Part shown: positions 1 through 64,000 of the stretch, one piece after another
Layout of the letters: each line of letters begins with the position of its first letter
How positions within the stretch are numbered: the first letter of the stretch is position 1
Origin: Candidatus Poribacteria bacterium
GTDB lineage: Bacteria; Poribacteria; WGA-4E; PCPOR2b
Assembly: GCA_965208325.1 (NCBI GenBank)
Contig: OZ242326.1
Coordinates: 2,655,363 to 2,719,362, forward strand
Length of the DNA stretch: 64,000 nucleotides
Direction of reading: 5' to 3'
Made by a program: the position numbers and the translations under genes
The notes under the pieces: generated by a model
Databases searched by the model: none
Told to the model about the DNA's origin: nothing
The model's input: the letters and a program-made list of their open reading frames with translations, nothing else

Positions 1-1972
1 AGGTGGAATAACAGCCATTCAGTATTCGCCCGACGGCACGCGGCTTGCTGCCGCTGGCAGCGTCGGTATTTGGCTTTATGACACGGCGACGTATCAAGAG
101 GTCAACCTGCTTCCCGGGCATACTGGTTCAATCCTTAGCGTTGCCTTCAGTCCCAATGGACACACCGTCGCGAGTGGGACTGGGACTTTTGACAAAACCG
201 TCCGTCTGTGGGACGCCGATACCGGAATGCACCTTCGCACGCTTGAGGGGCATACGAGTTGGGTTGGTAGTGTCGCCTACAGTCCTGATGGACGTACCAT
301 TGCTAGTGGGAGCTACGACAATTCCATCCGTCTGTGGGACGCCGATACCGGAATGCACCTTCGCACGCTTGAGGGGCATACGAGTTGGGTTGGTAGTGTC
401 GCCTACAGTCTTGATGGACGTACCATTGCTAGCGGAAGCGGCGACAACACCATCCGTCTGTGGGACGCCGATACCGGAAAGCACCTTCTAACGCTTGAGG
501 GGCATACGGAATTGGTCTCCAGCGTTGCCTACAGTCCTGATGGACGTACCATTGCTAGCGGAAGCGGCGACAACACCATCCGTCTGTGGGACGCCGATAC
601 GGGAGAAGCCCTGCGAATCCTTGAGGAGCATACGAGTTCGGTTCATAGTGTTGCGTACAGTCCCGATGGACTCACCATTGTTAGCGGGAGCGGAGACAGT
701 ACCATTCGTCTGTGGAACGTGCATTCCGGAAAACTCGCACGAACGCTCAATGGGCACAAGGATGTGGTCTTTAGTGTGGCGTACAGTCCCGATGGACTCA
801 CCATTGCTAGCGGGAGTTGGGACAATTCCATTCGATTGTGGGACTCCGATACCGGAAACCCCGTACAAACAATCGAGTTTGAGGGGCATGCGAATGCGGT
901 CGTTAGCGTTGTGTACAGTCCCGACGGACGTATCATTGCTAGCGGTAGTGCGGACGTTACTATCCGATTGTGGGACGCCGATACCGGAGAACCCCTACGT
1001 ACGCGCGCCTGGCCTTGGAGCACGGTCTCTAGCGTCGCGTACAGTCCTAACGGACAAACCATCGCAATTGGGAACCACGACAAATCCGTTCGTCTGTGGA
1101 CCATCGGTGCTGGAGAGCTCCGCCCCCCGCGAATTCTCAATGGGCATAGGAATTGGGTCTCTAGCGTTGTGTTCAGTCCCGATGGACGCACACTCGCCAG
1201 CGGGAGTTGGGACCATACCGTCCGGCTGTGGCGCGTAGGAACGGGAAAACACCTGCGCACGCTCGAGGGACATACGAGTTGGGTTCGTAGTGTTGCCTAC
1301 AGTCCTGATGGACTCACCATTGTTAGCGGGAGCGGGGACAATACCGTCCGGCTGTGGAACGCGCGTACGGGAAAACACGTGCGAACACTCAATGGGCATA
1401 CGGGTGCGGTCCTTAGTGTTACGTACAGTCCTGACGGACGTACCATTGCTAGCGGGAGCGATGACGGTACCATCAGACTGTGGGGTACCATTCCTGGAAA
1501 ACACCCGCAAACGCTCAAGGGACATACGAGTTGGGTACATAGCGTAGCGTTCAGTCCCAATGGACGTATACTCGCCAGTGGTAGTGGGGACGGCACCGTA
1601 TTGCTGTGGGAAGTTGCATCTTCAATTCAATTAGCGATGGAACCCATGGGAAAACATTTGACGCCCCTGGGAAAGATAAAACGGACAGCGTTGCTGCAGA
1701 ATTTTCCGAACCCGTTCAACCCGGAAACCTGGATACCGTATCAGTTGGCAGACGATGCAGTGGTTACCTTGAGCATCTACGACCAGAGCGGTCATATCGT
1801 TCGCAGGTTGGACATTGGGCATCAAAAATCGGGAGTCTACAGAGACAAAGCCAGCGCAGCGTATTGGGATGGCCGTAACCAACACGGTGAACCTGTCACA
1901 AGCGGCACGTATTACTATCAATTTCGCACGGGAGATTACACCGCGTTGCGGCGGATGGTGATTGTCAAATAG
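1..1972 (+). CDS. WD40-repeat beta-propeller protein with T9SS type-A / FlgD-Ig-like C-terminal sorting domain (5'-truncated by window edge)
   Basis: Frame 2 is open from nt 2, and the ORF-track Met at 227 is internal. More than 13 WD repeats follow the scaffold GHTSWVxSVAYSPDGRTIASGSxDNTIRLWDADTG. The C-terminus reads KRTALLQNFPNPFNPETWIPYQL...YYYQFRTGDYTALRRMVIVK, typical of Por_Secre_tail/FlgD-Ig domains. It is a paralog of the genes at 52155, 54503 and 56888. Confidence 0.85.
   Translation, partial: GGITAIQYSPDGTRLAAAGSVGIWLYDTATYQEVNLLPGHTGSILSVAFSPNGHTVASGTGTFDKTVRLWDADTGMHLRTLEGHTSWVGSVAYSPDGRTIASGSYDNSIRLWDADTGMHLRTLEGHTSWVGSVAYSLDGRTIASGSGDNTIRLWDADTGKHLLTLEGHTELVSSVAYSPDGRTIASGSGDNTIRLWDADTGEALRILEEHTSSVHSVAYSPDGLTIVSGSGDSTIRLWNVHSGKLARTLNGHKDVVFSVAYSPDGLTIASGSWDNSIRLWDSDTGNPVQTIEFEGHANAVVSVVYSPDGRIIASGSADVTIRLWDADTGEPLRTRAWPWSTVSSVAYSPNGQTIAIGNHDKSVRLWTIGAGELRPPRILNGHRNWVSSVVFSPDGRTLASGSWDHTVRLWRVGTGKHLRTLEGHTSWVRSVAYSPDGLTIVSGSGDNTVRLWNARTGKHVRTLNGHTGAVLSVTYSPDGRTIASGSDDGTIRLWGTIPGKHPQTLKGHTSWVHSVAFSPNGRILASGSGDGTVLLWEVASSIQLAMEPMGKHLTPLGKIKRTALLQNFPNPFNPETWIPYQLADDAVVTLSIYDQSGHIVRRLDIGHQKSGVYRDKASAAYWDGRNQHGEPVTSGTYYYQFRTGDYTALRRMVIVK
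206..709 (+). repeat. Intragenic tandem 126-bp repeats (one WD40 blade each); copies 206-331 and 332-457 are essentially identical at the nucleotide level
   Basis: The string ctgtgggacgccgataccgg recurs at 206, 332, 458 and 584, giving a period of 126 nt. The stretch tgggacgccgataccggaatgcaccttcgcacgcttgaggggcatacgagttgggttggtagtgtcgcctacagtc occurs twice exactly. Confidence 0.9.
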
Positions 1973-2065
1973 TATAAAATGACCAGATGATGGCTGGAAT
2001 GCTGATGTTTATTGACTTGCAGCCATCACGAATGAGCAGGTTGCATCGGCTGAGTTAACGTATCC
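1968..2065 (+). repeat. Approximately 95-bp conserved element with internal hairpin (TGATGGCTG / CAGCCATCA); second copy at 63588-63684
   Basis: About 88% nucleotide identity between 1968-2065 and 63588-63684. Each copy lies immediately 3' of a secreted/OM protein gene. A 9-10 bp stem flanks a loop of about 27 nt. Confidence 0.8.
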
Positions 2066-2125
2066 TTCGAAACGTTGACGCGCTTGGACATCAGCCTAAC
2101 GAAATCATATCAATATGGTCGCCGC

Positions 2126-2755
2126 CTAGTTATCCTGCCCAACGTCGTCCAGTGAATCTAATTCTAATTTGTCCTCAAGATCGGTTCTGATTTCGTCCAA
2201 CAAGGGACCAACAACTGCCGCGTTTAGCGCCGCATCTGGATTCTTCTCATGATTGTCGTTTGTCAAGATATTTTCCAAACCGTAGTCGTCAATTCCAATC
2301 GCATATTCCGGAAATAGGTTTGTCACAGGATCTTCAGTCGCTGTTATGTCATGTAAGATTTGATATTCCTGGGAATCGGCTGGCTCACTTGCCGTGTCTT
2401 GGGCAGAATTACCAAAATCCCTTCGCAAAATTTCCATCATCGGTGTTTCACCCTTGTCCATACCCATACCTGTATGGCGGCGCGGCAATGTCGGTTTCAT
2501 TTGCAGCGAGCGCCGGTTCTTCGCGTCGTTAGCGTCTAAAAATTCACCTTGTTTACCTATCACAATGATTCGTTGAATTTCCGACGAATCCGGACCAAAT
2601 ATCCAACCCACCATCCATTGAATTGAAGCAGCGATGGAACTGAGTACCGGATGCAAGTTGCCGATTGCATCAATCTGGAGCAATCCCAACGCTAGCAACA
2701 TACCCAGAGCGATTATACTGATTAATTTTAGGTTTAACCGCTTCATATCATGCAC
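2126..2755 (-). CDS. hypothetical membrane-anchored protein with acidic C-terminal region
   Basis: 209-aa ORF with an N-terminal TM helix (LISIIALGMLLALGLL) and a D/E-rich tail. No recognisable motif. Confidence 0.5.
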   Translation of the reverse strand: MHDMKRLNLKLISIIALGMLLALGLLQIDAIGNLHPVLSSIAASIQWMVGWIFGPDSSEIQRIIVIGKQGEFLDANDAKNRRSLQMKPTLPRRHTGMGMDKGETPMMEILRRDFGNSAQDTASEPADSQEYQILHDITATEDPVTNLFPEYAIGIDDYGLENILTNDNHEKNPDAALNAAVVGPLLDEIRTDLEDKLELDSLDDVGQDN

Positions 2756-2849
2756 CTCCTTACAACACGGAAACCAAAACAGTCCGATTCTTCGGGAAAG
2801 ACTTAAACGCCAATTTGGAACATTTTACCATTACCTCCAAAGACACGCA

Positions 2850-4547
2850 CTAGAGAAGCGTAGGCTTTGAATTTTGAGGCATACGAATTTCCTCGACAAG
2901 TTCCTGAATCGCCCTCGGCGGTGCAGGCGTCGCGAAAGAGACGATACCCGCAACCAAGAAATTCAGCACCATGCCGAGCGCTCCGATCCCCTCGGGCGAA
3001 ATGCCCAACCACCAGTGTTCCGCAGTGTTGTGTTCCGGTTGAATGAACTTAAAGTAAATTATGTATGTTGCGGTAAAGGTGATGCCAACAATCATTCCGC
3101 TGACAGCACCGTATTTGTTCATACGCTTTGAAAATATCCCCATGGTGATAGCGGGGAAGAATGACGCCGCAGCCAACCCAAATGCGAAAGCCACTACTTG
3201 CGCGACGAAGCCCGGCGGATTCATACCGAAGAACCCTGCAATACACACCGCGACTCCTGCGGCAATGCGCGCCACCATCAACTCCCCTTTCTCGCTGATG
3301 GTTGGAATGAGTTCTTTTCTCAATAGGTCGTGCGCGATTGCTGTAGAGATTACGAGTAACAGCCCAGCCGCTGTCGAGAGTGCAGCCGCCAGTCCGCCCG
3401 CGGCAACAAGGCCAACAATCCAGTTCGGGAGCTTGGCAATTTCGGGATTCGCAAGCACCATGATGTCTCGGTCAATGGTAAGTTCGTTTGCGACATCCGA
3501 TTTCGGGCCGCGGTATTGAATGATTCCGTCGCCGTTCTTGTCATCGAATCGGATTAGCCCAGTCTTTTCCCATTTTTTAAACCAGTCCGGCGTGTCTTCA
3601 TAGTTCGTATTGGACATCGTAGTAAGCAGATTAGTTCGTGCAAATGCGGCTACAGCAGGAGCGGTCGTATAAAGAATCGCAATGAACAACAACGCCCATC
3701 CAGCCGAACTGCGCGCGGCGGCAACGCGCGGCACCGTATAAAAACGTACGATAACATGCGGCAAGCCCGCGGTGCCAATCATCAATGCGGCGGTGATAAA
3801 GAAGACATCAATTTTAGCCTTTCGTCCATCAGTATATGTGTCGAAGCCGAGTTCACGGCTCAATCCATTCAGTTTGTCTAGTAGGTATTCACCTGAACCG
3901 TCAGCCAGCGTCCCGCCGAATCCGAATTGAGGAACAATAGTCCCTGTCATCAGAAGGGAAATAAAAATCGCCGGGACAAGGTAAGCGAAAATCAACACAC
4001 AATATTGCGCGACCTGCGTGTAGGTAATACCCTTCATTCCGCCCAACACGGCGTAAAAGAAGACGATGCCCATGCCGACAAGCACGCCCACGTTGACATC
4101 GACGTTCAGAAACCGTGAAAAGACAATGCCGACGCCGCGCATCTGTCCCGCGACATATGTAAACGACACGAATATTGCACAGATAATGGCAACAAATCGC
4201 GCAGTTTGCGAGTAATAACGGTCGCCAACAAAGTCCGGAACGGTGAATTTGCCAAACTTTCGCAAATAGGGAGCCAAGAGCAGCGCGAGCAAGACATACC
4301 CGCCGGTCCATCCCATCAGGTAAACGGCGCCGTCACGTCCCATGAACGAGATGAGCCCAGCCATTGAAATGAACGATGCGGCGCTCATCCAGTCCGCAGC
4401 GGTCGCCATGCCGTTCAGCACCGGGCGCACATTGCTGCCCGCGACGTAGAATTCGCCGGTGGAACTGGCTTTCGACCAGATCGCCACACCGATGTAGAGT
4501 GCAAACGAAAGACCAACCATTACAAACGTCCAAGCCTGCACGTTCAT
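2850..4547 (-). CDS. actP: sodium:solute symporter family transporter, cation/acetate symporter ActP-like
   Basis: Multi-TM protein with SSS-family hallmarks and ActP-like N-terminus MNVQAWTFVMVGLSFALYIGVAIWSKASSTGEFYVAG. The start is adjusted to the Met at 4545-4547. It is translationally coupled to the upstream DUF4212 gene. Confidence 0.85.
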   Translation of the reverse strand: MNVQAWTFVMVGLSFALYIGVAIWSKASSTGEFYVAGSNVRPVLNGMATAADWMSAASFISMAGLISFMGRDGAVYLMGWTGGYVLLALLLAPYLRKFGKFTVPDFVGDRYYSQTARFVAIICAIFVSFTYVAGQMRGVGIVFSRFLNVDVNVGVLVGMGIVFFYAVLGGMKGITYTQVAQYCVLIFAYLVPAIFISLLMTGTIVPQFGFGGTLADGSGEYLLDKLNGLSRELGFDTYTDGRKAKIDVFFITAALMIGTAGLPHVIVRFYTVPRVAAARSSAGWALLFIAILYTTAPAVAAFARTNLLTTMSNTNYEDTPDWFKKWEKTGLIRFDDKNGDGIIQYRGPKSDVANELTIDRDIMVLANPEIAKLPNWIVGLVAAGGLAAALSTAAGLLLVISTAIAHDLLRKELIPTISEKGELMVARIAAGVAVCIAGFFGMNPPGFVAQVVAFAFGLAAASFFPAITMGIFSKRMNKYGAVSGMIVGITFTATYIIYFKFIQPEHNTAEHWWLGISPEGIGALGMVLNFLVAGIVSFATPAPPRAIQELVEEIRMPQNSKPTLL

Positions 4548-4549
4548 GC

Positions 4550-4819
4550 CTACTCCCGATTGCTTTCGTCCACACCGTGCTTTTTGTCGAGGCGATTCAT
4601 CAGATAAACATAGATGAAAATCAGTACCACAAATACGTAAATCGACCCCTGTTGAGCCACCCAAAATCCGAGGCGAAAACCACCAATCTTGATTCTATCC
4701 AGAACGTCAACAAATAGGATCGAGCAGCCGAACGACACAATGAACCACGCAGAAAGCAAAATACCCAAGTATTGTAAGTTTTTCCGCCAATACGAACGTC
4801 TTTTGTCATTCGCCGCCAT
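4550..4819 (-). CDS. DUF4212-family small membrane protein (accessory subunit commonly paired with ActP-type symporters)
   Basis: 89 aa with two TM helices. Its stop abuts the actP start, as in the conserved DUF4212-SSS gene pair. Confidence 0.7.
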   Translation of the reverse strand: MAANDKRRSYWRKNLQYLGILLSAWFIVSFGCSILFVDVLDRIKIGGFRLGFWVAQQGSIYVFVVLIFIYVYLMNRLDKKHGVDESNRE

Positions 4820-5142
4820 GGCATTCCTTTATGAAATTCGATATGTGCAACCTGAAGGAGATAAAAAAAGATAATATAAATTGTATCACGGCATGGCGAG
4901 GTTATCAACCGTGAAAGGGTTGTGCAGCTTCGGCAAAGAAGTCTACACACGGAATAACGCTAACCAAAAACAACGTGGTAACCGCAGTTTCAAATTTAAA
5001 ATGTAAAGAGGAAGCGCCGTATATCCGCACCGCCTTCTCGCCAATTGACCCTTTTCTTTCAACCAACTCATCTCCCTTTAAACACGCGATTAATACAAGC
5101 GTAGACACACATTCGTTGAAATTGTCCCTTCAAACCTCATAT

Positions 5143-5158
5143 TGGCACAATCAGTGCA
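5143..5158 (+). promoter_or_regulatory. candidate sigma-54 (-24/-12) promoter TGGCAC-N5-GTGCA
   Basis: GG and GC elements are spaced as in the consensus TGGCACG-N4-TTGCW, with one mismatch in the -12 element (G for T). It lies 230 bp upstream of the sigma-54 EBP gene. Confidence 0.3.
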
Positions 5159-5224
5159 TCTCGGTTAAATCAAAACTCCTATCGTGACCAATGTGCGCCA
5201 AAAATGCGTACCCAAAAAAAATAT

Positions 5225-5254
5225 TTGACATCTGCGCGAGATTTGTGGTAGGAT
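5225..5254 (+). promoter_or_regulatory. candidate sigma-70-type promoter (TTGACA - 18 nt - TGgTAGGAT extended -10)
   Basis: TTGACA at 5225-5230 and TG-n-TAGGAT at 5246-5254. Spacer is 18 nt. Confidence 0.3.
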
Positions 5255-5385
5255 AAAAAAGATGTAGTATTCGCGCAGGTTGTGGACTTTAAATTCGCTT
5301 CAGCACTCTGCATAAATAGCGGCGGCGGCATTGGTTCCTATCTATTGATTGTCACTATTCCTCTCCTCCGAATTGGAGGGAACTG

Positions 5386-6810
5386 ATGAATTCAACCCAT
5401 TTTCCACGCTGTCCGATTTTGCTGGTAGACAACTCACAACAGTGCTTGACTGATACGAATCTTGCGCTGCATGCGGAAGGTCTTGATCGTGTCCTCCATT
5501 GTCAAGACAGCGGTAGAGTCATGTCCGTCCTATCGCAAAAGGACTTCTCAGTTGTGGTCATGGATTTGCAGATGCCAGGCTTGTCGGGTCGGAGTCTACT
5601 TGAACTGATTGTTACGAATTTCCCTAACCTTCCCGTAATCGTTCTCACCGCGCTGAACAAAGTCCAAACCGTGGTAGAGTGCATGAAAGCTGGCGCATAC
5701 GATTACATGGTCAAACCTGTGGACGGTGCCCGTCTCGCGGCAATCATTCGGCGCGGATTAGAATTCTACACACGGGAAGACCTAAATTGGCTGCCCTCGG
5801 ACACACTCGAACATCCCGACGCATTCTCTGACATTGTTACACACGACCAGGGAATGTACAAAATTTTTCAGTATATCGAGTCAATTGCCCAAACCGCCTG
5901 GTCAGTGCTGATTACGGGCGAAACCGGAGTTGGCAAGGAACTGATTGCGTCGGCACTTCACAATCTAAGCGGGCGAAAGGGTGCTTTTGTCCGGGTCAAT
6001 GTGGCGGGACTCGACGACCAGCTATTCTCCGATACGCTTTTCGGTCACAAACGTGGGGCATTTACCGGCGCGGATTCAGATCGAAATGGGTTAATCGAAC
6101 AAGCGTCACATGGCACGCTCTTTCTTGATGAAATCGGAGACCTGCACCTGGAGTCACAAATCAAACTGCTGCGCTTTCTAGAAGAAGGAACGTACTATCG
6201 GCTTGGCGATGAATTCGAGACAACGAGCAGCACCAGGACGTTAGTTGCGACCAATCGCGAGATTCAACATCTAAAGAATGCCGAATACTTTCGTACCGAC
6301 CTCTACCACCGGTTGATAACCCACCAAATTCACCTGCCGCCGCTTCGCGAGCGATTGGAGGATGTCCCAATGCTGGTTGCCTATTTTCTCGAAAGTGCGG
6401 CTAAAGAAATGGACAAGAAAACACCCGCCGTCACTAAAGAACTTTTTGACCTACTTGGAACGCACAGTTTTCCAGGAAATATCAGAGAGCTTCAGGGAAT
6501 GGTAAAAAATGCCGTTAGTCAGCACAAAGAGGGTGCGCTCTCCACGAATTCTTTTCGCCAAGAGATTGAGGAGCAAAGTATTGAGGCACACGAGGACACA
6601 ATACTTCAAGTAAGGGCGCTTGGAGTGTCGGCGCTACCCATACTCCCTAATTTGAATGAAGCTTTGAAAGAAACGGAACAACTGTTCATTTGCGAAGCCC
6701 TCAAGCGTGCCAATGGGAACCAGTCGATTGCGGCTAAACTCTTGGGTTTATCGAAATCTGCGCTGCACAAGCGCATAAGCCGCACACGAAGGTCTTCGGA
6801 CGATGCATAA
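5386..6810 (+). CDS. sigma-54-dependent two-component response regulator (NtrC/AtoC family enhancer-binding protein)
   Basis: REC domain (D at LVDNSQQ...VVMDLQMPG), AAA+ Walker A GETGVGKE, the sigma-54 contact motif GAFTGA, and a C-terminal Fis-type HTH (IAAKLLGLSKSALHKRI). Confidence 0.9.
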   Translation: MNSTHFPRCPILLVDNSQQCLTDTNLALHAEGLDRVLHCQDSGRVMSVLSQKDFSVVVMDLQMPGLSGRSLLELIVTNFPNLPVIVLTALNKVQTVVECMKAGAYDYMVKPVDGARLAAIIRRGLEFYTREDLNWLPSDTLEHPDAFSDIVTHDQGMYKIFQYIESIAQTAWSVLITGETGVGKELIASALHNLSGRKGAFVRVNVAGLDDQLFSDTLFGHKRGAFTGADSDRNGLIEQASHGTLFLDEIGDLHLESQIKLLRFLEEGTYYRLGDEFETTSSTRTLVATNREIQHLKNAEYFRTDLYHRLITHQIHLPPLRERLEDVPMLVAYFLESAAKEMDKKTPAVTKELFDLLGTHSFPGNIRELQGMVKNAVSQHKEGALSTNSFRQEIEEQSIEAHEDTILQVRALGVSALPILPNLNEALKETEQLFICEALKRANGNQSIAAKLLGLSKSALHKRISRTRRSSDDA

Positions 6811-7220
6811 CACGGCATTGGCTTTTCCCACCCGCCCGCTCTAATCTGTATCAACCCTCTCCTTCCACGCGCGATCACGCCTTCTAAAGGCGACGACATT
6901 TGGGCTATCTGTGGACATTTTGGCTACAACCCCCAAAAACCCGTGTCTAACAAGGCTTTCCACGCTTCTTAACCCCAATTTTCCCGAATCGTGTGGACAA
7001 ATTGTCGTTCCGCTTTCCATTTCGCGTCAGGACGATGGCGCGCCAGGGCGCGCCAGTCTGAAAAAAATTTAAATGCCCGAATCCCTTGGTACATCAGGGT
7101 TTCTGAGTCAAAACCGAGTCTAAATTTGGGTATAATTTTAGCTTTGGCATAGAAATTGCTCATACAATGCCCAAAGTATCTTGATTTGGAACGCGGAGAT
7201 TCGCTTCAAGGGAGGCGGTA

Positions 7221-9257
7221 TTGATGAATTTTGGGGTGTCGCGCATCTCACTTAGCGTCATTTCCTTCGTTTTGCTTGGGTGCTTGTTCTCGTTTACGCA
7301 AACCACTTCCGAGGCGTCCGATGCCTTTACGCTCATCTATGCCGGTGAAGAAGGTGGGCAGTTTGGACTGCACGGATGCGGAACCGAGCAAGTCGGCGGA
7401 CTTTCCCGACGCCAGACCGTTATACAATCCTTGCGTGAAAAACACGTCGACCCGCTGAATCTACACACCGGAAACCTCCTCGACCCGACCGACCCGAACA
7501 GCGAACTCATCTGCCAAATCGCCCTCGAAGCCTTGAGTACGATGAATTACGACTCAGTCTGCCTCGGTCCGAGTGAGTTGTGTTCCCGGATTGACTCGCT
7601 CTCCGCCATCTACGCTAATCATCCGGATGTGCCGGTTGTTTGCACGAATATAGTCGGCGCGCAATTCCCGCGCACGTTTGAAGTCGTCGAAGCGGGGCAG
7701 AGAAAAGTCGCCGTGGTTGGTCTGATATCGAAATCGTATGAGTTGGAAATTTCCGCCTACAATCCGGGTGTCACTCTCACCCATCCAACGGAAGCGCTAG
7801 AGACTTTGGGAGAAGAAATCACGCGTCAAAGTGATTTTGTCGTGGGCGTGTTTCACGGATCAGAAGCAGAAGCGCGTGAACTTGCAGAGCGATTCTCATG
7901 GCTATCCGTTCTCGTCCTCGCCCAGAACGAAGCCTCTGAATCGGATTCGGCGGCACCGATTGTTGTGGGCGGCACAACCATTGTCACCAACCCTGCTAAA
8001 GGAGAAGCGGTTGGTGTTCTGGACATTGGACTCGACGCGGATCGGGAACAAGTAGTGTCGAGGAAGAATCAGCGCGTTGCGGTCTCGGAAGGAATTGCGC
8101 CCGACGCCGACCTTGAAGCCCTGCTAGCACTTTACGATTCACTTGCGGAAGATGTCGAATTTGACGGCCAAGAGCCTGTACCTGATGACCGTGCCATCTA
8201 TATCACCTACTTTCACAAACGGGGCTGCCAGAAGTGCGTTAGAGCCAGCGAGATTTTGAAACGACTCAAAACCGAATACCCGCAGATTGTCGTCGAAAAA
8301 CGCTACGCTAAAGCCGACCAACAACTGCTTGAGGCGATGGGGGCGCTCTATAACGTGCCGCAAGTCAAACGGCTCACCACGCCAGCGGTGTTCATAGGAG
8401 ATGCGTATCTCTTGGATGAATTTAATGAGGCACAACTGGAGGAGATTGTCGGAACATACCTCGCAACGGGGGTCGCGTCTTGGATATCCGAGGCGGAAGC
8501 CAACACCGATGCGGCGGAATCCGATATCGTCAAGCGCTTTAGCGCGTTCGGAACATTGGCTGTTGCGGGCGCGGGGTTGCTCGACGGCATTAACCCGTGC
8601 GCCTTTGCCACGATTGTGTTCTTCATCTCCTATCTTACTCTCGTCGGACGCTCGCGCAAAGAAATGCTCGTCGCCGGCGGCGCATTCGCCGCAGCGGTGT
8701 TTGTAACCTACCTGCTATTGGGTGTGGGACTGCTCAAGTTTCTCTCGTTCCTTAACGAGTTCTCCGTCGTTGCCAAGTGTGTCTACCTAGGCGCTGCGAT
8801 TGGAACATTCACGCTAGCGTTCCTTAGCCTTTATGACGCTATCAAAGCCAAACAGGGCAAGGTGAAGGAGATTTCGTTGCAGTTGCCAAAATCGCTGAAG
8901 CAGCGCATCCACAGAGTCATCCGCGAACAGACACGGACATCGAGCGTTATCATCGGCGCGTTGGTCATCGGGTTCGCGATTTCTGCCCTTGAGTTGGTCT
9001 GTACCGGTCAAGTGTACCTGCCCACGATTACGTTTGTGATGGGCGTTGAGAGCATGCGCGTTAATGCCTTATCGTACCTGATTCTGTATAATCTGATGTT
9101 CATCACGCCGCTGCTAATAGTATTCGGGTTTGTGTATTGGGGCGCGACTTCGATGCAGTTAGGCGGTGTGCTGCAAAGACATCTGATTTCGGTGAAGGCG
9201 GGGACTGCGGCGTTATTGTTTGGGTTGGGGATTTGGTTGATTCTGGGTGTTATCTGA
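7221..9257 (+). CDS. three-domain membrane thiol:disulfide oxidoreductase: signal peptide + degenerate metallophosphoesterase/5'-nucleotidase-like domain + glutaredoxin/thioredoxin-like CxxC domain + DsbD/CcdA-type transmembrane domain
   Basis: CQKC motif in a Grx-like segment (YITYFHKRGCQKCV...VFIGDAYL). C-terminal 6-8 TM region with NPCAFA and LVCTGQVYLP Cys motifs typical of the CcdA/DsbD_2 family. The N-terminal domain resembles 5'-nucleotidase, but the GNHE metal-site is replaced by GPSE. Confidence 0.7.
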   Translation: MMNFGVSRISLSVISFVLLGCLFSFTQTTSEASDAFTLIYAGEEGGQFGLHGCGTEQVGGLSRRQTVIQSLREKHVDPLNLHTGNLLDPTDPNSELICQIALEALSTMNYDSVCLGPSELCSRIDSLSAIYANHPDVPVVCTNIVGAQFPRTFEVVEAGQRKVAVVGLISKSYELEISAYNPGVTLTHPTEALETLGEEITRQSDFVVGVFHGSEAEARELAERFSWLSVLVLAQNEASESDSAAPIVVGGTTIVTNPAKGEAVGVLDIGLDADREQVVSRKNQRVAVSEGIAPDADLEALLALYDSLAEDVEFDGQEPVPDDRAIYITYFHKRGCQKCVRASEILKRLKTEYPQIVVEKRYAKADQQLLEAMGALYNVPQVKRLTTPAVFIGDAYLLDEFNEAQLEEIVGTYLATGVASWISEAEANTDAAESDIVKRFSAFGTLAVAGAGLLDGINPCAFATIVFFISYLTLVGRSRKEMLVAGGAFAAAVFVTYLLLGVGLLKFLSFLNEFSVVAKCVYLGAAIGTFTLAFLSLYDAIKAKQGKVKEISLQLPKSLKQRIHRVIREQTRTSSVIIGALVIGFAISALELVCTGQVYLPTITFVMGVESMRVNALSYLILYNLMFITPLLIVFGFVYWGATSMQLGGVLQRHLISVKAGTAALLFGLGIWLILGVI

Positions 9258-9283
9258 TTTCCCATTCGTGAAAAATCTTACTT

Positions 9284-10279
9284 ATGATACGACGGAAAAC
9301 ATTTTTGGGGCTATCCACTTTAGGAATATTGGCGTTGGTTGTTGCATCTCTTTTATTCCACGGGAATCTAGCAAAATACTCGCAGCCGAGAATTGAATTT
9401 GAAGAAGAGTCATGGGACTTTGGAACCCTAGCCGTGGGCGAAAAAGTTTTCCATAATTTCAAATTTCGGAATTCAGGGGATGCAACGCTTCAAATTAACA
9501 AGATTGACAGTTCATGTGCTTGTGCCGCCACGCTGTTGTCTTCTACAACATTGAAGCCGCAAGAAACTGGAGAGCTAAAGGTTGAGTTTAAGCAACTCAC
9601 GCCGAAAAACGTTCCGAGAACTGTTAAAATCTATTCAACAGATTCCTCAACACCCGTGAAAACCCTTACAATAAGAGCCAATGTCGTCCAACCCTACGAT
9701 GTCAACCCGCCACTTTTGTATTTCGACGCGAGCGGTACAAGAGAGTTGGAGATTTTTTCTGCTGCGGATTTAAACCTAGAATTGACACAAGTAGACACGT
9801 CGACAGAATACTTGGCTGCTATGATTGGAGCGCCTGAAATCGTGCATGCCAAAGTAAGGTTCCCAGTAAAGGTCAGATTTTTTGCGTCCACCTTAATACA
9901 GAGCTTAGATGAGCAGATTACTATACGTACAAACAGGAACGTGGCCCCAATTATTATTCCCGTGCGCGTTCGAATGAGTAAAAACATCAGCCTTCATCCT
10001 AACAAGCTTTTTTTCGGCGCAGTTTCGAAAGGCAAAAAAGTTGTCCGATCGGCAATAATTTCGGTGCCCAACAGTGATACCGATATTGAACGCATTGAAT
10101 ACAGGTCCCAAGCAATCTTAACGAATTTGGTGAAAGAACGGGAAAAGAAGATTGTGGTTGAAGTTGAATTGCGTCCAGATGCCCCCTTGGGGCGTTTTAT
10201 GGAACAGATAAGTATTCATACTAACGATTCAAATACGCCGCGGTTGGAACTAGCGGCGTATGGCATAATCTTGCCTTAA
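9284..10279 (+). CDS. DUF1573 domain-containing secreted/membrane-anchored protein
   Basis: Signal-anchor, then WDFGTLAVGEKVFHNFKFRNSGDATLQINKIDSSCACAA, the DUF1573 signature (F.F.N.G...L.I..SCGC-like). A second repeat follows. Confidence 0.7.
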   Translation: MIRRKTFLGLSTLGILALVVASLLFHGNLAKYSQPRIEFEEESWDFGTLAVGEKVFHNFKFRNSGDATLQINKIDSSCACAATLLSSTTLKPQETGELKVEFKQLTPKNVPRTVKIYSTDSSTPVKTLTIRANVVQPYDVNPPLLYFDASGTRELEIFSAADLNLELTQVDTSTEYLAAMIGAPEIVHAKVRFPVKVRFFASTLIQSLDEQITIRTNRNVAPIIIPVRVRMSKNISLHPNKLFFGAVSKGKKVVRSAIISVPNSDTDIERIEYRSQAILTNLVKEREKKIVVEVELRPDAPLGRFMEQISIHTNDSNTPRLELAAYGIILP

Positions 10280-10304
10280 TTCTAATTGTAAAAACGAGCG
10301 CCAT

Positions 10305-11444
10305 TTGATGTTAACGAGCCTTCGCCAGATATATTTTACTTGCGGGTTGATGTTTGTTTGGCTGATTTTGTTGGTCAATCAGTCCTTGACAATAGAGTTT
10401 TCACTTGAGGAAGTTGTAGAGGCTGTGAACTTTTCGAGGATAGTCATTGAAGACGGAGAACTGCAGACTATCTATTTCGAAGCACCGAAGCCAGAGCGTT
10501 CATCGGCGACTAAGTTTGAATTAATTGAAGCCAATGTGGCACAACTGAAAGAAAAATATAAAATGACTAAACACCAAAAAGAGAAAACTCGGATTAAAGA
10601 AGAATTGGATGTTTTTAATCGCAGGATTGAGTATTTAAACAAAGGTCGTGGATATTACGAACAGAGAAATATTGTTTTCAAAGTCAAACAGTACGCCACG
10701 TCCCCAAATCCGTCGAAGGACTTATACGTTCGGATGAATAGCATTGACCGTCACGGCGAATATGAAGGCGATTTAGGCGTTAATAGTTCATATATTGGAT
10801 TGCTGCATCTTCCAGTCCAATACCACAATACAGTAATTAGCGATGGAGAACACACAATTTATCTGTGGGCAGACTGCACAGGAGTGAATTCGGGATTGAT
10901 AGATGAAATGCAGTCTTCTACGGTAATTCAAATACCGTGTCATCTCTGGGGTCGTTCTTATCACAAAATATTGCCGGAAAAGGTAAGTAACTTTAAAAAG
11001 TCACAACTTCATACCTCTGCTGTATATACCATTGAGTTTGAAATGGAACGCGACCTCAGTCAACTTGGTTCCGTCACCGGATTGTCCGCCATTGATAAAG
11101 TGACACAAAAAGTATGGGTTGACCCTCACCAAGGATTTTCCGTTGTCCGATTGGAAGTTCGATATTATTTTCAGGGAAATTTCACAATTGTGCAAGTTTG
11201 TCGCTACGGTCAGTTTCGAGAAATCCACGGAGGAGTCTGGTTTCCAGGCACATTTGAGAATACAACCTATAATCCGTTGGACCCAGAACAGATTACCGGT
11301 ATCTACTCATATAAAATAGAGGAAGCCGATTTGAATGTCGGCATCCCAAGCGCCTTTTTCAATAATGTTGTCCATAATGGCATCCGACTGGGATTATTGA
11401 GCTATTCTCAGGGCGCGCCTTCCGATACAAAAGATGATCAGTGA
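10305..11444 (+). CDS. hypothetical exported protein (signal anchor + coiled-coil + beta-rich domain)
   Basis: 379-aa ORF, N-terminal hydrophobic helix, no diagnostic motif. Confidence 0.5.
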   Translation: MMLTSLRQIYFTCGLMFVWLILLVNQSLTIEFSLEEVVEAVNFSRIVIEDGELQTIYFEAPKPERSSATKFELIEANVAQLKEKYKMTKHQKEKTRIKEELDVFNRRIEYLNKGRGYYEQRNIVFKVKQYATSPNPSKDLYVRMNSIDRHGEYEGDLGVNSSYIGLLHLPVQYHNTVISDGEHTIYLWADCTGVNSGLIDEMQSSTVIQIPCHLWGRSYHKILPEKVSNFKKSQLHTSAVYTIEFEMERDLSQLGSVTGLSAIDKVTQKVWVDPHQGFSVVRLEVRYYFQGNFTIVQVCRYGQFREIHGGVWFPGTFENTTYNPLDPEQITGIYSYKIEEADLNVGIPSAFFNNVVHNGIRLGLLSYSQGAPSDTKDDQ

Positions 11445-11643
11445 ACTTCTAGAGCGCATCAGCAATTTTCACGCGGCACAAACTTGCGCTCTCTCGGAAA
11501 AAGCCTTCTTATTCGCCTTAAGGAGGCATTCCATTTCAACAGGAGGAGGATTGTCATTCTGACTCAATACAATGCTCAACGCTTCGGCGTTATTGATTTG
11601 GTGCGTATGACTTCCTGAGAGAGCGACATTTGTAAGAGAGGAG

Positions 11644-12069
11644 GTGAAAAAATTGAAAAATAAGATGTTGCCATTAATCTGTACACTAACAGTTGTCGCA
11701 TTAGTGGGTGTGGCATACACTGGCTTAATTGCCGATCAGGCAGACTGGACCGCCCAACACGGTGCAGGAGGCTGTACCGTTACAGCTGTTCCGCATTGGC
11801 CGCCAGGTTTCCCACCAAGTTGTGCGAGAAACTGTGATGCGAATGACCAATGTCGCGATACCACATCTACTGGTTTCGATGGGTTCTGCGCGAATGCAGG
11901 CCATTGGACGAATTTCCAGGGTCGTGGCACGGAAGAGACTCATGTCAGGCGTATTAACCGCTATCGTTGTACCCCTGACCACCTAGCAAACGGCGATTGT
12001 GTATGCCGTCAAAGTACATTACTTAATGAGGGGCGTAAGCTGCGGAGGTGCTTACTGACCCCGTGCTAG
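11644..12069 (+). CDS. small cysteine-rich secreted protein (10 Cys in predicted mature part; GG motif after N-terminal hydrophobic leader)
   Basis: 141-aa ORF with a hydrophobic N-terminus. Cys at 44, 60, 64, 70, 82, 109, 119, 121, 133 and 141. Strong RBS agaggagg immediately upstream. Confidence 0.55.
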   Translation: MKKLKNKMLPLICTLTVVALVGVAYTGLIADQADWTAQHGAGGCTVTAVPHWPPGFPPSCARNCDANDQCRDTTSTGFDGFCANAGHWTNFQGRGTEETHVRRINRYRCTPDHLANGDCVCRQSTLLNEGRKLRRCLLTPC

Positions 12070-12234
12070 GGCTATATGCGGTTCATCGTGCGCTCTGGAA
12101 TCGTGGGGTACGTTTACCGTGCCCCACAATACCCTTTACGATCTCTCGCGTAAAATTTATGGCGGTCGCCATGCTGTAAATCGTTGAGGGAAGGTATCAG
12201 TCAATCACATCGAAATTTCTACGGCGAAATTGTT

Positions 12235-13668
12235 ATGAAGAAGGCTCTGTTTCCCATCTCAATACTTTTTGCTTTGACAATCTGCTATTTCGCTGTCCGG
12301 TATCTGGTGTCTTCAACCCCTCAAACTTCCCAGAAGCAGGACCATTTTTTGGGTCCACAAAACAAATTCATAAAAGGGGTAAATGACTGCGGCCCGCAAA
12401 CCTTGCAGATTGTATGCGAACTCTTCGGGGTCAAAGCAACGGTCGAAGAACTAGCACGGCTGGCAGGAACGGATGAAACAGGCACAACCATGGGAGGATT
12501 GTACGAAGCTGCGGAGAAAAAGGGGCTTGCCCCTTTAGGAAAAAAGTTCACAATTCAACGACTTGAAGAATTGAAGCGCCCGGCGATAGCCTTCGTGCGC
12601 AATAACCACTTTGTCGTCGTCGAATCCTTCATTGATGGTAAACTCCGAATACTTGATCCGCCCAATTTGCCGTATAATTTAACACCGCGTGAATTCACAG
12701 ATATATGGTCAGGTCATGCGCTTGTATTCGATCTGGCTCGTAAAGTTGTTTCATCATATAGCAATCCGTCCATTGTATTTGATAGTGCTTATTATCATTT
12801 TGGACGAGTGCCGCAAAATCAGCAGATTTCACACAGTTTCGCGTTTAGAAACAGCGGTGTGAAACCGTTGGATGTTTCCATTGAATCAAGTTCGTGCCAA
12901 TGTGCGGCCGTGTTAATGTCGGAAAGGCTCGTTTCCCCCGGAAAATCCGGGAAAGTCGGGATTACCTATACCCCTAAGAAGTCAAATTCAGAAACTAGGG
13001 TTAAAGAGACAGTGACGCTTCGCACTAACGACCCAAGAAGACACCTTGTGACTTTAACTGTAACAGGGGAAACGTATCCCACCGTTAAGGTAATTCCGCC
13101 CGTCCTAAATTTCAGAGAGCTGACGAAGGGCACCGCGGCAGATAGAAAATTGACCGTGATAAGTCCAAGTGCCAAGGTACTTAAGGTAGAAACAAATTCA
13201 CCTAATATTGTCGGCAGAGTTATCGATCGACCTAATGGGAAAGAAATTAAAACTTACATTTCCGTGTCTATAAAGCCATCAACTCAGCCCTCTGGCGATA
13301 AGTTATTCATTTACACGGATGACATAAACTCACCTAAAATAGAAGTTCCAATTGTGTACGAAATCGCTGCGCCGGTCGTTGTTGCCCCCAAGACGGTCTT
13401 TTTTGGAGTTGTGAATGCGGCAGAAGACAACGTAGTAAATGTCAATATCTCAAAGCGGAATGTGTCGGGAGAGTTGGAGATAAAACATATTGAACGTACA
13501 TCCCCATTCATATCCTTTAAATTGATTACTGCAAAGACCAAAAGCAATTATAATCTTCAGATTTCTATCAGTAGTGAGGCGCCAGCGGGTGCTTTACGAG
13601 ACACCGTTATCGTTCATACGAATCAAACCGAAATTCCAATACCCGTGTACGCTGTTGTAATGAAGTGA
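12235..13668 (+). CDS. membrane-anchored peptidase-C39-like domain protein fused to DUF1573 repeats
   Basis: NDCGPQTLQIV (Cys box), GTTMGGLYEAAEKKGL, NHFVVVES (His box), ILDPPN and FTDIWSGHALVF align with the bacteriocin-processing C39 domain of ComA/LagD. Downstream is FAFRNSGVKPLDVSIESSSCQCAAV, the DUF1573 signature. Confidence 0.75.
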   Translation: MKKALFPISILFALTICYFAVRYLVSSTPQTSQKQDHFLGPQNKFIKGVNDCGPQTLQIVCELFGVKATVEELARLAGTDETGTTMGGLYEAAEKKGLAPLGKKFTIQRLEELKRPAIAFVRNNHFVVVESFIDGKLRILDPPNLPYNLTPREFTDIWSGHALVFDLARKVVSSYSNPSIVFDSAYYHFGRVPQNQQISHSFAFRNSGVKPLDVSIESSSCQCAAVLMSERLVSPGKSGKVGITYTPKKSNSETRVKETVTLRTNDPRRHLVTLTVTGETYPTVKVIPPVLNFRELTKGTAADRKLTVISPSAKVLKVETNSPNIVGRVIDRPNGKEIKTYISVSIKPSTQPSGDKLFIYTDDINSPKIEVPIVYEIAAPVVVAPKTVFFGVVNAAEDNVVNVNISKRNVSGELEIKHIERTSPFISFKLITAKTKSNYNLQISISSEAPAGALRDTVIVHTNQTEIPIPVYAVVMK

Positions 13669-13978
13669 CAACCCAGTGCTTTACGTTCAGCGTATGTGAG
13701 AAATTGATTCCGATAGCTTTCGGTTGTCTTTTCGCGTTTTCCCTATCCCATCCCAACAATTGTCCTTGACGGTATAATACGAAATTCTATCCAATCTTGT
13801 AATGGTCATGTAAAATGTAGACATCGGGGACCGCATTGTTCTTTTAATTTCAGCGAAGCAGAATTTGATTGATGAAGCCAAGGTATTTCGTGAAAACTCG
13901 GTTTTTATGACCATTTAATCTATCGAAATCTACTCCATACCCTTTGGATTTCCAAACTCTCATTGATAGGATCAGTCA

Positions 13979-14860
13979 ATGCACGGTAGTAGCACGATGC
14001 GTAAACCATTTGATTGGCTAATACAAATTCTTATGAAATTTGTCACTACGATTAGGTTAACTTTGTCGGTTTTGCTTTCAATCACGTTCGCAACCTGTGC
14101 TTCTGAGAAACCAGCCAGTCTTGATATAGAGATGATTCGTATTCCCGCGGGCGACTTCAAAATGGGAACTTCGCGCACGAATGAAACCGCGGATAGTAGT
14201 CCGCAGCACGTTGTTTTTCTCAATGCGTATCAAATCGGTAAATTTGAAATAACAAATCAGCAATACCACGAATTTATCATGGCGGGTGGATATAGAAAGC
14301 GAGAAGTTTGGACTCCTGAAGGTTGGAAATTTATAGTGCAAAATCAGATTGTTGCCCCCGCCGCCTGGAATCTGTTCGGATTTAACCACCCGAGTCAGCC
14401 TGCAGTTGGGATGTCTTGGCACGAAGCAGCCGCTTTTGCAAAATGGGCGGGAAAACGTCTGCCTACAGAAGCAGAATGGGAAAAAGCCGCCAGGGGAACC
14501 GACGGTAGAGCCTACCCCTGGGGGGAAGACATAAGTGTCACCGCTGTGTTTTACAACGCTTTGGTTCGACCGCAAACAGTTGGTAGTCACCCGGAGGGGA
14601 AAAGTCCCTTTGGACTTTACGATGTTGCCGGAAACGTATGGGAATGGGTACAAGATTGGTATGACCCAAATATTTATGAAAGAAGTTCATACGACAACTT
14701 AAATGGCCCCGTTCAAGGCGACCGCAAAGTAATGCGTGGGGGTGGCTGGGATTCAAATAGACGCCATTTGCAGTGTACCTACCGCCAGCGTGAAAAACCA
14801 ACGTGGCGGCGTCTGAACACCGGTTTTCGCGTGGCGGAAAACATCAATGAAGTGCGTTGA
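13979..14860 (+). CDS. formylglycine-generating enzyme (FGE-sulfatase/SUMF1) family protein
   Basis: MIRIPAGDFKMG, WHEAAAFAKWAGKRLPTEAEWEKAARGTDGR, GLYDVAGNVWEW and RGGGWDS motifs of PF03781. Alternative start possible at 13997. Confidence 0.85.
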   Translation: MHGSSTMRKPFDWLIQILMKFVTTIRLTLSVLLSITFATCASEKPASLDIEMIRIPAGDFKMGTSRTNETADSSPQHVVFLNAYQIGKFEITNQQYHEFIMAGGYRKREVWTPEGWKFIVQNQIVAPAAWNLFGFNHPSQPAVGMSWHEAAAFAKWAGKRLPTEAEWEKAARGTDGRAYPWGEDISVTAVFYNALVRPQTVGSHPEGKSPFGLYDVAGNVWEWVQDWYDPNIYERSSYDNLNGPVQGDRKVMRGGGWDSNRRHLQCTYRQREKPTWRRLNTGFRVAENINEVR

Positions 14861-14956
14861 AAAAGCGACGGCAATTCATTTTGGTGACAGTTGGGAAGCA
14901 GGTCGAAAATGGAATACTGACTGCTCACTCGTGACTAGATTGGACAGGAGACATTC

Positions 14957-16831
14957 ATGAGGCTGCTTAAAGGCAATACTAAGGGAAGCTTAATTCTTAT
15001 CACGATTGTAATGGCACTGATTACCCTTGCACCCCGTGTATCCTCGCTTCATTCTGACTGGACTTCTAGCGATGAAGATCGGTGGATTGCCAGGTCTTTT
15101 CGCTTTTTGACGGCGCTGCATAGAGGCGATTTTGACGAGACGCTGAGTGCGTATCATCCGGGGGTAACGACAATGTGGACGGGTGCAGCGACCCTTTGGC
15201 TAAAATACCGACATCTATTATTCATGTTCGACGATGGAAAGAAGCAGATGGATAGTGAACGCGCGCTATCGCTTATCTCGGTTGAAAACCTTCAAAGGAC
15301 ACGGTTGGGCATAGCGATTCTTACAACTATTACAATTCTGATAGGATTTCACCTTATTCGCAAACTTCTTGGCTTGAAGATAGCCATTGTTTCGTCTTTG
15401 CTGATTGCATTCGATCCGACCTACTTAATGGAGACGAGAAGGATTCATGTTGATGCCCTGATGACGGGCTTTTTGGTGCAATCAATCTTATCCCTCATCA
15501 TCTACATGGAAACGCCGCGTAAGCGCGGTTATCTCCTATTCTCAGGGCTGAGTTTTGGGCTAGCCTGCCTTTCAAAGACCCCTGCAATGATTTTAATCTT
15601 TTATTTACCGCTTTTGTTTGTCCTTTATTATGGAATTCAAATCGCGGATGGGAACTCAGTCAGCCGGAGGGATTTCGCTAAACTCCTTTTTAGCCTATTG
15701 GCTTGGGCGGGCACAGCTTGTTTAACTTTCGTCGGGCTCTGGCCCGCTCTATGGATTGCCGAAATCAGGGTTGGGGGAGTTACGTTGCCACTCTTTATTG
15801 TAGCTATTCCATTGCTTATTGTGATAACTACTTGGAGTTTTACCCGGCTTGCCAATCCGTCATCCAAAATTTCGTCATTTGTAGATGCCACAATCGAAGA
15901 CCTTCGGCGGCTAATCATGGCGCTGCTATCCCTGGCTGGTATATGTCTTTTGCTAATAGTCGTGTTGATGAATGCGGGTAGCGTTATTCCGGAACTTCGC
16001 AGGGCGCTTGCAAATCCGCATGATTTTCCACAGGTATTTATGGGAAACGTGGTATTCAGTCCCGGCATGCTCTACTATCCGATAATGTTAACTATATATG
16101 CTACCCCGTTAGTTTTGCTTTCGTTCGTAGTTGGAATCTTTATTGTTTGGGGAAGGCGGGATCAGATAAAAAACTCAAAATCGCTTAGAGTTTTCTTGAA
16201 CTTCGTAATATTCGTGATTTTATACACTGTTTGTATGTCATTAGGCGCAAAAAAGTTGAGTCGATATATCTTGCCTGTCTACCCAATACTCGATATTTTA
16301 GCAGCAATCGGTTTGTGCGCCCTTGTAAAAGCGTTGGTGCGACATGTAGAATCACCTTCCGTCAAGAGGAGGTATAATCCTCTCTTAGGCAAAATGGGAA
16401 AAGCTATGGTCTCTTATCTGATTCTGCCTACAATTGTATTATACCAAATCTTATCAACAATTTCTCTACACCCCCACTATGGAAGCTATTATAATCCGCT
16501 TTTGCCAAACCAATATATTAGAAAAGCGACCATAATGGGTAGGGGAGTCGGAATAGAAGAGGCGGCCAATTATCTCAATCAGATTAGCGATGAACGGAAC
16601 ATAGTATTACGCGCATCTTCCATCGGCCGTAGCACTTTACGCCATTACTTTAATGGAAGGATTCAACCTCTTGATGCTTTGCTAGCGGCCAATTTGGCTG
16701 TTTACGATTTTATATATGTGCATGATGTCCAAATTGGTTCAGTCGAAGAAAGACTCTATTCGGACCGTGTGCCAGAATACACAGTGACGGTTAATAATAT
16801 TGACTACGTAAAATTATACAAGGCATACTGA
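14957..16831 (+). CDS. GT-C fold glycosyltransferase, GT39/ArnT/PMT-like (polyprenol-phosphate-sugar dependent)
   Basis: Over 12 TM helices with an N-terminal periplasmic-loop DE motif (SSDEDRWIARSFRF). The overall topology matches the ArnT/PMT_2 family. Confidence 0.6.
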   Translation: MRLLKGNTKGSLILITIVMALITLAPRVSSLHSDWTSSDEDRWIARSFRFLTALHRGDFDETLSAYHPGVTTMWTGAATLWLKYRHLLFMFDDGKKQMDSERALSLISVENLQRTRLGIAILTTITILIGFHLIRKLLGLKIAIVSSLLIAFDPTYLMETRRIHVDALMTGFLVQSILSLIIYMETPRKRGYLLFSGLSFGLACLSKTPAMILIFYLPLLFVLYYGIQIADGNSVSRRDFAKLLFSLLAWAGTACLTFVGLWPALWIAEIRVGGVTLPLFIVAIPLLIVITTWSFTRLANPSSKISSFVDATIEDLRRLIMALLSLAGICLLLIVVLMNAGSVIPELRRALANPHDFPQVFMGNVVFSPGMLYYPIMLTIYATPLVLLSFVVGIFIVWGRRDQIKNSKSLRVFLNFVIFVILYTVCMSLGAKKLSRYILPVYPILDILAAIGLCALVKALVRHVESPSVKRRYNPLLGKMGKAMVSYLILPTIVLYQILSTISLHPHYGSYYNPLLPNQYIRKATIMGRGVGIEEAANYLNQISDERNIVLRASSIGRSTLRHYFNGRIQPLDALLAANLAVYDFIYVHDVQIGSVEERLYSDRVPEYTVTVNNIDYVKLYKAY

Positions 16832-16875
16832 AAGGGCAAAATTTGACACATTACATTTTTTGAATCGCTGATTAT

Positions 16876-17060
16876 GGTTTATTCTTGGAGAATGATTCTC
16901 TGATTAGCGGTTCAATAGGGTTACATTTTTATGCAAGGTGTGACATCTGGCTAAATGATTTAACCCTGACGGAGGGCCGATGAACCGGATGGCGATCCTG
17001 GTGTTTTGCAAGTCAGTTCCCTTGCAAAGCATGTTGCGGCAACGTGGGAAAAGCTAAAAG
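16876..17060 (+). pseudogene. degenerate fragment (3' about 60 codons) of the 17924-18676 gene; part of a roughly 1.62 kb tandem duplication
   Basis: Nucleotide similarity of 16880-17060 to 18496-18680. Translation gives SLISGSIGLHFYARCDIWLNDL, then a frameshift, then GVLQV...WEKLKAQK. Confidence 0.75.
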
Positions 17061-17101
17061 CACAGAAATGACCGAATTTCGTTAAGAGGAAGGGTTAATA
17101 T

Positions 17102-17740
17102 ATGAACGTGTCATTGAGTTGTGCAATGATATTGGCAGTGATATTTGCTCTCGCCCTTGGGTGTGGGAACACTGACAACCCCGTTGCGGAAGACATTCAG
17201 GAACCTCCAACTGAGCCTCCACCCCATATCGTAGCGCCAATATTAGGAGAGTGGCATCTTATGGATATTATTTGGTACGTGGACGGAGTGGTTACGAACC
17301 AGAATAATACTACAGGATGGATTTACGGTGCAAACCCGAATATCCTAACATTCGCGCAAGATGGGATTTTCAATCTAACACAAAGATATCCCATACAAGA
17401 GGAATACTTAGAAATCCTTGAATGGAAAGGCAAGGGACATATCCAAGACGTTATAGTCACCTTTCGGGGAAAATATCGCATCAATGCGAATCAACTCTGG
17501 TTAAACCGGGTTGTAACTAGGGTGGAACCAAGGGAAGAAGCGCTCGCATACAGTCCCGAGTTTGGGAACCCCATATTTGTTTATGATTATTGGGCGCATA
17601 CCGATTTGGGCACGCACGGTAATCTACTACATTATTCTCTCGCTGACGATGGCAATCAACTGGAATTGAGAGCGGAAATAGTAAGCAAAAACGTTATGTA
17701 CGCAATGAATTTAATTCATCGCCGGCTAAAAAATGAGTGA
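17102..17740 (+). CDS. hypothetical lipoprotein (lipobox LALGCG)
   Basis: 212 aa with a signal peptide and Cys lipobox. Paralogous to the pseudogene at 18720-19290. Confidence 0.6.
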   Translation: MNVSLSCAMILAVIFALALGCGNTDNPVAEDIQEPPTEPPPHIVAPILGEWHLMDIIWYVDGVVTNQNNTTGWIYGANPNILTFAQDGIFNLTQRYPIQEEYLEILEWKGKGHIQDVIVTFRGKYRINANQLWLNRVVTRVEPREEALAYSPEFGNPIFVYDYWAHTDLGTHGNLLHYSLADDGNQLELRAEIVSKNVMYAMNLIHRRLKNE

Positions 17741-17923
17741 AAAAGGATATAAAACATTTGAGCATTAAAGGACGAACGCGAGCCGTCTGTCTCCACACTC
17801 GCAAAATCTACGTGATTGCGATCGATGTTGACGCCGAGGGGTTTAGTGTCAATTGGGTAAAGAAGAAACCAGGTGCAATCTTTGCATTTCTAGACTGAAA
17901 ATCTAATTGGGAGATGAGGTATT

Positions 17924-18676
17924 ATGCCAATTAAAACTTTCCGATTCATGATTGTATTCTTGGAAATCATTGTTGTGTTTGGACGATTGTGTACGGCGGG
18001 CACGTGGATAGACGATTTCAGTGACCCAACCCTTCGAGATTGGGGGGGCGGATTGTTAAATGACGAGGTTAGAGCAACTGTTGTTGATGGTCAATTTAAT
18101 TTCAGTGGAAAAAAACAAGGAGCAAATCATAGAATGACGAATTGGGAATTAGGGGAAATCCAAGATTTTTCGCTTGAGTTGAAGTTTATGGTTAGAAACG
18201 TCCGAAATCCAATGGATAGCGGTTGGTCGGTTCAATATACCGCCTTTAACGAAAAAACGATGGACTTGGAAGGGATAGCGGACTTTGGGTTTAGATATGC
18301 ACTAGGAGCTAATGTAGAACCTAATGTTGCGTTTGTAACGATTATTTGGCGGTTGCCGGCGAACAATCCACAAATCGGGAAGTTCAAGGAAATAGCCCGC
18401 TTTGCATACGAAAATGAGGTCTGGTACACGTTGAAGATTGAGCGCGAAGTGAACCGATACCATTTTTGGATTGGAAATATTGGTTTAATCACAGAGGATG
18501 ATTCTCTGACTAATGGTTCAATTGGGTTCCACTTTTATGGAAGGTGTAACATCTGGTTAGATGACTTAATTGTGACGGGTCACGATGTGCCCGATGGAGG
18601 GCCCGGCGTTTTGCAAGTCAAAGCCTTAGCAGAGAAATTAACGACTACCTGGGGAAAGCTGAAAGCACGGAACTGA
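17924..18676 (+). CDS. hypothetical secreted jelly-roll-like protein
   Basis: 250 aa with an N-terminal signal. Its 3' end is duplicated as a remnant at 16876-17060. Confidence 0.55.
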   Translation: MPIKTFRFMIVFLEIIVVFGRLCTAGTWIDDFSDPTLRDWGGGLLNDEVRATVVDGQFNFSGKKQGANHRMTNWELGEIQDFSLELKFMVRNVRNPMDSGWSVQYTAFNEKTMDLEGIADFGFRYALGANVEPNVAFVTIIWRLPANNPQIGKFKEIARFAYENEVWYTLKIEREVNRYHFWIGNIGLITEDDSLTNGSIGFHFYGRCNIWLDDLIVTGHDVPDGGPGVLQVKALAEKLTTTWGKLKARN

Positions 18677-18719
18677 CTGAAACCGTTCAGATGAGGAGCG
18701 AACCTAGATGTAATTAACA

Positions 18720-19290
18720 TTGATATGGGCAACGGTATTGGGAATTTTACTTGTTTGCATCGTCAGGGGTGGAAATACAGACAATCCCATTGGAGTAGAT
18801 GAACCGAAATTACTAACCGATACGCCGACGGAAAGCGTCCCCCCAATTCTGGGAAGTCGGCGTTATATGGAGATATTTTGGTTTAGGGATGGAGAAGAAA
18901 TAAACCGGACAGGTGTGAACAGTGCCGGGCGGCTTAGTCGCTGGGTACCGATTATCCTGACATTGGTGTCGGATGGAATTTTTGACGTAGTAAGCAAATA
19001 TCCCATTGGAGAGTCGGTCGCATACAAACCGAAGCTTGAATGGTTGGCTTGAACATGTCCAAGAAACTGTTGATGCCTTCCGTGGTAAATATCACATCAG
19101 CGCGAATGAAATCCGGTTCAACCTAGTTCAACCTAATCGTAACGAGTGTAAAGCCAAAGAAAGCACCGAAATTGATTCAGAATTTGACACTCTGAATTCT
19201 GGTATAATGATGGAGGAGCGCTGGATTATTCCCTCACTGACGGTGGGAATCACCTTGAATTAAGAAGGGGAAAAGGGGAATACAATACAT
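18720..19290 (+). pseudogene. frameshifted paralog of lipoprotein gene 17102-17740
   Basis: GGNTDNPIGVDEP...PPILGSRRYMEIFWFRDG, then FRGKYHISANEIRFNLV and LDYSLTDGGNHLEL appear in three different frames, implying at least 2 frameshifts. Confidence 0.75.
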
Positions 19291-19380
19291 GGTGAAATTC
19301 ATCCATCGTCGATCAGAAGCCGAATAGCATTTCAGTATTTTAGATAGAAACCAAGATTGCACCCGCGATTAAGAATATAC

Positions 19381-20409
19381 ATGGTGAAAGCATCAACGCA
19401 AATCTCTATCATCATTTCTGCGTTCAACGAAGCCCCAACCCTCAAATCTCTTTATCATCAGATTCGAGATGTGATGGGGATAATTGGGGCGCCATACGAG
19501 GTTATCTTCGTTGACGATGGCAGCACGGACGGTTCCTTCGGCATCATGCAGGAGCTTTATCGTCTCCATCAAGACTGGGCGTCCGCGCTGGCAGTTGCCC
19601 CAAGCCGTTCAATTCAAGAATTTGAGGAGAATCAAACCCACGCAACATCCCAAGTTATCGTCATCCAATTTCGACGCAATATGGGCAAGGCGACCGCTTT
19701 GGCAGCGGGGTTTGCGCGTGCAATAGGAAAAATTGTCATTACGATTGACGCCGATTTGCAAGATGACCCAAACGAAATTCCAAACTTGTTGGCAAAAATT
19801 GACGAAGGGTACGATGTTGTATCCGGTTGGAAAACCAATCGTCAAGATTCTTGGTCTAAAGTGTTGCTCTCAAGAATCTTTAATTGGGTGGTCTGTTTGT
19901 GTACGCATCTGGATCTCCACGACATCAACTGTGGATTCAAAGCCTATAGGCGCCGAGTAATTCGGGAACTCTTGGTGTACGGAGATCGACATCGGTTCCT
20001 GCCGATTTTAGCTCACCAACATGGCTTTCGGGTCACAGAAGTGCCCGTGAAACATCAGCGGCGACAGTACGGCAGATCGAAATATGGCTTTGAACGTATA
20101 CCCCGCGGCTTTTTGGATTTGTTGAGCATTCTCTTTCTCAACCGATACTTGAAACGCCCGCTCCACTTCTTTGGGGTACTGGGATTCTTATGCCTGATCA
20201 GCGGCACAGTAATTAACATTTACCTCACCGTATTGTGGTTTGTTCAAGATGGCATTGGGTTTCGTCCCCTGCTCATGTTGGGTATTTTGTTGATGATTTT
20301 AGGGCTGCAGTTTCTTTCCATCGGATTTTTGGGTGAGATGCTTACTAACGCCTTTGAGCGTTTAGATCGTCGCTACCCTATCGAAAGGGTGCTCGAACAA
20401 GAGGAATAA
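19381..20409 (+). CDS. GT2 polyprenol-phosphate glycosyltransferase (DPM1/ArnC/GtrB-like) with C-terminal TM helices
   Basis: ISIIISAFNEAPTL...VIFVDDGSTDGS...NMGKATALAAGFARAIGKIVITIDADLQDDP motifs, with 2-4 C-terminal TM segments. Confidence 0.85.
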   Translation: MVKASTQISIIISAFNEAPTLKSLYHQIRDVMGIIGAPYEVIFVDDGSTDGSFGIMQELYRLHQDWASALAVAPSRSIQEFEENQTHATSQVIVIQFRRNMGKATALAAGFARAIGKIVITIDADLQDDPNEIPNLLAKIDEGYDVVSGWKTNRQDSWSKVLLSRIFNWVVCLCTHLDLHDINCGFKAYRRRVIRELLVYGDRHRFLPILAHQHGFRVTEVPVKHQRRQYGRSKYGFERIPRGFLDLLSILFLNRYLKRPLHFFGVLGFLCLISGTVINIYLTVLWFVQDGIGFRPLLMLGILLMILGLQFLSIGFLGEMLTNAFERLDRRYPIERVLEQEE

Positions 20410-20418
20410 CACGAAAAC

Positions 20419-21393
20419 GTGATTTCCATCATTATCCCGACTTACAATCGAAAAGATGAACTCGAAGACTTACTCCCCTCGCTCAAGAATCAGAAGTGTT
20501 CGATCGCTTTTGAGGTTATTGTTGTGGATGACGGTTCGACGGACGGAACGCGAGAACTACTAAAGAAACTAGCCGAAGACTGGAATGGAAGATTGCGGTT
20601 TTTTGAGCAAAATCATGCTGGACCGGGGGCTGCTAGGAATCTGGGAATCAAACACGCTCAAGGCGATATCTTAGCTTTTACCGATTCAGATTGTATTGCA
20701 CCACGCGGATGGTTGAACAAGCTGACCTCGGTTTTCGACAACCCGCAAGTTGGAGCGGCTGGCGGCCCTGAGTTGGCACCAACCGATGATTGTTTGCCTC
20801 GAAGGTGCCAGAGTTACGTAATGACGGCATTTCTCACCACCGGCGGGCTGCGGGGAAGGAAGGGAAAGAAACTTGGAGTTTATTATCCGCGTGGATTTAA
20901 TATGGCTGTCCGAAAGCACGTCGTTGATGCGGTTGGAGGAGTTCCTAATCGATTCCAAGGGGAAGATATTCTCTTAAGTTTAAAAGTAAAGCAGATGGGT
21001 TACACCCTCGAATATGTGCCGGATGCAGCAGTTTATCATCACAGACGTGCAACGTTGAGCGGTTATTTTAGGCAACTTTACCGAATGGGAAAGGCGAGAG
21101 TCGAATTGGCTTATCTGCACAAATCCTTGTTGGAAGCGGTATACATGTTGCCTGCGCTCGTACTCCTAATTTCCATTTCGCTAAGCGTTGGCGCGTTTTT
21201 CTCTGAAACGCTTTTTAAGATTGCTGCAGGGGGAATGATAATAGCGTTAGTTTTTCTTACTGCCGTCGGTATTGATAGCACAATCCGTCTGAAAACGCTC
21301 AAGGCTTTTGGGATTGTGCCCTTTCTGTTTATCACACAACAGACAGCCTATGGGTTGGGAACCATCGTCGCTGCATTAAGGAAACAAGTATGA
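20419..21393 (+). CDS. GT2 family glycosyltransferase with C-terminal TM helices
   Basis: ISIIIPTYNRKDEL...VIVVDDGSTDGT...FTDSDC (DxD) motifs. Confidence 0.85.
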   Translation: MISIIIPTYNRKDELEDLLPSLKNQKCSIAFEVIVVDDGSTDGTRELLKKLAEDWNGRLRFFEQNHAGPGAARNLGIKHAQGDILAFTDSDCIAPRGWLNKLTSVFDNPQVGAAGGPELAPTDDCLPRRCQSYVMTAFLTTGGLRGRKGKKLGVYYPRGFNMAVRKHVVDAVGGVPNRFQGEDILLSLKVKQMGYTLEYVPDAAVYHHRRATLSGYFRQLYRMGKARVELAYLHKSLLEAVYMLPALVLLISISLSVGAFFSETLFKIAAGGMIIALVFLTAVGIDSTIRLKTLKAFGIVPFLFITQQTAYGLGTIVAALRKQV

Positions 21394-22307
21394 AGAAATT
21401 CTCCTTTCGAAGGGAAATTTTAGAAAACCATAATCGGTTGCAGGGCGGCACCCGCCTTGAGAGGAATTTCGATGTAAAACTCAATAGTGCCGATCCGCTT
21501 GTGAGCATTATTACGATTTGCCTTAACGCCGAAAAGACCATTGAACAATCCATCCAATCAGTAATTAACCAGACCTACAATCCCATCGAACACCTTATTA
21601 TTGATGGCGGCTCAACGGATTGTACCGTGGAAATCCTAAGAAAATACGATAACCGGATTGACTATTGGGTAAGTGAACCTGACGATGGGACCTCCGATGC
21701 GATAAACAAGGGAATACAGTCGAGCCGCGGCCAGCTGATTGGAATATTATGCGCCGATGACTTTTATGAAAGAAACGCAGTGGAAACCATTATCGGAAAG
21801 ATTTCAGCGGCAACACCTAAAATCTATCATGGCGATATAACGCGAATTGATGCCGATACAGGCGAGAAAACCTTCCTGCAAAAGCCGCCCGAAGACTTAG
21901 AAAAGTTGTTCCAAGGCTGTGCCGTAAATATACTCGCTACCTTTGTGGATCGGCGGATTTTCGAAAAACACGGTTTGTTTAGCGGCGACTATAAATTAGC
22001 CAACGACCACGAATTCCTACTGCGGACATTTACAGCGGGTGTGGAGTTCAGATACATCCCAAGGAATATTACCTTCATGCGTGAAGGTGGGAGGAGTCAA
22101 AAGCACTATATCCAGGCTTGCTGGGAATCTTTCAACTTGTCCATCCACTACGGTTGCCCGGTTCCGAAAGCCCTTTTTGTATTTCTCATCACCGTCCTGA
22201 AAAAGGCAGTTGAACGTAGAATTGCGAAGTGGTGTCCCTCTCTACTAAGACGATATGGTAGTTTAAGGTTTCTGTCGCTGAAAAATAGCACGTGGCATGG
22301 CAAATGA
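21390..22307 (+). CDS. GT2 family glycosyltransferase
   Basis: VSIITICLNAEKTIEQSIQSV...IIDGGSTD...ADDFY motifs. Overlaps the previous gene by 4 nt. Confidence 0.8.
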   Translation: MKKFSFRREILENHNRLQGGTRLERNFDVKLNSADPLVSIITICLNAEKTIEQSIQSVINQTYNPIEHLIIDGGSTDCTVEILRKYDNRIDYWVSEPDDGTSDAINKGIQSSRGQLIGILCADDFYERNAVETIIGKISAATPKIYHGDITRIDADTGEKTFLQKPPEDLEKLFQGCAVNILATFVDRRIFEKHGLFSGDYKLANDHEFLLRTFTAGVEFRYIPRNITFMREGGRSQKHYIQACWESFNLSIHYGCPVPKALFVFLITVLKKAVERRIAKWCPSLLRRYGSLRFLSLKNSTWHGK

Positions 22308-22359
22308 GAAGAAGCACTTTTGAATAGTCTCAACCCTCCGATGAAATGAACGCCAATCA

Positions 22360-23295
22360 ATGACACATGTCCTAGTAACTGGCGGCGCCGGCTACATTGG
22401 CGCGGTTCTCTGCGAGCACCTTCTAGCTGAAGGCTACCGGGTAAGCGTCCTCGACAACCTAATGTACCGTCAGGGCAGCCTCTTTCACCTCTGCCTTCAT
22501 CCAGTCTTCGACTTCGTTAAGGGTGATGTCCGAGATGAAGAGCTCATGCGCCGCCTTGTGAAGAAAGCCGATGTGATCATCCCACTTGCAGCGGTCGTCG
22601 GTGCGCCCGCCTGCGATCGAGATCCGTGGCTGGCAAAATCAGTCAATTTGGAAGCAGTGCGGGCGCTAAATCGACTACGATCCTCCCAGCAATTGGTTAT
22701 TTTTCCAACGACTAACAGCGGCTACGGAACGCAGTCCGGCGAGACGTATTGCACTGAAGACACGCCGCTGCAGCCGATTTCGATCTACGGTCAGACAAAG
22801 TTGCACGCGGAGATGGAGATGCTGGACAGCCCCAACAGCATTTCCCTTCGTCTTGCAACAGTCTTCGGTATGTCGCCCCGTATGCGTATCGACTTGCTGG
22901 TGAACCATTTCGTCTATGCAGCGGTTACAGACGGCTATATCGTCATCTTTGAAAAGGATTTCAAGCGCAACTATCTCCACGTCCGCGATGCGGCGGATTG
23001 TTTTATTCACTGCATTGAGAACGCAACGCAGATGGTAGGACGCCCTTACAACGTGGGACTGGACGATGCGAATCTATCAAAGATGGAACTGGCGTTAAAG
23101 ATTAAGGAACACGTACCGAAATTTTATCTTCACTTTTCGGAGGTCGGCAGCGACCCTGACCAGCGCAACTACATCGTTTCCAACCAGCGGTTGCGTGACG
23201 CCGGATTTGAGGCGAAGCGTTCATTGGACGATGGGATAAAAGAGTTGCTGAAAGGGTACCGCATGATGGGACGGGCGCCTTTCAAGAATGCCTAA
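22360..23295 (+). CDS. NAD-dependent epimerase/dehydratase (extended SDR)
   Basis: VLVTGGAGYIG Rossmann motif and YGQTK (YxxxK). Confidence 0.85.
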   Translation: MTHVLVTGGAGYIGAVLCEHLLAEGYRVSVLDNLMYRQGSLFHLCLHPVFDFVKGDVRDEELMRRLVKKADVIIPLAAVVGAPACDRDPWLAKSVNLEAVRALNRLRSSQQLVIFPTTNSGYGTQSGETYCTEDTPLQPISIYGQTKLHAEMEMLDSPNSISLRLATVFGMSPRMRIDLLVNHFVYAAVTDGYIVIFEKDFKRNYLHVRDAADCFIHCIENATQMVGRPYNVGLDDANLSKMELALKIKEHVPKFYLHFSEVGSDPDQRNYIVSNQRLRDAGFEAKRSLDDGIKELLKGYRMMGRAPFKNA

Positions 23296-23313
23296 AAGGG
23301 ATAGAATCCCCTC

Positions 23314-23390
23314 TGACAAGGGGGGGTATCTGAATGTGTGTAAATGTAAATGGTCATATTTTAACGACTGATACCCGATGATAATCAGTA
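23314..23390 (+). repeat. approximately 70-bp direct repeat (copy 1) duplicating the 5' region/start of the GHMP-kinase gene; copy 2 at 23706-23778
   Basis: Copy 1 is gggggggtatctgaatgtgtgtaaatg(taaatg)gtcatattttaacgactgatacccgatgataatcag. Copy 2 is ggggggaatctgaatgtgtgtaaatggtgatattttaaggactgataaccgatgataattag. Confidence 0.85.
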
Positions 23391-23391
23391 T

Positions 23392-23679
23392 TTGTAGGTT
23401 GGGTTAAGCGGAGTAAATGAGAGACGCGAATAATGTCGAGTGGATATCGGTATTTGAATTCGTTCGGTGTTTTTCTAAATGTAGCGAACCCAACGCTTTT
23501 GGATATTGCGGGGCGTTTGGTTTATCGGGCGACGTGTGGTTAAGACTATCGCCTTCGCTATTCGCTCAGTTGATCGTTGGGTTACGCTCCCCACATCGGG
23601 TCTTGGACGTCGTTAGGCTTCCAGAGCGAAACGAAAAATTGTACATCATTTCGTGAAATTCGCTCAACCCAACCTACAA
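23392..23679. mobile_element. MITE-like non-autonomous element with 18-19 bp terminal inverted repeats (TTGTAGGTTGGGTTAAGCG ... GCTCAACCCAACCTACAAG)
   Basis: Imperfect TIRs at 23392-23410 and 23661-23679. Inserted between two copies of a 70-bp direct repeat. Carries an internal copy of the dispersed 40-bp repeat (23544-23576). The only ORF is 79 aa with no similarity. Confidence 0.6.
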
Positions 23680-23765
23680 GAAGCTTGACTTGTGAGTAAT
23701 AGCAAGCCTTATCAGGGGGGAATCTGAATGTGTGTAAATGGTGATATTTTAAGGACTGATAACCG

Positions 23766-24818
23766 ATGATAATTAGCAGAACCCCGTTTCGAATCTCATT
23801 CTTTGGCGGAGGGACAGACTATCCAGCGTGGTACCTGCAACACGGCGGTGCGGTGCTCGCCACTACAATTGACAAATACTGCTATCTCACATGTCGATAC
23901 CTCCCCCCGTTCTTCGAGCATCGTATCCGGATTGTCTATTCCCAGATAGAGAATTGCCAGAGCCTAGACGAGATTCGCCACCCCGCCGTCCGCGAAGGCT
24001 TACGGCATGTGAACCTCGACCGCGGCGTAGAGATTCATCATGATGGAGATTTGCCTGCACGAAGCGGAATTGGGTCTAGCTCCGCCTTCACGGTAGGGCT
24101 TTTGCATGCGCTGTACGCCCTCAAGGGTCAGATGTTAAGCAAGAGCCAACTGGCGGAAGAGAGCATTTATATTGAGCAGGAACAGCTCGAGGAGGCGGTT
24201 GGCTCTCAGGATCAGGTGCTCGCCGCTTATGGTGGGTTAAACCATATCTCTTTTTTTCAAAATGGCGAGTTCTCTATCGTCCCAATCACCGTTCCTCCAG
24301 AGCGTATACAGAATCTAAATTCCCATCTGATGCTGTTCTACACCGGCATCAAACGAACCGCATCGGATATCGCCCGCAGTTACGATATAGAGGGCAAGCA
24401 ACAGCAATTGCACATCATGAAGGATTTTGTGGAGGAAGGATTGCTGATTCTGAACAGCGATTCGGACATTACTGCCTTTGGAGAATTGTTGCACGAAGCA
24501 TGGCAGGTCAAGCGCACATTGAGTCCAACGGTCTCCAATTCACGTGTGGATGAACTTTACAATCGTGCACGTTCAGTGGGCGCCATCGGCGGCAAGCTGA
24601 CGGGTGCTGGCGGTGGCGGATTCATGCTGCTTTTTGTGCCGCCCAACAGACAAGAAGAGGTGAAGGAGACGTTCAGTAATCGAATCCATGTGCCGTTCAG
24701 ATTTGAATCATCTGGCAGCCAGATTATCTTTTTTAATCCCGAAGAGAATTATGCCGCTGAAGCGCAAGCGCGCGCTACAGAACCGATTCAACCTTTTCAA
24801 GAGTTAGGTCATCTTTAG
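23766..24818 (+). CDS. GHMP-family sugar kinase (D-glycero-D-manno-heptose 7-phosphate kinase HddA / fucokinase-like)
   Basis: N-terminal TPFRISFFGGGTDYP, the PARSGIGSSSAFTVGL ATP-binding motif, and GAGGGGF. Confidence 0.8.
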   Translation: MIISRTPFRISFFGGGTDYPAWYLQHGGAVLATTIDKYCYLTCRYLPPFFEHRIRIVYSQIENCQSLDEIRHPAVREGLRHVNLDRGVEIHHDGDLPARSGIGSSSAFTVGLLHALYALKGQMLSKSQLAEESIYIEQEQLEEAVGSQDQVLAAYGGLNHISFFQNGEFSIVPITVPPERIQNLNSHLMLFYTGIKRTASDIARSYDIEGKQQQLHIMKDFVEEGLLILNSDSDITAFGELLHEAWQVKRTLSPTVSNSRVDELYNRARSVGAIGGKLTGAGGGGFMLLFVPPNRQEEVKETFSNRIHVPFRFESSGSQIIFFNPEENYAAEAQARATEPIQPFQELGHL

Positions 24819-24890
24819 AAGGAATGGACGGATACAGAGTAAACATCCCGCCGCTGTCCATACATTGTAAGTGGTAAAGGAGAGACTTCA

Positions 24891-25898
24891 TTGAGCGAAA
24901 CTCGGACCATTCGCCGCGTCCTAATTACCGGAATTAGGGGTTCTGGCGGCAGTTACTTGGCGGAGTATATCGCCGCTAATCACCCAGATGTTGAAGTCCA
25001 CGGCATCTCCCGATGGCACAGCACTTCAACCGATAACCTTTCTGCCATCAAAGAACGAGTGACCCTCCATGAAGCCGACCTGATGGATTTTAGCTCGGTT
25101 TTGGCGGTATTGCAGGATTGTCAACCGGACGCCATCTTTCACCTAGCGGCGCACGCCAACGTGCGAACGTCATTTACGACACCAAACGCAGTTTTGAGCA
25201 ACAATGTATTGGGCACCAGCAATCTTTTCGAAGCGGTGAGGATGGCGCGGCTCGATCCTATTATTCAGTTGTGCAGTAGTTCAGAGGTATACGGTCTAGT
25301 GGATTCTGAGTCGGTGCCAATCACGGAAGATACGCCGTTGCGGCCGGTTAGTCCTTATGCGGTTTCGAAGGTAGCTCAAGATTTGTTGGGTTGGACCTAT
25401 TTCATCAGTTACAACATGCGCATTATACGCACGCGCATGTTCACCTATCTGAATCCGCGTCGCACCGACCTGTTTGCGACTGCATTTGCAAAGCAGGTTG
25501 CTTGGATTGAACGCGGGCTTCAGAAGGAACTGGTGCATGGCAACCTAGATTCGGTCCGCACCATCATTGATGCGCGGGATGCCATGCGGGCATATTGGGA
25601 AGCGATTTTGCGCTGCAAACCCGGCGAAGTCTACAACATTGGGGGCCCCACTTCTATGACGGTTGGCGAGTTTCTGGAACGTCTAGTTGTTTTGAGTGAC
25701 GTACCGATTCCAAGACGATGTGCGCCGCACTTGCTTCGACCGGCAGATGTGACGCTTCAAATTCCTTGCGTCGATAAATTTGTGCGGGAAACCGGATGGC
25801 AACCTGTACACACCTTTGAGGAAAGCCTTACGGAAATGCTCGCGTTTTGGCGGTGGGAAGCGGACAAGGCTGCGCACCAGGCTTCAGGAATGGGATAA
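24891..25898 (+). CDS. GDP-sugar 4,6-dehydratase (GMD/Rmd family)
   Basis: LITGIRGSGGSYLAEY, EVHGISR, SSSEVYG and PYAVSK (YxxxK) align with GDP-mannose 4,6-dehydratase. Confidence 0.8.
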   Translation: MSETRTIRRVLITGIRGSGGSYLAEYIAANHPDVEVHGISRWHSTSTDNLSAIKERVTLHEADLMDFSSVLAVLQDCQPDAIFHLAAHANVRTSFTTPNAVLSNNVLGTSNLFEAVRMARLDPIIQLCSSSEVYGLVDSESVPITEDTPLRPVSPYAVSKVAQDLLGWTYFISYNMRIIRTRMFTYLNPRRTDLFATAFAKQVAWIERGLQKELVHGNLDSVRTIIDARDAMRAYWEAILRCKPGEVYNIGGPTSMTVGEFLERLVVLSDVPIPRRCAPHLLRPADVTLQIPCVDKFVRETGWQPVHTFEESLTEMLAFWRWEADKAAHQASGMG

Positions 25899-25941
25899 CG
25901 ATAGGTATTTCAACAATCAGGAAACTGACGAAGAAAAGACC

Positions 25942-26883
25942 ATGGTTGAGAATTTTTATCGTGCCCTGTACCGAATTCGACGGGTAGAGGAAGAAATCGC
26001 AAGAATTTACCCCGCCGACATAATCAAAAATCCCATCCATCTCTCAATCGGTCAAGAAGCTGTAGCTGTCGGCGTTTGCGAGGCGCTGCAACCGAGCGAC
26101 GTTGTTTTCGGCACCTACAGGAGCCATGCGCTCTACTTGGCGAAAGGCGGGAATTTGAACAAGATGATCGCGGAATTGTTCGGCAAGGTTACGGGATGCG
26201 CCAAGGGGAAGGGCGGGTCAATGCACCTGATTGACACTGCCGCCGGGGCCATGGGCACCTCCGCTGTTGTGGGGACGACCATTCCGCTAGCGGTCGGTTA
26301 TGCCTACGCCTTGAAGTTAGAGGGGAAAGACAGCATTGTTGCCAGCTTTTTCGGGGATGGTGCGGTTGAAGAAGGGGTTTTCCACGAGAGTCTGAACTTT
26401 GCAGCACTCAAGAGCGTGCCTATCCTCTTCATCTGTGAAAATAACGGCTTCGCCATCCATTCGCGTCAATCCGAACGCCAGCCGATGGACAACATCTGCG
26501 AACGTGCGCGCGTTTATGGGATGCCTGCGGAGCGAATTGAGGATAATGACATCTTCGAGATATACGAACGGGTAAAGCGTGCAAGCAGTGAAATTCAAAA
26601 TGGGAGGGAAGGTCCCAGACTCTTCGAGTGTATGACACATCGGTGGAGGGAACATGTGGGACCTAATGAAGACTTCGATGCAGGCTACCGATCCAGAAGC
26701 GAAGCGCAACCTTGGTTTGAAAGTGACCCGCTCAAATCCATCGGCGCGGGCATGGAACCCGTCCGGCGCGGACAAATTGAAGTGGACGTCGAGTCGGAAA
26801 TTTACGAGGCATTCGCATTTGCTGAAAATAGTCCGTTTCCCGATAAACACGAACTCTACACCGATGTGTTCACGGAGGGGTAG
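25942..26883 (+). CDS. thiamine-diphosphate-dependent dehydrogenase E1 component, alpha subunit
   Basis: GQEAVAVG, YRSHA, GKGGSMH, and the TPP-binding motif GDGAVEEGVFHESLNFAA...ICENNGFAI. Start at the Met at 25942. Confidence 0.85.
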   Translation: MVENFYRALYRIRRVEEEIARIYPADIIKNPIHLSIGQEAVAVGVCEALQPSDVVFGTYRSHALYLAKGGNLNKMIAELFGKVTGCAKGKGGSMHLIDTAAGAMGTSAVVGTTIPLAVGYAYALKLEGKDSIVASFFGDGAVEEGVFHESLNFAALKSVPILFICENNGFAIHSRQSERQPMDNICERARVYGMPAERIEDNDIFEIYERVKRASSEIQNGREGPRLFECMTHRWREHVGPNEDFDAGYRSRSEAQPWFESDPLKSIGAGMEPVRRGQIEVDVESEIYEAFAFAENSPFPDKHELYTDVFTEG

Positions 26884-26884
26884 C

Positions 26885-27952
26885 ATGGCGCGTACGTTGA
26901 CATACGCCGAAGCGATTCGAGAAGCCACTAAAAACGAGATGGCGCGAGATTCGTCGGTCATGGTGCTGGGCATCGGTGTCGACGATTTCAATGGTGTTTA
27001 CGGTACCACAACGGGGCTGGTTGAGAAATTCGGAACTGACCGCGTTGTGGATACGCCGCTGTCTGAGGACGCCATGACGGGTGTTGCCATTGGCGCCGCG
27101 CTTGCCGGATTGCGGCCGATTCACGTCCATATCCGCATGGACTTTCTGCTTTTAGCCATGAATCAACTGGTGAACATCGCCGCTAAAAGCCGGTATATGT
27201 ACGGCGGCGCGGTCTGTGTGCCCATCGTGGTTCGTGCCATTATTGGCAGAAGTTGGGGACAAGGGGCGCAGCACTCGCAAGGACTTCACTCATTCTTTAT
27301 GCACGTTCCGGGGCTCAAAGTGGTTGCTCCCAGCACACCCTACGACGCAAAAGGTTGCCTGATTCAGAGTGTCCGGGACGATAATCCGGTGGTGTTTGTC
27401 GAGCACCGCCTGATTCACTATCAGAAAGGGCATGTGCCGGAATCTGACTACACTGTGCCCTTCGGTCAAGCGCGGGTGCTGTCAGAAGGGGGTGACATTA
27501 CACTCGTCGGTATTTCACATATGGCTGCGGAGTGCCTACGTGCTAAACGATACCTCCATGAAATGGGTCTCCGCGCTGAAGTCATAGACCCGGTGTCTTT
27601 AAGCCCCTTAGACATAGATACGATTGTCTCCTCTGTTGAAAAAACCGGGAAACTCCTCGTCGTTGACACCGCCTGGACAACCTGCGGCGCAAGCGCGGAA
27701 ATTATAGTGCAGGTCACAGAGCAGCTAGGCAGTGCAAAAACGGAATGCCGCCGGATGGGATTTGCGCCCGTGACCTGTCCAACCACAAAAAATCTGGAGA
27801 ACCACTTTTACCCGGATGCACAGAAGATAGCAACTGTGGCGTACCGCATGGTTAACGGAGACCGCGCATCTACGGTTGTCGATAGAAATCCCGATTTCTC
27901 AATACCAACTGAGGATTCATCAGAGTCCGTCGAGTTCAGGGGACCTTTCTAA
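26885..27952 (+). CDS. thiamine-diphosphate-dependent dehydrogenase E1 component, beta subunit (transketolase-like C-terminal half)
   Basis: MARTLTYAEAIREA...VMVLGIGVDDFNGVYGTT...DTPLSEDAMTGVAIGAALAGLRP. Start adjacent to the alpha-subunit stop. Confidence 0.85.
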   Translation: MARTLTYAEAIREATKNEMARDSSVMVLGIGVDDFNGVYGTTTGLVEKFGTDRVVDTPLSEDAMTGVAIGAALAGLRPIHVHIRMDFLLLAMNQLVNIAAKSRYMYGGAVCVPIVVRAIIGRSWGQGAQHSQGLHSFFMHVPGLKVVAPSTPYDAKGCLIQSVRDDNPVVFVEHRLIHYQKGHVPESDYTVPFGQARVLSEGGDITLVGISHMAAECLRAKRYLHEMGLRAEVIDPVSLSPLDIDTIVSSVEKTGKLLVVDTAWTTCGASAEIIVQVTEQLGSAKTECRRMGFAPVTCPTTKNLENHFYPDAQKIATVAYRMVNGDRASTVVDRNPDFSIPTEDSSESVEFRGPF

Positions 27953-29127
27953 TGGGAAGACAATACCGGCTTGCCGAACAGACCATTGACGAGGAAGACC
28001 TCCAGGACCTCATCGCGTGGTTAAAGACCAACCCTTGGTTGACCCAGGGAGAAATGGTGCGCGAATTTGAGCGTCTATGGTCAGACTGGCTTGGTGTCAA
28101 GTACGCAACCTTTGTCAATTCCGGCTCTTCCGCCAACCTGTTGATGTACGACGCCGTCTTGTTGTCGGGGAAGTTGCCCAACAAGAAGATTGTCCTCGCC
28201 GCCGTCAGTTGGTCAACCTCCGTTGCACCGGCAATTCAACTCGGCTTTGAGCCGATTTTATGCGAAGCGGACGAAAATACCTTTGGGCTAGATTTGGACT
28301 GTCTGGAACGGCTTTTGAAAGCACATCATCCGGGCGCGGTTCTCATTGTTCATACGCTCGGTGTGCCGAATGACATGGAACCGCTTCTAGCGCTCAAAGA
28401 TCGGTACGGGTTTATCCTGATGGAGGATGCTTGCGCAGCAATTGGATCCTGTTATGACAATCAACCTGTTGGCACCTTCGGGGAGATTAGCACCTTCTCT
28501 TTCTATTACGGTCACCACCTGTCTACAATAGAGGGCGGGATGGTTTGCACGCACGATGAAGCGATTCACGACATTTTGGTTCAGATTCGGAGCCACGGCT
28601 GGGCTAAGGATCTCCCTCCTGAGAAAGCGGAGAAGAGAGCCCGTGAGAACAGCATCATTGCGTTCAATCGCCCATTCACCTTCTACTATCCGGGCTACAA
28701 CCTGAGGTCAACGGATTTGAACGCGCGAATCGGTTTGTCGCAGATGAACAAGATAGATTACGTTGTGAAACGGCGAATCGAAAATCACAACGTCTACCAG
28801 TCGCGGTTTCAAAGCGCAACAGATTTTCATTGCCAACGAAATGACCGTGCAACCATCTGCAGCATTGCCTTCGTGGTTTTGGCTCAATCGCAAGCGCACC
28901 GGGAGAGAATTGCTCACGTCCTTAAAGAATACAAGATTGAGACGAGGCCGCTAGGTGGAGGCAACATGTCACGCCAGCCCTTTTGGGCGAATTGTTATGA
29001 TAGCACCGCTTTTCCCGTTGCTGACCGAATTCACGAGACGGCTTTTCAACTGCCGAATCATCCCAGGCTCAGCCGAGAAGATATCCATTTCATATGCGAC
29101 ACGGTGCTTTCGGTTACAACGGCATAA
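27952..29127 (+). CDS. DegT/DnrJ/EryC1-family PLP enzyme of the sugar 3-dehydratase type (ColD / CDP-6-deoxy-hexulose-3-dehydrase E1-like; catalytic Lys replaced by His)
   Basis: DegT-family fold. The active-site segment reads STFSFYYGHHLSTIEGGMV, with His188/His189 where aminotransferases carry Lys. This is the hallmark of ColD and E1 3-dehydratases. Start overlaps the upstream stop (TAATG). Confidence 0.75.
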   Translation: MGRQYRLAEQTIDEEDLQDLIAWLKTNPWLTQGEMVREFERLWSDWLGVKYATFVNSGSSANLLMYDAVLLSGKLPNKKIVLAAVSWSTSVAPAIQLGFEPILCEADENTFGLDLDCLERLLKAHHPGAVLIVHTLGVPNDMEPLLALKDRYGFILMEDACAAIGSCYDNQPVGTFGEISTFSFYYGHHLSTIEGGMVCTHDEAIHDILVQIRSHGWAKDLPPEKAEKRARENSIIAFNRPFTFYYPGYNLRSTDLNARIGLSQMNKIDYVVKRRIENHNVYQSRFQSATDFHCQRNDRATICSIAFVVLAQSQAHRERIAHVLKEYKIETRPLGGGNMSRQPFWANCYDSTAFPVADRIHETAFQLPNHPRLSREDIHFICDTVLSVTTA

Positions 29128-29342
29128 CACAATAACCACAGGATTTGAGGTAGGTAAGAATATTACCCATTTTTTGATGATGTCCGTCCGACAGAGTATT
29201 GCAGCATCAAACAAATTTAAAAATGTTATATTATTTCACGGTGGGAGGGACATACTTGTCCCGATAATCGGGGCTAGGAAGCCCCTCCCACAGACATAAT
29301 CAATATCTATCTGACGCTGTATTATATAGCTATGACAAAATA

Positions 29343-30866
29343 ATGAAGGATCGAACTATCAAAAACAACGAGCAACTCGATCTAGTATTGGTAAATCCGG
29401 GGAGCCAACGGAAAATCTACCAATCACTCGCATCTACTCTAACCGCTGTTGAACCTCCCGTTTGGGTGGGGCTGCTGGCGACTTTTGTCCGCAATCAAGG
29501 GTTTTCCGTTGCCATCGTTGATGCCAATGCGGAAAACCTAACGCCTGAAGAGACCGCCGAACGAGTCGCCGAGATGAATCCGGTGTTGACAGGGGTCGTT
29601 GTATATGGACACCAACCATCCGCATCGACCCAGAACATGACCGCCGCTGGGGCGATATGCACAGCAGTCAAAAAGCGGTCACCAGCGCTGAAAGTCCTTC
29701 TGGTAGGCGGTCATGCTGCCGCCCTGCCCGAACGAACCCTCAAAGAGGAAACTGCCGACTTTGTTTGCGGCGGGGAAGGGCCCTTCACGGTTATAGAACT
29801 CTTGCAAACGCTCAAATCTGCTCGGAGGGACTATCACATAGTCCGAGGGTTGTGGTATCGGGACAACAATCGTACAATCAAAACAACACCGGCTGCGCCG
29901 CTGGTTAAAGACCTCGACCGTGAAATGCCGTCAATGGCTTGGGACCTTCTACCTATGGAGAAATACCGCGCCCACAACTGGCACTGCTTTGGCGGCCTTG
30001 ACCGAAAACCGTACGCGGCAATCTATACAACTTTGGGATGTCCCTATCATTGCAGTTTCTGCTGCATCCAAGCTCCGTTCAAGAGCGGAGAACAAGCATT
30101 GGGATACAAAACCCGCGTCAACAGCTATCGGTTCTGGCACCCGGATTCCGTCATCGCCCAGATTGACACACTTGTTAAAGATTACGGGGTACGGAACATC
30201 AAAATTGCCGATGAGATGTTCGTGCTCAACCCCAGACATGTGACGGGAATCTGCAACCGGATTATCGAACGTGGATATAACCTGAACATTTGGGCATACG
30301 CCCGAGTGGACACCGTGAAAGCGGAGATGGTGGATGTGCTGAAGCGTGCCGGTTTCAACTGGCTTGCGTTTGGTATAGAGGCTGCCAGCGAGCGCGTGCG
30401 GGACGAAGTGCAGAAAGGGTTTAATCAACAGGACATATACCGGACCCTCGAAGCGGTTAGAGACGCTGGTATCAACGTCATCGGAAATTATATCTTTGGC
30501 TTGCCCGAAGACAATCTGGAATCAATGCAGGCAACTCTAGACCTCGCCCTCGAACTCAATTGTGAGTTCGCCAACTTTTACTGCGCCATGGCGTATCCGG
30601 GTTCCCAACTCTACAACCACGCTTTAGACGCGGGGTGGCCGTTGCCGGCAGAATGGAGCGGCTTTTCTCAACACGCGCCAAACACGCTGCCGCTGCCGAC
30701 GAAGTATCTGTCTGCGTCAGAGGTCTTGCGTTTCCGTGACCACGCTTTTCAAGTGTATTTCAACAGTTCAAAATATCTGGAAATGATTACCGAAAAGTTT
30801 GGTACAGAGACAACAAGTCACATTCGTGAGATGGCGAGTCATAAGCTGGTGCGGCAGTATGCATAG
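29343..30866 (+). CDS. B12-binding-domain radical SAM enzyme (class B radical SAM, probable sugar C-methyltransferase/rearrangement enzyme)
   Basis: N-terminal cobalamin-binding Rossmann-like domain (PPVWVGLLATFVRNQGFSVAIVDANAE) and the radical-SAM Cys box GCPYHCSFCC. Confidence 0.8.
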   Translation: MKDRTIKNNEQLDLVLVNPGSQRKIYQSLASTLTAVEPPVWVGLLATFVRNQGFSVAIVDANAENLTPEETAERVAEMNPVLTGVVVYGHQPSASTQNMTAAGAICTAVKKRSPALKVLLVGGHAAALPERTLKEETADFVCGGEGPFTVIELLQTLKSARRDYHIVRGLWYRDNNRTIKTTPAAPLVKDLDREMPSMAWDLLPMEKYRAHNWHCFGGLDRKPYAAIYTTLGCPYHCSFCCIQAPFKSGEQALGYKTRVNSYRFWHPDSVIAQIDTLVKDYGVRNIKIADEMFVLNPRHVTGICNRIIERGYNLNIWAYARVDTVKAEMVDVLKRAGFNWLAFGIEAASERVRDEVQKGFNQQDIYRTLEAVRDAGINVIGNYIFGLPEDNLESMQATLDLALELNCEFANFYCAMAYPGSQLYNHALDAGWPLPAEWSGFSQHAPNTLPLPTKYLSASEVLRFRDHAFQVYFNSSKYLEMITEKFGTETTSHIREMASHKLVRQYA

Positions 30867-30880
30867 ATGCAGGTGCACGG

Positions 30881-32392
30881 ATGCCTCAAACACTCAAACT
30901 ACATGGCCGCTTGTTGGTCAAAAATACGAGCCTCAATTTCGGGGCGAAGGTGCTGCCCCTTGTTGCAATGGGGGTCACGATTCCGTATGTGATTGAAGGT
31001 TTGGGAACGGCGCGTTACGGGATTTTCACACTCATCTGGGCTGTCATAGGTTATTTCAGCGTCCTTGATTTGGGTTTGGGGAAAGCGACCGCAAAGAAGG
31101 TCGCGGAAGCGATCGGCAGAGGGGAAAGCGCCTCGATTCCGTCTATTGCGTGGACGGCTGTCGTACTTACACTGGGTTTAGGGTTAATTGCAAGCTTCAC
31201 CCTCATGGCGTTCACATCGCTTCTGGTGAACAATGTCTTTCAGGTGGATGCCAACTTGAGCGAAGAGACCCAACAGGTCTTCTACCTTGCTGCGGTCGGT
31301 CTGCTCATCGCACTGGTCAAATCTGCGCTTACCGGGGTGTTGGAGGCGCATCAGCGGTTCGATTTAATCAACCTGGTGGGCGTTCCTTCAAGCTTGCTTT
31401 CCGCGGTTATCCCACCTTTTGTTCTTTATGCAGATGGCGGGCTGCCCGCTATCGTTAGTCTGCTCGTTATCAAAAACGGTTTCGAGCTATTCGTTTTGTC
31501 TTTCCTCTGGTTGAAGGTGTTGCCGTCAGGAGACCGCTTCTTTTCGCTAGATGTGAAAATGAGCCCCGCCCTTTTTTCGTTTGGAGGGTGGTTGACGCTG
31601 CACAACGTCGCGAGTTATATTCTACAATACGTTGAGCGGTTCCTAATTGGCGCGCTCTTGACAATTACAGCGGTCACCTATTACGGCGTTCCTTTCACCC
31701 TCATCAGTGCGTTGACGGTTCTTCCTTCGAGCCTGATGCCTGTCCTCTTTCCCGCTTTTAGCGCCCTTCACCATTCAGATGTCACGAGATTAGAAAATCT
31801 TTTCCGGCGGGCACTGAAATATCTCGTCGTATTGATGGGGCTAGCGGCGACGTTTCTGATGATATTTTCGGAGGAAATCTTGGTATTGTGGATTGGCGAG
31901 GATGGTATCAGAAGCATCAATGTACTTCAGTTCCTCGCTGTGGGATACGTGCTCTCGGTTGTTTCATGGTATTTCAGCACGTTCCTGCAAGGGACGGGCT
32001 ATATTAAAGCGGTGACGGCAATTGCGCTGGCGTTCTTGGCTTTTCAGGTTCCATTCTCATGGGCGTTAATCACGGTGTGGGGAATCGAGGGCGCGGCTTT
32101 GGCGTTCACATTCAGCCGGGCGCTGGTGGTTTTGGTATTCTACTGTACCGCTCGAAGGTTAAATCTGATACATCCTTTGCGGGTGTCCATCGGTAAACTG
32201 GCAAAACTCACCTGCGGGTTTTTGATTATCATTTCAGCAACGGTGTTGCTCAAAATAGTTGTAGGCATACTTCCGTGGTCTATCATTCTGAGCGCCCCTG
32301 TATTCATTGCAAGCACCCTCCTGTTTGGCTGGTATGCCATTCTCACCCATGAGGACAAACGCATGGTGTTGCAGTCGGTAAAGCGAGTCTGA
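30881..32392 (+). CDS. Wzx-type oligosaccharide flippase (MOP/PST family)
   Basis: 503 aa, about 14 TM helices, PST-family N-terminus (NFGAKVLPLVAMGVTIPYVIEGLGTARYGIF). Confidence 0.8.
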   Translation: MPQTLKLHGRLLVKNTSLNFGAKVLPLVAMGVTIPYVIEGLGTARYGIFTLIWAVIGYFSVLDLGLGKATAKKVAEAIGRGESASIPSIAWTAVVLTLGLGLIASFTLMAFTSLLVNNVFQVDANLSEETQQVFYLAAVGLLIALVKSALTGVLEAHQRFDLINLVGVPSSLLSAVIPPFVLYADGGLPAIVSLLVIKNGFELFVLSFLWLKVLPSGDRFFSLDVKMSPALFSFGGWLTLHNVASYILQYVERFLIGALLTITAVTYYGVPFTLISALTVLPSSLMPVLFPAFSALHHSDVTRLENLFRRALKYLVVLMGLAATFLMIFSEEILVLWIGEDGIRSINVLQFLAVGYVLSVVSWYFSTFLQGTGYIKAVTAIALAFLAFQVPFSWALITVWGIEGAALAFTFSRALVVLVFYCTARRLNLIHPLRVSIGKLAKLTCGFLIIISATVLLKIVVGILPWSIILSAPVFIASTLLFGWYAILTHEDKRMVLQSVKRV

Positions 32393-32587
32393 CACATTTC
32401 AAATCTGTTCGCTGAACTGGGACCTGCATTAGACGGGACGGAACTATGGAAAGTATCCCACTTTTACGAAGAAAAGTCCATTCGCCAGGTTGGAAAACAC
32501 CTCTTTTAAGGTAGAGCAAAACATTCAAATACAAATTCCAGCGATGAGAATACTAGGGCGTGTTGACATTTATGTAAAACGGCCTGC

Positions 32588-32787
32588 AATCGTAGGGGAT
32601 CAAGCGACTGAATAGGGAGTGCGATAGTTTTACTTATAGTGTTTATCAGGTTACCTCGCCCATTGACCAACGCGGGCAGGGAACTTCCAACCATACAGAT
32701 TGAGTCGATTTTGGTCAAACAGCCTACAGCAGTCCAAAATCGTATCTGATTCTGACAAAAGGGTTGGGGAACCCAACCCCTACGAAG
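32588..32787. mobile_element. second MITE-like element (about 200 bp) with TIR-like ends related to the 23392-23679 element; its left end coincides with a dispersed 40-bp repeat copy
   Basis: Left end is cgtaggggatcaagcg and right end is gggttggggaacccaacccctacgaag, compared with TIRs ttgtaggttgggttaagcg / caacccaacctacaag. Located between the convergent Wzx and rpe genes. Confidence 0.45.
32591..32630 (-). repeat. dispersed roughly 40-bp intergenic repeat, copy B (consensus AAACTATCGCCCTCGCTATTCGCTCGGTTGATCCCTACGG)
   Basis: The reverse complement aaactatcgcactccctattcagtcgcttgatcccctacg matches copies at 23544 and 34688 (+ orientation) and at 39767 (- orientation). Confidence 0.8.
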
Positions 32788-32893
32788 CGTCATGTGTATG
32801 TGCACCGTTCTTGATTGTCCAGTTGCGATGAAATGTCAACAGAACCTAATTTATTTCAGGTATTCCCGCTTCATTTAATCTTATTGCACCACT

Positions 32894-33565
32894 TCATGCC
32901 GAAGCGGCTTCCCGCAATCCATTTATCGCCTCTTTAACGTTATCGCTGCGGAAAATTGCCGTGCCTGCCACTAAAATTGTTGCCCCGCGGCTTCCCACCA
33001 AACGAGCAGTATCGAACGTGATTCCTCCGTCGACCTCAATCTCAATACTAGTGTTCCGTTCACGAACAAGTTGCTTCAACCGATCCAGTTTTTCGAGGGT
33101 GCCCATCATGAATGATTGACCGCTAAAGCCTGGGTCGACGCTCATAGGCAGAACAAGATCCAAATCGGCAAGGTACGGTTCTACCGAAGATATCGGTGTT
33201 GAAGGACGGAGGGCGATGCCCGCCTGTATCCCACGTGTCTTAATTTGGTCAATCACTTTCTGGATGGGAAAATCAATTTCGATATGAAACGTGATGAACT
33301 CCGCGCCGGCGTCCGCGAATACACCAATGTAATCTTGAGGATGCGTAATCATCAAATGCACATCGAAAGGGAGATTGGTATAGCGCCTGATGGATTTGAT
33401 GAGTTGCGGCCCCATCGTCAAATTGGGAGTAAAATGGCCATCCATAACGTCGAGGTGGATCAGATCGGCGCCCGCCGCAACGATTTTGCTAACTTCCTCA
33501 CCCATCCGGCTGAAATCCGCTGATAGCATTGACGGGGCAATCTTGATTTTTTTTTCGGTCACCAC
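32894..33565 (-). CDS. rpe: ribulose-phosphate 3-epimerase
   Basis: KIAPSMLSADF, HLDVMDGHFTPNLT, and C-terminal GADILVAG-like motifs. Confidence 0.9.
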   Translation of the reverse strand: MVTEKKIKIAPSMLSADFSRMGEEVSKIVAAGADLIHLDVMDGHFTPNLTMGPQLIKSIRRYTNLPFDVHLMITHPQDYIGVFADAGAEFITFHIEIDFPIQKVIDQIKTRGIQAGIALRPSTPISSVEPYLADLDLVLPMSVDPGFSGQSFMMGTLEKLDRLKQLVRERNTSIEIEVDGGITFDTARLVGSRGATILVAGTAIFRSDNVKEAINGLREAASA

Positions 33566-34536
33566 AGTTCTTTCCTCACTACTTCATTATTATCTTCATA
33601 GACAACCATCGTCGCTTCGCCGAGGACTTTATACGGCTGAGAAATCTTAAACCCGGCTTGGTAGCGGCTATCAATCACTTTTTTTCTTCCGCGGTCGTCT
33701 ACCACAAAAATGGTCACCTTTTTCGAAGCGGCAGTCGTCGAGGACACTTCGTGTTTAATGACGACGAATTCCCCTTTTTCCGCCGGCCCTATCGGTGAGC
33801 CGCTAATCACGAGATCAACAACCTGACCCACTGGAATCAGGGTGCCCGCGTCCGGTTGATGGCTGATAATCAACCCTTGATTAATTTCTGCATGCAGCGC
33901 GTAATTTTCTACTCCAATTTTAAGGCTGTGCGATTCAAGTAAATTACGAACTTCATCAAGACCCATACGGCGTAAATCCGGCATACGCAAAATTTTTGGA
34001 CGCGGACCCGAACTTAACAGAAGATTCACTAGAGTTCCGCGCACATGCGCGGCGCCGGCTTGCGGCGTTTGCGCAATCACCGTATTGACTTCAGGATAGC
34101 GGTCCGAATGCACAACCGCAACGCGCCCACGGCGAAATCCGGCGTCTTTGAGGATTCTTTCCCCGTCCTCCAAGGATTGATTGACAACGTCTGGCACTGA
34201 AATACTCTCGTTGCCTACACTCAAAGTCAGTCGAACCGGCTTCTTGCGTTTCACTTTGAAGTCGGCGAGAGGTTCTTGTGCGATTACATGGCCTTCCGGA
34301 ATCACATCGCTCGGTTTCTGCTCAAGCTCCGGATCGAGTTGCAATCCCGCGTTGTAGACCATCTGGATGGCTTGCTGGTGGCTCTGACTTATCAGATTAG
34401 GAACTGCAACCTCGCCGCCCCGAACCAAACTAGGAATAACGACGAACAACAAAACCAATCCAACCATGCAAACAACAATGAGGCTAAAAAAGGCAACTTT
34501 GATAATCGCAAAGAAAACGGCATTTAGGTTCATCAT
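33559..34536 (-). CDS. membrane-anchored PASTA-domain protein (3 PASTA repeats, no kinase domain)
   Basis: N-terminal TM helix followed by three roughly 65-aa PASTA repeats (VPNLISQSHQQAIQMV..., VPDVVNQSLEDGERIL..., MPDLRRMGLDEVRNLL...). Overlaps the rpe start by 7 nt. Confidence 0.75.
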   Translation of the reverse strand: MMNLNAVFFAIIKVAFFSLIVVCMVGLVLLFVVIPSLVRGGEVAVPNLISQSHQQAIQMVYNAGLQLDPELEQKPSDVIPEGHVIAQEPLADFKVKRKKPVRLTLSVGNESISVPDVVNQSLEDGERILKDAGFRRGRVAVVHSDRYPEVNTVIAQTPQAGAAHVRGTLVNLLLSSGPRPKILRMPDLRRMGLDEVRNLLESHSLKIGVENYALHAEINQGLIISHQPDAGTLIPVGQVVDLVISGSPIGPAEKGEFVVIKHEVSSTTAASKKVTIFVVDDRGRKKVIDSRYQAGFKISQPYKVLGEATMVVYEDNNEVVRKELW

Positions 34537-34573
34537 TTTAGTACCATCAAGCGGCCAAACAGAAAGCGTGATA

Positions 34574-34726
34574 GATTTTGAAGTCTATCGCCGTCATTAT
34601 TCGTACCTTTCAGGTTGTACCTGCTCGTCAGTTAGTATTATCACCCTCGTATTCGCTCGGTTGAAATTGTACCTGCTTATCGGTTAAAACTATCGCCCTC
34701 GCTATTCGCTCGGTTGATCCCTACGG
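34574..34726 (+). repeat. tandem array of about 2.8 diverged 53-bp repeats whose last unit is the dispersed 40-bp repeat (copy C, 34688-34726); overlaps the 3' end of fmt
   Basis: Units are gtctatcgccgtcattattcgtacctttcaggttgtacctgctcgtcagttag, tattatcaccctcgtattcgctcggttgaaattgtacctgcttatcggttaaa, and actatcgccctcgctattcgctcggttgatccctacgg. Confidence 0.8.
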
Positions 34727-35661
34727 AAAAATCGATCCCCAGTTTTCAAACGATGACCGTTAATAAAATCGTAACCACGTATTTTTTGTCTGTTTGCAGG
34801 TTGCACACAATCCAGCCGCACTGCTCGGTGTCCTGCAACCACAATGAGCTCCTTATCAGGCGTAATCTGGATTGTACCCGGCGGATTATCTGAGGAATTC
34901 GTACAATCGACAGCAGCGCAGTCGATTATCTTCAAGCGAAGGTTATCCCCCAAATAGGTGTATGCGCTGGGCCAAACAACGGTACCTCGCACTAAATTGC
35001 AGATTTCAGCCGCGGATTTTCGCCAGTCAATCTGCCCAATCTCTTTTGTCAGTCGAGGCGCTTGCGTCGCCTCCGCGTGGTCCTGCGGCGAATGAGGCGG
35101 AGGTACGCCTGATGCGTTTTCCAAAGCTTGAATCAAAAGCGGAGCGGCTAAGCGCGCCAAGCGGTTGGAGAGGGTCGCGGCTGTATCTTGAGGGTCAATT
35201 TTCACCCGCCTTTGCAGGATAATGCCCCCGGTATCCGCCCCTTCATCAAGCAGCATTATGGTAACTCCTGTCTCCGTCTCCCCATTGATTAAAGCCCATT
35301 GAATTGGCGCAGCGCCGCGGTATTTGGGAAGTAGAGACGGATGCGAGTTGATACATCCACAAGGTGGGATAGCTAACACCGATTTGGGCAGCAATTGACC
35401 GAATGCGGCGACTACGATAGCCATCGGCCGGAGGTTTTTCAAAACTCGAATAAACTCTCGATGGCGTACCTTCTCAGGTTGATATACCGGCAAATTATGC
35501 GCAGCGGCAATAATCTTGACGGGCGGCGGCGTGAGCCGCTTGCCTCTGCCGCTGGGTTTATCCGGTTGGGTCACGACACCGACGATATCGAAGTTTTCAG
35601 CGATTAGCTGTTCCAGGCTAGGAATAGCAAATTCGCTCGTCCCCATGAAAACGATTCTCAT
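34702..35661 (-). CDS. fmt: methionyl-tRNA formyltransferase
   Basis: MRIVFMGTSEFA, formyltransferase N-domain, HPSLLPKYRG motif, and C-terminal domain. Confidence 0.9.
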   Translation of the reverse strand: MRIVFMGTSEFAIPSLEQLIAENFDIVGVVTQPDKPSGRGKRLTPPPVKIIAAAHNLPVYQPEKVRHREFIRVLKNLRPMAIVVAAFGQLLPKSVLAIPPCGCINSHPSLLPKYRGAAPIQWALINGETETGVTIMLLDEGADTGGIILQRRVKIDPQDTAATLSNRLARLAAPLLIQALENASGVPPPHSPQDHAEATQAPRLTKEIGQIDWRKSAAEICNLVRGTVVWPSAYTYLGDNLRLKIIDCAAVDCTNSSDNPPGTIQITPDKELIVVAGHRAVRLDCVQPANRQKIRGYDFINGHRLKTGDRFFRRDQPSE

Positions 35662-35669
35662 TTTTCAAT

Positions 35670-35745
35670 AGCGCTGTCCTTTCGCTCAGTCGTCCCTATT
35701 CGGTCGCCTGATCATTTACTATTTGTTCGCTTAATCCTTTCAGGT
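35670..35745 (+). repeat. degenerate copy of the dispersed repeat family in the def-fmt intergenic spacer
   Basis: cctttcgctcagtcgtccctattcggtcgcctgatc and tatttgttcgcttaatcctttcaggttgag resemble the 34574-34726 units. Confidence 0.5.
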
Positions 35746-36227
35746 TGAGTTTCCAGCAACTCCTGATCCTCAAGAATCAATCGGTCAATGAACAGAACCC
35801 CGTCAAGATGATCGATTTCATGCTGTAAGACTCGCGCCATTAACCCGCTCGCTTCAAATTCGACTTCATCCGTGTTCAGAAGCAGGCCCTTAACCGTTAC
35901 ATCCATGGCACGCCTCACAATGCCCCTGTAACCGGGCAAACTCAAGCACCCTTCCTCTCCCAGTTCCTCACCTTCCGCACGCGTAATTACAGGATTAATC
36001 AACGCAATTGGCGGAATTTCAGGGTGATAGTCATTGATGTCGATGGCAATAATCCTATTGGAAACACCAACCTGCGGCGCAGCCAAACCAATGCCTTGAG
36101 CTGACCGCATGGTCTCAAACATATCCTGAACCAATTTAGAAATATTCGCGGAAATCTGTTCGACGGGCGAGGCCTTCTCACGTAAAATGGGTGTGTTTTC
36201 ACCGACCACAATATTCAAAACTGCCAT
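35712..36227 (-). CDS. def: peptide deformylase
   Basis: GIGLAAPQVG, EGCLSLPG, and HEIDHLDG metal-binding motifs. Confidence 0.95.
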   Translation of the reverse strand: MAVLNIVVGENTPILREKASPVEQISANISKLVQDMFETMRSAQGIGLAAPQVGVSNRIIAIDINDYHPEIPPIALINPVITRAEGEELGEEGCLSLPGYRGIVRRAMDVTVKGLLLNTDEVEFEASGLMARVLQHEIDHLDGVLFIDRLILEDQELLETQPERIKRTNSK

Positions 36228-36304
36228 AGCTTGTTATGTAGCATATAAGCAGATAAGCCAATTCCAATTGATTATAGCACTATTGGTTATAATTGGCAAA
36301 ACAG

Positions 36305-36787
36305 CTAAAATCGAATGTGGACCAACGGAACAAAAAGACCCTGCGAATCTTCCAATTCCCATTCGTTCTCACTGACTCTTTCCGGGGTCGGTGCGGAGGG
36401 TGGAGACGTTGGAATGAGCTGCTCGGACAAGTTTTTATCGCGTGTATGAAGCCAATCCCAGAAACCAATGAAGAGTGCGAGTGACGCGGCTGACGCACCC
36501 ATAATTTTAAAGTCCAGGCTGTCAAGGTCAGGCGCAACTTGGTTTTGCCGAATCATTTCAACGCCGCGCACAGCAAGAAAACTGTGAATTGCTGTAAATG
36601 GTAGTGAAACGAGTGTCACAATCTCAAATCGCCGCAATGCGCTCTCTTGATATACTTCTCTTTCTTGGGCTTTGCCCTGTCCTCTGCGCACCGACGCCCT
36701 TTCCCCCGACGAATTTTGAGATTGGCCATAGGAATTCCCTGACGCTAACAACGCAATTATTAGAACAGACAGTAGTTTAGCTTTCAT
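36305..36787 (-). CDS. hypothetical exported protein
   Basis: Signal peptide MKAKLLSVLIIALLASGNSYG. No family motif. C-terminal F. Confidence 0.45.
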   Translation of the reverse strand: MKAKLLSVLIIALLASGNSYGQSQNSSGERASVRRGQGKAQEREVYQESALRRFEIVTLVSLPFTAIHSFLAVRGVEMIRQNQVAPDLDSLDFKIMGASAASLALFIGFWDWLHTRDKNLSEQLIPTSPPSAPTPERVSENEWELEDSQGLFVPLVHIRF

Positions 36788-37286
36788 TTTGTTTGCGATC
36801 ATCGTAATCTCCTCGATGACGAAGCAGGTGAATTATAAGCATTCCCGCCCCGACACAGACTGCCACATCGGCAAGGTTAAATGTTGGCCACCAAAAATTC
36901 GGCAGCAATCGAAACCGAAGGAAATCTGTAACCTCGCCGTGGCGAATTCGATCCAAAAAATTTCCGAGCGCCCCGCCTAGTAGGACGCTGAGGGCAATTC
37001 TCATCCACAAACTGTGCAGGTATTGCTTGTAATAGACAAATATAAAGCCGATAGCAACGATTGTTATTATCGTAAGAATCAAATTTTGCCCGCGCATCAG
37101 TCCGAAGGCAGCACCGGTGTTTGTGGTATAGCTTAGTTCAAATATTCCTTCAATGACAACAATAACCTGTGGATTGCGCGGTACAATGATTTCTTGGACC
37201 AACCATTTGGTCAACTGATCTGCGGCGAGTACGAGAGAGGTAATCCCCAATAACGGAAGAAACAGCTTGATTCTATCTTTCAACAT
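36777..37286 (-). CDS. lspA: lipoprotein signal peptidase (signal peptidase II)
   Basis: NTGAAFG, GGALGNFLDR, and FNLADVAV motifs. Confidence 0.9.
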   Translation of the reverse strand: MLKDRIKLFLPLLGITSLVLAADQLTKWLVQEIIVPRNPQVIVVIEGIFELSYTTNTGAAFGLMRGQNLILTIITIVAIGFIFVYYKQYLHSLWMRIALSVLLGGALGNFLDRIRHGEVTDFLRFRLLPNFWWPTFNLADVAVCVGAGMLIIHLLRHRGDYDDRKQNES

Positions 37287-37358
37287 GGTTAACTTTCCCT
37301 ATGTACCATATTGCTGCGGTTCTAGTTGGTTTGCGCATTAAACGCACCGCGATTAAAA

Positions 37359-37661
37359 TTAACTGCCCCGCATTGCATGAATTGTATCGAGAGTATATGC
37401 CTCATAGGGGGTCTCCAATAGCTCCGCTAACCGGTCAAATTCACTTGCATCTTGCGCTTGTTCGACCATTGCCTCGTGCGATTCAGCGGATTCCCATTCC
37501 TCAATCTCAAATATGTGATGTTTTTGTGTTTGATCTTGAAGCAGTGAAATACGTTTACAACCTGCGTCAAGCAACATAGGTTGTAAATCGGTCAAAAAAT
37601 CCAATAGGGCATCAATTTTGTCCGGCTTAGCTTGGTAACGGACGATAACCGTAACGCTCAT
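37359..37661 (-). CDS. ABM-domain (antibiotic biosynthesis monooxygenase / YgiN-like) protein
   Basis: MSVTVIVRYQAKPDKIDALLDFL...HHIFEIEEWESAESHEAM. Ferredoxin-like ABM fold pattern. Start assigned to the internal Met. Confidence 0.5.
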   Translation of the reverse strand: MSVTVIVRYQAKPDKIDALLDFLTDLQPMLLDAGCKRISLLQDQTQKHHIFEIEEWESAESHEAMVEQAQDASEFDRLAELLETPYEAYTLDTIHAMRGS

Positions 37662-37830
37662 CACGCCTCTCCGTATATGCAGTAGATTGTGCCGTTGGCA
37701 CTTTGGCCGGCAAAAAAACAAAATTCAATCGTGGTGTAACTTTATGTATCCAAGGCACCTGCGTTTCTTCTAATTTTTTTCTTGGTTTAACGGGTCGCGC
37801 AAATCGATAGATCTGAATCAATCCCAAGTA

Positions 37831-38097
37831 TTAAAATGCCGCGTTCACGAAATTTTGTAGTACGGTCAACAGAAGAATTAGAACGATTGGCGAGATGTCG
37901 AATGGGACATTGCCCATTAACGGTCTGAGTAACTGGCGGATTGGATCTAAAAGCGGATCTACCAATTGCCCCGTCGTCCAATAGAATCTCCGAATCGTCA
38001 TATTCGGGTTGCCAATATGCACCAACCAAGACAAAATCACGTTGGCAACCACAATCAGTGTATAGATTCCAATCAATTTGCTCAATATCCAACCCAT
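37831..38097 (-). CDS. yggT: YggT-family membrane protein
   Basis: 88 aa, two TM helices. Sits in the conserved yggS-proC-yggT neighbourhood. Confidence 0.75.
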   Translation of the reverse strand: MGWILSKLIGIYTLIVVANVILSWLVHIGNPNMTIRRFYWTTGQLVDPLLDPIRQLLRPLMGNVPFDISPIVLILLLTVLQNFVNAAF

Positions 38098-38122
38098 ATT
38101 CTCGGTTCCTTGTCGGTAGTTT

Positions 38123-38932
38123 TTATTTCGCTAGTGCCTCTGCACGCTTGGTCGCTGCAATTACCGCATCAGCAACTATTGCCCGCAGGCGTCCACGTTC
38201 CAGTTCGTACAGTCCCGCCGCCGTAGTTCCACCCGGCGTCGTCACAAGGTTTTTCAGCACCGCCGGGTGTTCCTCAGTCTTCTCCAACATCTTGCTCGCC
38301 CCAAGCACCGTTTGCACTGCAAGTTGAAATGCATCCGTTCGGGTTAATCCAACCTGCACGCCAGCGTCCGCAAGCGCTTCAATAAACAGGAAGACAAATG
38401 CAGGTCCGCTGCCGCTTAAACCGGTAACAGCGTTAAGATAGGTGTCGTCCCTGATAAACGATTTGCCCACAGTATCAAAAATAGCCTGTGTTAGCGTAAG
38501 ATGGTCGTCTGTTGCAGCGCTGCCCCCGGCAATGACCGAGACTGCGGCGCCAACAGAAATCGTGATGTTTGGCATCACGCGAACAATTGGTGCGGGAGGA
38601 GAAAAATAGGATTCCAATTTAACTGCAGGGACGCCCGCTGCAATCGAGATTAGCCATTGATGCGCACTAATTGAAGCTGCGATTTCAGGAAAAATTTCTG
38701 GCACATTATTCGGCTTGGCTGCATACAAAATGCAGTCAACGTTCTCAACTAGTTGAGAGACATCCGCGGCGCGGTTAACGCCCAATTCTTCGCACAACTC
38801 ATCTACGGGTGGTTTGTAAATATCCGTAATCCAAATCTGTTCCGGTGGGAGTAAATCGCCCGCAACTCCTCTAACGATTGCACATCCCATGCTACCGACA
38901 CCTATGGTGCCCAATCGAAGTGTCTTATCCAA
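38123..38932 (-). CDS. proC: pyrroline-5-carboxylate reductase
   Basis: LGTIGVGSMGCAIVRG NADP motif and the P5CR C-terminal dimerisation domain (TTPGGTTAAGL). Confidence 0.9.
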   Translation of the reverse strand: MDKTLRLGTIGVGSMGCAIVRGVAGDLLPPEQIWITDIYKPPVDELCEELGVNRAADVSQLVENVDCILYAAKPNNVPEIFPEIAASISAHQWLISIAAGVPAVKLESYFSPPAPIVRVMPNITISVGAAVSVIAGGSAATDDHLTLTQAIFDTVGKSFIRDDTYLNAVTGLSGSGPAFVFLFIEALADAGVQVGLTRTDAFQLAVQTVLGASKMLEKTEEHPAVLKNLVTTPGGTTAAGLYELERGRLRAIVADAVIAATKRAEALAK

Positions 38933-38948
38933 AGCCTATATTCCTTTC

Positions 38949-39638
38949 CTACACCCGTTTGCCGAAAATAGCTGTGCCGATTCGGATAACATTCGCTCCT
39001 TCTTCGACAGCAACTTCAAAATCATGCGTCATACCCATCGAAAGGTAAGCCATGTCAACCCCCTGAAACCGCTGCGATTTAACCTGTTCCTGAAGACGCC
39101 CTAACAATGCAAATGAAGGACGTACCGCATCCACATTCGGTGCAAACGGCCCAATTGTCATAAGTCCTTTGATCCGGACATGTCTATAATCTAGGGCGCT
39201 TTCGATGAAGCTGAGTACCTGTTCCGGCTGAACACCGTACTTACTCGACTCGCCCGATGTGTTGACCTGAACCAACACGTCGGTCTGGCAATTCAAACCA
39301 GCGGATCGGCGATTTATTTCATTAAGGAGACGCAGGCTATCCACCGAGTGAATCAAATCGAAAATTCGTAATGCCGCTTTGACCTTGTTTCTTTGTAAAT
39401 GCCCAACAAAATGCCACTTCACCGGTCGGTCAATCTGGTCATATTTGGTTCTGGCTTCTTGAAGTTGGTTTTCCCCAATCTCCGTAACGCCGGCGTCAAT
39501 CGCTTCTAGAATGAGAGAAGCTGGTTTGGTTTTGGACACGGCGACAAGGCGTACCGCTTCGGGGTCGCGTCCAGCACGATCGGCCGCAGCATCAACTCGG
39601 TCCCGGACTTGCTTTAAATTTTCATGAATGGAAGCCAA
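38949..39638 (-). CDS. yggS: YggS-family pyridoxal-phosphate homeostasis protein
   Basis: LVAVSKTKP (PLP-Lys), GENQLQE, and WHFVGHLQRNK motifs. Confidence 0.9.
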   Translation of the reverse strand: MASIHENLKQVRDRVDAAADRAGRDPEAVRLVAVSKTKPASLILEAIDAGVTEIGENQLQEARTKYDQIDRPVKWHFVGHLQRNKVKAALRIFDLIHSVDSLRLLNEINRRSAGLNCQTDVLVQVNTSGESSKYGVQPEQVLSFIESALDYRHVRIKGLMTIGPFAPNVDAVRPSFALLGRLQEQVKSQRFQGVDMAYLSMGMTHDFEVAVEEGANVIRIGTAIFGKRV

Positions 39639-39766
39639 ACGATCACTATCCCTCCGCCCTGCAATACCTTAATGTTGGCAGTTGAACTTATTCCCACTGC
39701 AATGTTACACCTATTGACACAAGGGTAGATTCAGCGAACAGATAGGAAACATTGACCGGCCCAATA

Positions 39767-39805
39767 GGGAGGGATCAACCGACTGTATAGGGAGGGCGAT
39801 AGTTT
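39767..39805 (-). repeat. dispersed roughly 40-bp intergenic repeat, copy D
   Basis: Reverse complement aaactatcgccctccctatacagtcggttgatccctccct. Confidence 0.75.
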
Positions 39806-39824
39806 CTCTTCCCCATTAACTCAA

Positions 39825-40571
39825 TCATTCAGAGGACGCCTCATCAGGTAGGGAAGGTGGAACATAGAGAATACGTTGACAACTTCCACATCGGATAATT
39901 TGTTCGTTTTTACGAGCCTGCTGTAAGGTCTGAGGCGGAACTCTGAGATGGCAACTGCCGCACGCATTGTCTACAACCAACGAAATCAGCCCTGTGCCTT
40001 GACGTTTGAACCACTCCTGATAACGGTTTATTAAATCGGGATGGATTTTCGGCTGAAAATTAAGACGCTTTTCTTGATAGTCTGCAATTTGTGATTTGAG
40101 GTCATCCGTTTCTTTTTCATATTCGGCTTTCTGCTCATTATTTTTCGCTTGCTCCCCGTCGAACGCCTTTTGTTGTTGATTCAGCTCTTCTTTGAGTTGG
40201 TCTATCAGTAGCATGATTTCTAAAATTTCGTCTTCAATCTCCGCCTCTTTTCCCATGAGAAAACTAATCTCTTGGTCCACCGCCTGATACTCTTTGTTGG
40301 TCTTAACCTCCCGTAATCGTGCCTGAGATTTTCGGCGCTGTTCTTGCTGCATCTCAAGCGCACCCGCTTTTGATCGTTGCTCCTTTTCCGCGTCCGCTAA
40401 CTTTTTCTGCTTTTCTTCCAGTTTCTGCTGATATACGTGAATACTCTCCTCCAACCTTTTTATCTTGTTTGGAACCGACTTCAATTTATCTTGAACCGCC
40501 AGAATTTCGGTGTCGGTCTGCTGCAGTTCAAATAAGAGCGGCAACTGTTCTTGTAAGTTAAAATTAAGCAT
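39825..40571 (-). CDS. coiled-coil C4 zinc-ribbon protein (COG1579 / zf-RING_7-like)
   Basis: Long heptad-repeat region followed by CGSCHLRVPPQ...RCGSCQRIL. Confidence 0.75.
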   Translation of the reverse strand: MLNFNLQEQLPLLFELQQTDTEILAVQDKLKSVPNKIKRLEESIHVYQQKLEEKQKKLADAEKEQRSKAGALEMQQEQRRKSQARLREVKTNKEYQAVDQEISFLMGKEAEIEDEILEIMLLIDQLKEELNQQQKAFDGEQAKNNEQKAEYEKETDDLKSQIADYQEKRLNFQPKIHPDLINRYQEWFKRQGTGLISLVVDNACGSCHLRVPPQTLQQARKNEQIIRCGSCQRILYVPPSLPDEASSE

Positions 40572-41394
40572 AGCTTTCCGGCTCGCTTTCCACGAGAAAA
40601 GCGAGAAAAATTCCCAGCTGGTAGAGTCCAATGAGTGGAATCGCCATCAGAAGCATTGATGCCGGATCTGCTGGCGTCAACATAGCCGACAATACAAAGA
40701 TCCCGAGGAACGCATAGTTGCGTCGTTCTCGAAACCCTTGAGAATTAATCACCCCAATCCATGACAGAAACGCCATGACAATCGGAAGTTCAAACGCGAT
40801 GCCGAACCCGATTAACAAGCGCGTCAGGAAATTCACATACCTGTCCAACTCCCACAAGTTATCATAGTCTTTTAAGAGCTTTGCGGAAAATTCCATTACA
40901 ACTGGCGCCACGATAAAATATGCGAAAATCGCGCCAACCACGAAGAAAAACACGATGACAAAAAACAAGGGAAGTGCATACCTCTTCTCCCGATGTGTCA
41001 ATGCGGGGAAGATAAACGACCAAATCTGGTACAGCACCACCGGCGACGCCATCAGGAAGCCAAAGGTAAAGCTGATTTTGATGTAAGCCATAATGCCTTC
41101 GACAACGCCGCCCTTAATGATCTTCGCGTCAACGGTTGAACCGCTAGCCCTCAGAACAATTGAGAGATACCCAAAGAATGACCCGTCCGGCGCACCAACC
41201 CAATCTATCAATGTTGCCAATGATACGTTGATCGGCATATTCAAAGGCAACGTCAAAATTTTGGCGTAAAAATTATGAAACGTCAGACTAGCCGCCACGG
41301 AAATACCAACCGCAATAGCAGATATGATTATCCGCCGCCGGAGCTCCTCAAGATGCTCCCAGAAGGTCATGGACCTACCGTCGTCAGATGCCAT
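40564..41394 (-). CDS. tatC: twin-arginine translocase subunit TatC
   Basis: MTFWEHLEELRRRII, six TM helices, and LTPADP motif. Confidence 0.9.
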   Translation of the reverse strand: MASDDGRSMTFWEHLEELRRRIIISAIAVGISVAASLTFHNFYAKILTLPLNMPINVSLATLIDWVGAPDGSFFGYLSIVLRASGSTVDAKIIKGGVVEGIMAYIKISFTFGFLMASPVVLYQIWSFIFPALTHREKRYALPLFFVIVFFFVVGAIFAYFIVAPVVMEFSAKLLKDYDNLWELDRYVNFLTRLLIGFGIAFELPIVMAFLSWIGVINSQGFRERRNYAFLGIFVLSAMLTPADPASMLLMAIPLIGLYQLGIFLAFLVESEPESYA

Positions 41395-41406
41395 ACCCTT
41401 TCACCG

Positions 41407-41619
41407 CTAGACCCCTTTATCCGTCCGTTTGGACGAATTTGCATCCTCTTCGTCCATTGATTTAGCCAAATCGTTTTGAATATCTTTTCCAGCACTCTTG
41501 AATTCCCGTATTGCCTTCCCAAGAGAGCGCCCCATCTCCGGCAATCGCTTTGGTCCAAAGATGACAAGGATGGCCAAAAGAATCAAGAGAATTTCCCATC
41601 CACCTAAAGACCCAGGCAT
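41407..41619 (-). CDS. tatA: twin-arginine translocase TatA/E family protein
   Basis: GGWEILLILLAILVIFGPKRLPEMGRSLGKAIREFK. Confidence 0.9.
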   Translation of the reverse strand: MPGSLGGWEILLILLAILVIFGPKRLPEMGRSLGKAIREFKSAGKDIQNDLAKSMDEEDANSSKRTDKGV

Positions 41620-41908
41620 CTGTGATTTCCTCCCAAATAGAGATTATAAAGCAGATTGTTCAAGCAAAATGCAGGAATATTATACTTTAAAAACTGATGA
41701 ATTTCAATCGCTATGTCAAAGATTACCAGAACTGATTTCTTGAAATCCCATTATCTATCCTAAACACATTCCTCAATTCATCCAACTCGCCGGTTACTGA
41801 TCGTGGTCATTTACGCCGCTAAAAAACACTTCTTATCGCGATTCCCGCACTTGATTTCTGTGGAAAAATTACAGGAATTTCTTCAATGGTAATGTAAACG
41901 AGGTTTTT

Positions 41909-42580
41909 TCAGTCGTTGCCCTGAACGGACATTTCAACGAATACGTTACGCGCTACTTCACGGCCCACATGGTGCTCACATCCCTTAATCTTCAGACATA
42001 ACGGCCCATTAAACGGCGCCTTGGCCACAACTTGGACACGGGCACCCGGAATTAGCCCCAATCCGGCAAGGTAACGCAGCATCTCAGGGATGCCATCATT
42101 AACCTGGCGAACCGTGACAAAACTCCCGGCATCGATCTCCGCCAGAATTTCGTAGGAGGTTTCCTTGAGATTACCCTCTTTTGTTGGAATAGTGTGTCCG
42201 TGCGGGTCTATCGTTGGATGGCCCAACGCTTCAGCCATCTTCTCCTCAAACTCCTCAGAGATGACATGTTCCAGCTTATCCGCTTCATGGTGCACCTTAT
42301 CCCAGGTGAACCCCATGATTTCAACCAGATAAAGTTCAAGCAATCGGTGGTGGCGGACAACCTCTTGAGCGATTTTCTCGCCGCCCTCGGTCAACTTAAC
42401 GCCGTGGTAAGAGTTGTGATTGAGCAGTTCCATCGACGCCAACTTTCTAATCATACCAGTCACAGATGCGGCTGAGACGTGCATATGCTGCGCAATGACA
42501 GAGGTAGGCACTTTCTCCTCTTTTCCCTTTTGTAGGAGATAGATTGCCTTTAGATAATCTTCCATCGCATGAGTTATCAT
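41909..42580 (-). CDS. DtxR/IdeR/MntR-family metal-dependent transcriptional repressor with C-terminal FeoA/SH3-like domain
   Basis: MEDYLKAIY, the HTH VSAASVTGMIRKL, and the metal-site residues HHRLLELYL...HHEADKLEH. Confidence 0.85.
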   Translation of the reverse strand: MITHAMEDYLKAIYLLQKGKEEKVPTSVIAQHMHVSAASVTGMIRKLASMELLNHNSYHGVKLTEGGEKIAQEVVRHHRLLELYLVEIMGFTWDKVHHEADKLEHVISEEFEEKMAEALGHPTIDPHGHTIPTKEGNLKETSYEILAEIDAGSFVTVRQVNDGIPEMLRYLAGLGLIPGARVQVVAKAPFNGPLCLKIKGCEHHVGREVARNVFVEMSVQGND

Positions 42581-42612
42581 TCTAAACCATCCAACAGTTC
42601 CAACTGGCCATA

Positions 42613-42630
42613 TTTAGGCATGCCTAAATT
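42613..42630. promoter_or_regulatory. perfect 18-bp palindrome ATTTAGGCATGCCTAAAT: candidate DtxR-family operator (TTAGG half-sites)
   Basis: Lies about 33 bp upstream of the DtxR-family gene start. Resembles the IdeR/DtxR box TTAGGTTAGGCTAACCTAA. Confidence 0.5.
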
Positions 42631-42707
42631 TTAACTGGAATATGGTAATATGTACGAATAAACGCTGTCAAGCCAATTTTTGTCTTTATCGTCAAGAAGG
42701 TGTTTTG

Positions 42708-44786
42708 TCAGTTGACATCATCGGCTGCCGCCGCTTGGTCCTGGTAATTGTCGCGTAGGATGCGCCGCATGACCTTGTTGGAAGCCGTGCGAGGCAGGTC
42801 GTCAACGATGACTACATCATGAATCCTGAAGAGGGGATTGAGATGCTGCCGTATCGCCATACGCAGTGCTGCCTTCAGCGGTTCCCTTTCCATGTCGACG
42901 TTTTCCAGAAGGACGGCGTAAATCACTAGTTGACTAGGCCCCCCGCCTGGAGGCGATACCGCAATGGCTGCGGTTTCCCGTATACCCGCCTCTAAATTGA
43001 GGGTTTGTTCAATTTCCGTCGAACTCACTTTAATCCCCCCAAGATTCATTGTGTCGTCCACTCTGCCGTGAATGCGATAATAGTTCCCCTTCAATCGCTC
43101 AATTTGATCTCCGTGGCGCCGCAGCGGTATATCGCCTTTTTTGGGCGGCATTTTAGGGGTGCCTTCAAAATATACTTGGTGATGGTCTCGGTTTAACAAT
43201 GACGTGGAAAGCCCGACTGACGGCGATATTAGATAGACTTCCCCGTTATTGCAGGGTTGACCGCGCTGGTCAAGAATTAAAAAATCTAATCCCAATGTAG
43301 GTGTCGTAAACGTCGATGGTGCGGCTGGCTGCACCATGGTCCCAGTGATATAGCCGCCGCCAATCTCCGTGCCGCCGCAATACTCGATGACCGGGCGGTA
43401 TCCTGCGAGCGACATCAAAAACAACATGTCTTCAGGGTTTGAACACTCGCCAGTTGAACTGTATGATTTGATGGCTGTCCAGTCAAGCCCTTTCATGCAG
43501 CCGCTATTTTTCCATGTCCTCACAATACTAGGAACCACGCCGAGCACTTTGACGCCGGCATGCTGAACAAACTCACCAAATCCTCTACCCGTTGGGACGC
43601 CATAATACAGCCCAATAGTCGCTCGATTGATTAAACTAGCAAAGATTAACCACGGCCCCATCATCCACCCAATAGACGTTGGCCAAGCTACAACGTCGTT
43701 TGATTGAATGTCCTGATGCAAATGGCCGTCTGCGGCGCATTTGATTGGGGTAGTGTGCGTCCAAGGAATCGCTTTGGGCACGCCAGTTGTCCCCGAGGAG
43801 AATAAAATGTTGGCATGATCGGAGGGTTGACAGGACACAGCATCGAACTCACTATTCTCGCAGAGGAATTCGCCCCAAGTCAAATCGCCGTCCCGCAATT
43901 GAATCGCACAGGATGGCTGCTTGCTCTCACCGGTAAGCACGATTGCTTTTGGAGCATTTGCGGAAACGACTTTGGCATATATTGGCAACTGTTTTTGTGC
44001 ACGGACAATATAATCCTGAGTGAAAACGGCTTTGGCATTTCCGAGTTGCAGGCGGATGGCAATCTCCTCCGGTGCAAAGCTGTCGGCGATGGAGACCACG
44101 GCACACCCGGCTGCGACAATGCCGAGGTAAATTGCCACTGATTCCACCGTCATTGGCATGTTAACTGCAATAGCGTCGCCCGGACAGAATCCGTCGCGCA
44201 CCAGTCCATTGGCGACGCGGTTCGTCAATGAACGAAGCTCCAAATAGGTTACGGTTGAAAGCGCCCCGTCTTCACGTTGGAAGACAATTGCAGGCGCATC
44301 GTCCGGCGCATTGAAACAACTCTCGGTAATATTCAACTGCGCATCTAGAAGCCAATTCGGCGACGTTACACCATCGGACAAACCAACAACTCGGGAGAAC
44401 TTGCGTTTGAATCGAATCCCCAGTCTTTGAATCATGAGTTCCCAGAATTCAGCGCGGTGTTTTACCGACCAATCATGGAGATGTTCATAGGAATTCAGAT
44501 TCAATTCACGCATGGCATGGGCGATATTCGTGGATTCAATCTGGTTTTTTGAAGGGAACCAGGCTGGCGGGGGACCTTGCGCTGCATCCCAATCGGCAAA
44601 GATTGTTTCGTGCAAAAGTCTGTGTAGGGCAAACGGCAGATCCGGGGTGAGTAGTTTCTGCGTAATTTCGGTCCAACAAGCTGGACCGGAAAGTGTAGAT
44701 TTTAACTGATTCACTCGCAGCAGTATATCGGCAGCCGCATTTTCTTCCAGTCCGGTTGCGATTAACTGTTGAAGGGAGAGATCCAT
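42708..44786 (-). CDS. AMP-forming acyl-CoA synthetase (acetyl-/acetoacetyl-CoA synthetase-like)
   Basis: ACS-type N-domain (Y..L...S....FWEL...W), the AMP-binding motif SSGTTGVPK, and YGGTE. Confidence 0.7.
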   Translation of the reverse strand: MDLSLQQLIATGLEENAAADILLRVNQLKSTLSGPACWTEITQKLLTPDLPFALHRLLHETIFADWDAAQGPPPAWFPSKNQIESTNIAHAMRELNLNSYEHLHDWSVKHRAEFWELMIQRLGIRFKRKFSRVVGLSDGVTSPNWLLDAQLNITESCFNAPDDAPAIVFQREDGALSTVTYLELRSLTNRVANGLVRDGFCPGDAIAVNMPMTVESVAIYLGIVAAGCAVVSIADSFAPEEIAIRLQLGNAKAVFTQDYIVRAQKQLPIYAKVVSANAPKAIVLTGESKQPSCAIQLRDGDLTWGEFLCENSEFDAVSCQPSDHANILFSSGTTGVPKAIPWTHTTPIKCAADGHLHQDIQSNDVVAWPTSIGWMMGPWLIFASLINRATIGLYYGVPTGRGFGEFVQHAGVKVLGVVPSIVRTWKNSGCMKGLDWTAIKSYSSTGECSNPEDMLFLMSLAGYRPVIEYCGGTEIGGGYITGTMVQPAAPSTFTTPTLGLDFLILDQRGQPCNNGEVYLISPSVGLSTSLLNRDHHQVYFEGTPKMPPKKGDIPLRRHGDQIERLKGNYYRIHGRVDDTMNLGGIKVSSTEIEQTLNLEAGIRETAAIAVSPPGGGPSQLVIYAVLLENVDMEREPLKAALRMAIRQHLNPLFRIHDVVIVDDLPRTASNKVMRRILRDNYQDQAAAADDVN

Positions 44787-44845
44787 ATCGAATAACTCGG
44801 CTTTAATTAGCCGGAGATGTACCTGACACCGATATCAATACGTCT

Positions 44846-45856
44846 TCAAGGATTGAACTTGATGATTTCGCGGCACCGTGCGGATTTATGCAACGCATCG
44901 CAGATGCGCATGGTATCGACGGCGTCGGTTAGCAAGTCGCGATTAGGCTGCCCCAACTGAACCCACTCCGAAAACCGTTCGATCATCCGCACCTCCTGAA
45001 TGCACGACTTAAACTTGTGTTCTGCGGCTTTGCCCTGAACGTCGTGCACCCAAAATCGGGACGATTCCTCTTTCCAAGGGTCTACAAAATCGTCGCATAT
45101 CAAGGAGGCTCGGGTTCCCGCAATCTCAAACCACATGCGGCTCCCTACGTCGAAACCGCAATCAAACGAAGCCATCCGTTCGTCTCGAAACCAGAGGGTA
45201 CCCGACACATTGAAATCCGTACCCTGGTAATAGCGCGCAGTAGCGAAGACCTGATCAGGGAGATCGCCAAAAGCCCAGAGAATCGCGCGGATACAGTAAT
45301 AACCTAAATCGCCAAGACAGCCGCAGGCAAACTCCTTTTTCAACCGTATGTTATCTTCGGGAATCTTTTCCCAATTGAAAGTGAACGCCGCTGTTACCCG
45401 GCGCATCCGGCCTAAAACACCACTGGCTATGATTTGCTTCATCGCAAAGGTACGTTCGTGGTGAACCCACATGACGCCATCCATCAAATGCACATTGTGC
45501 GTGCGGCACGCAGCCGCCATAGCAGACGCTTCTTCTGCATTTGCGGTAAACGGTTTTTCGCACAGCACGTGTTTGCCGCATTCAGCCGCTTTGATGGTCC
45601 ATTCAGCGTGCATTGATGGCGGCAGGGGAATGTAGACCGCATCTATTTCCGGGTCCTCTAGTAGAGCATCGTAGTTTCCGTAGGCGCGGTCAACTCCATG
45701 CTCTAATGCCCATCCGCGAGCACGTACTTCCGTCCGGCTAGCGATCGCCGCTAATTCAGCGTTTTCTGCCAAGCGTATCGCACGACTCACCTTATCCGCA
45801 ATTCTTGCGGTGCTCAAAATCCCCCAGCGTACCTTCTGCTTCGGTGTAACAGTCAT
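44846..45856 (-). CDS. Gfo/Idh/MocA-family oxidoreductase
   Basis: VRWGILSTARIA Rossmann motif and EKP motif (HVLCEKPF). Confidence 0.85.
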   Translation of the reverse strand: MTVTPKQKVRWGILSTARIADKVSRAIRLAENAELAAIASRTEVRARGWALEHGVDRAYGNYDALLEDPEIDAVYIPLPPSMHAEWTIKAAECGKHVLCEKPFTANAEEASAMAAACRTHNVHLMDGVMWVHHERTFAMKQIIASGVLGRMRRVTAAFTFNWEKIPEDNIRLKKEFACGCLGDLGYYCIRAILWAFGDLPDQVFATARYYQGTDFNVSGTLWFRDERMASFDCGFDVGSRMWFEIAGTRASLICDDFVDPWKEESSRFWVHDVQGKAAEHKFKSCIQEVRMIERFSEWVQLGQPNRDLLTDAVDTMRICDALHKSARCREIIKFNP

Positions 45857-46237
45857 TATTTTACCGTTCTCTGTCTTATTTTAACCCTACCTGCTTGTCC
45901 ACGGGCGCAAAACGCCCTAGAAGATACCATAGCACCCTCAACTAAGAAATTCAAGCAAATACAAGTCGAAAAATGCCTCGTCTTCCGATCTTGAGGTGAA
46001 CCACTTGTCACATACTTTTTTGCTAAAATTGTTTGAATCGCGCCGATGATAAACGCTGACTGCTATTTCTCGCCTGGTCTGAATCTGTGGATTCACCCAG
46101 AGTCATTCCAACCCAACTTACCATCAACTCGGCAATAAAATTAAGTTTTCGGCCGGGCGATTCCTCGCTCCTTTCCACACGCACAACAATTGTAGTACTC
46201 TAAACACCGAATCATCCGCTGAGTACGGTCAAACACG

Positions 46238-47869
46238 TTAACTCACCTTTCCCCTAGCCTCCAACACCTTTGAAACCACGGTTTCTACATCTACTTCATC
46301 GACAAACGGGGATAGGATGAATGATTTCAGTGCCACGATTGGTTCGCCGTATTCGCTTCGCCGATAGCAGTCGGTAGTGGAAATGACAACGCCCCGCCCT
46401 TCCATCGCCTCCGAATGTACGTATTCAAAAATCTTCCGGTTGTAGTCGTTGTGAGACAGCAAGCTGTCGCGATAATTTGCGTCCTCAAATTCCTGCCGCT
46501 TGATTAAAAACGTATCGACGCCAATCGGATAGGTGCGGAAGAGCGTAACCGTGCCGAAGTTATCTCGATTCAGCACGGTTGTGCCTTCATGTCCTTCCAG
46601 ATGTTCCCGCAGGAGTTGCGTCATTTCAACGATGTGTCCGAGGATGACGCGCAATCCTTGCTCGCCAAACAATCGAAAATTGGCGAGGGCAGCGAGAACC
46701 CCTGTCCCGGATCGGGAAGTCTCAAGGGTGAACATTCCGGGGCGATGGTCGCCAAAGTGGTAGAGATACGGCATCTGTTCCGGGTGGCGTGTCACCAATT
46801 CCAAATCTGCTTGATTCTTGACGAGGACGAGACTAGAAATGTAAGGCGCAAAACCGGTTTTGTGAAAGTCGATTCCGACGGAATCCGCCGTGGACAAATG
46901 CCGTATTCGCCGGCATGCCCCCGCCAATGCGCGGATGGTACGTGGACGGAACCCGAGGGGGTTCTTCTCAACGTCATAGTCATTGAACACCGACCATGCC
47001 CACCCAATGACTGCGTCTGCGTGAATGTGCGGCTTGTAATCAAGTTTGAACTCTTTGACAAGCGCGTCGCGTAACGCCGCAATGCTCTGCAAATCGTCCA
47101 ACCCAAACGAATCGGTGGTACCCAATGTCGCAATAATCGCCGCAATTCGATTCCCGTTTTCTAGTACCGTCCGTGCTTGCTGCTCAAGTTGCACGAGATC
47201 GATTTCGTTTTCGACATTGGTCGGGATTGTAATCAGATTGTTCGTTCCGATTCCGAGCCAGCCGACGACGTTAGCGGCACAATAGTGGCCCGCGTCGGAA
47301 ACAAACACAACAGCGTTCTTAGGCACGCCCTTACCTATCGTCTCCGGGCAAGCCTTTTCCAAGCCCAACTTCACGCCATAGAGTGTCGTTCCGGTGCCGC
47401 CAAAGGTAAACATGCCGCTCGACTCTTTAGGGTCATATCCTATCAATTTTGAGGTCATAGCGACCACCTCAACTTCAGCCAATGCAACGAGGCGGCTATA
47501 TTCATCCCAAGCAATATTCGGATTGTACAGGGAAGCGAGGAGCACGCCAATCAGACTGGGAATCGTCGGCGGAGGAATAACGTTTTGCTGCGTACGGGGA
47601 TGCCCAAAGATTGTCATGCCTTGCAAGTAATTCACGAGTTCGGTCGTGACATCCTCAACGGAGGATACTCCATCCGGCAGCCTGGCCTCCTTTGCACGCT
47701 CGAAATTACCGGGAACGACGTTGCCGAGCATCGGCAGTTGCGTTTTCAGTGCATCAACCTGATCTAAGGCGCGCATGATTGAATGTACGAAATACGAATC
47801 ATGGATGGGGTGCGATACCGGCTGAGGAAAAGCGAGCCGGATTTTATCCAAGATTTCGCGGTATGCCAT
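46238..47869 (-). CDS. group II pyridoxal-dependent (amino acid) decarboxylase
   Basis: Fold-type I decarboxylase with the PLP-Lys in SVGIDFHKTG and GGTGTTLYG. Confidence 0.7.
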   Translation of the reverse strand: MAYREILDKIRLAFPQPVSHPIHDSYFVHSIMRALDQVDALKTQLPMLGNVVPGNFERAKEARLPDGVSSVEDVTTELVNYLQGMTIFGHPRTQQNVIPPPTIPSLIGVLLASLYNPNIAWDEYSRLVALAEVEVVAMTSKLIGYDPKESSGMFTFGGTGTTLYGVKLGLEKACPETIGKGVPKNAVVFVSDAGHYCAANVVGWLGIGTNNLITIPTNVENEIDLVQLEQQARTVLENGNRIAAIIATLGTTDSFGLDDLQSIAALRDALVKEFKLDYKPHIHADAVIGWAWSVFNDYDVEKNPLGFRPRTIRALAGACRRIRHLSTADSVGIDFHKTGFAPYISSLVLVKNQADLELVTRHPEQMPYLYHFGDHRPGMFTLETSRSGTGVLAALANFRLFGEQGLRVILGHIVEMTQLLREHLEGHEGTTVLNRDNFGTVTLFRTYPIGVDTFLIKRQEFEDANYRDSLLSHNDYNRKIFEYVHSEAMEGRGVVISTTDCYRRSEYGEPIVALKSFILSPFVDEVDVETVVSKVLEARGKVS

Positions 47870-48140
47870 GTCTATTCTCCGTCTCTATTGCAAATATTGT
47901 CGCCTATTTTACAATCGGCACAACGCCTAGGCTGGTGTCCGGTTCGAGCAAAGTAGAGGATACGTATATAGTGGATCGATAATCTTCGGGCATTATGCAA
48001 ACGAACTGACAACCACAATTCAGCCAAATTGCCACGCTGAAATAATAACACATCCACCGCCAGAAGTCACATTTTGCGCGGCTGGAGCGTAACGCAGTAG
48101 CCGCATCCAATTGACGGAATAGCAGGCTCACCGTGACGGG

Positions 48141-49331
48141 TTAAAATTTCGCTCTAATCTGCACTCGAGTCTTGTGCTGATAAGGATTTGATCCGGAAGC
48201 GATTATCTTTTTAGCAATGAAATATAGCACTTCCACGCCGATATTCTTCTCGACCGGCAAGGCAAATTTCAGTTCATGCCCATGTGTATTCGGGTTAAAT
48301 ATATCGGCGTTGTTATAGTTAGATATCATTGATGCCTGTTCCACCCTAACATAATGGTAGAGCGCACGAAGTTTGTGTAGACGAGGAACGGGGCCAACTC
48401 CGACCTCAAACCAATATGCCGTGTCATTCAAATTCGCCAATCGATTCTGCGCATAAGACGCGAGAAGCCACACCGGCACAGTTTCGATTTCTAGTTCATA
48501 CTTCGCAAGCCCCTCAATTATCCTGAATCCAAACGGATAGACTGAGGTGCCTGTACCCGCGCCTACCCGCGCATTTGTATCCCCGCCGCCCAACCTGCCA
48601 TCTTCAACCGCTTGGGCGATGTTGTCCTCGTTTCGATATTCATAAAGCATGGCACCGAACGACAATCCTTTGAGTTGAAATCCCTTGAAAAACAGTTGCC
48701 CCGCGAAAAGGTTCGTATCCGCTCCGCTCTTTGTCTCCGCGAGAATGAACTGCCCTAGATTTGCCCGCACCTGTGAAATAAATCCTACGTCGTCAATGCG
48801 TAACTGTTGGGCTGCCCCTTCCAACTGCACATCGTTGTGAAAAACCAGCTCAACACGTTCAAACGGGTTGGCAAATTTGCCTATGGCAACCGTAAGGGAC
48901 GAGTGCGGCGAATACCGGAGAAAAAGCCTATCAAGATTGAACCCTTTCTTCGAGAAATAGTCGTCTAGGTCAACATTGCCCGTGGTTGGGTCATCCGTCG
49001 CACCCGTGACCATTCTGAAACCGAGATTCACGCGCGGATGAACTGGAAAGTTGCCGCCCATACGAAAACGTATTCGGTATCGATACCGGCTCGGAGAATC
49101 GTCCTGAAAAATGCTCTCTTGGCGGAATCTTGCATCGGCAAAGAAAAACTCCTGCCAAAGCGGCTGTGCTAGCCGAGACACGTCTTTAACCGTCGGCGAT
49201 CCATTTTTGAGAACCGCCGATTCCTGCACTTTTTGAATCTCAGTTACCGAAATCGTATCGGCAGAGGAGATTTGAAGCAACATAACGGTATTAAATACGA
49301 TAATCCGGGCGTAAACGCCGAGTCTTTTCAT
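48141..49331 (-). CDS. outer-membrane beta-barrel protein (putative porin)
   Basis: Signal peptide, alternating amphipathic beta-strand pattern, and a C-terminal aromatic (…RAKF). Confidence 0.55.
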   Translation of the reverse strand: MKRLGVYARIIVFNTVMLLQISSADTISVTEIQKVQESAVLKNGSPTVKDVSRLAQPLWQEFFFADARFRQESIFQDDSPSRYRYRIRFRMGGNFPVHPRVNLGFRMVTGATDDPTTGNVDLDDYFSKKGFNLDRLFLRYSPHSSLTVAIGKFANPFERVELVFHNDVQLEGAAQQLRIDDVGFISQVRANLGQFILAETKSGADTNLFAGQLFFKGFQLKGLSFGAMLYEYRNEDNIAQAVEDGRLGGGDTNARVGAGTGTSVYPFGFRIIEGLAKYELEIETVPVWLLASYAQNRLANLNDTAYWFEVGVGPVPRLHKLRALYHYVRVEQASMISNYNNADIFNPNTHGHELKFALPVEKNIGVEVLYFIAKKIIASGSNPYQHKTRVQIRAKF

Positions 49332-49465
49332 TGCTGGCTCCGCTGCAAGGTTTGGTGTTCAATGATTTAACGCTACTGTACAGAATTTGGACAGCAAAAA
49401 TCACTCTACACAACAAAATCGGTAGAAACTCTGTGTGTAGAAGTGTTATCCGTTCTAAATCCCAT

Positions 49466-49481
49466 TGGCACGAGGATTGCG
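49466..49481 (+). promoter_or_regulatory. candidate sigma-54 promoter TGGCACG-aggaTTGCG upstream of TonB-dependent receptor
   Basis: Matches TGGCACG-N4-TTGC exactly in the -24 and -12 cores. Lies about 70 nt upstream of the ATG at 49550. Confidence 0.55.
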
Positions 49482-49549
49482 TATGCATAATAACAACGAT
49501 GTCAAAATCTTGCAATCTAAAAAAAAGGTGTTGGGAAGGAGAGTAACTG

Positions 49550-51862
49550 ATGACAATTGGACGAAAACAACTATGGGTAGGATTGAGTTTTTTTCTAATC
49601 AGTATCAATCCCGCATTTTCTACGGTGGACGAGGCGAAAGTGAACCCCATTGAGTTGGAGGAAATCACCGTCATTACCCGCGTCCCAAAAGATACTTTCC
49701 GAACACCGAACTCGATTTCCGTCATTGACCGAACGCAAATCGAACGCATCAACGCCGACATCACGCCCCGAATTCTACGCGAAACCGTCGGAATTTGGGC
49801 GCAGCAGACGACTGCCGGGCAAGGTTCGCCGATGCTGCGCGGCCTCACCGGATATCAAGCTTTTCTTTCTATAGATGGCGTCCGACTCAACAACTCTACC
49901 TTTCGCTCCGGTCCAAATCAGTATTTGGGGACAATAAGCCCAGCTAACCTTGACCGAATTGAAGTGTTGCGGGGCGCTGGGTCAATGCTATACGGCAGCG
50001 GCGCCATGGGCGGTGTCATTAGCATGTTCACTAAAGATGTGATTCTGGACAATGCAACGGATAAATGGAACATCCAGTCCCGCACTTTCGGTCGATTCGC
50101 TTCCGGAACTTCAGAACGGCTAGGTCGCTTTGAGGTAATGGGAAACCGCAGGCGGCTCGGGTTTTCGTTTGGTGCGTCCGCCCGCCGGTTCGGTGATATC
50201 AATTCGGGCAGCGGTTACGACCTGCACTACAAGAACCGTAAATTTGAAATTGTCAGCGAAAAACCGCCGGGCGTTGAAATCTTTGAAGGTCCGCCGAAAG
50301 ATGTGCCGGAGCGTTGGCTGATTGACTCTGAAGCGCCGCTGGATTGGAGCGCATACGACGGCGACGCCAAACTCGCCTACCAACTCACTGACACCAGTGC
50401 GGTAAACGTCGCCTACCAACTCTGGCGTCAACCGAAAACCCCGCGCTACGACAAGATTGCACCGCGCGAGTTCGACGAGTTCTTTTTCGAACCCCAACAC
50501 CGAGATCTTCTTTATGCGACTTACTTGAAAGAACCAGCTAACTCCGAGATAGACCAGTTTCGATTTACCGCCTCTTTTCATCGGCAGAAAGAAGGGCGGA
50601 ACGAACTCTTGCGGGATGCCACGGAAAGGCGAGAGCGGTTTGACAAGGTCAACACGTTTGGTCTGAGTGCACAGGCAACCAATGCATCGCTGCCTAACCA
50701 ACGTATTGTCACAGGCGTCGAATTTTATTTCGATACCCTTTCGAGCCAAACCGTCAAGACCGACGTCACGACCGGCGCTGAGAAGGTAGACAACACAAAA
50801 GGACGCTTTATCGACGGATCTCGCTTCTGGGATGCGAACCTCTACGTTCAAGATGAAATTGAGCTGCACGACCGGCTGGAACTCACGCTCGGCGGGCGAT
50901 TCACCCACTATAATACACAAGCCGACCTTTCGGCGCGTTCCGATCAATTTAGCGACTTTAACGAATCCGGAAACGCATTGACCGGAAGTGCAGGCGTCGT
51001 GATAAGCGTCACGGACGGACTGAACCTCGTCGGCAATTTCGCCACATCGTTCCGTGCGCCTTCGCTGAATGATACCACCGCCGTTGAAGTCACCAACGAA
51101 GGTATAGACTCGCCTTCGCCCGCCCTCAAATCAGAGACTGGGTGGACAGCAGAAACCGGTCTTAAAGCACGCTATTCGCAGTTCATTGGCTCGCTTACCC
51201 TTTTTCACGGCCGCATCGACAATTTGGTCACGCGCGTCCCCGTCGAAGAAGCATATGCAGGACAATCGCTTCCAAGCCTGATTACGGAAATTCAACGCAA
51301 CAATCCAGGCGTTGATGTCTATGTATTCGACAATGTTGATGAAGTGCAGACTCAAGGCATCGAGTTGGCTGGAATGTTCACTATCCGAAACAGTTGGGCG
51401 TTCTACGGTAACACGGCTTACACACGCGGGAAGGTGTTGGTGCTTAACGGTGCCGCGCCTAACCCCGATAATCCTTGGGAAGGACGGATTCGCCGTGAAC
51501 CGCCGCTCAACGGAATGTTCGGTATCCGATGGCACCCGTCAGCTAAGCGGTACTGGGGAGAAATTTTCGTTCGCGGCGCAACCGAACAGCGGCGATTGAA
51601 TCGCAGTGACATACGAGACCCGCGAATCCCAGGCACTACCCGTGATACCGGTGAGGTCGAGTTTGATTCACACGGTGCAGCGGTTGGGCAAGGTTCGGCG
51701 AGTTGGGTCACGCTTAATCTGCGAGGCGGTTATCACCTGACCGATTACAATCGAATGACGGTTGCACTTGAAAACCTGTTGGATGAGCGGTATCGCGAGC
51801 ACGGCTCCGGCATCAACGCACCGGGGTTGAATGTGATTGTCAGTCTAGACAATCGATTCTAA
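49550..51862 (+). CDS. TonB-dependent outer-membrane receptor
   Basis: Signal peptide, plug domain (ISVIDRTQIE...LRGLTGYQAFLSIDGVRLNN...RIEVLRGAGSMLYGSGAMGGVI), a 22-strand barrel, and a C-terminal F. Confidence 0.9.
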   Translation: MTIGRKQLWVGLSFFLISINPAFSTVDEAKVNPIELEEITVITRVPKDTFRTPNSISVIDRTQIERINADITPRILRETVGIWAQQTTAGQGSPMLRGLTGYQAFLSIDGVRLNNSTFRSGPNQYLGTISPANLDRIEVLRGAGSMLYGSGAMGGVISMFTKDVILDNATDKWNIQSRTFGRFASGTSERLGRFEVMGNRRRLGFSFGASARRFGDINSGSGYDLHYKNRKFEIVSEKPPGVEIFEGPPKDVPERWLIDSEAPLDWSAYDGDAKLAYQLTDTSAVNVAYQLWRQPKTPRYDKIAPREFDEFFFEPQHRDLLYATYLKEPANSEIDQFRFTASFHRQKEGRNELLRDATERRERFDKVNTFGLSAQATNASLPNQRIVTGVEFYFDTLSSQTVKTDVTTGAEKVDNTKGRFIDGSRFWDANLYVQDEIELHDRLELTLGGRFTHYNTQADLSARSDQFSDFNESGNALTGSAGVVISVTDGLNLVGNFATSFRAPSLNDTTAVEVTNEGIDSPSPALKSETGWTAETGLKARYSQFIGSLTLFHGRIDNLVTRVPVEEAYAGQSLPSLITEIQRNNPGVDVYVFDNVDEVQTQGIELAGMFTIRNSWAFYGNTAYTRGKVLVLNGAAPNPDNPWEGRIRREPPLNGMFGIRWHPSAKRYWGEIFVRGATEQRRLNRSDIRDPRIPGTTRDTGEVEFDSHGAAVGQGSASWVTLNLRGGYHLTDYNRMTVALENLLDERYREHGSGINAPGLNVIVSLDNRF

Positions 51863-51910
51863 TCGAAGGGAATTTGCTGGAGGTCCAAATGAACCGGAGA
51901 TATCGAAACG

Positions 51911-51957
51911 TGCACAAAACCGAGCAAGCGTACATCTGAATTGCACCGTTTTGTGCA
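51911..51957. promoter_or_regulatory. 10-bp inverted repeat TGCACAAAAC / GTTTTGTGCA in the TBDR-WD40 spacer
   Basis: Perfect arms flanking a 27-nt loop. No U-tract, so it is not a canonical terminator. Confidence 0.3.
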
Positions 51958-52043
51958 ACGGCCGACACACTAAAAAAACACATACTGTTCGTACGGCTGG
52001 ACTTAACGCGCATACCGCGCCGAAATTGAAGTGGCGAATCCGT

Positions 52044-52059
52044 TGGCACGCATTTTGCC
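52044..52059 (+). promoter_or_regulatory. candidate sigma-54 promoter TGGCACG-cattTTGCC upstream of the WD40 gene array
   Basis: Full match to the TGGCACG-N4-TTGC consensus. Lies about 95 nt upstream of the ATG at 52155. Confidence 0.6.
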
Positions 52060-52154
52060 CGTCCATTTAATCACCTCGAAGACACTAATCTAGTTTCGTT
52101 AACTAGAATTCTCAGAAGTGAGTATTCACGTGATGATTAAAGAGGAGAGAGACA

Positions 52155-54401
52155 ATGCAAACTGACAAGCAAAACCAATTCATGAAAATGGCACAATTTG
52201 TAACATTAATACTTCTCGTATTGGTAACGGTCACATTTGCATCAAACAGCTCCGCCCAAGGTTCTCCGCAATGGAGTCTCCCCGATGGCGCTAAAGCCCG
52301 CTTCGGCAAGGGTGAGATAAATGAAATACAGTATTCGCCCGACGGTACACGGCTTGCGGTGGCTAGCGGTATCGGTATTTGGCTCTACGATACGGCGACC
52401 CATCAAGAAGTCGCGCTGCTCGCGGGGAATATGTCCGCCGAAAGCGCTGCGTTCAGTCCGGATGGGCGTACCATTTTAAGCGCAAATGGAGACTCAATCC
52501 GATTCTGGCACGCCGATACTGGCGAATCCATGCGAACCGTTACCGTATCGGATTCGGTCGAAAGCGTTGGGTTCAGTCCCGATGGGCGCGCTATAGTAAG
52601 TAGTGCGAGTTGGGGCGATACCGGTGACGAGGATTGGGGAGATACCATCCGTCTTTGGGACGCCGATACGGGCGAACTTCTACACACGCTCACCGGGCAT
52701 TCTAGTATTGTTGAAATCGTTGCGTTTAGTCCAGATGGACGCACTGTCGCCAGCGGGGGTTGGGATGCTACCGTCCGGATGTGGAACGCTGACACGGGCG
52801 AAATCCTTCAAACCCTCATCGGGCATTTTGGTAGTGTCGATAGCATTGCATTCAGCCCCGATGGTGCAATGCTTGCCAGCGCGGACTTTTTCGACATTCG
52901 GTTGTGGGACATTGCTACAGGCGAACTTCTCCGGACGTTCGAGCCGGAAAGAAGTGGCGTCAATGGCGTCGCATTCAGCCCGGACGGCACAACGCTTGCC
53001 AGTGGGATTTGGGAAGAAATTCATCTGTGGGACACTGCTTCGGGCGAACTCATCCGAACGCTCAACGGACATACGAGTTGGGTCAATAGCGTTGCGTTCA
53101 ATCCTGATGGGCGCACTATCACCAGTCACAGCCGAAACGGCGCCATCCGGATGTGGGACGTTACCTCGGGCAACCACCTCGGAACGCTCAACGGGCATAC
53201 GAGTTCGCTCAGGAGCATCGCGCTCGCCCCTGACGGCGCGACGCTCGCTGGCGGGAGCGATACCGGGACCGTACGGCTGTGGGACATTGCGTCTCGCCAA
53301 CACCTGCGTACACTCACTGGAAACAGCCGTAGTGTCAGTAGCGTCGCTTTCAGCCCAGGTGGCACAACGATCGCTACCGGGAGTGATGACAGTAATGTAC
53401 GGCTGTTAGACATTGCGGATGGGGAACTCCTACGAACACTCAGCGGACATAGCTTGAGTGTCCATAGCGTAGCCTTCAGCCCAGATGGTGACAGAATCGT
53501 TAGCGGAGGTTATGACAGTCGGGCGCGGCTTTGGGACGCTGCCACAGGAAACCACCTGTTCACGTTCGACGAGCATGCGGGTTCTGTCAACACCGTCGCA
53601 TTCCACCCAAATGGGCGCACGGTCGCCAGTGCGGGTAGGGACACCCTCATCCGCCTGTGGGACGCCGCCACGGGCAAGCAATTAAAAACGCTCGAAGGAC
53701 ATACGGGTGCCGTCGGTAACGTCGCTTTCAGTCCTGACGGTGCGATGCTCGCTAGTGGAAGCTGGAGTGAGATTATTCTGTGGGACACAGCATCGGGCGA
53801 ACTACTGCAAATACTCAGCGGGCATACGAGTTCGGCCAGTAGCCTCGCTTTCAGCCCGAATGGCAATACGCTCGCGGGCGGAAGCTCGGAAGAGATTCAC
53901 CTGTGGGACATCGCCACAGGCAACCACCTGCGAACACTCGCCGGGCATGCGAAGTCGGTCAGTAGTGTCGCTTTCAACCATGATGGTGACACTCTCGCGA
54001 GTGCAAGTTCGGACGGCACCGTGCTGCTTTGGGAAATTTCCCCATCAACCGGTGTTGGGATTTCGGTAGAACCTTTGGAAAGCCGCATCACGACGTTGGG
54101 AAACATCAAACGCACGGCGCTGCTGCAGAATTATCCAAATCCGTTCAACCCTGAAACCTGGATGCCATATCAGTTGGAACAAGACGCTTACGTCACCTTA
54201 ACCATCTATGACCAGAGCGGTAATGTCGTCCGCATCCTTGACATTGGACATCAAAAACCGGGAGTCTACCGAGACAAATCAGAAGCGGCGTATTGGGACG
54301 GCCGCAACCAAAACGGAGAACCCGTCACCAGCGGCACGTATTACTACCAACTCCGTGCGGGCGATTACACCGCATTACGGCGGATGGTGATTGTCAAGTA
54401 G
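52155..54401 (+). CDS. secreted WD40-repeat protein with T9SS type-A / FlgD-Ig-like C-terminal sorting domain
   Basis: Signal peptide, EIQYSPDGTRLAVASGIGIWLYDTATHQEV, about 14 WD repeats (…IRLWD…), and C-terminal LLQNYPNPFNPETWMPYQL…YYYQLRAGDYTALRRMVIVK. Confidence 0.85.
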   Translation: MQTDKQNQFMKMAQFVTLILLVLVTVTFASNSSAQGSPQWSLPDGAKARFGKGEINEIQYSPDGTRLAVASGIGIWLYDTATHQEVALLAGNMSAESAAFSPDGRTILSANGDSIRFWHADTGESMRTVTVSDSVESVGFSPDGRAIVSSASWGDTGDEDWGDTIRLWDADTGELLHTLTGHSSIVEIVAFSPDGRTVASGGWDATVRMWNADTGEILQTLIGHFGSVDSIAFSPDGAMLASADFFDIRLWDIATGELLRTFEPERSGVNGVAFSPDGTTLASGIWEEIHLWDTASGELIRTLNGHTSWVNSVAFNPDGRTITSHSRNGAIRMWDVTSGNHLGTLNGHTSSLRSIALAPDGATLAGGSDTGTVRLWDIASRQHLRTLTGNSRSVSSVAFSPGGTTIATGSDDSNVRLLDIADGELLRTLSGHSLSVHSVAFSPDGDRIVSGGYDSRARLWDAATGNHLFTFDEHAGSVNTVAFHPNGRTVASAGRDTLIRLWDAATGKQLKTLEGHTGAVGNVAFSPDGAMLASGSWSEIILWDTASGELLQILSGHTSSASSLAFSPNGNTLAGGSSEEIHLWDIATGNHLRTLAGHAKSVSSVAFNHDGDTLASASSDGTVLLWEISPSTGVGISVEPLESRITTLGNIKRTALLQNYPNPFNPETWMPYQLEQDAYVTLTIYDQSGNVVRILDIGHQKPGVYRDKSEAAYWDGRNQNGEPVTSGTYYYQLRAGDYTALRRMVIVK

Positions 54402-54502
54402 CGGCAAATCGTTGCAGCGATTCCGCGTTATTTTATAACCTCGTTTCTGCAATTACTGAGGACGACGTGATTTACGATACTCAACCATCCAGGGCAACTG
54501 TT

Positions 54503-56779
54503 ATGAAGATAGCGTTGATTTTCAAAATTAGCTTACTGTGCGTTTCCGCTCTTTGTCTGCCGCATAGCCTCGCTCAAAAATCTCCGCAATGGAGCCTGCC
54601 CGAAGGCGCAATAGCTCGCCTTGGAAAGGGTAGGATAAGCGATATACAGTATTCGCCCGACGGCACTCGACTTGCGGTAGCGAGCAGCATCGGTATTTGG
54701 CTCTATGATACGGCGACCCATCAAGAGGTTACACTGCTCGCCCCGCATATTTATGTCGAAAGCGTTGCGTATAGTCCGGATGGGCGCACCATCGCGGGCG
54801 GAAGCAGTGACAACATCATCCGACTGTGGGACGCACATACGGGTGAACAACGGCGAATACTCATCGGACATACGAGTTGGGTCAGGACAGTTGCGTTCAG
54901 CCCTGACGGACGCACACTCGCAAGTGGGAGCAGTGACGACACCGTCCGGCTGTGGGATGCGCTCACGGGAAAACTCCTTCACACACTCACCGGGCATTCG
55001 GACGAAATTCGCAGCGTTGCGTTTAGTCCTGATGGCAACTCGCTCGTAAGCGGGAGCAGCGACAATTCCATCCGTCAGTGGGACTCATTTACGGGCGAAC
55101 ACCGGCGAACACTCACCGGACACACGTCTGGCGTAGTAAGCGTCGTGTTCAGTCCAAATGGGCGTACCATTGCAAGTGCGAGCGGGATCAGTGATGGAGA
55201 CGGCATCCGGCTGTGGAACACCGATACGGGACAACTTCGGAGCACGCTCATCGGACATTCGGGGCGGGTCACGAGCGCCGCGTTTAGTCCCGATGGTGAC
55301 AGAATCGCAAGTACTAGTTGGGACAATACAATCCAACTGTGGGACGCACATACGGGTGAACACCGACGAACACTCACCGGACACACGTCTGGAGTAGTCA
55401 GCGTCGTGTTCAATCCTGATGAACGTACGCTCGCAAGTGGTAGTGGAGACGGTACTATCCGGTTATGGGACATTGAATCGGGAGAATTCCTGCGATCAAT
55501 CCCCGGGCATACGGGTTGGGTCGACACCGTTGAATTCAGTCCCGATGGACAAACGCTCGCAAGTGTGAGTTCGAGCTATATCGTTGAGCACAGTCCAAAC
55601 CGCCGCGCAGGAAGTGGGGGCGGCAACGCAACTATCCGGCTGTGGAACGCCGATACCGGAAAACTCAGGCTATCAATTAACGAGTACAAGAATGGAATTG
55701 ATGACGTTTCGTTTAGTCCCGATGGGCGCACTCTCGCTGGTGTTGGCTGGAACAGTATCCAATTATGGGACACCAACACCGGAGAACTTCTGCGAACACT
55801 CAGGGAGCATGAAGGTTGGGTCAATACTATTGCGTTCAGCCCCAATGGACGCACAATTGCTACTGGAGGGAGTTGGGACAACGTCGTCCGTCTTTGGGAC
55901 GCCGATACCGGAAAACTCCGGCAATCGCTCATCGGACATACCGATTCGGTCACGAGCGTTGCCTTCAGCTCCGACGGACACACGCTCGCAAGTTGTGCGG
56001 GATTAGACAATACCATCCGTATGTGGGACGCCAATGCGGGAAAACTCCTGCGTACGTTCACTGGAACTACCGGTTTGGGAGCGAGCGTTGCCCTAAGTGC
56101 CGATGGAAGCACGCTCGCAAACGCCGGTAATTGGGATGGCACCGTCCTGCTCTGGGATACCGATTCAGGCGAACTCCTACATACCCTCACCGGACATAGA
56201 TTTGACGTCGAAAGCATTGCGTTCAGTCCCGATGGACTCATCCTCGCCAGCGGAGGGAGTTGGGACGACACCATTCGACTGTGGAACATCAAATCGGGGA
56301 AACTCCACCAAACACTCAAAGGCCATGCGATTGGGGTGCGAAGCGTGGCGTTTAGTCCGAATGGACGTACGATGGCTAGCGCCGGTTTGGACGGCACAAT
56401 ACTCCTTTGGGATTTTACTCTCAGCACCTCCGATGACGTTGCGGTTGAGAATTTGCCGCAGCTCACCACGACCCTGGGAAACATCAAACGGACGGCGTTG
56501 CTGCAAAATTACCCGAATCCGTTCAACCCCGAAACCTGGATACCGTATCAGTTGGAAAAGAATTCACTGGTGACCTTGATTATCTACAACCAAAGCGGCC
56601 ATATCGTCCGCACACTTGACATAGGGCATCAAAGTTCGGGAGCTTACCTAGACAAATCAGAAGCGGCGTATTGGGATGGATGCAACCAGAACGGAGAACC
56701 CGTTACCAGCGGCGCGTATTTTTGTCAACTCAGGACGGGTGATTACAGCGCGTTACGGCGAATGTTGATTGTCAAGTAA
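54503..56779 (+). CDS. secreted WD40-repeat protein with T9SS type-A / FlgD-Ig-like C-terminal sorting domain
   Basis: Same architecture as the 52155 gene. Start assigned to the Met at 54503 (MKIALIFKISLLCVSALC signal peptide). Confidence 0.85.
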   Translation: MKIALIFKISLLCVSALCLPHSLAQKSPQWSLPEGAIARLGKGRISDIQYSPDGTRLAVASSIGIWLYDTATHQEVTLLAPHIYVESVAYSPDGRTIAGGSSDNIIRLWDAHTGEQRRILIGHTSWVRTVAFSPDGRTLASGSSDDTVRLWDALTGKLLHTLTGHSDEIRSVAFSPDGNSLVSGSSDNSIRQWDSFTGEHRRTLTGHTSGVVSVVFSPNGRTIASASGISDGDGIRLWNTDTGQLRSTLIGHSGRVTSAAFSPDGDRIASTSWDNTIQLWDAHTGEHRRTLTGHTSGVVSVVFNPDERTLASGSGDGTIRLWDIESGEFLRSIPGHTGWVDTVEFSPDGQTLASVSSSYIVEHSPNRRAGSGGGNATIRLWNADTGKLRLSINEYKNGIDDVSFSPDGRTLAGVGWNSIQLWDTNTGELLRTLREHEGWVNTIAFSPNGRTIATGGSWDNVVRLWDADTGKLRQSLIGHTDSVTSVAFSSDGHTLASCAGLDNTIRMWDANAGKLLRTFTGTTGLGASVALSADGSTLANAGNWDGTVLLWDTDSGELLHTLTGHRFDVESIAFSPDGLILASGGSWDDTIRLWNIKSGKLHQTLKGHAIGVRSVAFSPNGRTMASAGLDGTILLWDFTLSTSDDVAVENLPQLTTTLGNIKRTALLQNYPNPFNPETWIPYQLEKNSLVTLIIYNQSGHIVRTLDIGHQSSGAYLDKSEAAYWDGCNQNGEPVTSGAYFCQLRTGDYSALRRMLIVK

Positions 56780-56887
56780 CTCCACACAATTGAAGCAAGA
56801 AACCAACCGTTTTAAAAAAACTGGACTCTATGGTTACTGCGTGCGGTATGAATCAGATGCGGCACACCAACATGGAGGGTTATTGCA

Positions 56888-59119
56888 ATGAAGTTAGCGG
56901 TATTCTTGATGCTTAGCTCATTGTTCGTTTCAAATCTATCGATTCCGCATAGCTTCGCCCGAGATTTTCCACGATGGGGGCCGCCCGAAGGGGCAATTGC
57001 ACGTATCGGCAAAGGCAGGATAAGTGAAATCCAATATTCGCCCGACGGCACTCGACTCGCGGTCGCAAGCAGTATGGGTATTTGGCTTTACGATACCGCC
57101 GCCCATCAGGAGCTCGCCCTGCTCACCGGGCAAACGCCTGTGACTACCGTGGCATTCAGCCCCAATGGGCACACCATTGCGGGTGGGGGTGAGAACACTA
57201 TCCGTTTGTGGAACGCTGCTTCCGGTAAACACGTACTATCGCTCAACGGGAATACGAAATTGGTCAGGAGCGTTGTATTCAGTCCCGATGGCCGCACAAT
57301 CACAAGTGGAGGTGAGGACAAGAATATCAGTCTGTGGGATGCCGACACAGGAAATCAACTACTTACGCTAAGCGGGCACACTGGCTCGGTCAATAGCATC
57401 GCGTTCAGTCCTGACGGAAAAACACTTGCTAGCGGCAGTAGTGACGGCACTGTCCGTTTCTGGAACACGGATACTGGAAAACACCTGAGAACGATTACCC
57501 AGAATAAATCTGGAGTCGGAATCGTTGCATTCAGTCGCGATGGAAACACACTCGCCAGCGGGGGTAGCTCCATCATCCGCTTGTGGGACGTCAATACCGG
57601 GATTCAGCGGCGAATTCTCACCGGGCATACGTCCGGAGTCGAAAGCGTCGCTTTCGGTCCCGATGGTAACACAATCGCTAGTGGGGACGGTGCCGGCATC
57701 ATCTATCTGCGGGACGCTGATACGGGTAATCGCCGGTTTACGTTCACCGGGCACACAGATTCAGTCACGAGCCTGGCGTTTAGTCCCGATGGAAACACAA
57801 TCGCTAGCGCGAGCGCAGACGGCACAATCCGTCTGTGGGACACCGATTCGGGAAGACACCGGCAGACGCTCACTAGACCGGGCACGGTCAATAGCATTGC
57901 GTTCAGTCCCGATGGTAACACAATCGCTAGTGGGAGCGGGGATAACACCATCCGTCTTTGGAACGCAGATACACGGGATTATCAGCGTACACTCACCGGA
58001 CATTCGGATTGGGTCTATAGCGTAGCCTTCAGTCCCGATGGTAACACAATCGCTAGTGGGAGTTGGGACAATACCATCCGCCTATGGGAGGCGGATACAG
58101 GAAAACACCTGCGTACACTAGACGGGCATAGGGGTTTTGTCAACAGCATCGTATTCAGTCCCAATGGCAAAACACTCGCTAGTGGGAGCGCGGACGATAC
58201 CATCCGTCTGTGGGACACCGAATCGGGAGCACATCAACGTACGCTCATCGGGCATACAGATTGGGTCTACAGCGTCGCGTATAGTCCAGATGGAAACACA
58301 ATCGCTAGTGGAAGCGGCGATGGCACCATCCGTCTTTGGAACGCAGTTACAGGAAAACCGCGACGCACGCTCACCGGACACACGCATTGGGTCTTTTGCG
58401 TCGCCTTTAGCCTAGATGGAAACACAATCGCTAGTGGAAGCGGCGACGATACTATCCGTCTGTGGGACTCAAACACAGGAAATCTTCGACGAACACTTAC
58501 AGGGCATGCACTTCCGGTCGAAAGCGTCGCATTCAGTCCAGATGGAAACACACTCGGTAGTGGAAGTACGGACCATACTATTCGGCTCTGGGACACTGAT
58601 ACTGGCGAACACTTGAGGACACTCACCGGACACACGGCTACGGTCTATGATTGGGTCTTTAGTGTAGCGTTCAGTCCCGACGGCAAAACACTCGCTAGCG
58701 GCGGAAGTTGGACTGGCGATGGAAATCGGGACGGTACCGTGTTGCTGTGGGAATTTCCCGCTTCTAGCGGCGTTGGGGTCGGTGTGAAACCGTTGGCAAA
58801 ACTTACCACGAAACTCGGAAACATCAAACGAACGGCGCTGTTACAGAATTTCCCGAATCCGTTCAATCCCGAAACCTGGATACCGTATCAGTTGGAAAAA
58901 GGTGCTTGGGTCACATTAACCATCTATGACCAGAGCGGTCACATGGTCCGCACCCTAGACATCGGAAATCAAGTTTCAGGAGTGTACCTAGACAAATCAG
59001 ATGCGGCGTATTGGGATGGCCGCAATCAAAACGGAGAACCCGTAACCAGCGGCACGTATTACTATCAACTCCATGCGGGCGATTACGCCGCATTACGGCA
59101 GATGGCGATCGTCAAGTAG
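56888..59119 (+). CDS. secreted WD40-repeat protein with T9SS type-A / FlgD-Ig-like C-terminal sorting domain
   Basis: Same architecture. Contains an uninterrupted run of about 14 WD repeats. Confidence 0.85.
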   Translation: MKLAVFLMLSSLFVSNLSIPHSFARDFPRWGPPEGAIARIGKGRISEIQYSPDGTRLAVASSMGIWLYDTAAHQELALLTGQTPVTTVAFSPNGHTIAGGGENTIRLWNAASGKHVLSLNGNTKLVRSVVFSPDGRTITSGGEDKNISLWDADTGNQLLTLSGHTGSVNSIAFSPDGKTLASGSSDGTVRFWNTDTGKHLRTITQNKSGVGIVAFSRDGNTLASGGSSIIRLWDVNTGIQRRILTGHTSGVESVAFGPDGNTIASGDGAGIIYLRDADTGNRRFTFTGHTDSVTSLAFSPDGNTIASASADGTIRLWDTDSGRHRQTLTRPGTVNSIAFSPDGNTIASGSGDNTIRLWNADTRDYQRTLTGHSDWVYSVAFSPDGNTIASGSWDNTIRLWEADTGKHLRTLDGHRGFVNSIVFSPNGKTLASGSADDTIRLWDTESGAHQRTLIGHTDWVYSVAYSPDGNTIASGSGDGTIRLWNAVTGKPRRTLTGHTHWVFCVAFSLDGNTIASGSGDDTIRLWDSNTGNLRRTLTGHALPVESVAFSPDGNTLGSGSTDHTIRLWDTDTGEHLRTLTGHTATVYDWVFSVAFSPDGKTLASGGSWTGDGNRDGTVLLWEFPASSGVGVGVKPLAKLTTKLGNIKRTALLQNFPNPFNPETWIPYQLEKGAWVTLTIYDQSGHMVRTLDIGNQVSGVYLDKSDAAYWDGRNQNGEPVTSGTYYYQLHAGDYAALRQMAIVK

Positions 59120-59185
59120 GAGAACGACGTGTTCAATGACTATTCTGCGGATTACGTTATTTATGTCGCAGTTTACAGAACTATA

Positions 59186-61405
59186 ATGAAAACAGTCTCC
59201 ACGTTAATTTTCTGTCTGACGTTAACTTCAGTTGTTTTTGCCGAACTTCGGCCCATCGGTTCATTGGGAAAGGGTGAACTCCGGGATATTACCTTCCTGC
59301 CAGATGGGAGAATTCTGCGCGTTCTTTCTAACCGTATTGAGTTAGCCGACCCAAATACTAGGGAAACTATAGGACGATTTGCTGACAGAACAGTGTCTAT
59401 GGGGAATGTCACGGTCAGCAGAGACAGTTTGAGGTTAGCAATTGTACGGACAAAGCGCTCCCCATCGCAAACTGCGATTGAAATATGGGAGTTGGCATCA
59501 CAACGAAAAATCCTTCAACGCACGATCCCGCTGACCCTTTATCACACAGCATTGAGCCCAGATCTAATGGTTTTTGCTGGACACAATGAGGGAATAATTC
59601 GCCTCTGGAGTGTCGAAACGGGCGAATCTCTCGGTGAGGTTAAATGGACGGATCAGCCCAGCTTTGTCCGGTTAGCGTTCAACTCAGATGGGCGGCAACT
59701 ACTCTCCATCAATTCTTATATCTCCCGTGAGCTTCCCGGTGGCGACGACCATTGGGAGACGGCCATAAGCAACTGGGATATTGCTTCTCGTCAACGCTTG
59801 TGGAGCTACACAAGAACTTTTAGGGTAATACGTGCGATATACAGTCCTGATGGTCGTTGGATTGTTATGGCTGACACCAATGATCGGATTCAGTTTTGGG
59901 ACGCGAAGCTAGGGACGCAACAGCTTGTTTTGCACGTCACAGGTAATGCGCAAAAAATGCGATTCAGTCCCGATAGCAAGAGGATTTACATTGCATCCGG
60001 CACAAGCGGTTACCCAAGGCAACCCAATCGGGTAAGCATCTGGGATATCGAAACCGGTGAACAACTCCAGGAATTGGGCGACGAAACACTTGGCATTGAG
60101 GGGCTTACTATTTCGCGCGATGAAACACAAGCAGTGATCTGGTATCACAATGGATTTGTCTCGCTATGGGACATTCAACAACGCCGCCGTCTCGCGCTCC
60201 AAACCGATTACGTTTCTCCGAGTTGGGGATCTGTTACGCCGGATGGGCACTACCTAGTCAGTGGATCGAACGCTGCCCTCATAATCTGGAATCTCCGTAC
60301 ACAATCGCTCCAGGCAACAATCTTCCCCAACGAGTATGTTTTCCGTCATGTTGCGATGTCGCCGCACGGACAGTATTTTGCTGTAGGTCATGACCCATGG
60401 ATAGAAATACGGGAGGCACGCAGCGGTCAAATTCTTTTAAAAGTTCCAAATAATGTTGGATCGACACCCTACGTTTTCAGTAACGACGGGAGGCGGCTTG
60501 CCGTAGGCCAGCATAGCAGTGTAGTCATTTACAATCTTCACAATCCCGATAAACGGGAAGAACTGTTGCCAAAGGAACAAGCTTACATCTCAGAACGTCA
60601 TATCGTTTTCAGCCCGGACGACCGCTATCTGGCAGTATCGGATTGGGACAACGAGGTGCATCTGTGGGAAAATAACATGGACAGATATGTCCATCGCTAT
60701 TCGTGGCAAATTCCGGCATCTCAGATCGACGACATCGAATTTGAGCCGAAACCGACGAATCCTGCGCTAGTTGTTATCGGAAATGGGGATGAGTTACAGG
60801 TGTGGGAACTTGGAGACACCGCCCCGAAGCAATCAATGCGTTTCAATGCCTCCGCTCCAATCCATTTTGTGCACGGCGGTGCTGAGTCTCTCCATCTGCA
60901 AAGGGATTACCTGTTTGTTAATCACGGGGGAAGACTTCAGATTTGGGATTGGGCAATCAAAACACCCGTCACGGCACCTGACATCCCACGCTACTTTGCT
61001 GCAAATCGGGATGGTTCAGTCGTGGTAGCCCGGGATTATGTTTCCGACCAAACGCGAATCTGGAACGTCCGACAACTAATCTTTCCCAAACCGATACTTT
61101 TGGGCGAAGTTAGACGGACAGCGCTCTTGGCAAATTTCCCGAATCCACTCAACCCTGAAACATGGATTCCCTACCAACTTGCAGATTCTGCTAATGTGCA
61201 AATCCATATTTATGATGTTGCGGGGCATCTGGTACGGACGTTAGATTTAGGCACGAAACTCGCGGGGAGTTATCTCTCACGAGAGACTGCGGCCTATTGG
61301 GACGGCCGCAATAATATGGGCGAGGCGGTCGGCAGCGGGGCATACTTCTACACGCTGGAGACCGGTGATTTTCGGACCACGAGACGCGTGACTGTTGTGA
61401 AATAG
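59186..61405 (+). CDS. secreted divergent beta-propeller protein with the same C-terminal sorting domain
   Basis: Signal peptide and irregular beta-propeller repeats. C-terminal RTALLANFPNPLNPETWIPYQL…AYFYTLETGDFRTTRRVTVVK. Confidence 0.75.
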   Translation: MKTVSTLIFCLTLTSVVFAELRPIGSLGKGELRDITFLPDGRILRVLSNRIELADPNTRETIGRFADRTVSMGNVTVSRDSLRLAIVRTKRSPSQTAIEIWELASQRKILQRTIPLTLYHTALSPDLMVFAGHNEGIIRLWSVETGESLGEVKWTDQPSFVRLAFNSDGRQLLSINSYISRELPGGDDHWETAISNWDIASRQRLWSYTRTFRVIRAIYSPDGRWIVMADTNDRIQFWDAKLGTQQLVLHVTGNAQKMRFSPDSKRIYIASGTSGYPRQPNRVSIWDIETGEQLQELGDETLGIEGLTISRDETQAVIWYHNGFVSLWDIQQRRRLALQTDYVSPSWGSVTPDGHYLVSGSNAALIIWNLRTQSLQATIFPNEYVFRHVAMSPHGQYFAVGHDPWIEIREARSGQILLKVPNNVGSTPYVFSNDGRRLAVGQHSSVVIYNLHNPDKREELLPKEQAYISERHIVFSPDDRYLAVSDWDNEVHLWENNMDRYVHRYSWQIPASQIDDIEFEPKPTNPALVVIGNGDELQVWELGDTAPKQSMRFNASAPIHFVHGGAESLHLQRDYLFVNHGGRLQIWDWAIKTPVTAPDIPRYFAANRDGSVVVARDYVSDQTRIWNVRQLIFPKPILLGEVRRTALLANFPNPLNPETWIPYQLADSANVQIHIYDVAGHLVRTLDLGTKLAGSYLSRETAAYWDGRNNMGEAVGSGAYFYTLETGDFRTTRRVTVVK

Positions 61406-61459
61406 GATTGCTCCTCAAATCGCCGCCGCCAATAAACATCAATTGACCTTAATGCCGTT

Positions 61460-63511
61460 ATGTTAAAGCGATACTTTAAGCAGATCGCGCTTGCCGTAAT
61501 CTGCATCAGCAATCCATTGCCGACGGTTTTTCTCGGAAATGCCCTAGGCGATCAGCCCGATTCAGAACTGACCGATGCGAAACCTGTTGAACTCGACGAG
61601 ATTGTCGTGACACCCGGCCGGTTTGCGATTGATGACGAAACGCCGTCAAGGATATCCCTCTCAAAACGGCTCATTGAACGCTTTCCGCTGGTTGATAACG
61701 ACGTGATGCGGGCTGCACATGTTTTCCCGGGGGTCGTTGCAAGCGATTACAGTGCGCGATTCAGCGTGCGAGGCGGCGAAAAGGACGACGTTCTGGTGAG
61801 GTTGGACGGCATGGAGCTCTTCAATCCGTACCACCTGCAAGACTTTGGCGGCGCAGTTTCACTCGTTGGGCTAGATTTAATTCAACGCGTCGAACTGTTG
61901 ATGGGCGGCTTCCCCGTGGAATACGGGGACAAAATGTCTGGCGTGTTCGACATGACAACAAAGTCCAAGAAAATCGACAAGGTTTCCGCGAATTTCGGAG
62001 TTGACCTTATCAATACAACCGCGATGGTGGAAGGCCCCTTATCAGAGAAAGGGTCGTGGCGCCTATCTGCACGCCGCGGCTACGTTGACCTGATTCTTGC
62101 GCTAATCGATCTTGATGAGGACTACAAGCCGCAATATGCTGATGCCTACGCCAAACTTACCTATTCGCCGACACAGACGGACACAATCACTCTAAACGGT
62201 CTATACGGTTGGGACAAGAACCGGATTCGGCAAGAAGACATCGAAAATAACTTAGATTCGAGATATGACAACTTGACCGTTTGGACGCGGTGGCGGCATC
62301 GCTTTGGAAATGCGAACTGGTCAGATGTGTTTGTTTTTGGGGGAAACGCAGCGCAAGACCGGCGCACCGGAGCCGAGGACTTCGATGTACGCTCGTTCGG
62401 TTTCTTCGGAGCCAAAACCGAATTTACAGCCGGATTTCTGGACAAACACCTGTTTCGCAGCGGAATTGAATGGCGCAGGATGACAGCGCAATACGAGTAC
62501 GATGTCCGCGAGCGGCAACCCGGTGTCAATAATTATGCAAGGGTAGTTGCGGACCTAGAAGGCAGCGGCGGCGAACTGAAGGCATACATTCAAGATGAGT
62601 GGCAGCTCCACCCGAAACTCGCGTTCAACTTTGGCGGGCGGTATATATTCCAAGACTATCGCGCTGCGGGTATCCAAAACTACGAATTAGGACCCCGCGC
62701 GGCGCTTGCCGTTCGCCCAACAGAGAAGCTAGTGTTGCGCGGGGCGTGGGGGTTTTATCACCAACCCATCCGTTTGATGAATATCCCTGTCGAGGACGGT
62801 GTTCAGACTGTCGGGCGCGCTGAACAAGCGGTTCATTACATTCTCGGCGGCGAATACCGTCCAAGCGATAATTTCCTGTTCCGTTTGGAGTCGTATTCAA
62901 AAACATTGGACAATCTTGCGGGTCGGCTCAGGGAATTTGGCCGGCAGGCACAGATTTTCACGCCTCCGGAATCCGGGGCGGCAAAAGGGGTAGATATATT
63001 TGTCACGCATGCGGTTTCAAACCGGTTCACGTGGAGCATCGGCTATGCATACACGGTTGCCAAAGAAAGTGCAGGCGGCGAGACATTTTTCCGGCAGTCT
63101 GACCGGCGGCATGCAGTCGCAGTCAGCAGCAGCCATCAACTTTCGCGCGGGCGGCATCTCTATCTGACGTGGCGTTTCCATTCCGGCGAACCGAGAACGC
63201 CGTTGACGCATTCGCTGGTCTCTCTGCCGAAGGGAAACATCGCCTGCGACCGGCAGTTCGAGGCGACGCATTCAGAGCGGATGCCGCCCTATCACAGTCT
63301 CGATTTTCGGTTCACGGATCGGAATCCATACAGCCGGTGGGAACTCACCTGGTATTTCCAAATTTTAAATCTTTACAATCGAACTAACCTTGACCAGTAT
63401 GCTTTCAGTGAGGTGCGAGACGAGGAAACGGGAGCGCTCATCCGATGCGAAATTGATGAAGAGCCGATGCTGCCGATTCTGCCGACATTGGGCGTTATGG
63501 TCGCGTTTTAA
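61460..63511 (+). CDS. TonB-dependent outer-membrane receptor
   Basis: Plug domain (VELDEIVVTPGRF…VLVRLDGMELFNP…GGAVSLVGLD…VELLMGGFPVEYGDKMSGV), barrel, and C-terminal …VMVAF. Confidence 0.85.
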   Translation: MLKRYFKQIALAVICISNPLPTVFLGNALGDQPDSELTDAKPVELDEIVVTPGRFAIDDETPSRISLSKRLIERFPLVDNDVMRAAHVFPGVVASDYSARFSVRGGEKDDVLVRLDGMELFNPYHLQDFGGAVSLVGLDLIQRVELLMGGFPVEYGDKMSGVFDMTTKSKKIDKVSANFGVDLINTTAMVEGPLSEKGSWRLSARRGYVDLILALIDLDEDYKPQYADAYAKLTYSPTQTDTITLNGLYGWDKNRIRQEDIENNLDSRYDNLTVWTRWRHRFGNANWSDVFVFGGNAAQDRRTGAEDFDVRSFGFFGAKTEFTAGFLDKHLFRSGIEWRRMTAQYEYDVRERQPGVNNYARVVADLEGSGGELKAYIQDEWQLHPKLAFNFGGRYIFQDYRAAGIQNYELGPRAALAVRPTEKLVLRGAWGFYHQPIRLMNIPVEDGVQTVGRAEQAVHYILGGEYRPSDNFLFRLESYSKTLDNLAGRLREFGRQAQIFTPPESGAAKGVDIFVTHAVSNRFTWSIGYAYTVAKESAGGETFFRQSDRRHAVAVSSSHQLSRGRHLYLTWRFHSGEPRTPLTHSLVSLPKGNIACDRQFEATHSERMPPYHSLDFRFTDRNPYSRWELTWYFQILNLYNRTNLDQYAFSEVRDEETGALIRCEIDEEPMLPILPTLGVMVAF

Positions 63512-63587
63512 TAATTACTGAATCCAGTTAGATGGGCCCGCAACGGGAAGCAAGTTTTGCTGAATAAAGAGAGTGGATTGTCTTAAA

Positions 63588-63684
63588 ATAGTATCAAATG
63601 ACCAGATGATAGCTGGTATGCTGATGTTTATTGACTTCTAGCCATCACCAATAAGCAAGTTCGGTTTGGCTTAGTTAGCGTATC
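63588..63684 (+). repeat. second copy of the approximately 95-bp hairpin element (first copy 1968-2065)
   Basis: aatagtatcaaatgaccagatgatagctggtatgctgatgtttattgacttctagccatcacc… aligns with 1968-2065. Confidence 0.8.
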
Positions 63685-63807
63685 CATCTAGAATGCCATG
63701 CGACTAGATATATTAGAAAGGATAGCGTATACCAAGTCTAATGTTCAATTACTGTGACTTCTAGCTTCAAAGGCGATTGACTTTTTTAGACGAAAGGAGT
63801 AATAATT

Positions 63808-64000
63808 ATGTGGACTCGTATTATACGCACGGTTTTCTTTTGTATCTTAGTGGGAACGATATGGGCGCAGAAACTCGATTCGCAATTGAAGTGGACGTTA
63901 CTCGATAATGGAATGCAGATGCGCCATGTATATTCGCTCGAAGCGACGGGACATCGGTTGTATGCCGGGACATCATTCGGGATATTCATCTCTTCTGACG
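63808..64000 (+). CDS. exported protein, N-terminal fragment (possible BNR/Ycf48-like beta-propeller); truncated by window end
   Basis: Signal peptide MWTRIIRTVFFCILVGTIWA, then WTLLDNGMQ…VYSLEATGHRLYAGTS. Confidence 0.4.
   Translation, partial: MWTRIIRTVFFCILVGTIWAQKLDSQLKWTLLDNGMQMRHVYSLEATGHRLYAGTSFGIFISSD

What the first reader, a model, noticed from the sequence alone, without database searches (positions are those of the whole stretch)
7221..13668. Possible disulfide-rich secreted-peptide module: DsbD/Grx fusion, DUF1573 proteins, a 10-Cys small protein and a standalone membrane-anchored C39-type peptidase
Six co-oriented genes are tightly spaced. The C39-like domain (Cys box NDCGPQ, His box NHFVVV) is the leader-peptide protease of double-glycine bacteriocin/quorum-peptide ABC transporters. 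Here it is fused to DUF1573 repeats instead of an ABC transporter. The gene directly upstream encodes a 141-aa product with 10 Cys and a Gly-Gly (residues 44-45) following a hydrophobic leader. The operon begins with a membrane thiol:disulfide oxidoreductase (CxxC Grx domain plus CcdA-like TM core). One reading is a secreted, disulfide-knotted peptide processed by a non-transporter C39 protease, with dedicated periplasmic redox support. It could alternatively be an unrelated collection of envelope proteins.
Basis: partly seen in the sequence, partly recalled or inferred. Interest (0 to 1): 0.55.

Follow-up and report, generated by a model that had tools for sequence, protein, structure and literature searches.

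The report
Periplasmic protease module for cysteine-rich proteins
This Poribacteria operon encodes a small exported cysteine-rich protein next to a membrane-anchored C39 protease and thiol-redox helpers that probably trim and fold it outside the cytoplasm, which would move a classic bacteriocin-processing step to a new compartment in a way not yet described.

Summary
Window 7224-13668 carries five co-oriented genes, not six, and all products have an N-terminal export signal:
- a 5'-nucleotidase-like pseudoenzyme + glutaredoxin (CQKC) + six-helix membrane domain with two invariant cysteines
- a DUF1573 protein with a CxC motif
- a LolA-like protein
- a 138-aa protein with 10 conserved cysteines
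- a membrane-anchored C39 peptidase (Cys/His/Asp intact) fused to DUF1573.

The module recurs in 34 Poribacteria loci, often in two diverged copies per genome. In most of them the LolA-like domain is fused to C39-DUF1573. It also occurs in other phyla, including a TA06-like contig.

In loci with C39, the small proteins carry a Sec signal peptide followed by a canonical double-glycine leader (L-12, S-11, E-8, M-7, I-4, GG). In the nine loci without C39 the leader is absent. No ABC exporter is present.

Best explanation: Sec export, then periplasmic cleavage after G-[GA] by C39, with a split-DsbD-like relay supporting disulfide folding. The window's own leader is degenerate (W..Q.GA|GGC), so cleavage there is less certain. 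The function of the product is unknown. This is a new variant of a known kind, based only on computation.

The parts
5386..6810 (+). NtrC-type response regulator (receiver + sigma-54 AAA+ activator + Fis-type HTH). It is the probable regulator of the operon.
   Evidence: Pfam finds Response_reg, Sigma54_activat at 2.3e-54 and HTH_8. The gene lies next to the sigma-54 promoter motif. The regulatory link itself is inferred.
7145..7160 (+). Sigma-54 type -24/-12 promoter motif, TGGCAT-N5-TTGCT, about 60 nt upstream of the first gene.
   Evidence: Seen in the sequence. The same motif lies within 600 nt upstream of the homologous first gene in 17 of 36 loci. About 0.01-0.03 per locus would be expected by chance.
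7224..9257 (+). 677-aa exported membrane redox protein. It has a signal peptide, a degenerate 5'-nucleotidase/UshA-like domain, a glutaredoxin-like domain (CQKC) and six predicted membrane helices. Invariant Cys residues sit in helix 1 (INPCAF) and helix 4 (ELVCTGQ).
   Evidence: There are at least 450 homologues at 90% clustering, and every one that carries a name is from Candidatus Poribacteria.
9284..10279 (+). 331-aa membrane-anchored DUF1573 (Ig-like) protein with an SCAC (CxC) motif.
   Evidence: Pfam DUF1573 at 3e-26 and NCBIfam OS_HP2 (seleno)protein domain. The CxC motif is conserved in 37 of 37 DUF1573 proteins from the loci.
10308..11444 (+). 378-aa exported protein with a probable LolA-like fold. 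It is homologous to the N-terminal domain that is fused to C39-DUF1573 in most loci.
   Evidence: - BLASTP against the N-terminus of the 807-aa L004 protein gives E = 8e-8.
- The fusion classes are shown.
- The AlphaFold model is weak (pLDDT 52), but its best PDB matches are all in the LolA/LolB/LprG superfamily: 3bk5 at 1.6e-7.
- Pfam LolA_like is sub-threshold in 4 of 5 distant homologues.
11653..12069 (+). 138-aa precursor. It has an N-terminal hydrophobic signal or anchor, then a short conserved linker (ADQxDWxxxxG-[AG]), then a roughly 100-aa domain with 10 conserved Cys.
   Evidence: - ORF and ribosome-binding site.
- Six orthologues share invariant G24, L25, Q29, W32, G37 and the Cys framework.
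- It is the fastest-evolving gene of the cluster.
- It matches no known family.
12103..12127 (+). GC-rich stem-loop (10 bp) about 35 nt after the stop codon of the small gene. No U-tract follows it.
   Evidence: A stem of 10-12 bp is predicted at the same place in 5 of 5 orthologous loci, with changed base pairs. Z-scores range from -2.6 to -3.65. Its function (transcript stabilisation or attenuation) is inferred.
12235..13668 (+). 477-aa membrane-anchored C39 cysteine peptidase fused to three Ig-like DUF1573-type domains. The first of these carries SCQC. The catalytic residues are Cys52, His125 and Asp141 in 477-aa numbering.
   Evidence: - Pfam.
- Alignment to PCAT1 and ComA structures.
- Invariant columns in A5.
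- The triad is conserved in 27 of 27 homologues.
- An N-terminal hydrophobic helix follows MKK, so the bulk of the protein is predicted to be periplasmic.
13979..14860 (+). Exported FGE-fold protein that lacks the two catalytic cysteines of formylglycine-generating enzymes and lacks the DinB domain of EgtB. Its activity is unknown.
   Evidence: Pfam FGE-sulfatase at 4e-57. The PDB alignment shows a gap where the FGE Cys pair should be. An FGE-fold gene is present in 31 of 34 Poribacteria loci.
14957..16831 (+). 624-aa GT-C family (PMT_2 / ArnT-like) membrane glycosyltransferase. It is a frequent accessory gene of the cluster.
   Evidence: Pfam PMT_2 at 47.7 bits against a cut-off of 26.1. A PMT-like or STT3-like gene sits in about half of the loci.
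17102..18676 (+). Two exported proteins of unknown function (212 and 250 aa) that keep synteny with the cluster in close relatives.
   Evidence: Homologues are present in L001 and L002. The 250-aa type is duplicated together with the LolA-like and small genes in L018. Neither has a family match.

Best explanation
The operon encodes a Sec-dependent, extracytoplasmic maturation pathway for a small disulfide-rich protein. Steps marked 'inferred' are not shown directly.

1. **Transcription (inferred).** It starts at a sigma-54 promoter under the adjacent NtrC-type activator.
2. **Export (inferred from sequence).** The 138-aa precursor and all other products are exported or membrane-anchored through N-terminal hydrophobic signals.
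3. **Cleavage (supported by comparative evidence).** The C39 domain faces the periplasm and cuts the precursor after a double-glycine-type site, releasing a domain of about 100 aa with 10 Cys.
   - In most family members the substrate is a soluble pro-protein: signal peptide, a canonical 15-30 aa GG leader, then the Cys-rich domain.
   - In the window's subtype the leader is reduced to a juxtamembrane linker, W-x-x-Q-x-G-A|G-G-C. The hydrophobic N-terminus probably stays as an anchor until C39 cuts.
4. **Disulfide folding (inferred by analogy with DsbD, whose order is beta, gamma, then the Ig-fold alpha domain).** The first protein moves reducing equivalents through its two membrane cysteines to its periplasmic CxxC domain. 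From there they pass to the CxC motif of the Ig-like DUF1573 domains. These domains proofread or isomerise the four to six disulfides of the substrate.
5. **Accessory proteins (speculative).** The LolA-like protein binds the precursor or its leader. The GT-C enzyme may glycosylate the product, and the FGE-fold protein has an unknown accessory role.

The biological role of the mature protein is unknown. Its conserved leader and hypervariable core suggest a role in interaction with other organisms or cells.
For: **Catalytic competence**
- Cys, His and Asp align to C21, H99 and D115 of PCAT1.
- They are conserved in 27 of 27 cluster homologues.

**Location**
- The window's protease has an N-terminal anchor.
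- The fused forms have clear signal peptides ahead of the LolA-like domain.
- No PCAT-like ABC protein occurs in any of the 34 loci.
- FapD shows that a Sec-exported periplasmic C39 peptidase can be active (PMC5557850).

**Substrate link**
- Leaders from 26 small Cys-rich ORFs, all in loci of the C39-containing types, give this consensus: L-12 (24 of 26), S/D-11, E-8, M-7 (23 of 26), I/L-4, G-2 (26 of 26), G-1 (24 of 26). This is the classical LSxxELxxIxGG pattern, placed after a signal peptide.
- None of the 9 small ORFs from loci whose DUF1573 protein lacks C39 has this leader. Fisher's test gives p about 1e-5, but the cases are not phylogenetically independent.
- The same pairing occurs outside Poribacteria, in L042/L050 (TA06-like) and L045.
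- In 11 of 11 pairs the leader is more conserved than the mature part. For example, the L010 tandem pair shows 100% against 37%.
- Mature domains carry 8, 10 or 12 Cys in 23 of 25 complete cases.

**Functional linkage of the parts**
- The 379-aa protein is fused to C39-DUF1573 in 21 loci.
- The Trx-fold plus membrane protein is adjacent in 34 of 34 Poribacteria loci and in both non-Poribacteria loci that have enough flanking sequence.
- Both of its membrane Cys residues are invariant across phyla.
- The CxC motif of DUF1573 is invariant in 37 of 37 proteins. It corresponds to the UGC motif of the selenoprotein form (PMC9312934).

**Window subtype**
- G37-[A/G] and W32 are conserved in 6 orthologues that are otherwise only 33-46% identical to the window's protein.
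Against: - There are no experimental data of any kind.
- The window's own leader does not score with the leader matrix (score -4, z = 0.4). Cleavage in this subtype therefore rests on a short conserved G-[AG] motif.
- The oxyanion-hole Gln found six residues before the catalytic Cys in PCAT1 and ComA is not conserved here.
- The C39-less loci may be a single clade. If so, the presence/absence correlation could reflect one loss event.
- The membrane domain matches no DsbD/CcdA model. hhalign against E. coli DsbD gives only 7% probability at E = 0.005, although it does align the helix-4 Cys with a Cys in DsbD's PCT motif.
- Its structure model is unusable (pLDDT 47), so the direction of electron flow is a guess.
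- The LolA-like assignment rests on a low-confidence model.
- Nothing indicates where the mature protein goes or what it does.
Confidence: 0.6

Rival explanations
1. This is a thiol, sulfur or metal handling system rather than a product-making pathway. The small Cys-rich protein would be a periplasmic carrier or buffer for sulfur, selenium or a metal. The SoxB/UshA-like domain, the EgtB/FGE-like protein and the CxC/CxxC modules would act on it. C39 cleavage would only be an activation step.
For: - The N-terminal domain of the first protein matches the UshA-like (seleno)protein and SoxB families.
- The FGE-fold protein is closest to the C-domain of the sulfoxide synthase EgtB.
- DUF1573 and the UshA-like family both have selenocysteine-containing members.
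- The redox and FGE-fold parts persist in loci that have lost C39.
Against: - The metallophosphatase ligands are lost: GD has become GN and GNHE has become GPSE.
- The FGE Cys pair and the EgtB DinB domain are absent.
- The UshA-like domain is replaced by a second Trx domain in other phyla, and no FGE-fold gene is seen there.
- A carrier would be expected to be conserved. Instead the mature domain is the fastest-evolving part.
Confidence: 0.12
2. The C39 domain does not cut the small protein. It would act as a non-proteolytic docking or chaperone domain, like the C39-like domain of HlyB, or it would cleave something else. The small proteins would be matured by signal peptidase alone.
For: - The oxyanion-hole Gln is not conserved.
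- A few distant family members have Ser in place of the catalytic Cys (P0145, P0165, P0240).
- The window's leader is degenerate.
- The substrate of FapD is also still unknown.
Against: - The Cys/His/Asp triad is conserved in 27 of 27 cluster homologues. HlyB-type C39-like domains, by contrast, lack the catalytic Cys (established knowledge).
- The invariant G-G, with the full leader consensus in front of it, makes sense only as a cleavage site.
- The leader disappears when C39 is absent.
Confidence: 0.1
3. This is a classical double-glycine bacteriocin or signal peptide. A PCAT-type ABC transporter encoded elsewhere would export it, and the local C39 protein would be redundant.
For: The leader consensus is the canonical one. 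C39 is the family that processes such leaders.
Against: - Every precursor has a Sec-type hydrophobic N-terminus ahead of the leader.
- The protease sits behind a signal peptide or anchor.
- No PCAT-like gene occurs in any of the 34 loci.
- The window protein reaches only 27.6 bits against a cut-off of 523.85 for the ABC exporter family.
Confidence: 0.03
4. The genes are an unrelated collection of envelope proteins that happen to be adjacent.
For: All products are exported proteins. Two of the five genes have no family assignment.
Against: - The gene set is conserved in 34 Poribacteria loci, including diverged paralogous copies within one genome.
- It is also conserved in other phyla.
- Two of the genes are fused in most loci.
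- The leader co-varies with the presence of C39.
Confidence: 0.02

Closest known systems
Peptidase-containing ABC transporters (PCATs: PCAT1, ComA, LahT and similar) with their double-glycine leader peptides
   Same: The C39 papain-like domain has the same Cys/His/Asp triad. The leader consensus is the same: L-12, S-11, E-8, M/L-7, I/L-4, G-2, G-1. The precursors have a conserved leader and a variable core.
   Different: - There is no transmembrane or ATPase part.
- The protease is extracytoplasmic, behind a signal peptide or anchor.
- The leader follows a Sec signal peptide instead of being the N-terminus.
- The protease is fused to LolA-like and Ig-like CxC domains.
- The oxyanion Gln is not conserved.
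FapD, the periplasmic C39 peptidase of the Pseudomonas Fap functional-amyloid system (PMC5557850)
   Same: It is a Sec-exported, stand-alone C39 peptidase that works in the periplasm. Its catalytic Cys is needed for function.
   Different: - FapD is a single-domain protein in an amyloid-export operon with the FapF outer-membrane channel.
- Its substrate is unknown, and Fap proteins have no canonical GG leader.
- Here the adjacent gene supplies an obvious canonical substrate. The partners are redox, LolA-like and Ig-like proteins, and none of the operon proteins tested here matches a Fap family.
The DsbD (or CcdA) to DsbC/DsbG reductive and isomerase pathway of the periplasm
   Same: It has the same layout: a six-helix membrane core with one Cys in helix 1 (preceded by Pro) and one in helix 4, a periplasmic thioredoxin-fold CxxC domain, and an Ig-fold domain carrying a redox Cys pair. 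The DsbD domain order is taken from established knowledge.
   Different: - No DsbD/CcdA HMM or PDB match is found.
- hhalign is only suggestive.
- The Ig-like partner is DUF1573 with a CxC motif, sits on a separate protein, and is fused to a protease.
- An inactive 5'-nucleotidase-like domain has been added.
OS_HP2 / DUF1573 and UshA-like (seleno)protein families from ocean metagenomes
   Same: They are homologous domains. The CxC here sits where the selenoprotein form has UGC. The HGCGT motif here sits where the UshA-like selenoprotein has CxU.
   Different: The proteins here contain Cys rather than selenocysteine. Those families have no assigned function or genomic context in the literature found.
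Eukaryotic pre-pro Cys-rich peptides such as conotoxins and defensins (analogy only, from general knowledge)
   Same: The precursor has a signal peptide, then a conserved pro-region, then a hypervariable mature domain with a fixed Cys framework.
   Different: There is no homology. The processing protease and redox helpers are different and are encoded in the same operon.

Membership tests
Peptidase C39 (PF03412) | Match to the family HMM above the curated cut-off | tested here: met
   86.2 bits against a cut-off of 22, residues 67-183 of the 494-aa ORF.
Peptidase C39 (PF03412) | Catalytic Cys, His and Asp | tested here: met
   They align with C21, H99 and D115 of PCAT1 (4ry2). They are invariant in A5 and in 27 of 27 cluster homologues.
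Peptidase C39 (PF03412) | Oxyanion-hole Gln about six residues before the catalytic Cys | tested here: not met
   The HMM match starts at profile position 11. There is no conserved Gln at -6 in 27 homologues, which read for example GVNDCGP, LLLTCGP and ALLECGP.
Peptidase-containing ABC transporter (PCAT; TIGR01193 / TIGR03796) | C39 domain fused to an ABC transmembrane domain and an ATPase | tested here: not met
   27.6 bits against a cut-off of 523.85, and 52.5 bits against 853.3, with only the peptidase part aligned. No Walker A plus LSGGQ protein of 450 aa or more occurs in the 34 loci.
Double-glycine (bacteriocin-type) leader peptide | Consensus LSxxELxxIxGG ending at the cleavage site | tested here: inconclusive
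   - The consensus is met by 26 small ORFs from loci of the C39-containing types.
- The window's ORF has only W-7, D-8 and G-2, A-1 (score -4).
- No NCBIfam or Pfam leader model matched.
Double-glycine (bacteriocin-type) leader peptide | The leader is the N-terminus of a Sec-independent precursor | tested here: not met
   A hydrophobic Sec-type signal, often with an AxA site, precedes the leader in every case.
DUF1573 (PF07610) / OS_HP2 | HMM match and the conserved C/U-x-C motif | tested here: met
   91.7 and 60.5 bits against a cut-off of 26.1. SCAC and SCQC are present, and CxC occurs in 37 of 37 proteins. The NCBIfam OS_HP2 model scores below its cut-off: 69.5 and 60.6 bits against 100.
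DsbD / CcdA thiol-disulfide transporter | Match to DsbD (PF02683) or DsbD_2 (PF13386), or to a solved CcdA or DsbD | tested here: not met
   - There is no Pfam hit at E up to 10 for the membrane domain.
- The only hit is a weak one to the ArsG family, 1e-4, in 24 of 24 members.
- A profile search found no PDB hit.
DsbD / CcdA thiol-disulfide transporter | Six-helix core with a conserved Cys in helix 1 and one in helix 4 | tested here: inconclusive
   - Hydropathy gives six helices, with C460 (NPC) in the first and C594 in the fourth.
- Both Cys residues are invariant across phyla.
- hhalign aligns C594 with a Cys in DsbD's PCT motif at E = 0.005 but only 7% probability.
- The AlphaFold model is too poor to use.
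Glutaredoxin (PF00462) | HMM match and a CxxC active site | tested here: met
   28.2 bits against a cut-off of 22.9. CQKC at residues 336-339 is invariant.
UshA / 5'-nucleotidase metallophosphatase | Family-level score and the metal-binding motifs (GD, GNHE) | tested here: not met
   - NF041198 scores 100 bits against a cut-off of 275.
- The profile hits 5'-nucleotidases at 8e-8.
- However, GD has become GN and GNHE has become GPSE.
Formylglycine-generating enzyme (FGE) / EgtB | FGE fold plus the two catalytic Cys (FGE), or an N-terminal DinB iron domain (EgtB) | tested here: not met
   The fold is present: PF03781 at 194 bits. The alignment to the 6muj and 2q17 FGE structures has a gap or non-Cys residues at the LCHDSYC site. 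The EgtB model scores 168 bits against a cut-off of 360, and there is no DinB domain.
LolA-like (PF17131) lipoprotein-sorting fold | HMM match or a confident structural match | tested here: inconclusive
   - The window protein has no Pfam hit.
- The model has pLDDT 52.
- The top Foldseek hits are 3bk5 (1.6e-7), 4z48 and LolB 9tpm, with TM-scores of 0.26-0.44.
- Distant homologues hit PF17131 at 4e-4 to 0.03, below the cut-off.
GT-C glycosyltransferase (PMT_2, PF13231) | HMM match above the cut-off and a multi-helix membrane topology | tested here: met
   47.7 bits against a cut-off of 26.1. About 12 hydrophobic segments are predicted.
Fap functional-amyloid system | FapF outer-membrane channel and FapB/C/E amyloid subunits next to the C39 gene | tested here: not met
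   None of the operon proteins tested matches a Fap family in Pfam or NCBIfam. The adjacent small proteins are Cys-rich, not Asn/Gln-repeat proteins.

The most novel reading that the evidence does not exclude
A widespread and so far unrecognised class of bacterial 'pre-pro' proteins exists. These are Sec-exported small proteins whose canonical double-glycine leader is removed in the periplasm rather than by an ABC exporter. The enzyme is a dedicated C39 protease built into a folding machine made of a LolA-like domain, an Ig-fold CxC domain and a split-DsbD-like electron relay. Leader removal would be coupled to correct formation of four to six disulfides, and in Poribacteria perhaps to glycosylation. 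The hypervariable products would be effectors used against competitors, phages or the host.
Probability: 0.4. Interest if true: 0.78.

Novelty: new variant of a known kind. Interest (0 to 1): 0.68.

Why it matters
- **It challenges a textbook assumption.** Double-glycine leaders are treated as Sec-independent export signals that the cytoplasmic C39 domain of an ABC transporter cuts during export. Here the same leader sits behind a Sec signal peptide, and the protease is outside the cytoplasm. If confirmed, leader recognition by C39 would be separable from transport.
- **It supplies a substrate.** Periplasmic C39 peptidases such as FapD have no known substrate. This module would be the first clear substrate-enzyme pair for that class.
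- **It gives testable roles to unknown parts.** These are DUF1573, whose CxC motif is a selenocysteine site in relatives, and a large family of Trx-fold plus membrane proteins.
- **It points to unstudied products.** The genes are multi-copy in Poribacteria and also occur in candidate phyla. They encode hypervariable disulfide-rich proteins from uncultured bacteria, which may be of interest as natural products or as factors in symbiosis.
- **It exposes a gap in genome mining.** Tools that look for GG leaders only next to ABC transporters would miss all of these genes.

Tried and rejected
**Attempts that did not give a usable result**
- The exact window proteins are not on record in the contig index.
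- The AlphaFold model of the 379-aa protein reached only pLDDT 52. It was used for a fold search only as weak support.
- The AlphaFold model of the Grx plus membrane part reached pLDDT 47 and was unusable in the membrane region, so no fold search was run on it.
- Pfam found nothing for the membrane domain at E up to 10. PDB sequence and profile searches found no CcdA or DsbD. hhalign against E. coli DsbD was only suggestive.
- The small proteins match nothing in Pfam, NCBIfam, PHROGs or a PDB profile search.
- Literature searches on Poribacteria with C39, on DUF1573, on periplasmic C39, on Cys-rich Poribacteria proteins, on C39 with LolA and Grx, on ArsG and on C39 with VKOR found no description of this module. 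The one useful hit was the FapD paper.
It was repeated with A7.
- The sigma-70 promoter and terminator scan showed nothing above background.

**Ideas considered and rejected**
- *A lipoprotein signal in the window's small protein.* The invariant L-I-C has Ile at -1 and lies at the start of the hydrophobic core rather than its end, so it is not a lipobox.
- *The FGE-fold protein converts a Cys in the small protein to formylglycine.* The small proteins have no conserved CxPxR motif, and the enzyme lacks the catalytic Cys pair.
- *The redox module only protects the catalytic thiol of C39.* The module persists in loci without C39.

Full report
**1. Observation**

The + strand of window 7221-13668 carries five ORFs of 678, 331, 379, 141 and 494 aa. 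The gaps between them are 25-208 nt.

- Pfam finds Peptidase_C39 (86.2 bits) plus DUF1573 in the last ORF, DUF1573 in the second, and Glutaredoxin in the first.
- Small corrections apply:
  - There are five genes, not six.
  - The small ORF has 11 Cys, 10 of them after the hydrophobic leader.
  - Gly-Gly lies at residues 42-43.
- The likely starts are ATG 7224, TTG 11653 (GGAGG 9 nt upstream) and ATG 12235.
- All nine products from 7224 to 18676 have an N-terminal hydrophobic segment, so the whole operon encodes extracytoplasmic proteins.

**2. Origin and recurrence**

A scan of one genome per prokaryotic species was run with the first protein as query. It returned 34 loci, all from Candidatus Poribacteria and often two per genome.

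- The first protein has at least 450 homologues at 90% clustering. The only source names given are Poribacteria.
- In these loci the first gene is followed by an FGE-fold gene in 31 of 34 cases and by a DUF1573 protein in 31 of 34. A C39 domain is present in 22 of 34, and a PMT-like or STT3-like GT-C glycosyltransferase in about half.
- In 21 loci one protein of about 800 aa combines a signal peptide, a domain homologous to the window's 379-aa protein, C39 and DUF1573. This fusion ties the 379-aa gene to the protease.
- The window, L001, L002, L018, L021 and part of L022 carry the split form.
- Nine loci have the 379-like protein and a DUF1573 protein of about 340 aa with no C39 domain.

**3. 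The small proteins**

Nearly every locus has one or two ORFs of 120-180 aa with 8-14 Cys and a Sec-type N-terminus.

- In loci with C39, the signal peptide often ends in an AxA site and is followed by a canonical double-glycine leader. Examples are ASA|EPVALSNDTMSKLIGG|CK (L013) and LTILDMEEMSQIAGG|S (L010, L023).
- Twenty-six leaders give L-12 (24 of 26), S/D-11, E-8, M-7 (23 of 26), I/L-4, G-2 (26 of 26) and G-1 (24 of 26). This is the classical LSxxELxxIxGG pattern.
- A leave-one-locus-out matrix gives clearly separated scores:

| Group of loci | Matrix score |
|---|---|
| Fused N-C39-DUF1573 form | 10-43 |
| L018 and L022 | about 16 |
| C39-less loci | -12 to 3 |

- L011 has a frameshifted leader gene, and L025 fits the C39-less pattern.
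- Fisher's test gives p about 1e-5. The C39-less loci may be one clade, so the number of independent events is small.
- Mature parts are 79-129 aa and carry 8, 10 or 12 Cys in 23 of 25 complete cases.
- In 11 of 11 pairs the leader is more conserved than the mature part. The tandem L010 pair shows 100% against 37%.
- In the window's lineage the small gene is the fastest-evolving one: 43% identity to L001, against 72-88% for its neighbours.

**4. The protease**

- Cys, His and Asp align with the catalytic residues of PCAT1 and ComA. They are conserved in 27 of 27 homologues.
- The oxyanion Gln is not conserved.
- The domain lies behind a signal peptide or an N-in anchor.
- No PCAT-like ABC protein is found in any locus.
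- FapD of Pseudomonas is a precedent for an active, Sec-exported periplasmic C39 peptidase. Its substrate is unknown and Fap proteins lack canonical leaders (PMC5557850).

**5. The redox parts**

- The first protein has a signal peptide and then a 5'-nucleotidase-like domain (profile E = 8e-8). That domain's metal ligands are lost.
- Next come a Grx-like domain with an invariant CQKC and six predicted helices, with invariant Cys residues in the first (INPCAF) and fourth (ELVCTGQ).
- No DsbD/CcdA model matches this protein. There is only a weak ArsG-family hit.
- hhalign against E. coli DsbD aligns the helix-4 Cys with a Cys in DsbD's PCT motif at E = 0.005, but with only 7% probability.
- The layout is therefore DsbD-like, but membership is not shown.
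- The first DUF1573 domain carries CxC in 37 of 37 proteins. This is the position of the UGC motif in the selenoprotein form.
- By analogy with DsbD (membrane core to Trx-fold to Ig-fold alpha domain; established knowledge), I infer a relay that ends on the Ig-like CxC domain.
- The relay persists in loci without C39. It therefore serves the Cys-rich proteins and not only the protease thiol.

**6. Other partners**

- The 379-aa protein gives a weak model (pLDDT 52). Its best PDB matches are all LolA-like: 3bk5 at 1.6e-7, DUF1329, LolB and LprG. Distant homologues hit Pfam LolA_like below threshold.
- The FGE-fold protein lacks the catalytic Cys pair of FGE and the DinB domain of EgtB.
- The GT-C enzyme is PMT-like here and STT3-like in L004-type loci.

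**7. Beyond Poribacteria**

- A profile of C39-DUF1573 finds 553 representatives at E of 1e-30 or better. More than 100 of them are full-length proteins of about 470 aa with an export signal.
- One of these is annotated from Armatimonadota.
- Metagenome loci repeat the module:
  - L042/L050 is TA06-like. It has three small Cys-rich genes with leaders LSEKDMNAFFGG|AC, LTHEEMVLFVGK|VC and LYDLEKISGG|VC. It also has three LolA-like genes, one C39-DUF1573 gene, and a Trx-Trx-membrane protein 42% identical to the window's first protein.
  - L045 has a small gene (LMEEDMEIVSGG|W), a LolA-like gene and a C39-DUF1573 gene.
  - L041 has C39-DUF1573 followed by the Trx-membrane protein.
- Both membrane Cys motifs are invariant across these phyla.
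- The core of the module is therefore the precursor, the LolA-like protein, C39-DUF1573 and the Trx-membrane protein. The UshA-like, FGE-fold and GT-C parts look like Poribacteria additions.

**8. The window's subtype**

- Six orthologues, 33-46% identical to the window's protein, share invariant G24, L25, Q29, W32, G37 and the Cys framework.
- The conserved motif is W-x-x-[QR]-x-G-[AG], followed by two residues and a Cys.
- With cleavage after G-A, W falls at -7 and D at -8, the same register as the canonical leaders. The matrix, however, does not score it.
- There is no good AxA site. The hydrophobic N-terminus may therefore be an anchor that the membrane-anchored protease removes. This is inference.
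- A 10-12 bp GC-rich stem-loop follows the small gene in 5 of 5 orthologous loci.
- A sigma-54 promoter motif lies at 7145-7160, next to an NtrC-type activator gene. It recurs upstream of the homologous gene in 17 of 36 loci.

**9. Verdict**

- The genes form one functional module.
- The best-supported mechanism is Sec export followed by periplasmic removal of a double-glycine-type leader by the C39 domain. A thiol relay supports disulfide formation.
- The cleavage step is supported by comparative evidence. The relay, the role of the LolA-like protein and any glycosylation are inferred.
- The function of the product is unknown.
- I found no description of this arrangement in the literature available here.
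- It is best classed as a new variant of the C39 and double-glycine processing theme.
- All of this evidence is computational.

Noticed in passing
window 7145-7160, with the activator gene at 5386-6810; also window 44154 and 52044: A near-consensus sigma-54 promoter (TGGCATAGAAATTGCT) lies 60 nt upstream of the operon, next to an NtrC-type activator gene. The same motif precedes the homologous gene in 17 of 36 loci. Two further strict matches lie elsewhere in the window on the + strand and were not examined.
   Followed up: partly
window 12103-12127; L001, L002, L121 and L123 at the equivalent place: A conserved GC-rich hairpin of 10-12 bp, with no U-tract, sits about 35 nt after the stop codon of the small gene in all five orthologous loci. 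This recalls the stem-loops that follow bacteriocin and lantibiotic structural genes.
   Followed up: partly
L025, L026, L029, L031, L034-L037, L039: This variant of the cluster has a DUF1573 protein without C39 and with a CGC motif. Its small Cys-rich proteins have only a signal peptide and no double-glycine leader.
   Followed up: yes
L025 5485-6144, L031 13890-14549, L039 3861-4511; L004 8651-9340: A membrane-anchored, acidic or coiled-coil protein of about 220-230 aa accompanies most clusters. In the C39-less variant it ends in a Cys-rich zinc-ribbon-like segment (CPxC...CxxC...GGDVIDF) that resembles a primase-type zinc finger. That would be odd for an exported protein.
   Followed up: no
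L004 12474-14891 and its homologues in L027, L028, L030, L034 and L039: Some clusters carry an STT3/AglB-like oligosaccharyltransferase of about 800 aa (TIGR04154, 1.4e-14) in place of the PMT-like GT-C enzyme. GT2 genes often follow, which hints at periplasmic protein glycosylation.
   Followed up: partly
L011 2535-3058: The small gene of this locus has an intact signal peptide and GG leader (LNMEEMEHLAGG), but the Cys-rich part is frameshifted. This is either a pseudogene or an assembly error.
   Followed up: no
proteins P0145, P0165, P0240, P0168 (alignment A6): A few distant members of the C39-DUF1573 family have Ser in place of the catalytic Cys, or a deletion there. They may be inactive, or they may use serine as the nucleophile.
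   Followed up: no
L018 12883-19147; L050 4954-10913; L010, L014, L023: Small-protein genes are often duplicated. In L018 and L050 each copy comes with its own LolA-like gene, while the protease and redox genes stay single. This suggests that the LolA-like protein is a specific partner of its neighbouring small protein.
   Followed up: partly
window 19357-23295 (by synteny with L001 10121-14762): Several GT2 glycosyltransferase genes and sugar epimerase/dehydratase genes follow the cluster in the window's lineage. They may supply the sugar donor for the GT-C enzyme.
   Followed up: no
P0026 and P0018 (same 4,707,648-base contig): The source genome carries at least one more copy of the first gene, 85% identical. 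The module is therefore multi-copy in this organism as well.
   Followed up: no
L004 17061-21651: The distant marine locus lies next to genes for a bacterial proteasome, a Pup-ligase-like protein and UBact.
   Followed up: no

Follow-up and report, generated by a model that had tools for sequence, protein, structure and literature searches.

A widespread, uncharacterised gene cassette in a Candidatus Poribacteria genome with a predicted role in converting GDP-heptose to a two-carbon-extended 3-deoxy sugar

Gene content and layout of the island

The window analysed here is a 64,000-nt stretch of a Candidatus Poribacteria genome (contig OZ242326.1), and the features of its glycan island are collected in Table 1. 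All of the genes recognised in an earlier note on this DNA were confirmed in place on the plus strand, and two that it had overlooked were added, the Cj1427-like SDR and an upstream GT-C gene. The 5' boundary of the island lies further upstream than had been described, at the latter gene.

Table 1. Features of the glycan island and its flanks (positions within the window)
Feature	Position	Strand	Basis
FGE-sulfatase-like protein	13979..14860	+	Pfam FGE-sulfatase 4e-57
GT-C glycosyltransferase (PMT_2/PMT, ArnT-like)	14957..16831	+	Pfam PMT_2 2.5e-12, PMT 9e-8
Three small secreted/lipoprotein-like ORFs	17102..19052	+	no family match
GT2, ArnC/GtrB-like	19357..20409	+	NCBIfam ArnC 198 bits, under 529 cut-off
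GT2, C-terminal membrane segments	20419..21393	+	Pfam Glycos_transf_2 7e-35
GT2, soluble	21390..22307	+	Pfam Glycos_transf_2 8e-25
Cj1427-like SDR (GDP-heptose C4-dehydrogenase homologue)	22360..23295	+	PDB 6vo6/6vo8 E 8e-107
288-bp element	23392..23679	.	bounded by 19-nt inverted repeats
HddA-like GHMP kinase (heptose-7-phosphate kinase)	23766..24818	+	best NCBIfam match HddA
GMD/DmhA/Rmd-family SDR	24891..25898	+	best PDB match 7us5, E 2e-55
ThDP-dependent E1 alpha subunit	25942..26883	+	Pfam E1_dh 3e-58
E1 beta subunit	26885..27952	+	Pfam Transket_pyr and Transketolase_C
ColD-type PLP/PMP-dependent sugar 3-dehydratase (DegT)	27952..29127	+	PDB ColD 2gms E 2e-56
Hairpin	29241..29291	+	-32.3 kcal/mol, z -5.4; in 215-nt gap 5' of rSAM gene
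Class-B-type (B12-binding domain) radical SAM enzyme (rSAM)	29343..30866	+	Pfam B12-binding, Radical_SAM
MOP-family (Wzx-like) flippase	30881..32392	+	Pfam Polysacc_synt_3, Polysacc_synt, MatE; many membrane segments

The genome of a close relative carries a paralogous island (L086) that repeats the entire block from the FGE-like gene to Wzx but from which the rSAM gene is absent. The FGE-sulfatase-like gene, a 42% identical copy of which holds the equivalent position in L086, is a flanking gene and possibly belongs to this duplicated island. The three small ORFs gave no match in a Pfam search, have no counterpart in L086 and are not conserved with the cassette; two of them, at 17102-17740 and 18720-19052, are paralogues sharing 40% identity (E 2e-20). 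The 288-bp element is flanked by a 57-nt direct repeat (copies at 23332-23388 and 23720-23776) and occupies the position held by HddC, GmhB and GmhA in other cassettes.

With the starts of both E1 genes fixed through comparison with locus L001, the gap between E1 alpha and E1 beta is 1 base, and E1 beta overlaps the ColD-like gene by 1 nt. The 215-nt gap that follows the ColD-like gene is 95% identical to that in L001 and holds the hairpin, 3' of which no T-tract was found; promoter and terminator scans gave results at chance level. Because of this gap and its strong hairpin, which set rSAM-Wzx apart from the ColD-like gene, co-transcription of rSAM with the rest is putative.

Conservation of the cassette across genomes

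The island is a member of a widespread, uncharacterised cassette, and no paper describing it was found in the literature. Over 100 loci, spanning at least 12 phyla, share its core (Cj1427-like SDR, HddA-like kinase, E1 alpha/beta, His-type ColD-like 3-dehydratase and B12-rSAM). The shared order, Cj1427-like, [HddC, GmhB, GmhA], kinase, SDR, E1 alpha, E1 beta, ColD-like, rSAM, is repeated in 80 species-level genomes, likewise from at least 12 phyla. Of the 33 species-level genome loci that were selected on rSAM and had at least 8 kb on either side, all carried the ColD-like gene, 31 each E1 subunit and 28 the GHMP kinase; this grouping is far beyond chance. A set of 25 metagenome loci selected on E1 beta contained E1 alpha in 25, the ColD-like gene in 24, the kinase in 22, the Cj1427-like gene in 17 and rSAM in 16 (absent from nine). 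In the same E1 beta-chosen loci rSAM presence tracked that of an Fcl-like SDR (10/10 vs 6/15; Fisher p 0.003, phylogeny ignored).

Two loci of cultured organisms bear on function. A plasmid cluster of Solidesulfovibrio magneticus RS-1 combines the same cassette with a GT-C gene, two GT2 genes and an L-2-hydroxyglutarate oxidase, which fits the by-product of Cj1427. In Azospirillum argentinense a split transketolase takes the place of E1 alpha/beta beside an rSAM homologue, again suggesting transfer of a C2 unit.

Entry into the 4-keto sugar and the GMD-family protein

By sequence, the Cj1427-like SDR is the island gene nearest to any characterised enzyme, with 53% identity to Cj1427 (PDB 6vo6) and the motifs GGAGYIG and YGQTK. 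Cj1427 of Campylobacter is a GDP-heptose C4-dehydrogenase, and together with a ColD-like C3-dehydratase it yields GDP-3-deoxy-4-keto-heptose in vitro (PMC10680097). It is this C4-dehydrogenase that forms the conserved route into the 4-keto sugar. The 3-dehydratase assignment of the earlier note was borne out, ColD being the best PDB match. When the segment 'FSFYYGHHLSTIEGG' was aligned with 'SSFYSHHIATMEGG' of ColD, His188 fell at the Lys position, replacing the Schiff-base lysine of aminotransferases; the C-x-C-x7-C Fe-S motif was sought in this protein and is absent.

The GMD-family SDR may be read either as a GDP-heptose 4,6-dehydratase or as a keto-reductase. A minority reading, which we consider possible, is that it is a true 4,6-dehydratase, that the ColD-type enzyme would then form a 3,6-dideoxy-4-keto-heptose, that E1 would add a C2 branch and that the B12-rSAM would C-methylate. 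This would yield a 3,6-dideoxy sugar bearing a branch and a methyl group, for example one of 3,6,8-trideoxy-4-C-(1-hydroxyethyl)-octose constitution if C7 were methylated. Among PDB entries the GDP-heptose 4,6-dehydratase of C. jejuni matches best, and the SSSE, YAVSK (YxxxK) and PRR motifs, thus all dehydratase motifs, are conserved; the RR loop is missing in the Rmd reductase, unlike the conserved PRR here. There is also a precedent, as C. jejuni HS:5 makes 3,6-dideoxy-heptoses by a 4,6-dehydratase/3-dehydratase route (PMC10680097). Against this, the Rmd reductase (2pk3) scores almost equally (188 vs 191 bits for 7us5). The GMD-like gene is rare in the cassette and sits exactly in the Fcl-like reductase slot of most relatives; it was found in 11 loci and the Fcl-like SDR in 52, never together. 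Moreover, a Cj1427-like C4-dehydrogenase would be redundant beside a 4,6-dehydratase, yet no GMD-like gene lacks it in a locus where both could be scored. The exclusivity and the co-presence suggest that the protein may be a reductase, and its place in the Fcl slot makes both the 4,6-dehydratase role and the previously claimed 3,6-dideoxy product uncertain. The product may thus be 3-deoxy rather than 3,6-dideoxy; since all dehydratase motifs are kept, it may also be 6-deoxy.

The B12-type radical SAM enzyme

The rSAM enzyme carries a CPYHCSFC motif at residue 233 and is 60-77% identical across phyla. Methylases make up the majority of class-B radical SAM enzymes characterised to date, some of them acting on sugar carbinol carbons (GenK, Fom3), and C-methylation was among the roles proposed in the earlier note. 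Methylases do stand among the nearest structures: Foldseek neighbours of the AF2 model (pLDDT 80) were TsrM, AprD4, OxsB, MgmA, CysS and TokK. The best NCBIfam matches, however, were the non-methylases HpnJ (165 bits) and BchE (149 bits), both far under their cut-offs, and a methylase would leave the association with Fcl unexplained. Methylases (TsrM, MgmA, TokK, CysS) and non-methylases (AprD4 and OxsB, with HpnJ and BchE by profile) lie at about the same distance from the protein. Methylation is one of several candidate reactions, along with ring closure and deoxygenation. We slightly favour a radical reaction without methylation that is coupled to the SDR, either C-C ring closure or deoxygenation, with C-methylation nearly as likely.

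A more specific scenario, which we regard as rather unlikely, is that rSAM and the adjacent SDR act as an AprD4/AprD3-like pair. The rSAM would dehydrate a vicinal diol of the heptose (e.g. C6/C7) to a carbonyl, followed either by SDR reduction (a net radical deoxygenation) or by DXS-like chain extension of the aldehyde by E1; aldehydes are generally better ThDP acceptors than ketones. By sequence, the closest PDB entry is AprD4, a dehydratase of sugar 1,2-diols (E 3e-16), which also has the top target-normalised TM-score (0.74), and there is the statistical association of the Fcl-like SDR with rSAM. The AprD4 NCBIfam model, however, gave just 81 bits (cut-off 500), and the N-terminal domain matches Pfam B12-binding, whereas AprD4 is not known to use cobalamin. 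E1 alpha/beta cassettes without rSAM also exist, indicating that E1 can do without an acceptor made by rSAM.

Kinase and heptose substrate

The kinase scored 139 bits against NCBIfam HddA, under the 600 cut-off, and in the PDB heptose-phosphate kinases take the first four places (E 1e-37 to 1e-32). Kinases of orthologous cassettes share 57-75% identity with it and often adjoin GmhA, GmhB and an HddC-like guanylyltransferase; GmhB there is above its NCBIfam cut-off, GmhA and the HddC-like protein below theirs. This neighbourhood points to GDP-heptose as the substrate, in agreement with the heptose suggested earlier. The reported lack of a nucleotidyltransferase was likewise upheld: Pfam scans of most larger ORFs in the window gave none, and tblastn with HddC, GmhA and GmhB of relatives over the whole window (E<=1) found no homologue. 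The nucleotide carrier in this genome is therefore deduced from relatives. The absence of GmhA, GmhB and HddC from the window, the sub-threshold HddA score and the fact that fucokinase domains also match are what a hexose substrate (GDP-mannose, or a sugar salvaged by a fucokinase-like GHMP kinase) would have in its favour. We consider it improbable: the heptose-phosphate kinases match 20 orders of magnitude better than fucokinase, the orthologous kinases adjoin GmhA and GmhB, and Cj1427 is heptose-specific in C. jejuni (PMC10680097).

The E1 alpha/beta pair

E1 alpha scored 289 bits against TIGR03182 (cut-off 394) and E1 beta 303 bits against NF006667 (cut-off 321) and 220 bits against PDB 3duf_B; E1 alpha has a GDG-X25-NN motif and human PDH E1 alpha as its best PDB match. 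It is very improbable that the two subunits form a standard E1 of a 2-oxoacid or acetoin dehydrogenase, lying by chance in a glycan locus and playing no role in sugar tailoring: the nearest solved structures are indeed PDH/BCKDH E1 and the ThDP motif and active-site His are conserved, but both subunits fall under the PDH equivalog cut-offs, no E2, E3 or lipoyl protein was found among the scanned window ORFs or annotated neighbour families, translation of the pair is coupled to that of the ColD-like gene, and ColD-like and heptose genes lie alongside in 24-25 of the 25 E1 beta-chosen loci. The earlier view of it as a non-housekeeping enzyme thus held. The two-carbon branch proposed for it is also a reasonable role, as actinomycete pathways use ThDP enzymes of the E1 alpha/beta type ('alpha-KADH2') to add acetyl branches to NDP-keto sugars, and one such enzyme, KbDH, acetyl-branches a keto sugar with pyruvate in vitro (PMC12247030). 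We infer that the present pair is a carboligase giving a pyruvate-derived C2 unit.

Glycosyltransferases and envelope assembly

The GT-C protein has about 12 hydrophobic segments and would be a periplasmic transferase using a polyprenyl-phosphate sugar. GT-C genes are also found in L086 (34% identical) and in the S. magneticus cluster; orthology between those of different lineages was not detectable. The ArnC/GtrB-like GT2, with two C-terminal membrane segments (at 268-330), is a predicted polyprenyl-phosphate sugar synthase, and comparable membrane-anchored GT2 genes adjoin the cassette in other loci. The flippase of the earlier note stands as a MOP/Wzx-type protein. Neither an initiating phosphoglycosyltransferase nor a Wzy polymerase was found among the scanned genes of the island, and assembly appears to follow a polyprenyl-phosphate and GT-C route rather than classical Wzx/Wzy O-antigen synthesis.

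Proposed pathway

Enzyme families, active-site motifs and the conserved gene association, as read from the sequence, are best accounted for by a heptose analogue of the yersiniose pathway. GDP-heptose would be supplied by the HddA-like kinase acting in concert with GmhA, GmhB and a guanylyltransferase whose genes lie outside the window (step 1). Its C4 would be oxidised by the Cj1427-like SDR, with conversion of alpha-ketoglutarate to L-2-hydroxyglutarate (step 2), and the ColD-type enzyme, using PLP and glutamate, would strip the C3 hydroxyl to give GDP-3-deoxy-4-keto-heptose, releasing alpha-ketoglutarate and ammonia (step 3). The chemistry of these three steps has been shown in other organisms.

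In step 4, E1 alpha/beta would decarboxylate pyruvate and add the C2 acyl-anion to the C4 ketone; the addition site may instead be an aldehyde made elsewhere on the sugar. On a GDP-heptose, this would correspond to the YerE reaction of yersiniose synthesis, though carried out by an 'alpha-KADH2'-type enzyme. The acceptor in the YerE pathway is a 3-deoxy-4-keto sugar, and the near-universal pairing of 3-dehydratase and ThDP enzyme in the cassette mirrors that pathway (PMC9306805). The B12-rSAM and the SDR next to it, which is GMD/Rmd-like here but Fcl-like in the majority of relatives, would provide an evolutionarily optional tailoring (step 5), and a link to caryose-type carbocyclic nonoses is speculative. 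Finally, the ArnC/GtrB-like GT2 would load the sugar onto polyprenyl phosphate, the Wzx-like protein would flip it and the GT-C enzyme would pass it to a presumed envelope acceptor (step 6). Taken together, the probable product of the cassette from GDP-heptose is a "higher" sugar, 3-deoxy and extended by two carbons, which would then be transferred by a lipid carrier to the cell envelope.

Gene content and layout of the island

The island genes lie on one strand in a tightly spaced run, in which the junctions between the E1 alpha, E1 beta and DegT genes consist of 1-nt spacings or 1-nt overlaps. All the enzymes, glycosyltransferases and the Wzx-type flippase listed for the island in the earlier note were recovered by family scans and PDB searches; the list itself was incomplete, as it left out an SDR resembling the GDP-heptose C4-dehydrogenase Cj1427 of Campylobacter jejuni and an upstream GT-C gene.

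Positions of the island genes and the upstream GT-C gene in the window
Gene	Position	Strand	Basis
GT-C (PMT_2) glycosyltransferase, upstream of the GT2 genes	14957-16831	+	Pfam
Three GT2 genes	19357-22307	+	family scans
Cj1427-like SDR	22360-23295	+	PDB 6vo6/6vo8 match
GHMP kinase	23766-24818	+	family scans, PDB search
GMD-family SDR	24891-25898	+	family scans, PDB search
E1 alpha	25942-26883	+	family scans, PDB search
E1 beta	26885-27952	+	family scans, PDB search
DegT protein (ColD-type)	27952-29127	+	family scans, PDB search
B12-binding radical SAM enzyme	29343-30866	+	family scans
MOP/Wzx-type flippase	30881-32392	+	family scans

The claim that the window holds no nucleotidyltransferase was borne out when most of the larger ORFs were scanned with Pfam and the whole window was compared with HddC relatives by tblastn. 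The same Pfam scans, and tblastn with GmhA and GmhB relatives over the whole window, likewise detected neither GmhA nor GmhB, and no remnant of HddC, GmhB or GmhA was matched by tblastn in the 470-bp gap preceding the kinase gene or in the rest of the window. Promoter and terminator scans returned chance-level results, and Rfam gave no match within the window.

Several other features were observed in and around the island. Within 23332-23776 sits a 288-bp element whose ends are formed by 19-nt inverted repeats (23392-23410 and 23661-23679). On either side of it is a 57-nt direct repeat, which duplicates the kinase 5' end. The element resembles a small MITE-like insertion, and related genomes carry at this site only a short GGTTGGGTT...AACCCAACC hairpin. 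Between the ColD-like and radical SAM genes, at 29241-29291, lies a strong GC-rich hairpin (GTGGGAGGG...CCCTCCCAC; -32.3 kcal/mol, z -5.4). It occurs once in the window, and since a similar palindrome is found in the gap between the Cj1427-like and kinase genes of both island copies of a relative (the orthologous locus L001 and the paralogous locus L086), it may be a REP-like lineage repeat. Two paralogous small lipoprotein-like ORFs (17102-17740 and 18720-19052; 40% identical, E 2e-20) are located between the GT-C gene and the first GT2 gene; neither had a family match, and the second appears truncated. Upstream of the island, 9284-13668 encodes Ig-like DUF1573 proteins together with a fusion of a C39 peptidase and DUF1573. 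Two large WD40-repeat proteins are encoded at 227-1972 and 52155-54401, the latter followed at 54293-63511 by four more large ORFs that may be similar. Alongside the DUF1573 and FGE-sulfatase genes, the WD40 proteins are in keeping with a genome of the Poribacteria type.

Nucleotide-sugar enzymes

The SDR missing from the earlier list matched PDB entries 6vo6/6vo8, titled Cj1427 of C. jejuni, with E 8e-107 and 53% identity, as compared to 2e-23 for the next PDB family. It carries the NAD-binding motif GGAGYIG (GxxGxxG) at residue 8 and YGQTK (YxxxK) at residue 143, and Y143 and K147 are invariant across 22 homologues. This full-length similarity and these motifs point to a Cj1427-type enzyme; its AF2 model was poor (pLDDT 55). 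Cj1427 itself oxidises GDP-heptose by a ping-pong mechanism in which alpha-ketoglutarate is converted to L-2-hydroxyglutarate (PMC10680097). A protein labelled Candidatus Poribacteria is 88% identical to that of the window, whose source is probably a relative of the Poribacteria, and one database match is 100% identical; exact look-up of the latter, and of the window radical SAM protein, returned no record.

The kinase was previously described as HddA-like. Its GHMP N and C domains, its four best solved relatives, all of them heptose-phosphate kinases, and its genomic partners in orthologous cassettes (GmhA, GmhB and HddC) agree with the assignment, but its score against the HddA equivalog (139 bits) falls far below the cut-off of 600. 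The protein belongs to a divergent subfamily.

The proposal that the DegT protein is a ColD-type 3-dehydratase is well supported. Its best PDB match is ColD (E 2e-56; 391 aa vs 390 aa), and in 'FSFYYGHHLSTIEGG' a histidine, His188, occupies the aminotransferase Lys position and aligns with His188 of ColD, a position marked by the mutant ColD entries 3b8x and 3gr9. The [2Fe-2S] motif of E1/RfbH-type enzymes (C-x-C-x7-C) is absent from the protein, which scores 230 bits against the RfbH model (cut-off 423).

The identity of the GMD-like SDR is less clear. The motifs SSSE at 129, YAVSK at 156 and the PRR loop at 189 are of the same type as in 7us5 and 1db3 and agree with the 4,6-dehydratase named in the earlier note. 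Against it stand the score for TIGR01472 (137 bits, cut-off 415), the lack of separation from Rmd reductase (2pk3, 188 bits, vs 191 bits for DmhA, the C. jejuni heptose 4,6-dehydratase), and the finding that Fcl-like and GMD-like genes, present in 52 and 11 loci respectively, never occur together. We therefore slightly favour a reductase that occupies the slot held by the Fcl-like SDR in most relatives; a 4,6-dehydratase is possible, if on balance rather doubtful.

The E1 alpha/beta enzyme

E1 alpha retains an intact GDG-X25-NN ThDP motif. Both subunits scored below the PDH equivalogs (E1 alpha, 289 bits with a cut-off of 394; E1 beta, 303 vs 321 and 293 vs 454), and neither E2 nor E3 was found among the window ORFs scanned or the recurrent annotated neighbours of the cassette. 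A housekeeping PDH context, which would have spoken against a sugar-modifying role as first envisaged, was thus not encountered there. The split enzyme adjoins and co-occurs with the ColD-like and Cj1427-like genes, and in its architecture and cluster context it resembles the alpha-KADH2 enzymes. E1 alpha/beta-type enzymes of this kind branch keto sugars in actinomycete antibiotic pathways using a pyruvate-derived C2 unit (PMC12247030).

Conservation of the cassette

A search of species-representative genomes returned 80 loci, distributed over Desulfobacterota and other 'delta' groups, Poribacteria, Cyanobacteria, Binatia, Acidobacteriota, Nitrospirota, Omnitrophota, Chloroflexota, Planctomycetota, Verrucomicrobiota, Myxococcota and others. 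The usual gene order is Cj1427-like, [HddC-like, GmhB, GmhA, NUDIX], kinase, Fcl-like SDR, E1 alpha, E1 beta, ColD-like and radical SAM. Genes were counted in the 33 loci flanked by 8 kb or more on each side, and in 25 metagenome loci flanked by 4 kb or more on each side; as the latter were chosen by E1 beta, they are unbiased towards the radical SAM gene.

Occurrence of cassette genes in the two scans
Gene	Genome-scan loci	Metagenome loci
ColD-like	33/33	24/25
E1 alpha	31/33	25/25
E1 beta	31/33	
Kinase	28/33	22/25
Fcl-like	25/33	
Cj1427-like	23/33	17/25
Guanylyltransferase	20/33	
Radical SAM		16/25

The metagenome counts indicate that the broader unit consists of the heptose genes, the 3-dehydratase and E1 alpha/beta, to which the radical SAM gene is an optional extra, though one that is often present. 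The Fcl-like gene tracks the presence of the radical SAM gene (10/10 vs 6/15, p 0.003, uncorrected for phylogeny). The close relative with the orthologous locus has, in the same genome, a paralogous duplicate of the entire island (4.89-Mb contig, 3324444-3345379). This duplicate comprises FGE-like, GT-C, three GT2, Fcl-like, Cj1427-like, kinase, E1 alpha, E1 beta, ColD-like and Wzx genes; its proteins from the first GT2 to Wzx are 77-92% identical to those of the window, as compared to 42% and 34% for the upstream FGE-like and GT-C proteins. Both the radical SAM and the GMD-like genes are absent, so that this copy is a natural 'minus radical SAM' variant with an Fcl-like SDR.

The cassette also occurs in cultured organisms. 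Plasmid pDMC1 of Solidesulfovibrio magneticus RS-1 (record 22514-39663; genes DMR_RS21980-22020) carries a full version: GT2, GT2, radical SAM, NUDIX, kinase, E1 alpha, E1 beta, Fcl-like, DegT, Cj1427-like, guanylyltransferase, GT-C, L-2-hydroxyglutarate oxidase (lhgO) and a SIS (GmhA-like) protein. Because Cj1427 chemistry yields L-2-hydroxyglutarate, the lhgO gene fits a role in recycling of this by-product. The cyanobacteria Floridaenema and Tumidithrix are carriers as well, and Azospirillum lipoferum 4B has a partial version in which Fcl, radical SAM, kinase and NUDIX genes are grouped. On plasmid p5 of A. argentinense Az39, a 51% identical radical SAM homologue is adjoined by a split transketolase in place of E1 alpha/beta; nearby genes encode another cobalamin-dependent protein as well as a methyltransferase, and many transposases surround the locus.

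A second arrangement (guanylyltransferase, DegT, E1 alpha, E1 beta, Fcl, Cj1427-like, radical SAM, kinase) was seen in six loci of Omnitrophota and 'delta' MAGs (L012, L015, L022, L024, L034 and L044). The DegT protein of these loci is ~25% identical to that of the window, and in the one member examined, L044, a His again takes the place of the Lys ('FSFYAAHLVCSGEGG'). One further homologous locus, L077 (contig CAZVZK010000090.1), is labelled uncultured Alcaligenaceae; as the close homologues of its radical SAM protein that bear an organism label, a minority of the hits, all come from MAGs of Gemmataceae and other Planctomycetota, the contig may be mis-binned.

The radical SAM enzyme

The protein contains CPYHCSFC (CxxxCxxC) at residue 233, with C233, C237 and C240 invariant, and an N-terminal Pfam B12-binding domain (58 bits, cut-off 32); Foldseek matched its fold to TsrM, OxsB and TokK. 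The cluster motif and B12-binding domain mark it as a predicted class B (cobalamin-dependent) enzyme. Its best profile matches are HpnJ (165 vs a cut-off of 578) and BchE (149 vs 481), with lower scores for other named families. Homologues number in the thousands, the best being 70-91% identical. The protein belongs to a separate, tightly conserved family, with identity across phyla of 60-77%.

The best PDB match is AprD4, and the structural neighbours include both methylases (TsrM, MgmA, CysS, TokK) and non-methylases (AprD4, OxsB), so that neither the PDB sequence search nor Foldseek separated the two. The optional presence of the gene and its tie to the SDR slot favour a non-methylating step, and we lean towards a radical reaction coupled to the SDR, either ring closure or an AprD4/AprD3-like deoxygenation; we rate C-methylation only slightly lower.

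Proposed delivery to the envelope

The first GT2 is ArnC/GtrB-like, and beyond its GT2 catalytic domain it has two C-terminal transmembrane helices. Its score against the ArnC equivalog (198 bits, cut-off 529) does not class it as ArnC, and it probably works in the manner of ArnC/GtrB enzymes. Since an ArnC-like GT2 and a GT-C are present and neither PGT nor Wzy was seen in the scanned island genes, the sugar may be delivered through polyprenyl phosphate and then transferred by the GT-C. The GT-C proteins of the window and of S. magneticus had no significant pairwise similarity. As in the Arn (ArnC/ArnE-F/ArnT) and Gtr (GtrA/B/C) systems, a membrane-anchored GT2, a flippase and a GT-C are found with tailoring genes in one locus; unlike them, the window has a MOP/Wzx-type flippase and two further GT2 genes.

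Comparison with known pathways

The closest parallel is offered by the capsular GDP-heptose pathways of C. jejuni, with their HddA/HddC/GmhA, Cj1427, DmhA 4,6-dehydratase, HS:5 C3-dehydratase and Fcl-like C4-reductases. The window has a homologue for the kinase, for the C4-dehydrogenase (53%), for the 4,6-dehydratase family and for the PLP 3-dehydratase; Fcl-like reductases occur in related cassettes, and the starting nucleotide sugar would be the same. In contrast, the ThDP E1 and the B12-radical SAM enzyme, core members here, were not found among C. jejuni heptose-pathway enzymes in the literature searched. Capsule export in C. jejuni proceeds by ABC-transporter assembly, as opposed to the GT2, GT-C and Wzx-like genes of the window.

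In yersiniose A synthesis, DdhA-D are followed by the ThDP carboligase YerE and the reductase YerF (PMC9306805). The logic common to yersiniose, erwiniose and caryophyllose, namely a 3-deoxy-4-keto nucleotide sugar, addition at C4 of a 2-oxo-acid-derived acyl anion, and reduction, is the same as that proposed here. YerE-type enzymes, however, consist of one chain, resemble acetolactate synthase and act on CDP-hexoses, whereas the window encodes a split E1 alpha/beta for a presumed GDP-heptose; 3-deoxygenation is of the ColD type, requiring neither an Fe-S cluster nor a reductase, rather than the E1/E3 type, and the radical SAM enzyme is an addition. The alpha-KADH2 enzymes of aldgamycin, kosinostatin and kibdelomycin (KbDH-alpha/beta) are likewise split, PDH-E1-like ThDP enzymes in deoxysugar clusters devoid of E2/E3, but they act on TDP-deoxyhexoses in actinobacterial secondary-metabolite clusters; the window enzyme lies with heptose genes in an envelope-glycan island that recurs in many non-actinobacterial phyla.

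The colitose pathway (GMD, ColD, ColC) shares the GMD-family SDR and the ColD-type His188 dehydratase acting on a GDP-sugar. It differs in that no ColC-type enzyme was assigned here, the substrate would be a heptose and not mannose, and the 4-keto group probably comes from the Cj1427-type dehydrogenase. The window radical SAM protein shares its B12-binding-domain architecture and a presumed sugar substrate with HpnJ, calditol synthase and PtmC (proposed to be cyclopentane-forming), the diol dehydratase AprD4 and the GenK-type C-methylases; it falls far under every family cut-off.

Proposed pathway and possible products

Taken together, these data suggest a five-step route. GDP-heptose would be formed, oxidised at C4 by the Cj1427-like enzyme and deoxygenated at C3 by the ColD-like enzyme, three steps with direct precedent; in vitro, Cj1427 combined with a ColD-like C3-dehydratase yields GDP-3-deoxy-4-keto-heptose, reported at m/z 616.08 (PMC10680097). 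The C4 and C3 steps may also be metabolically linked, as ColD chemistry releases the alpha-ketoglutarate that Cj1427 chemistry consumes. In the fourth step, E1 alpha/beta would add a pyruvate-derived C2 unit to the 4-ketone. This proposal draws on the E1-type branching in antibiotic pathways, on the YerE acceptor, which is a 3-deoxy-4-keto sugar (PMC9306805), and on the genes for the 3-dehydratase and the ThDP enzyme, which nearly always occur together. Finally, the radical SAM enzyme would carry out a ring closure or a deoxygenation coupled to the SDR in the slot or, nearly as likely, a C-methylation.

One candidate product type is the caryose-type carbocyclic higher sugars (nonoses), the biosynthetic origin of caryose having been stated as unknown (PMC9092360). 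In such a scheme, the nine carbons would be those of the heptose (C7) and the C2 unit, the 3-deoxy position would stem from the ColD-like enzyme, the 9-deoxy methyl from the pyruvate-derived acetyl, and the C4-C8 bond from ThDP-dependent attack on the 4-ketone. Closure of the cyclopentane would follow when a C7 radical generated by the radical SAM enzyme attacks C8, by analogy with what HpnJ and calditol synthase are proposed to do. As we read the configurational prefixes of caryose, C5 alone is inverted relative to D-glycero-D-manno-heptose, which an Fcl-type epimerase would fit. A homologue search seeded with the L077 radical SAM protein returned only Planctomycete-like MAG proteins, with no match in Burkholderia/Trinickia or Bradyrhizobium, and PMC4743980 gives no gene list for bradyrhizose. 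We consider it unlikely that the conserved core is the route to such sugars. Erwiniose formed via methylation of heptose C7 was dropped as a product, as the published route to erwiniose and caryophyllose relies on YerE-type enzymes, with CDP-3,6-dideoxy-4-keto-glucose and longer 2-oxo acids as the substrates (PMC9306805).

No description of the cassette was found in the literature on heptose with radical SAM and thiamine/ThDP or on carbocyclic sugars. Heptose tailoring and ThDP sugar branching are each known; the searches turned up no account of their combination, of its envelope context or of the radical SAM family dedicated to it. Here a very highly conserved family of B12-type radical SAM enzymes accompanies an envelope-glycan locus over at least a dozen phyla. 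The cassette would define a route towards branched or carbocyclic C9/C10 sugars, whose substrates are made accessible by the published C. jejuni enzymes, and would extend both the known ThDP carboligases and the radical SAM chemistry that acts on nucleotide sugars. It may also explain orphan natural sugars such as caryose; were that reading true, carbocyclic and related C9/C10 sugars would be common in the envelopes of Planctomycetota, Cyanobacteria, Poribacteria, Desulfobacterota and others.

Follow-up and report, generated by a model that had tools for sequence, protein, structure and literature searches.

The pair of genes coding for E1-alpha- and E1-beta-like subunits raises the question of what a thiamine diphosphate (ThDP)-dependent enzyme resembling pyruvate dehydrogenase (PDH) does among the genes of a nucleotide-sugar operon. 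The original prediction was that it is a sugar-tailoring transketolase or acyloin-forming enzyme and not a member of a 2-oxo-acid dehydrogenase complex. We followed it up in the window, i.e., the whole 64,000-nucleotide stretch of DNA that was analysed, and in related loci from other genomes. The sugar-branching role that we propose for the pair rests throughout on comparative genomics.

Organization of the E1 Gene Pair and Its Neighbours

Both genes are intact and closely packed within a surface-glycan operon, and inspection of the open reading frames with their starts and stops showed that the coordinates originally assigned to them were right (Table 1). One base separates the stop codon of E1-alpha from the start codon of E1-beta, and a GGAGGGG Shine-Dalgarno sequence lies 5′ of the E1-beta start. 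A longer E1-alpha frame starting from TTG 25780 appeared in the ORF listing and was rejected because the homologues are all 311-319 aa long with an MVENFY-type N-terminus. The closest named homologue comes from a Candidatus Poribacteria MAG (89% identity). As predicted, E1-beta shares a TAATG overlap with the downstream DegT gene (TAA 27950-27952, ATG 27952-27954). The identical 1-nt overlap was present in the gene calls of the related loci L001, L002, L006, L093, and L094, which suggests co-translation and possibly the hand-over of a labile keto-sugar. On the upstream side, there is no overlap, and the SDR gene ends 43 nt before E1-alpha. At gathering thresholds, Rfam gave no match in the window, and thus neither a TPP nor a cobalamin riboswitch; pattern scans for promoters and terminators of the operon performed no better than shuffled controls.

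Table 1. Coordinates of the E1 pair and of neighbouring genes, counted from the first nucleotide of the window.
Feature	Position	Strand	Evidence or remarks
GT-C type (PMT_2/ArnT-like) polyprenyl-phosphate-dependent glycosyltransferase	14957..16831	+	PF13231 PMT_2 2.5e-12
ArnC-like GT2	19357..20409	+	NF007986 (undecaprenyl-phosphate 4-deoxy-4-formamido-L-arabinose transferase) 2.1e-58, below cut-off
Two family-2 glycosyltransferases	20419-21393 and 21390-22307	+	PF00535 6.6e-35 and 7.8e-25
Cj1427-like SDR	22360..23295	+	PDB 6VO6, 7.9e-107 over 306 residues
HddA-like kinase	23766..24818	+	PF00288 + PF08544; NF049969 HddA best NCBIfam match, 2.6e-40, below cut-off
SDR upstream of E1-alpha	24891..25898	+	PDB 7US5 2.3e-55; 2PK3 2e-54
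E1-alpha-like ThDP-dependent subunit	25942..26883	+	313 aa; ATG 25942, TAG 26883; PF00676 E1_dh 1.9e-58 (Pfam); sugar-linked H clade
E1-beta-like subunit	26885..27952	+	355 aa; ATG 26885, TAA 27952; PF02779 Transket_pyr 2.5e-33 and PF02780 Transketolase_C 2.8e-27 (Pfam)
Clade-specific C-terminal tail of E1-beta	27860..27949	+	about 30 aa, ends E-F-R-G-P-F
ColD-type PMP-dependent NDP-4-keto-sugar 3-dehydratase (DegT)	27952..29127	+	PDB 2GMS 1.9e-56; His188 in FSFYYGHHLSTIEGG
Cobalamin-binding radical-SAM enzyme	29343..30866	+	PF02310 + PF04055; best NCBIfam HpnJ, BchE, far below cut-off
Wzx/MOP-family flippase	30881..32392	+	PF13440, PF01943, MatE

The prediction of a sugar 3-dehydratase downstream of the pair was borne out. 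The best solved relatives of the DegT protein are ColD and, at 1.3e-48, the CDP-hexulose 3-dehydrase E1, and the diagnostic His in place of Lys is kept; its position was fixed by alignment to 2GMS and to the H188N and H188K mutants. The Cys-rich Fe-S insert of E1/DdhC is not present in the window protein. The SDR upstream of E1-alpha, predicted to be a GDP-sugar dehydratase, is probably a GDP-heptose 4,6-dehydratase, with an Rmd-like 4-reductase as the alternative. The assignment is likely but not certain, because the Rmd reductase 2PK3 scores almost the same as 7US5. We also considered whether this SDR is the gene usually found upstream of E1-alpha and rejected it, since the usual gene is GDP-fucose-synthase-like and shares no detectable similarity with it. 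The second SDR, matched by PDB 6VO6, which we take to be Cj1427, is probably a GDP-heptose C4-dehydrogenase that makes the 4-keto group. Outside the Poribacteria loci, the 4,6-dehydratase-type and Cj1427-like families replace each other (L003, L022, and L024). In the related S. magneticus cluster, there is a gene for L-2-hydroxyglutarate oxidase.

Of the remaining genes, the ArnC-like GT2 is probably a polyprenyl-phosphate sugar synthase, and the GT-C enzyme probably carries out the last transfer of the modified sugar. In L006, L093, and L094, a GT-C gene of this family likewise lies upstream of the cassette, and the family member in S. magneticus pDMC1 is annotated as 'phospholipid carrier-dependent glycosyltransferase'. 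Both family-2 glycosyltransferases are syntenic in L006 and L093. The cobalamin (B12)-binding radical-SAM enzyme probably catalyzes an accessory tailoring step, C-methylation.

Catalytic Residues and Clade-Specific Features

The TPP and heterotetramer motifs attributed to the pair are all present. The alpha subunit contains the ThDP motif GDG(138-140)-X26-NN(167-168), and the alignment placed alpha His238 at human alpha-His263, beta Glu61 at the cofactor-activating Glu59, and beta His130 at beta-His128. The best named matches of the pair are PDH E1 alpha and beta, with 38-45% identity to E1s of known complexes. The scores fell below the equivalog and subfamily cut-offs of the NCBIfam PDH E1 models (289.2 bits vs. 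393.85 for TIGR03182 and 303.6 bits vs. 321 for NF006667). PGAP labels the beta subunit merely as a 'transketolase C-terminal domain-containing protein'. A single chain of the YerE type (TPP_enzyme_N, M, and C) was not found by Pfam, which returned only a weak sub-threshold TPP_enzyme_C match inside E1-alpha, nor did the Pfam scans find an ALS-type protein in the window.

Among the residues that line the ThDP pocket, several are substituted in a clade-specific manner (alpha Y59, A63, A108, T112, and V239; beta H80, N93, and C158), and in one case, V239, Val replaces the Ser adjoining the active-site His. The C-terminal tail of E1-beta carries an F-x-G-P-F motif, which is found, counted per motif position, in 97% of the H-clade and 83-90% of the S-clade sequences and in none of the 21 beta sequences of the E2/E3 clade, those of Geobacillus and human PDH-beta included. 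The tail and the replaced Ser beside the alpha active-site His together point to a functionally distinct lineage.

Absence of E2 and E3 Partners from the Window

An E1 of a dehydrogenase complex works with E2 and E3, and the original claim that there are none nearby holds for the 64-kb window. The Pfam analysis of 42 of its large ORFs (at least 150 aa; those at 59129-61405 and 17102-18676 not included) revealed no lipoyl, 2-oxoacid_dh, or Pyr_redox domains. A six-frame tblastn search of the entire window with E. coli AceF and Lpd gave no match at E ≤ 1e-3. The His residues used for lipoyl acetylation are nevertheless retained in both subunits, so the pair may have an E2 partner in trans.

Phylogeny and Related Loci

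A neighbour-joining tree was built from the E1-alpha sequences of 80 named-genome loci and human PDHA1. It separated the E2/E3-linked from the sugar-linked sequences with a bootstrap of 97/100, and the E1-beta core, with the tail left out, gave the same split at 99/100. Human PDHA1, human PDHB, Geobacillus PdhB, and the E2-linked bacterial E1s all belong to the E2/E3-linked clade, and the window pair lies outside it in both analyses. Its heptose sub-clade (H clade, 83/100 support) comprises 32 loci from more than 10 phyla, and its spread takes in Planctomycetota, Myxococcota, Chloroflexota, Alpha- and Gammaproteobacteria, Acidobacteriota, Lentisphaerae, Saccharibacteria, and Poribacteria. E2/E3 genes were found within ±8 kb in none of the 32 H-clade loci and in 13 of the 20 loci of the E2/E3-linked clade (Fisher p = 1.2e-7). 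Clustering with pyruvate or acetoin dehydrogenase E1s, together with cognate E2/E3 genes, would have spoken against the original prediction; the outcome was a separate clade whose 32 loci are free of such genes. In the case of PDH-complex membership, the pair shares the fold and motifs of the complex E1s but differs from them in score, in E2/E3 linkage, and in phylogenetic grouping. The E1 pairs of Streptomyces in the plasmid collection were unrelated and stood in PKS/NRPS-like contexts.

Gene counts for the loci were taken from a tblastn map, because clustering the ORFs of GC-rich loci had brought in shadow ORFs from the opposite strand. A DegT gene is present in 29 of the 32 H-clade loci, usually downstream of the E1 pair, and its motif is HH in all 26 of these 29 that are readable, though identity is only 31-88%. 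At a threshold of at least 45% identity, relatives of the HddA-like kinase occur in 24 of the 32 loci, flanked by SIS, HAD, and NTP_transferase genes, and relatives of the Cj1427-like SDR in 18. The B12-radical-SAM enzyme was found in 14. The minimal syntenic cassette, in L094, consists only of E1-alpha, E1-beta, the dehydratase, and Wzx.

Sugar Substrate and Proposed Pathway

The most likely substrate sugar is a GDP-heptose rather than a hexose. All four GDP-heptose activating genes are found in L001, L002, and L003, and the window has the HddA-like kinase only. We searched the window by tblastn with the SIS, HAD, and NTP_transferase proteins from L001 and L003; neither the 470-nt gap at 23296-23765 nor the rest of the window held remnants of GmhA, GmhB, HddC, or the GDP-fucose-synthase-like SDR. 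As the window has no GmhA, GmhB, HddC, or obvious branch ketoreductase, we infer the nucleotide sugar from homologous loci and best matches. Acceptors of the required kind can be made, since Campylobacter Cj1427 or 4,6-dehydratase combined with C3-dehydratase yields GDP-3-deoxy- or 3,6-dideoxy-4-keto-heptose in vitro (PMC10680097).

We consider it likely that the pair is an E1 carboligase independent of E2, and that it places an acetyl group from pyruvate on C4 of GDP-3-deoxy- (or 3,6-dideoxy)-4-keto-heptose. It would be an alpha2beta2-type ThDP enzyme that has departed from the 2-oxo-acid dehydrogenase complexes and acts alone on a nucleotide sugar. In the proposed pathway, the heptose would be activated with the help of three genes presumed to lie elsewhere in the genome, which in other phyla lie inside the cassette. 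The 4-keto group would then come from the Cj1427-like C4-dehydrogenase (6-hydroxy product), the heptose 4,6-dehydratase (6-deoxy product), or both, and the ColD-type PMP enzyme would strip the 3-hydroxyl to give GDP-3-deoxy- or 3,6-dideoxy-4-keto-heptose. From a 2-oxo acid, pyruvate being the most likely one, E1-alpha/beta would generate the hydroxyethyl-ThDP carbanion by decarboxylation and add it to the C4 ketone, which would result in a 4-C-acetyl tertiary alcohol. Placing the dehydratase before E1 follows the yersiniose precedent. In other loci, reduction of the acetyl to 1-hydroxyethyl is probably the task of the GDP-fucose-synthase-like SDR, and the B12-radical-SAM enzyme, where present, may elaborate the product further. 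Finally, the ArnC-like GT2 would transfer the sugar to polyprenyl phosphate, Wzx would flip it, and the GT-C enzyme would pass it to a surface acceptor.

With respect to the original prediction, the sugar-tailoring role agrees with the separate clade (97-99%) and with 0/32 E2/E3. Of the two chemistries named there, the evidence favours acyloin formation from a 2-oxo acid donor over a transketolase reaction, since the pair has its closest relatives among E1s that decarboxylate pyruvate.

Alternative Explanations

The pair might still serve a pyruvate, acetoin, or branched-chain 2-oxo-acid dehydrogenase complex as its ordinary E1, with E2/E3 encoded elsewhere and its own place in a glycan operon due to chance. 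Its best named matches and the conserved lipoyl-acetylation His residues fit this explanation, and the E2/E3 search covers a 64-kb window of a 4.7-Mb genome. However, both subunits are under the NCBIfam PDH cut-offs and group separately, the synteny with 3-dehydratase and heptose genes extends across more than 10 phyla, and E2/E3 linkage, frequent in the other clade, is absent from this one. The conserved stop/start overlap with the dehydratase and the C-terminal tail, missing from all E2-linked beta subunits, point the same way, as do the two or three E1-pair paralogues per genome in relatives, every one of them in a glycan locus. Taken together, these data make an ordinary E1 extremely improbable.

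A sugar-pathway ThDP enzyme with a chemistry other than 4-C-acetylation of the 3-deoxy-4-keto intermediate deserves more weight, though we regard it as unlikely. Hydroxypyruvate, 2-oxobutyrate, 2-oxoglutarate, or a longer hydroxy-keto acid is a possible donor of a longer or functionalised branch; the YerE-family enzymes ErwE and MyGE use C4-C8 donors and reject pyruvate or use it poorly (PMC9306805), alpha-ketoglutarate is a product of the dehydratase and a substrate of Cj1427 within one pathway (PMC10680097), and the substitutions described above line the ThDP pocket. On the other hand, the nearest characterised relatives are pyruvate-specific E1s, and the cassette, unlike the erwiniose cluster, has no conserved aldolase or donor-making gene (PMC9306805). 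It is also possible that branching comes first and the HH-type PMP enzyme then removes the tertiary 4-OH via the branch carbonyl. The gene order E1-alpha, E1-beta, DegT is compatible with either reaction order, but 3-deoxygenation precedes branching in the precedent pathways. A transketolase-like transfer from a ketose is possible as well. Less probable than such a change of chemistry is that the keto-sugar is first transferred to a carrier lipid or the nascent glycan and branched only then, a timing put forward for AviB1/B2 and Pau11/12 (PMC4425429). In its favour, the window contains three GT2 genes and a polyprenyl-phosphate route. Against it, translation ties the pair to a cytoplasmic nucleotide-sugar enzyme, genes for nucleotide-sugar enzymes lie on both sides, YerE works on a CDP-sugar (PMC9306805), and the minimal cassette has no glycosyltransferase between dehydratase and flippase.

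Significance of the Sugar-Linked Lineage

Such genes are read as pyruvate dehydrogenase by annotation and in at least one published analysis: Coxiella CBU_0692/0693, located in the LPS region, were interpreted as a boost to acetyl-CoA supply (PMC5423948). The whole clade of 'E1' pairs is, by our analysis, predicted to be glycan-tailoring machinery, for which a beta subunit ending in F-x-G-P-F with no E2/E3 nearby could serve as a sequence marker. The lineage, which is widespread, separate, and consistently linked to sugar-modifying genes in place of the other components of the complex, most likely furnishes an activated seven-carbon sugar bound for the cell surface with a two-carbon branch. 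We know of no 4-C-branched heptose reported from any glycan. A literature search found no such heptose either, nor a description of the heptose-linked E1 clade or of the predicted branched sugar. More tentatively, as a plausible reading for which we would claim less, an unrecognised multi-phylum lineage of F-x-G-P-F-tailed, E2-independent E1 carboligases makes unseen 4-C-acetyl or 4-C-hydroxyethyl 3-deoxy- and 3,6-dideoxy-heptoses.

If this is true, branched nine-carbon sugars, modified further by the B12-radical-SAM enzyme in about half of the loci, are displayed on the cells of Planctomycetota, Myxococcota, Azospirillum, and the Poribacteria that live as sponge symbionts, and sister-clade enzymes act likewise in SAR11, Prochlorococcus, and others. 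For the surfaces of abundant environmental and symbiotic bacteria, we thus predict branched heptoses of an undescribed family that would bear on how phages and hosts are recognised. For biocatalysis, where carboligations that form tertiary alcohols are in demand (PMC12247030, PMC9306805), the enzymes would also offer a scaffold of the E1 type. The hypothesis is directly testable because the substrates are enzymatically accessible (PMC10680097) and there are cultured carriers, Azospirillum lipoferum 4B and Niveispirillum lacus.

Comparison with Known Systems

Human PDHA1/PDHB, Geobacillus PdhA/PdhB, and AcoA/AcoB share with the window pair the fold, the GDG-X26-NN motif, the beta Glu, and the two active-site His residues. 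The window pair differs from these complex E1s in the shorter alpha N-terminus, in Val instead of Ser by the active-site His, and in the 30-residue beta tail.

In Campylobacter jejuni, Cj1427, the heptose 4,6-dehydratase, and the HS:5 C3-dehydratase are homologues of the two SDRs and the DegT protein of the window, and their combined in vitro products are exactly the acceptors that we propose (PMC10680097). C. jejuni next epimerises and reduces C4; a ThDP enzyme or a branched heptose is not known there, and neither the word 'thiamine' nor the word 'branched' occurs in PMC10680097.

PDH-E1-like pairs have been assigned the C2 branching of deoxysugars in the case of AviB1/AviB2 (avilamycin), Pau11/Pau12 = Plm8/Plm9 (paulomycin), and EvdU5/EvdS3 (everninomicin) (PMC4425429, PMC4753412, PMC10338323). 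These are split E1 pairs without E2/E3 in deoxysugar pathways, with neighbours that make 4-keto-sugars, a proposed pyruvate donor, and a C4 acetyl product (PMC4425429, PMC4753412, PMC10338323). The window pair fits this type as described in PMC4425429, namely an E1 pair without E2/E3 in a 4-keto-deoxysugar cluster. The known members belong to the secondary metabolism of Actinomycetota, where their substrates are TDP/UDP sugars derived from hexoses or pentoses. Their assignment rests on genetics (a pau11 knockout) or on analogy, and they are proposed to act once glycosyl transfer has taken place. The window pair, compared with them by description, belongs instead to a probable GDP-heptose surface-glycan cassette with a ColD-type 3-dehydratase that occurs in many Gram-negative and candidate phyla.

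The proposed pathway follows the same logic as that of YerE/YerF of yersiniose A, ErwE, and MyGE, i.e., 4,6-dehydration, PMP-dependent 3-deoxygenation, ThDP-dependent acyl addition at C4, and ketoreduction (PMC9306805, PMC4753412). The acceptor of YerE is CDP-3,6-dideoxy-4-keto-glucose, which a 3-dehydrase produces and to which YerE adds an acetyl from pyruvate (PMC9306805), and yersiniose is a surface-polysaccharide sugar, as we propose for the window product (PMC9306805, PMC4753412). YerE is a single-chain flavoprotein of the acetolactate-synthase type acting on a CDP-hexose, whereas the window enzyme has the E1 alpha2beta2 architecture and probably acts on a GDP-heptose. The pair would be a non-homologous replacement of YerE. 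In the literature, Gram-negatives are said to use YerE and Gram-positives the AviB type (PMC4753412). The sugar-linked clade appears to contradict this division, and if our reading is true, the assignment of YerE to Gram-negatives and of the AviB type to actinomycetes is wrong.

Glycan Operon and Its E1 Pair

The window contains one long glycan operon on the + strand at 14957-32392, and housekeeping genes (rpe, fmt, def and lspA) lie downstream of it on the opposite strand.

Features of the glycan operon in the window
Feature	Coordinates	Strand	Remarks
GT-C (PMT_2) glycosyltransferase	14957-16831	+	
Three GT2 genes, the first ArnC-like	19357-22307	+	
SDR, Cj1427-like	22360-23295	+	PDB 6VO6 match 7.9e-107
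Non-coding gap, 470 nt	23296-23765		Between Cj1427-like SDR and kinase
GHMP kinase	23766-24818	+	Top NCBIfam match HddA
Second SDR	24891-25898	+	PDB 7US5 match 2.3e-55
E1-alpha	25942-26883	+	PF00676
E1-beta	26885-27952	+	Transket_pyr and Transketolase_C
DegT-family gene	27952-29127	+	ColD-type (predicted)
B12-binding radical-SAM gene	29343-30866	+	
Wzx flippase	30881-32392	+	

The original prediction read the E1-alpha/beta pair as a sugar-tailoring enzyme, and its coordinates for the pair proved exact. One base separates the alpha stop codon from the beta start codon, and the predicted TAATG overlap, which joins the beta stop to the start of the downstream DegT gene, was seen in the sequence. 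The anticipated ThDP motif was found as well, together with catalytic residues: alpha (PF00676 at 1.9e-58) has the GDG-X26-NN motif at residues 138-168 and retains the equivalent of human His263, and beta has both the cofactor-activating Glu (Glu61) and the equivalent of beta-His128. Pfam scans of 42 large window ORFs (at least 150 aa, leaving out 59129-61405 and two ORFs at 17102-18676) revealed no lipoyl, 2-oxoacid_dh, E3-binding or pyridine-nucleotide disulfide oxidoreductase domains, and a six-frame tblastn search of the whole window with E. coli AceF and Lpd gave no match at E<=1e-3. The reported lack of E2/E3, the partner components of 2-oxo-acid dehydrogenase complexes, near the pair was thus confirmed. 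Both subunits scored under the cut-off of the NCBI PDH models, and PGAP labels beta only as a 'transketolase C-terminal domain-containing protein'.

The best solved relatives of the DegT protein are ColD (1.9e-56) and CDP-4-keto-6-deoxyglucose 3-dehydrase (1.3e-48). In an alignment with ColD and its H188N and H188K mutants, His188 of the window protein falls exactly on the Schiff-base Lys site of aminotransferases, and the window protein has no counterpart to the CDP enzyme's Cys-rich Fe-S insert. As judged from these sequence features, the protein is a ColD-type PMP-dependent 3-dehydratase, in agreement with the sugar 3-dehydratase originally proposed. PDB 6VO6, matched by the first SDR, we take to be Cj1427, the GDP-heptose C4-dehydrogenase. 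The second SDR matches 7US5 (C. jejuni GDP-heptose 4,6-dehydratase), with the Rmd reductase 2PK3 near-tied (2e-54). Since GmhA, GmhB and HddC are absent from the window, we infer the nucleotide sugar of this genome from these neighbours, which point to GDP-heptose. The non-coding gap matched no Rfam family, its promoter and terminator signals did not exceed chance, and it held no gmhA, gmhB or hddC remnant; a comparable gap of ~320 nt lies at the same place in the related locus L093.

Two DUF1573/HYDIN-type Ig-domain proteins, one with a fused C39 peptidase domain, are encoded at 9284-13668. An FGE-sulfatase-family protein comes next, at 13979-14860, and in another relative, L094, these three likewise stand ahead of the glycan locus. 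The window also encodes five big WD40-repeat proteins (581-828 aa) at 227-1972 and 52155-61405, four of them in tandem and flanked by two TonB-dependent receptors. The repeats were confirmed by scan at 227-1972, 52155-54401, 54293-56779 and 56888-59119 and were assumed from position at 59129-61405. Such arrays are typical of Poribacteria 'eukaryote-like' proteins, which is consistent with the closest named homologue of E1-alpha.

Related Loci and Phylogeny

The relatives of E1-alpha number in the thousands. Identity among the best 120 cluster representatives is 68-100% throughout, and the nearest one with a name is from a Candidatus Poribacteria MAG. Several matches share a cassette, often complete, of NTP_transferase, HAD, SIS, GHMP kinase, SDR, E1-alpha, E1-beta, DegT and B12-rSAM (radical-SAM) genes. 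For the survey, one genome per species was used, 80 loci were kept, and the window proteins and E. coli AceF/Lpd were mapped to each, with classes assigned from the +/-8 kb context. Loci with E1-alpha identity of at least 53% typically carry a DegT gene, an HddA-like kinase, a Cj1427-like SDR and often rSAM, and those at 41-50% (Pelagibacter, Prochlorococcus, Microcoleus, an Akkermansia MAG, Catenovulum and others) typically carry other SDR and DegT sugar genes; E2/E3 were never found in either class. Loci at 38-42% typically hold E1-alpha, E1-beta, E2 and sometimes E3.

In a neighbour-joining tree of 82 E1-alpha sequences with human PDHA1 as the reference, E2/E3-linked and sugar-linked sequences were split at 97/100, and the heptose sub-clade that includes the window (H) was recovered at 83/100. 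The beta core, with its tail removed, gave the same split at 99/100; the phylogeny is distance-based and was built from sequences other than AviB1/B2, Pau11/12 and EvdU5/S3. The phylogeny called for in the original prediction therefore places sugar-linked and PDH-type E1 in separate clades. E2/E3 were present in 0/32 H loci, 0/29 loci of the other sugar-linked clade (S) and 13/20 loci of the dehydrogenase clade (D) (H versus D, Fisher p = 1.2e-7). DegT was found in 29/32, 9/29 and 0/20 loci, respectively, and the HddA-like kinase in 24/32 H loci and in none of the 29 S and 20 D loci. H-clade DegT proteins are only 31-88% identical to that of the window, yet the HH motif of 3-dehydratases is present in all readable ones (26 of the 29 loci with a DegT match).

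The tree split and the absence of E2/E3 from all H loci support a sugar-tailoring E1 rather than a 2-oxo-acid dehydrogenase E1. The pair keeps lipoyl-related His residues, which would be compatible with an E2 partner in trans, but the clade separation and the locus contexts oppose such an arrangement, which we consider very unlikely.

The sugar-linked clades also differ in sequence from the dehydrogenases. Their beta subunit is ~30 residues longer and ends in F-(K/R/T)-G-P-F, with frequencies per motif position of 97% in H and 83-90% in S, where D-(V/I)-P-(D/G) precedes it; the F-x-G-P-F tail occurs in 0/21 E2-clade sequences, Geobacillus and human PDH-beta included. E1-beta C-termini were compared in loci L008-L065, L089, L090 and L091. 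At the alpha position next to the active-site His, where the human protein has Ser264, H sequences carry Val and S sequences Cys, and further pocket differences between clades lie at alpha Y59, A63, A108 and T112 and beta H80, N93 and C158. The E1-beta of the Streptomyces plasmids pSGRIFU1 and pSALBX2 ends in G-F-(A/I)-G-P-Y, and these pairs adjoin condensation-domain protein, ACP and KS genes, not sugar genes; the tail may thus mark non-classical E1 pairs more generally.

The 1-nt stop/start overlap between beta and dehydratase recurs in L001, L002, L006, L093 and L094, and the minimal syntenic locus (L094) has E1-alpha, E1-beta, dehydratase and Wzx alone. We therefore regard the pair together with the dehydratase as the functional core. 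In genomes closely related to the source, this core cassette occurs in two or three paralogous copies each (L006 and L093 on one contig, and L094; proteins P0005, P0011, P0007, P0014 and P0027). The window-syntenic site ranges from the full 12-gene form (L093) to the minimal one and behaves like a hypervariable surface-glycan island.

Proposed Pathway

All functional statements rest on homology, synteny and precedent. In vitro, Cj1427 with a C3-dehydratase gives GDP-D-glycero-3-deoxy-4-keto-heptose, and a 4,6-dehydratase with the C3-dehydratase gives GDP-3,6-dideoxy-4-keto-heptose, as reported by the Raushel group (PMC10680097). Both products are direct analogues of the acceptor of YerE, which in yersiniose synthesis transfers a pyruvate-derived acetyl onto CDP-3,6-dideoxy-4-keto-glucose (PMC9306805). 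By this analogy, E1-alpha/beta would be the branching enzyme in a yersiniose-type pathway in its 'heptose version'. In loci outside Poribacteria, the Cj1427-like SDR gives way to the window-type 4,6-dehydratase-like SDR and vice versa (L003, L022 and L024 have only the latter), a pattern expected of alternative routes to the 4-keto sugar. Most loci have a GDP-fucose-synthase-like SDR (7LL6, 3e-87) directly upstream of E1-alpha, which is absent from the window and is a candidate acetyl-branch reductase.

A related cassette (L092) was found on plasmid pDMC1 of Solidesulfovibrio magneticus RS-1 (NC_012797.1 18458-39432), with rSAM, NUDIX, kinase, E1-alpha, E1-beta, GDP-fucose-synthase-like, DegT, Cj1427-like, nucleotidyltransferase and GT-C genes. 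An L-2-hydroxyglutarate oxidase gene is part of it too, and the enzyme would recycle what a Cj1427-type dehydrogenase releases as by-product; this fits the ping-pong use of alpha-ketoglutarate by Cj1427, which yields L-2-hydroxyglutarate (PMC10680097). The F-x-G-P-F tail is missing from the E1-beta of L092 (45% identity), which suggests that an E1 pair was recruited here a second time and independently. The SAR11 bacterium Candidatus Pelagibacter sp. Uisw_136 (L049, NZ_CP159812.1 145878-162825) combines SIS, GHMP kinase, Cj1427-like and 4,6-dehydratase-like heptose genes with an HH-type 3-dehydratase, an S-clade E1-alpha/beta pair and an additional split Transket_pyr/Transketolase_C protein.

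The branching hypothesis is immediately testable, as the substrates are published and the carriers Azospirillum lipoferum 4B (plasmid AZO_p6) and Niveispirillum lacus are cultured.

Comparison with Known Systems

The E1-like genes CBU_0692/0693 in the LPS O-antigen region of Coxiella (cbu0664-cbu0704) have been read as horizontally acquired pyruvate dehydrogenases that support fatty-acid metabolism (PMC5423948). In view of the sugar-linked E1 clade this reading deserves re-examination, and the genes may instead encode sugar-tailoring enzymes. The addition of two-carbon branches to sugars has been attributed to PDH-E1-like pairs in the synthesis of avilamycin (AviB1/B2), paulomycin (Pau11/12) and everninomicin (EvdU5/S3); a pau11 knockout abolishes paulomycin production, and according to these reports none of the pairs has been reconstituted (PMC4425429, PMC4753412, PMC10338323). 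Such pairs were described as the 'Gram-positive' solution, as opposed to YerE in Gram-negatives (PMC4753412). Full-text literature searches on heptose combined with thiamine, branching or E1 in glycan clusters turned up no account of a heptose-linked E1 clade. Unlike the 'Gram-positive' pairs, the window clade occurs widely across Gram-negative and candidate phyla, and it differs from AviB-type pairs in its probable GDP-heptose substrate and in its fixed association with a ColD-type dehydratase. Enzymes of this kind are already known; what is new is a multi-phylum heptose-linked clade, its sequence marker and the branched sugars predicted from it.
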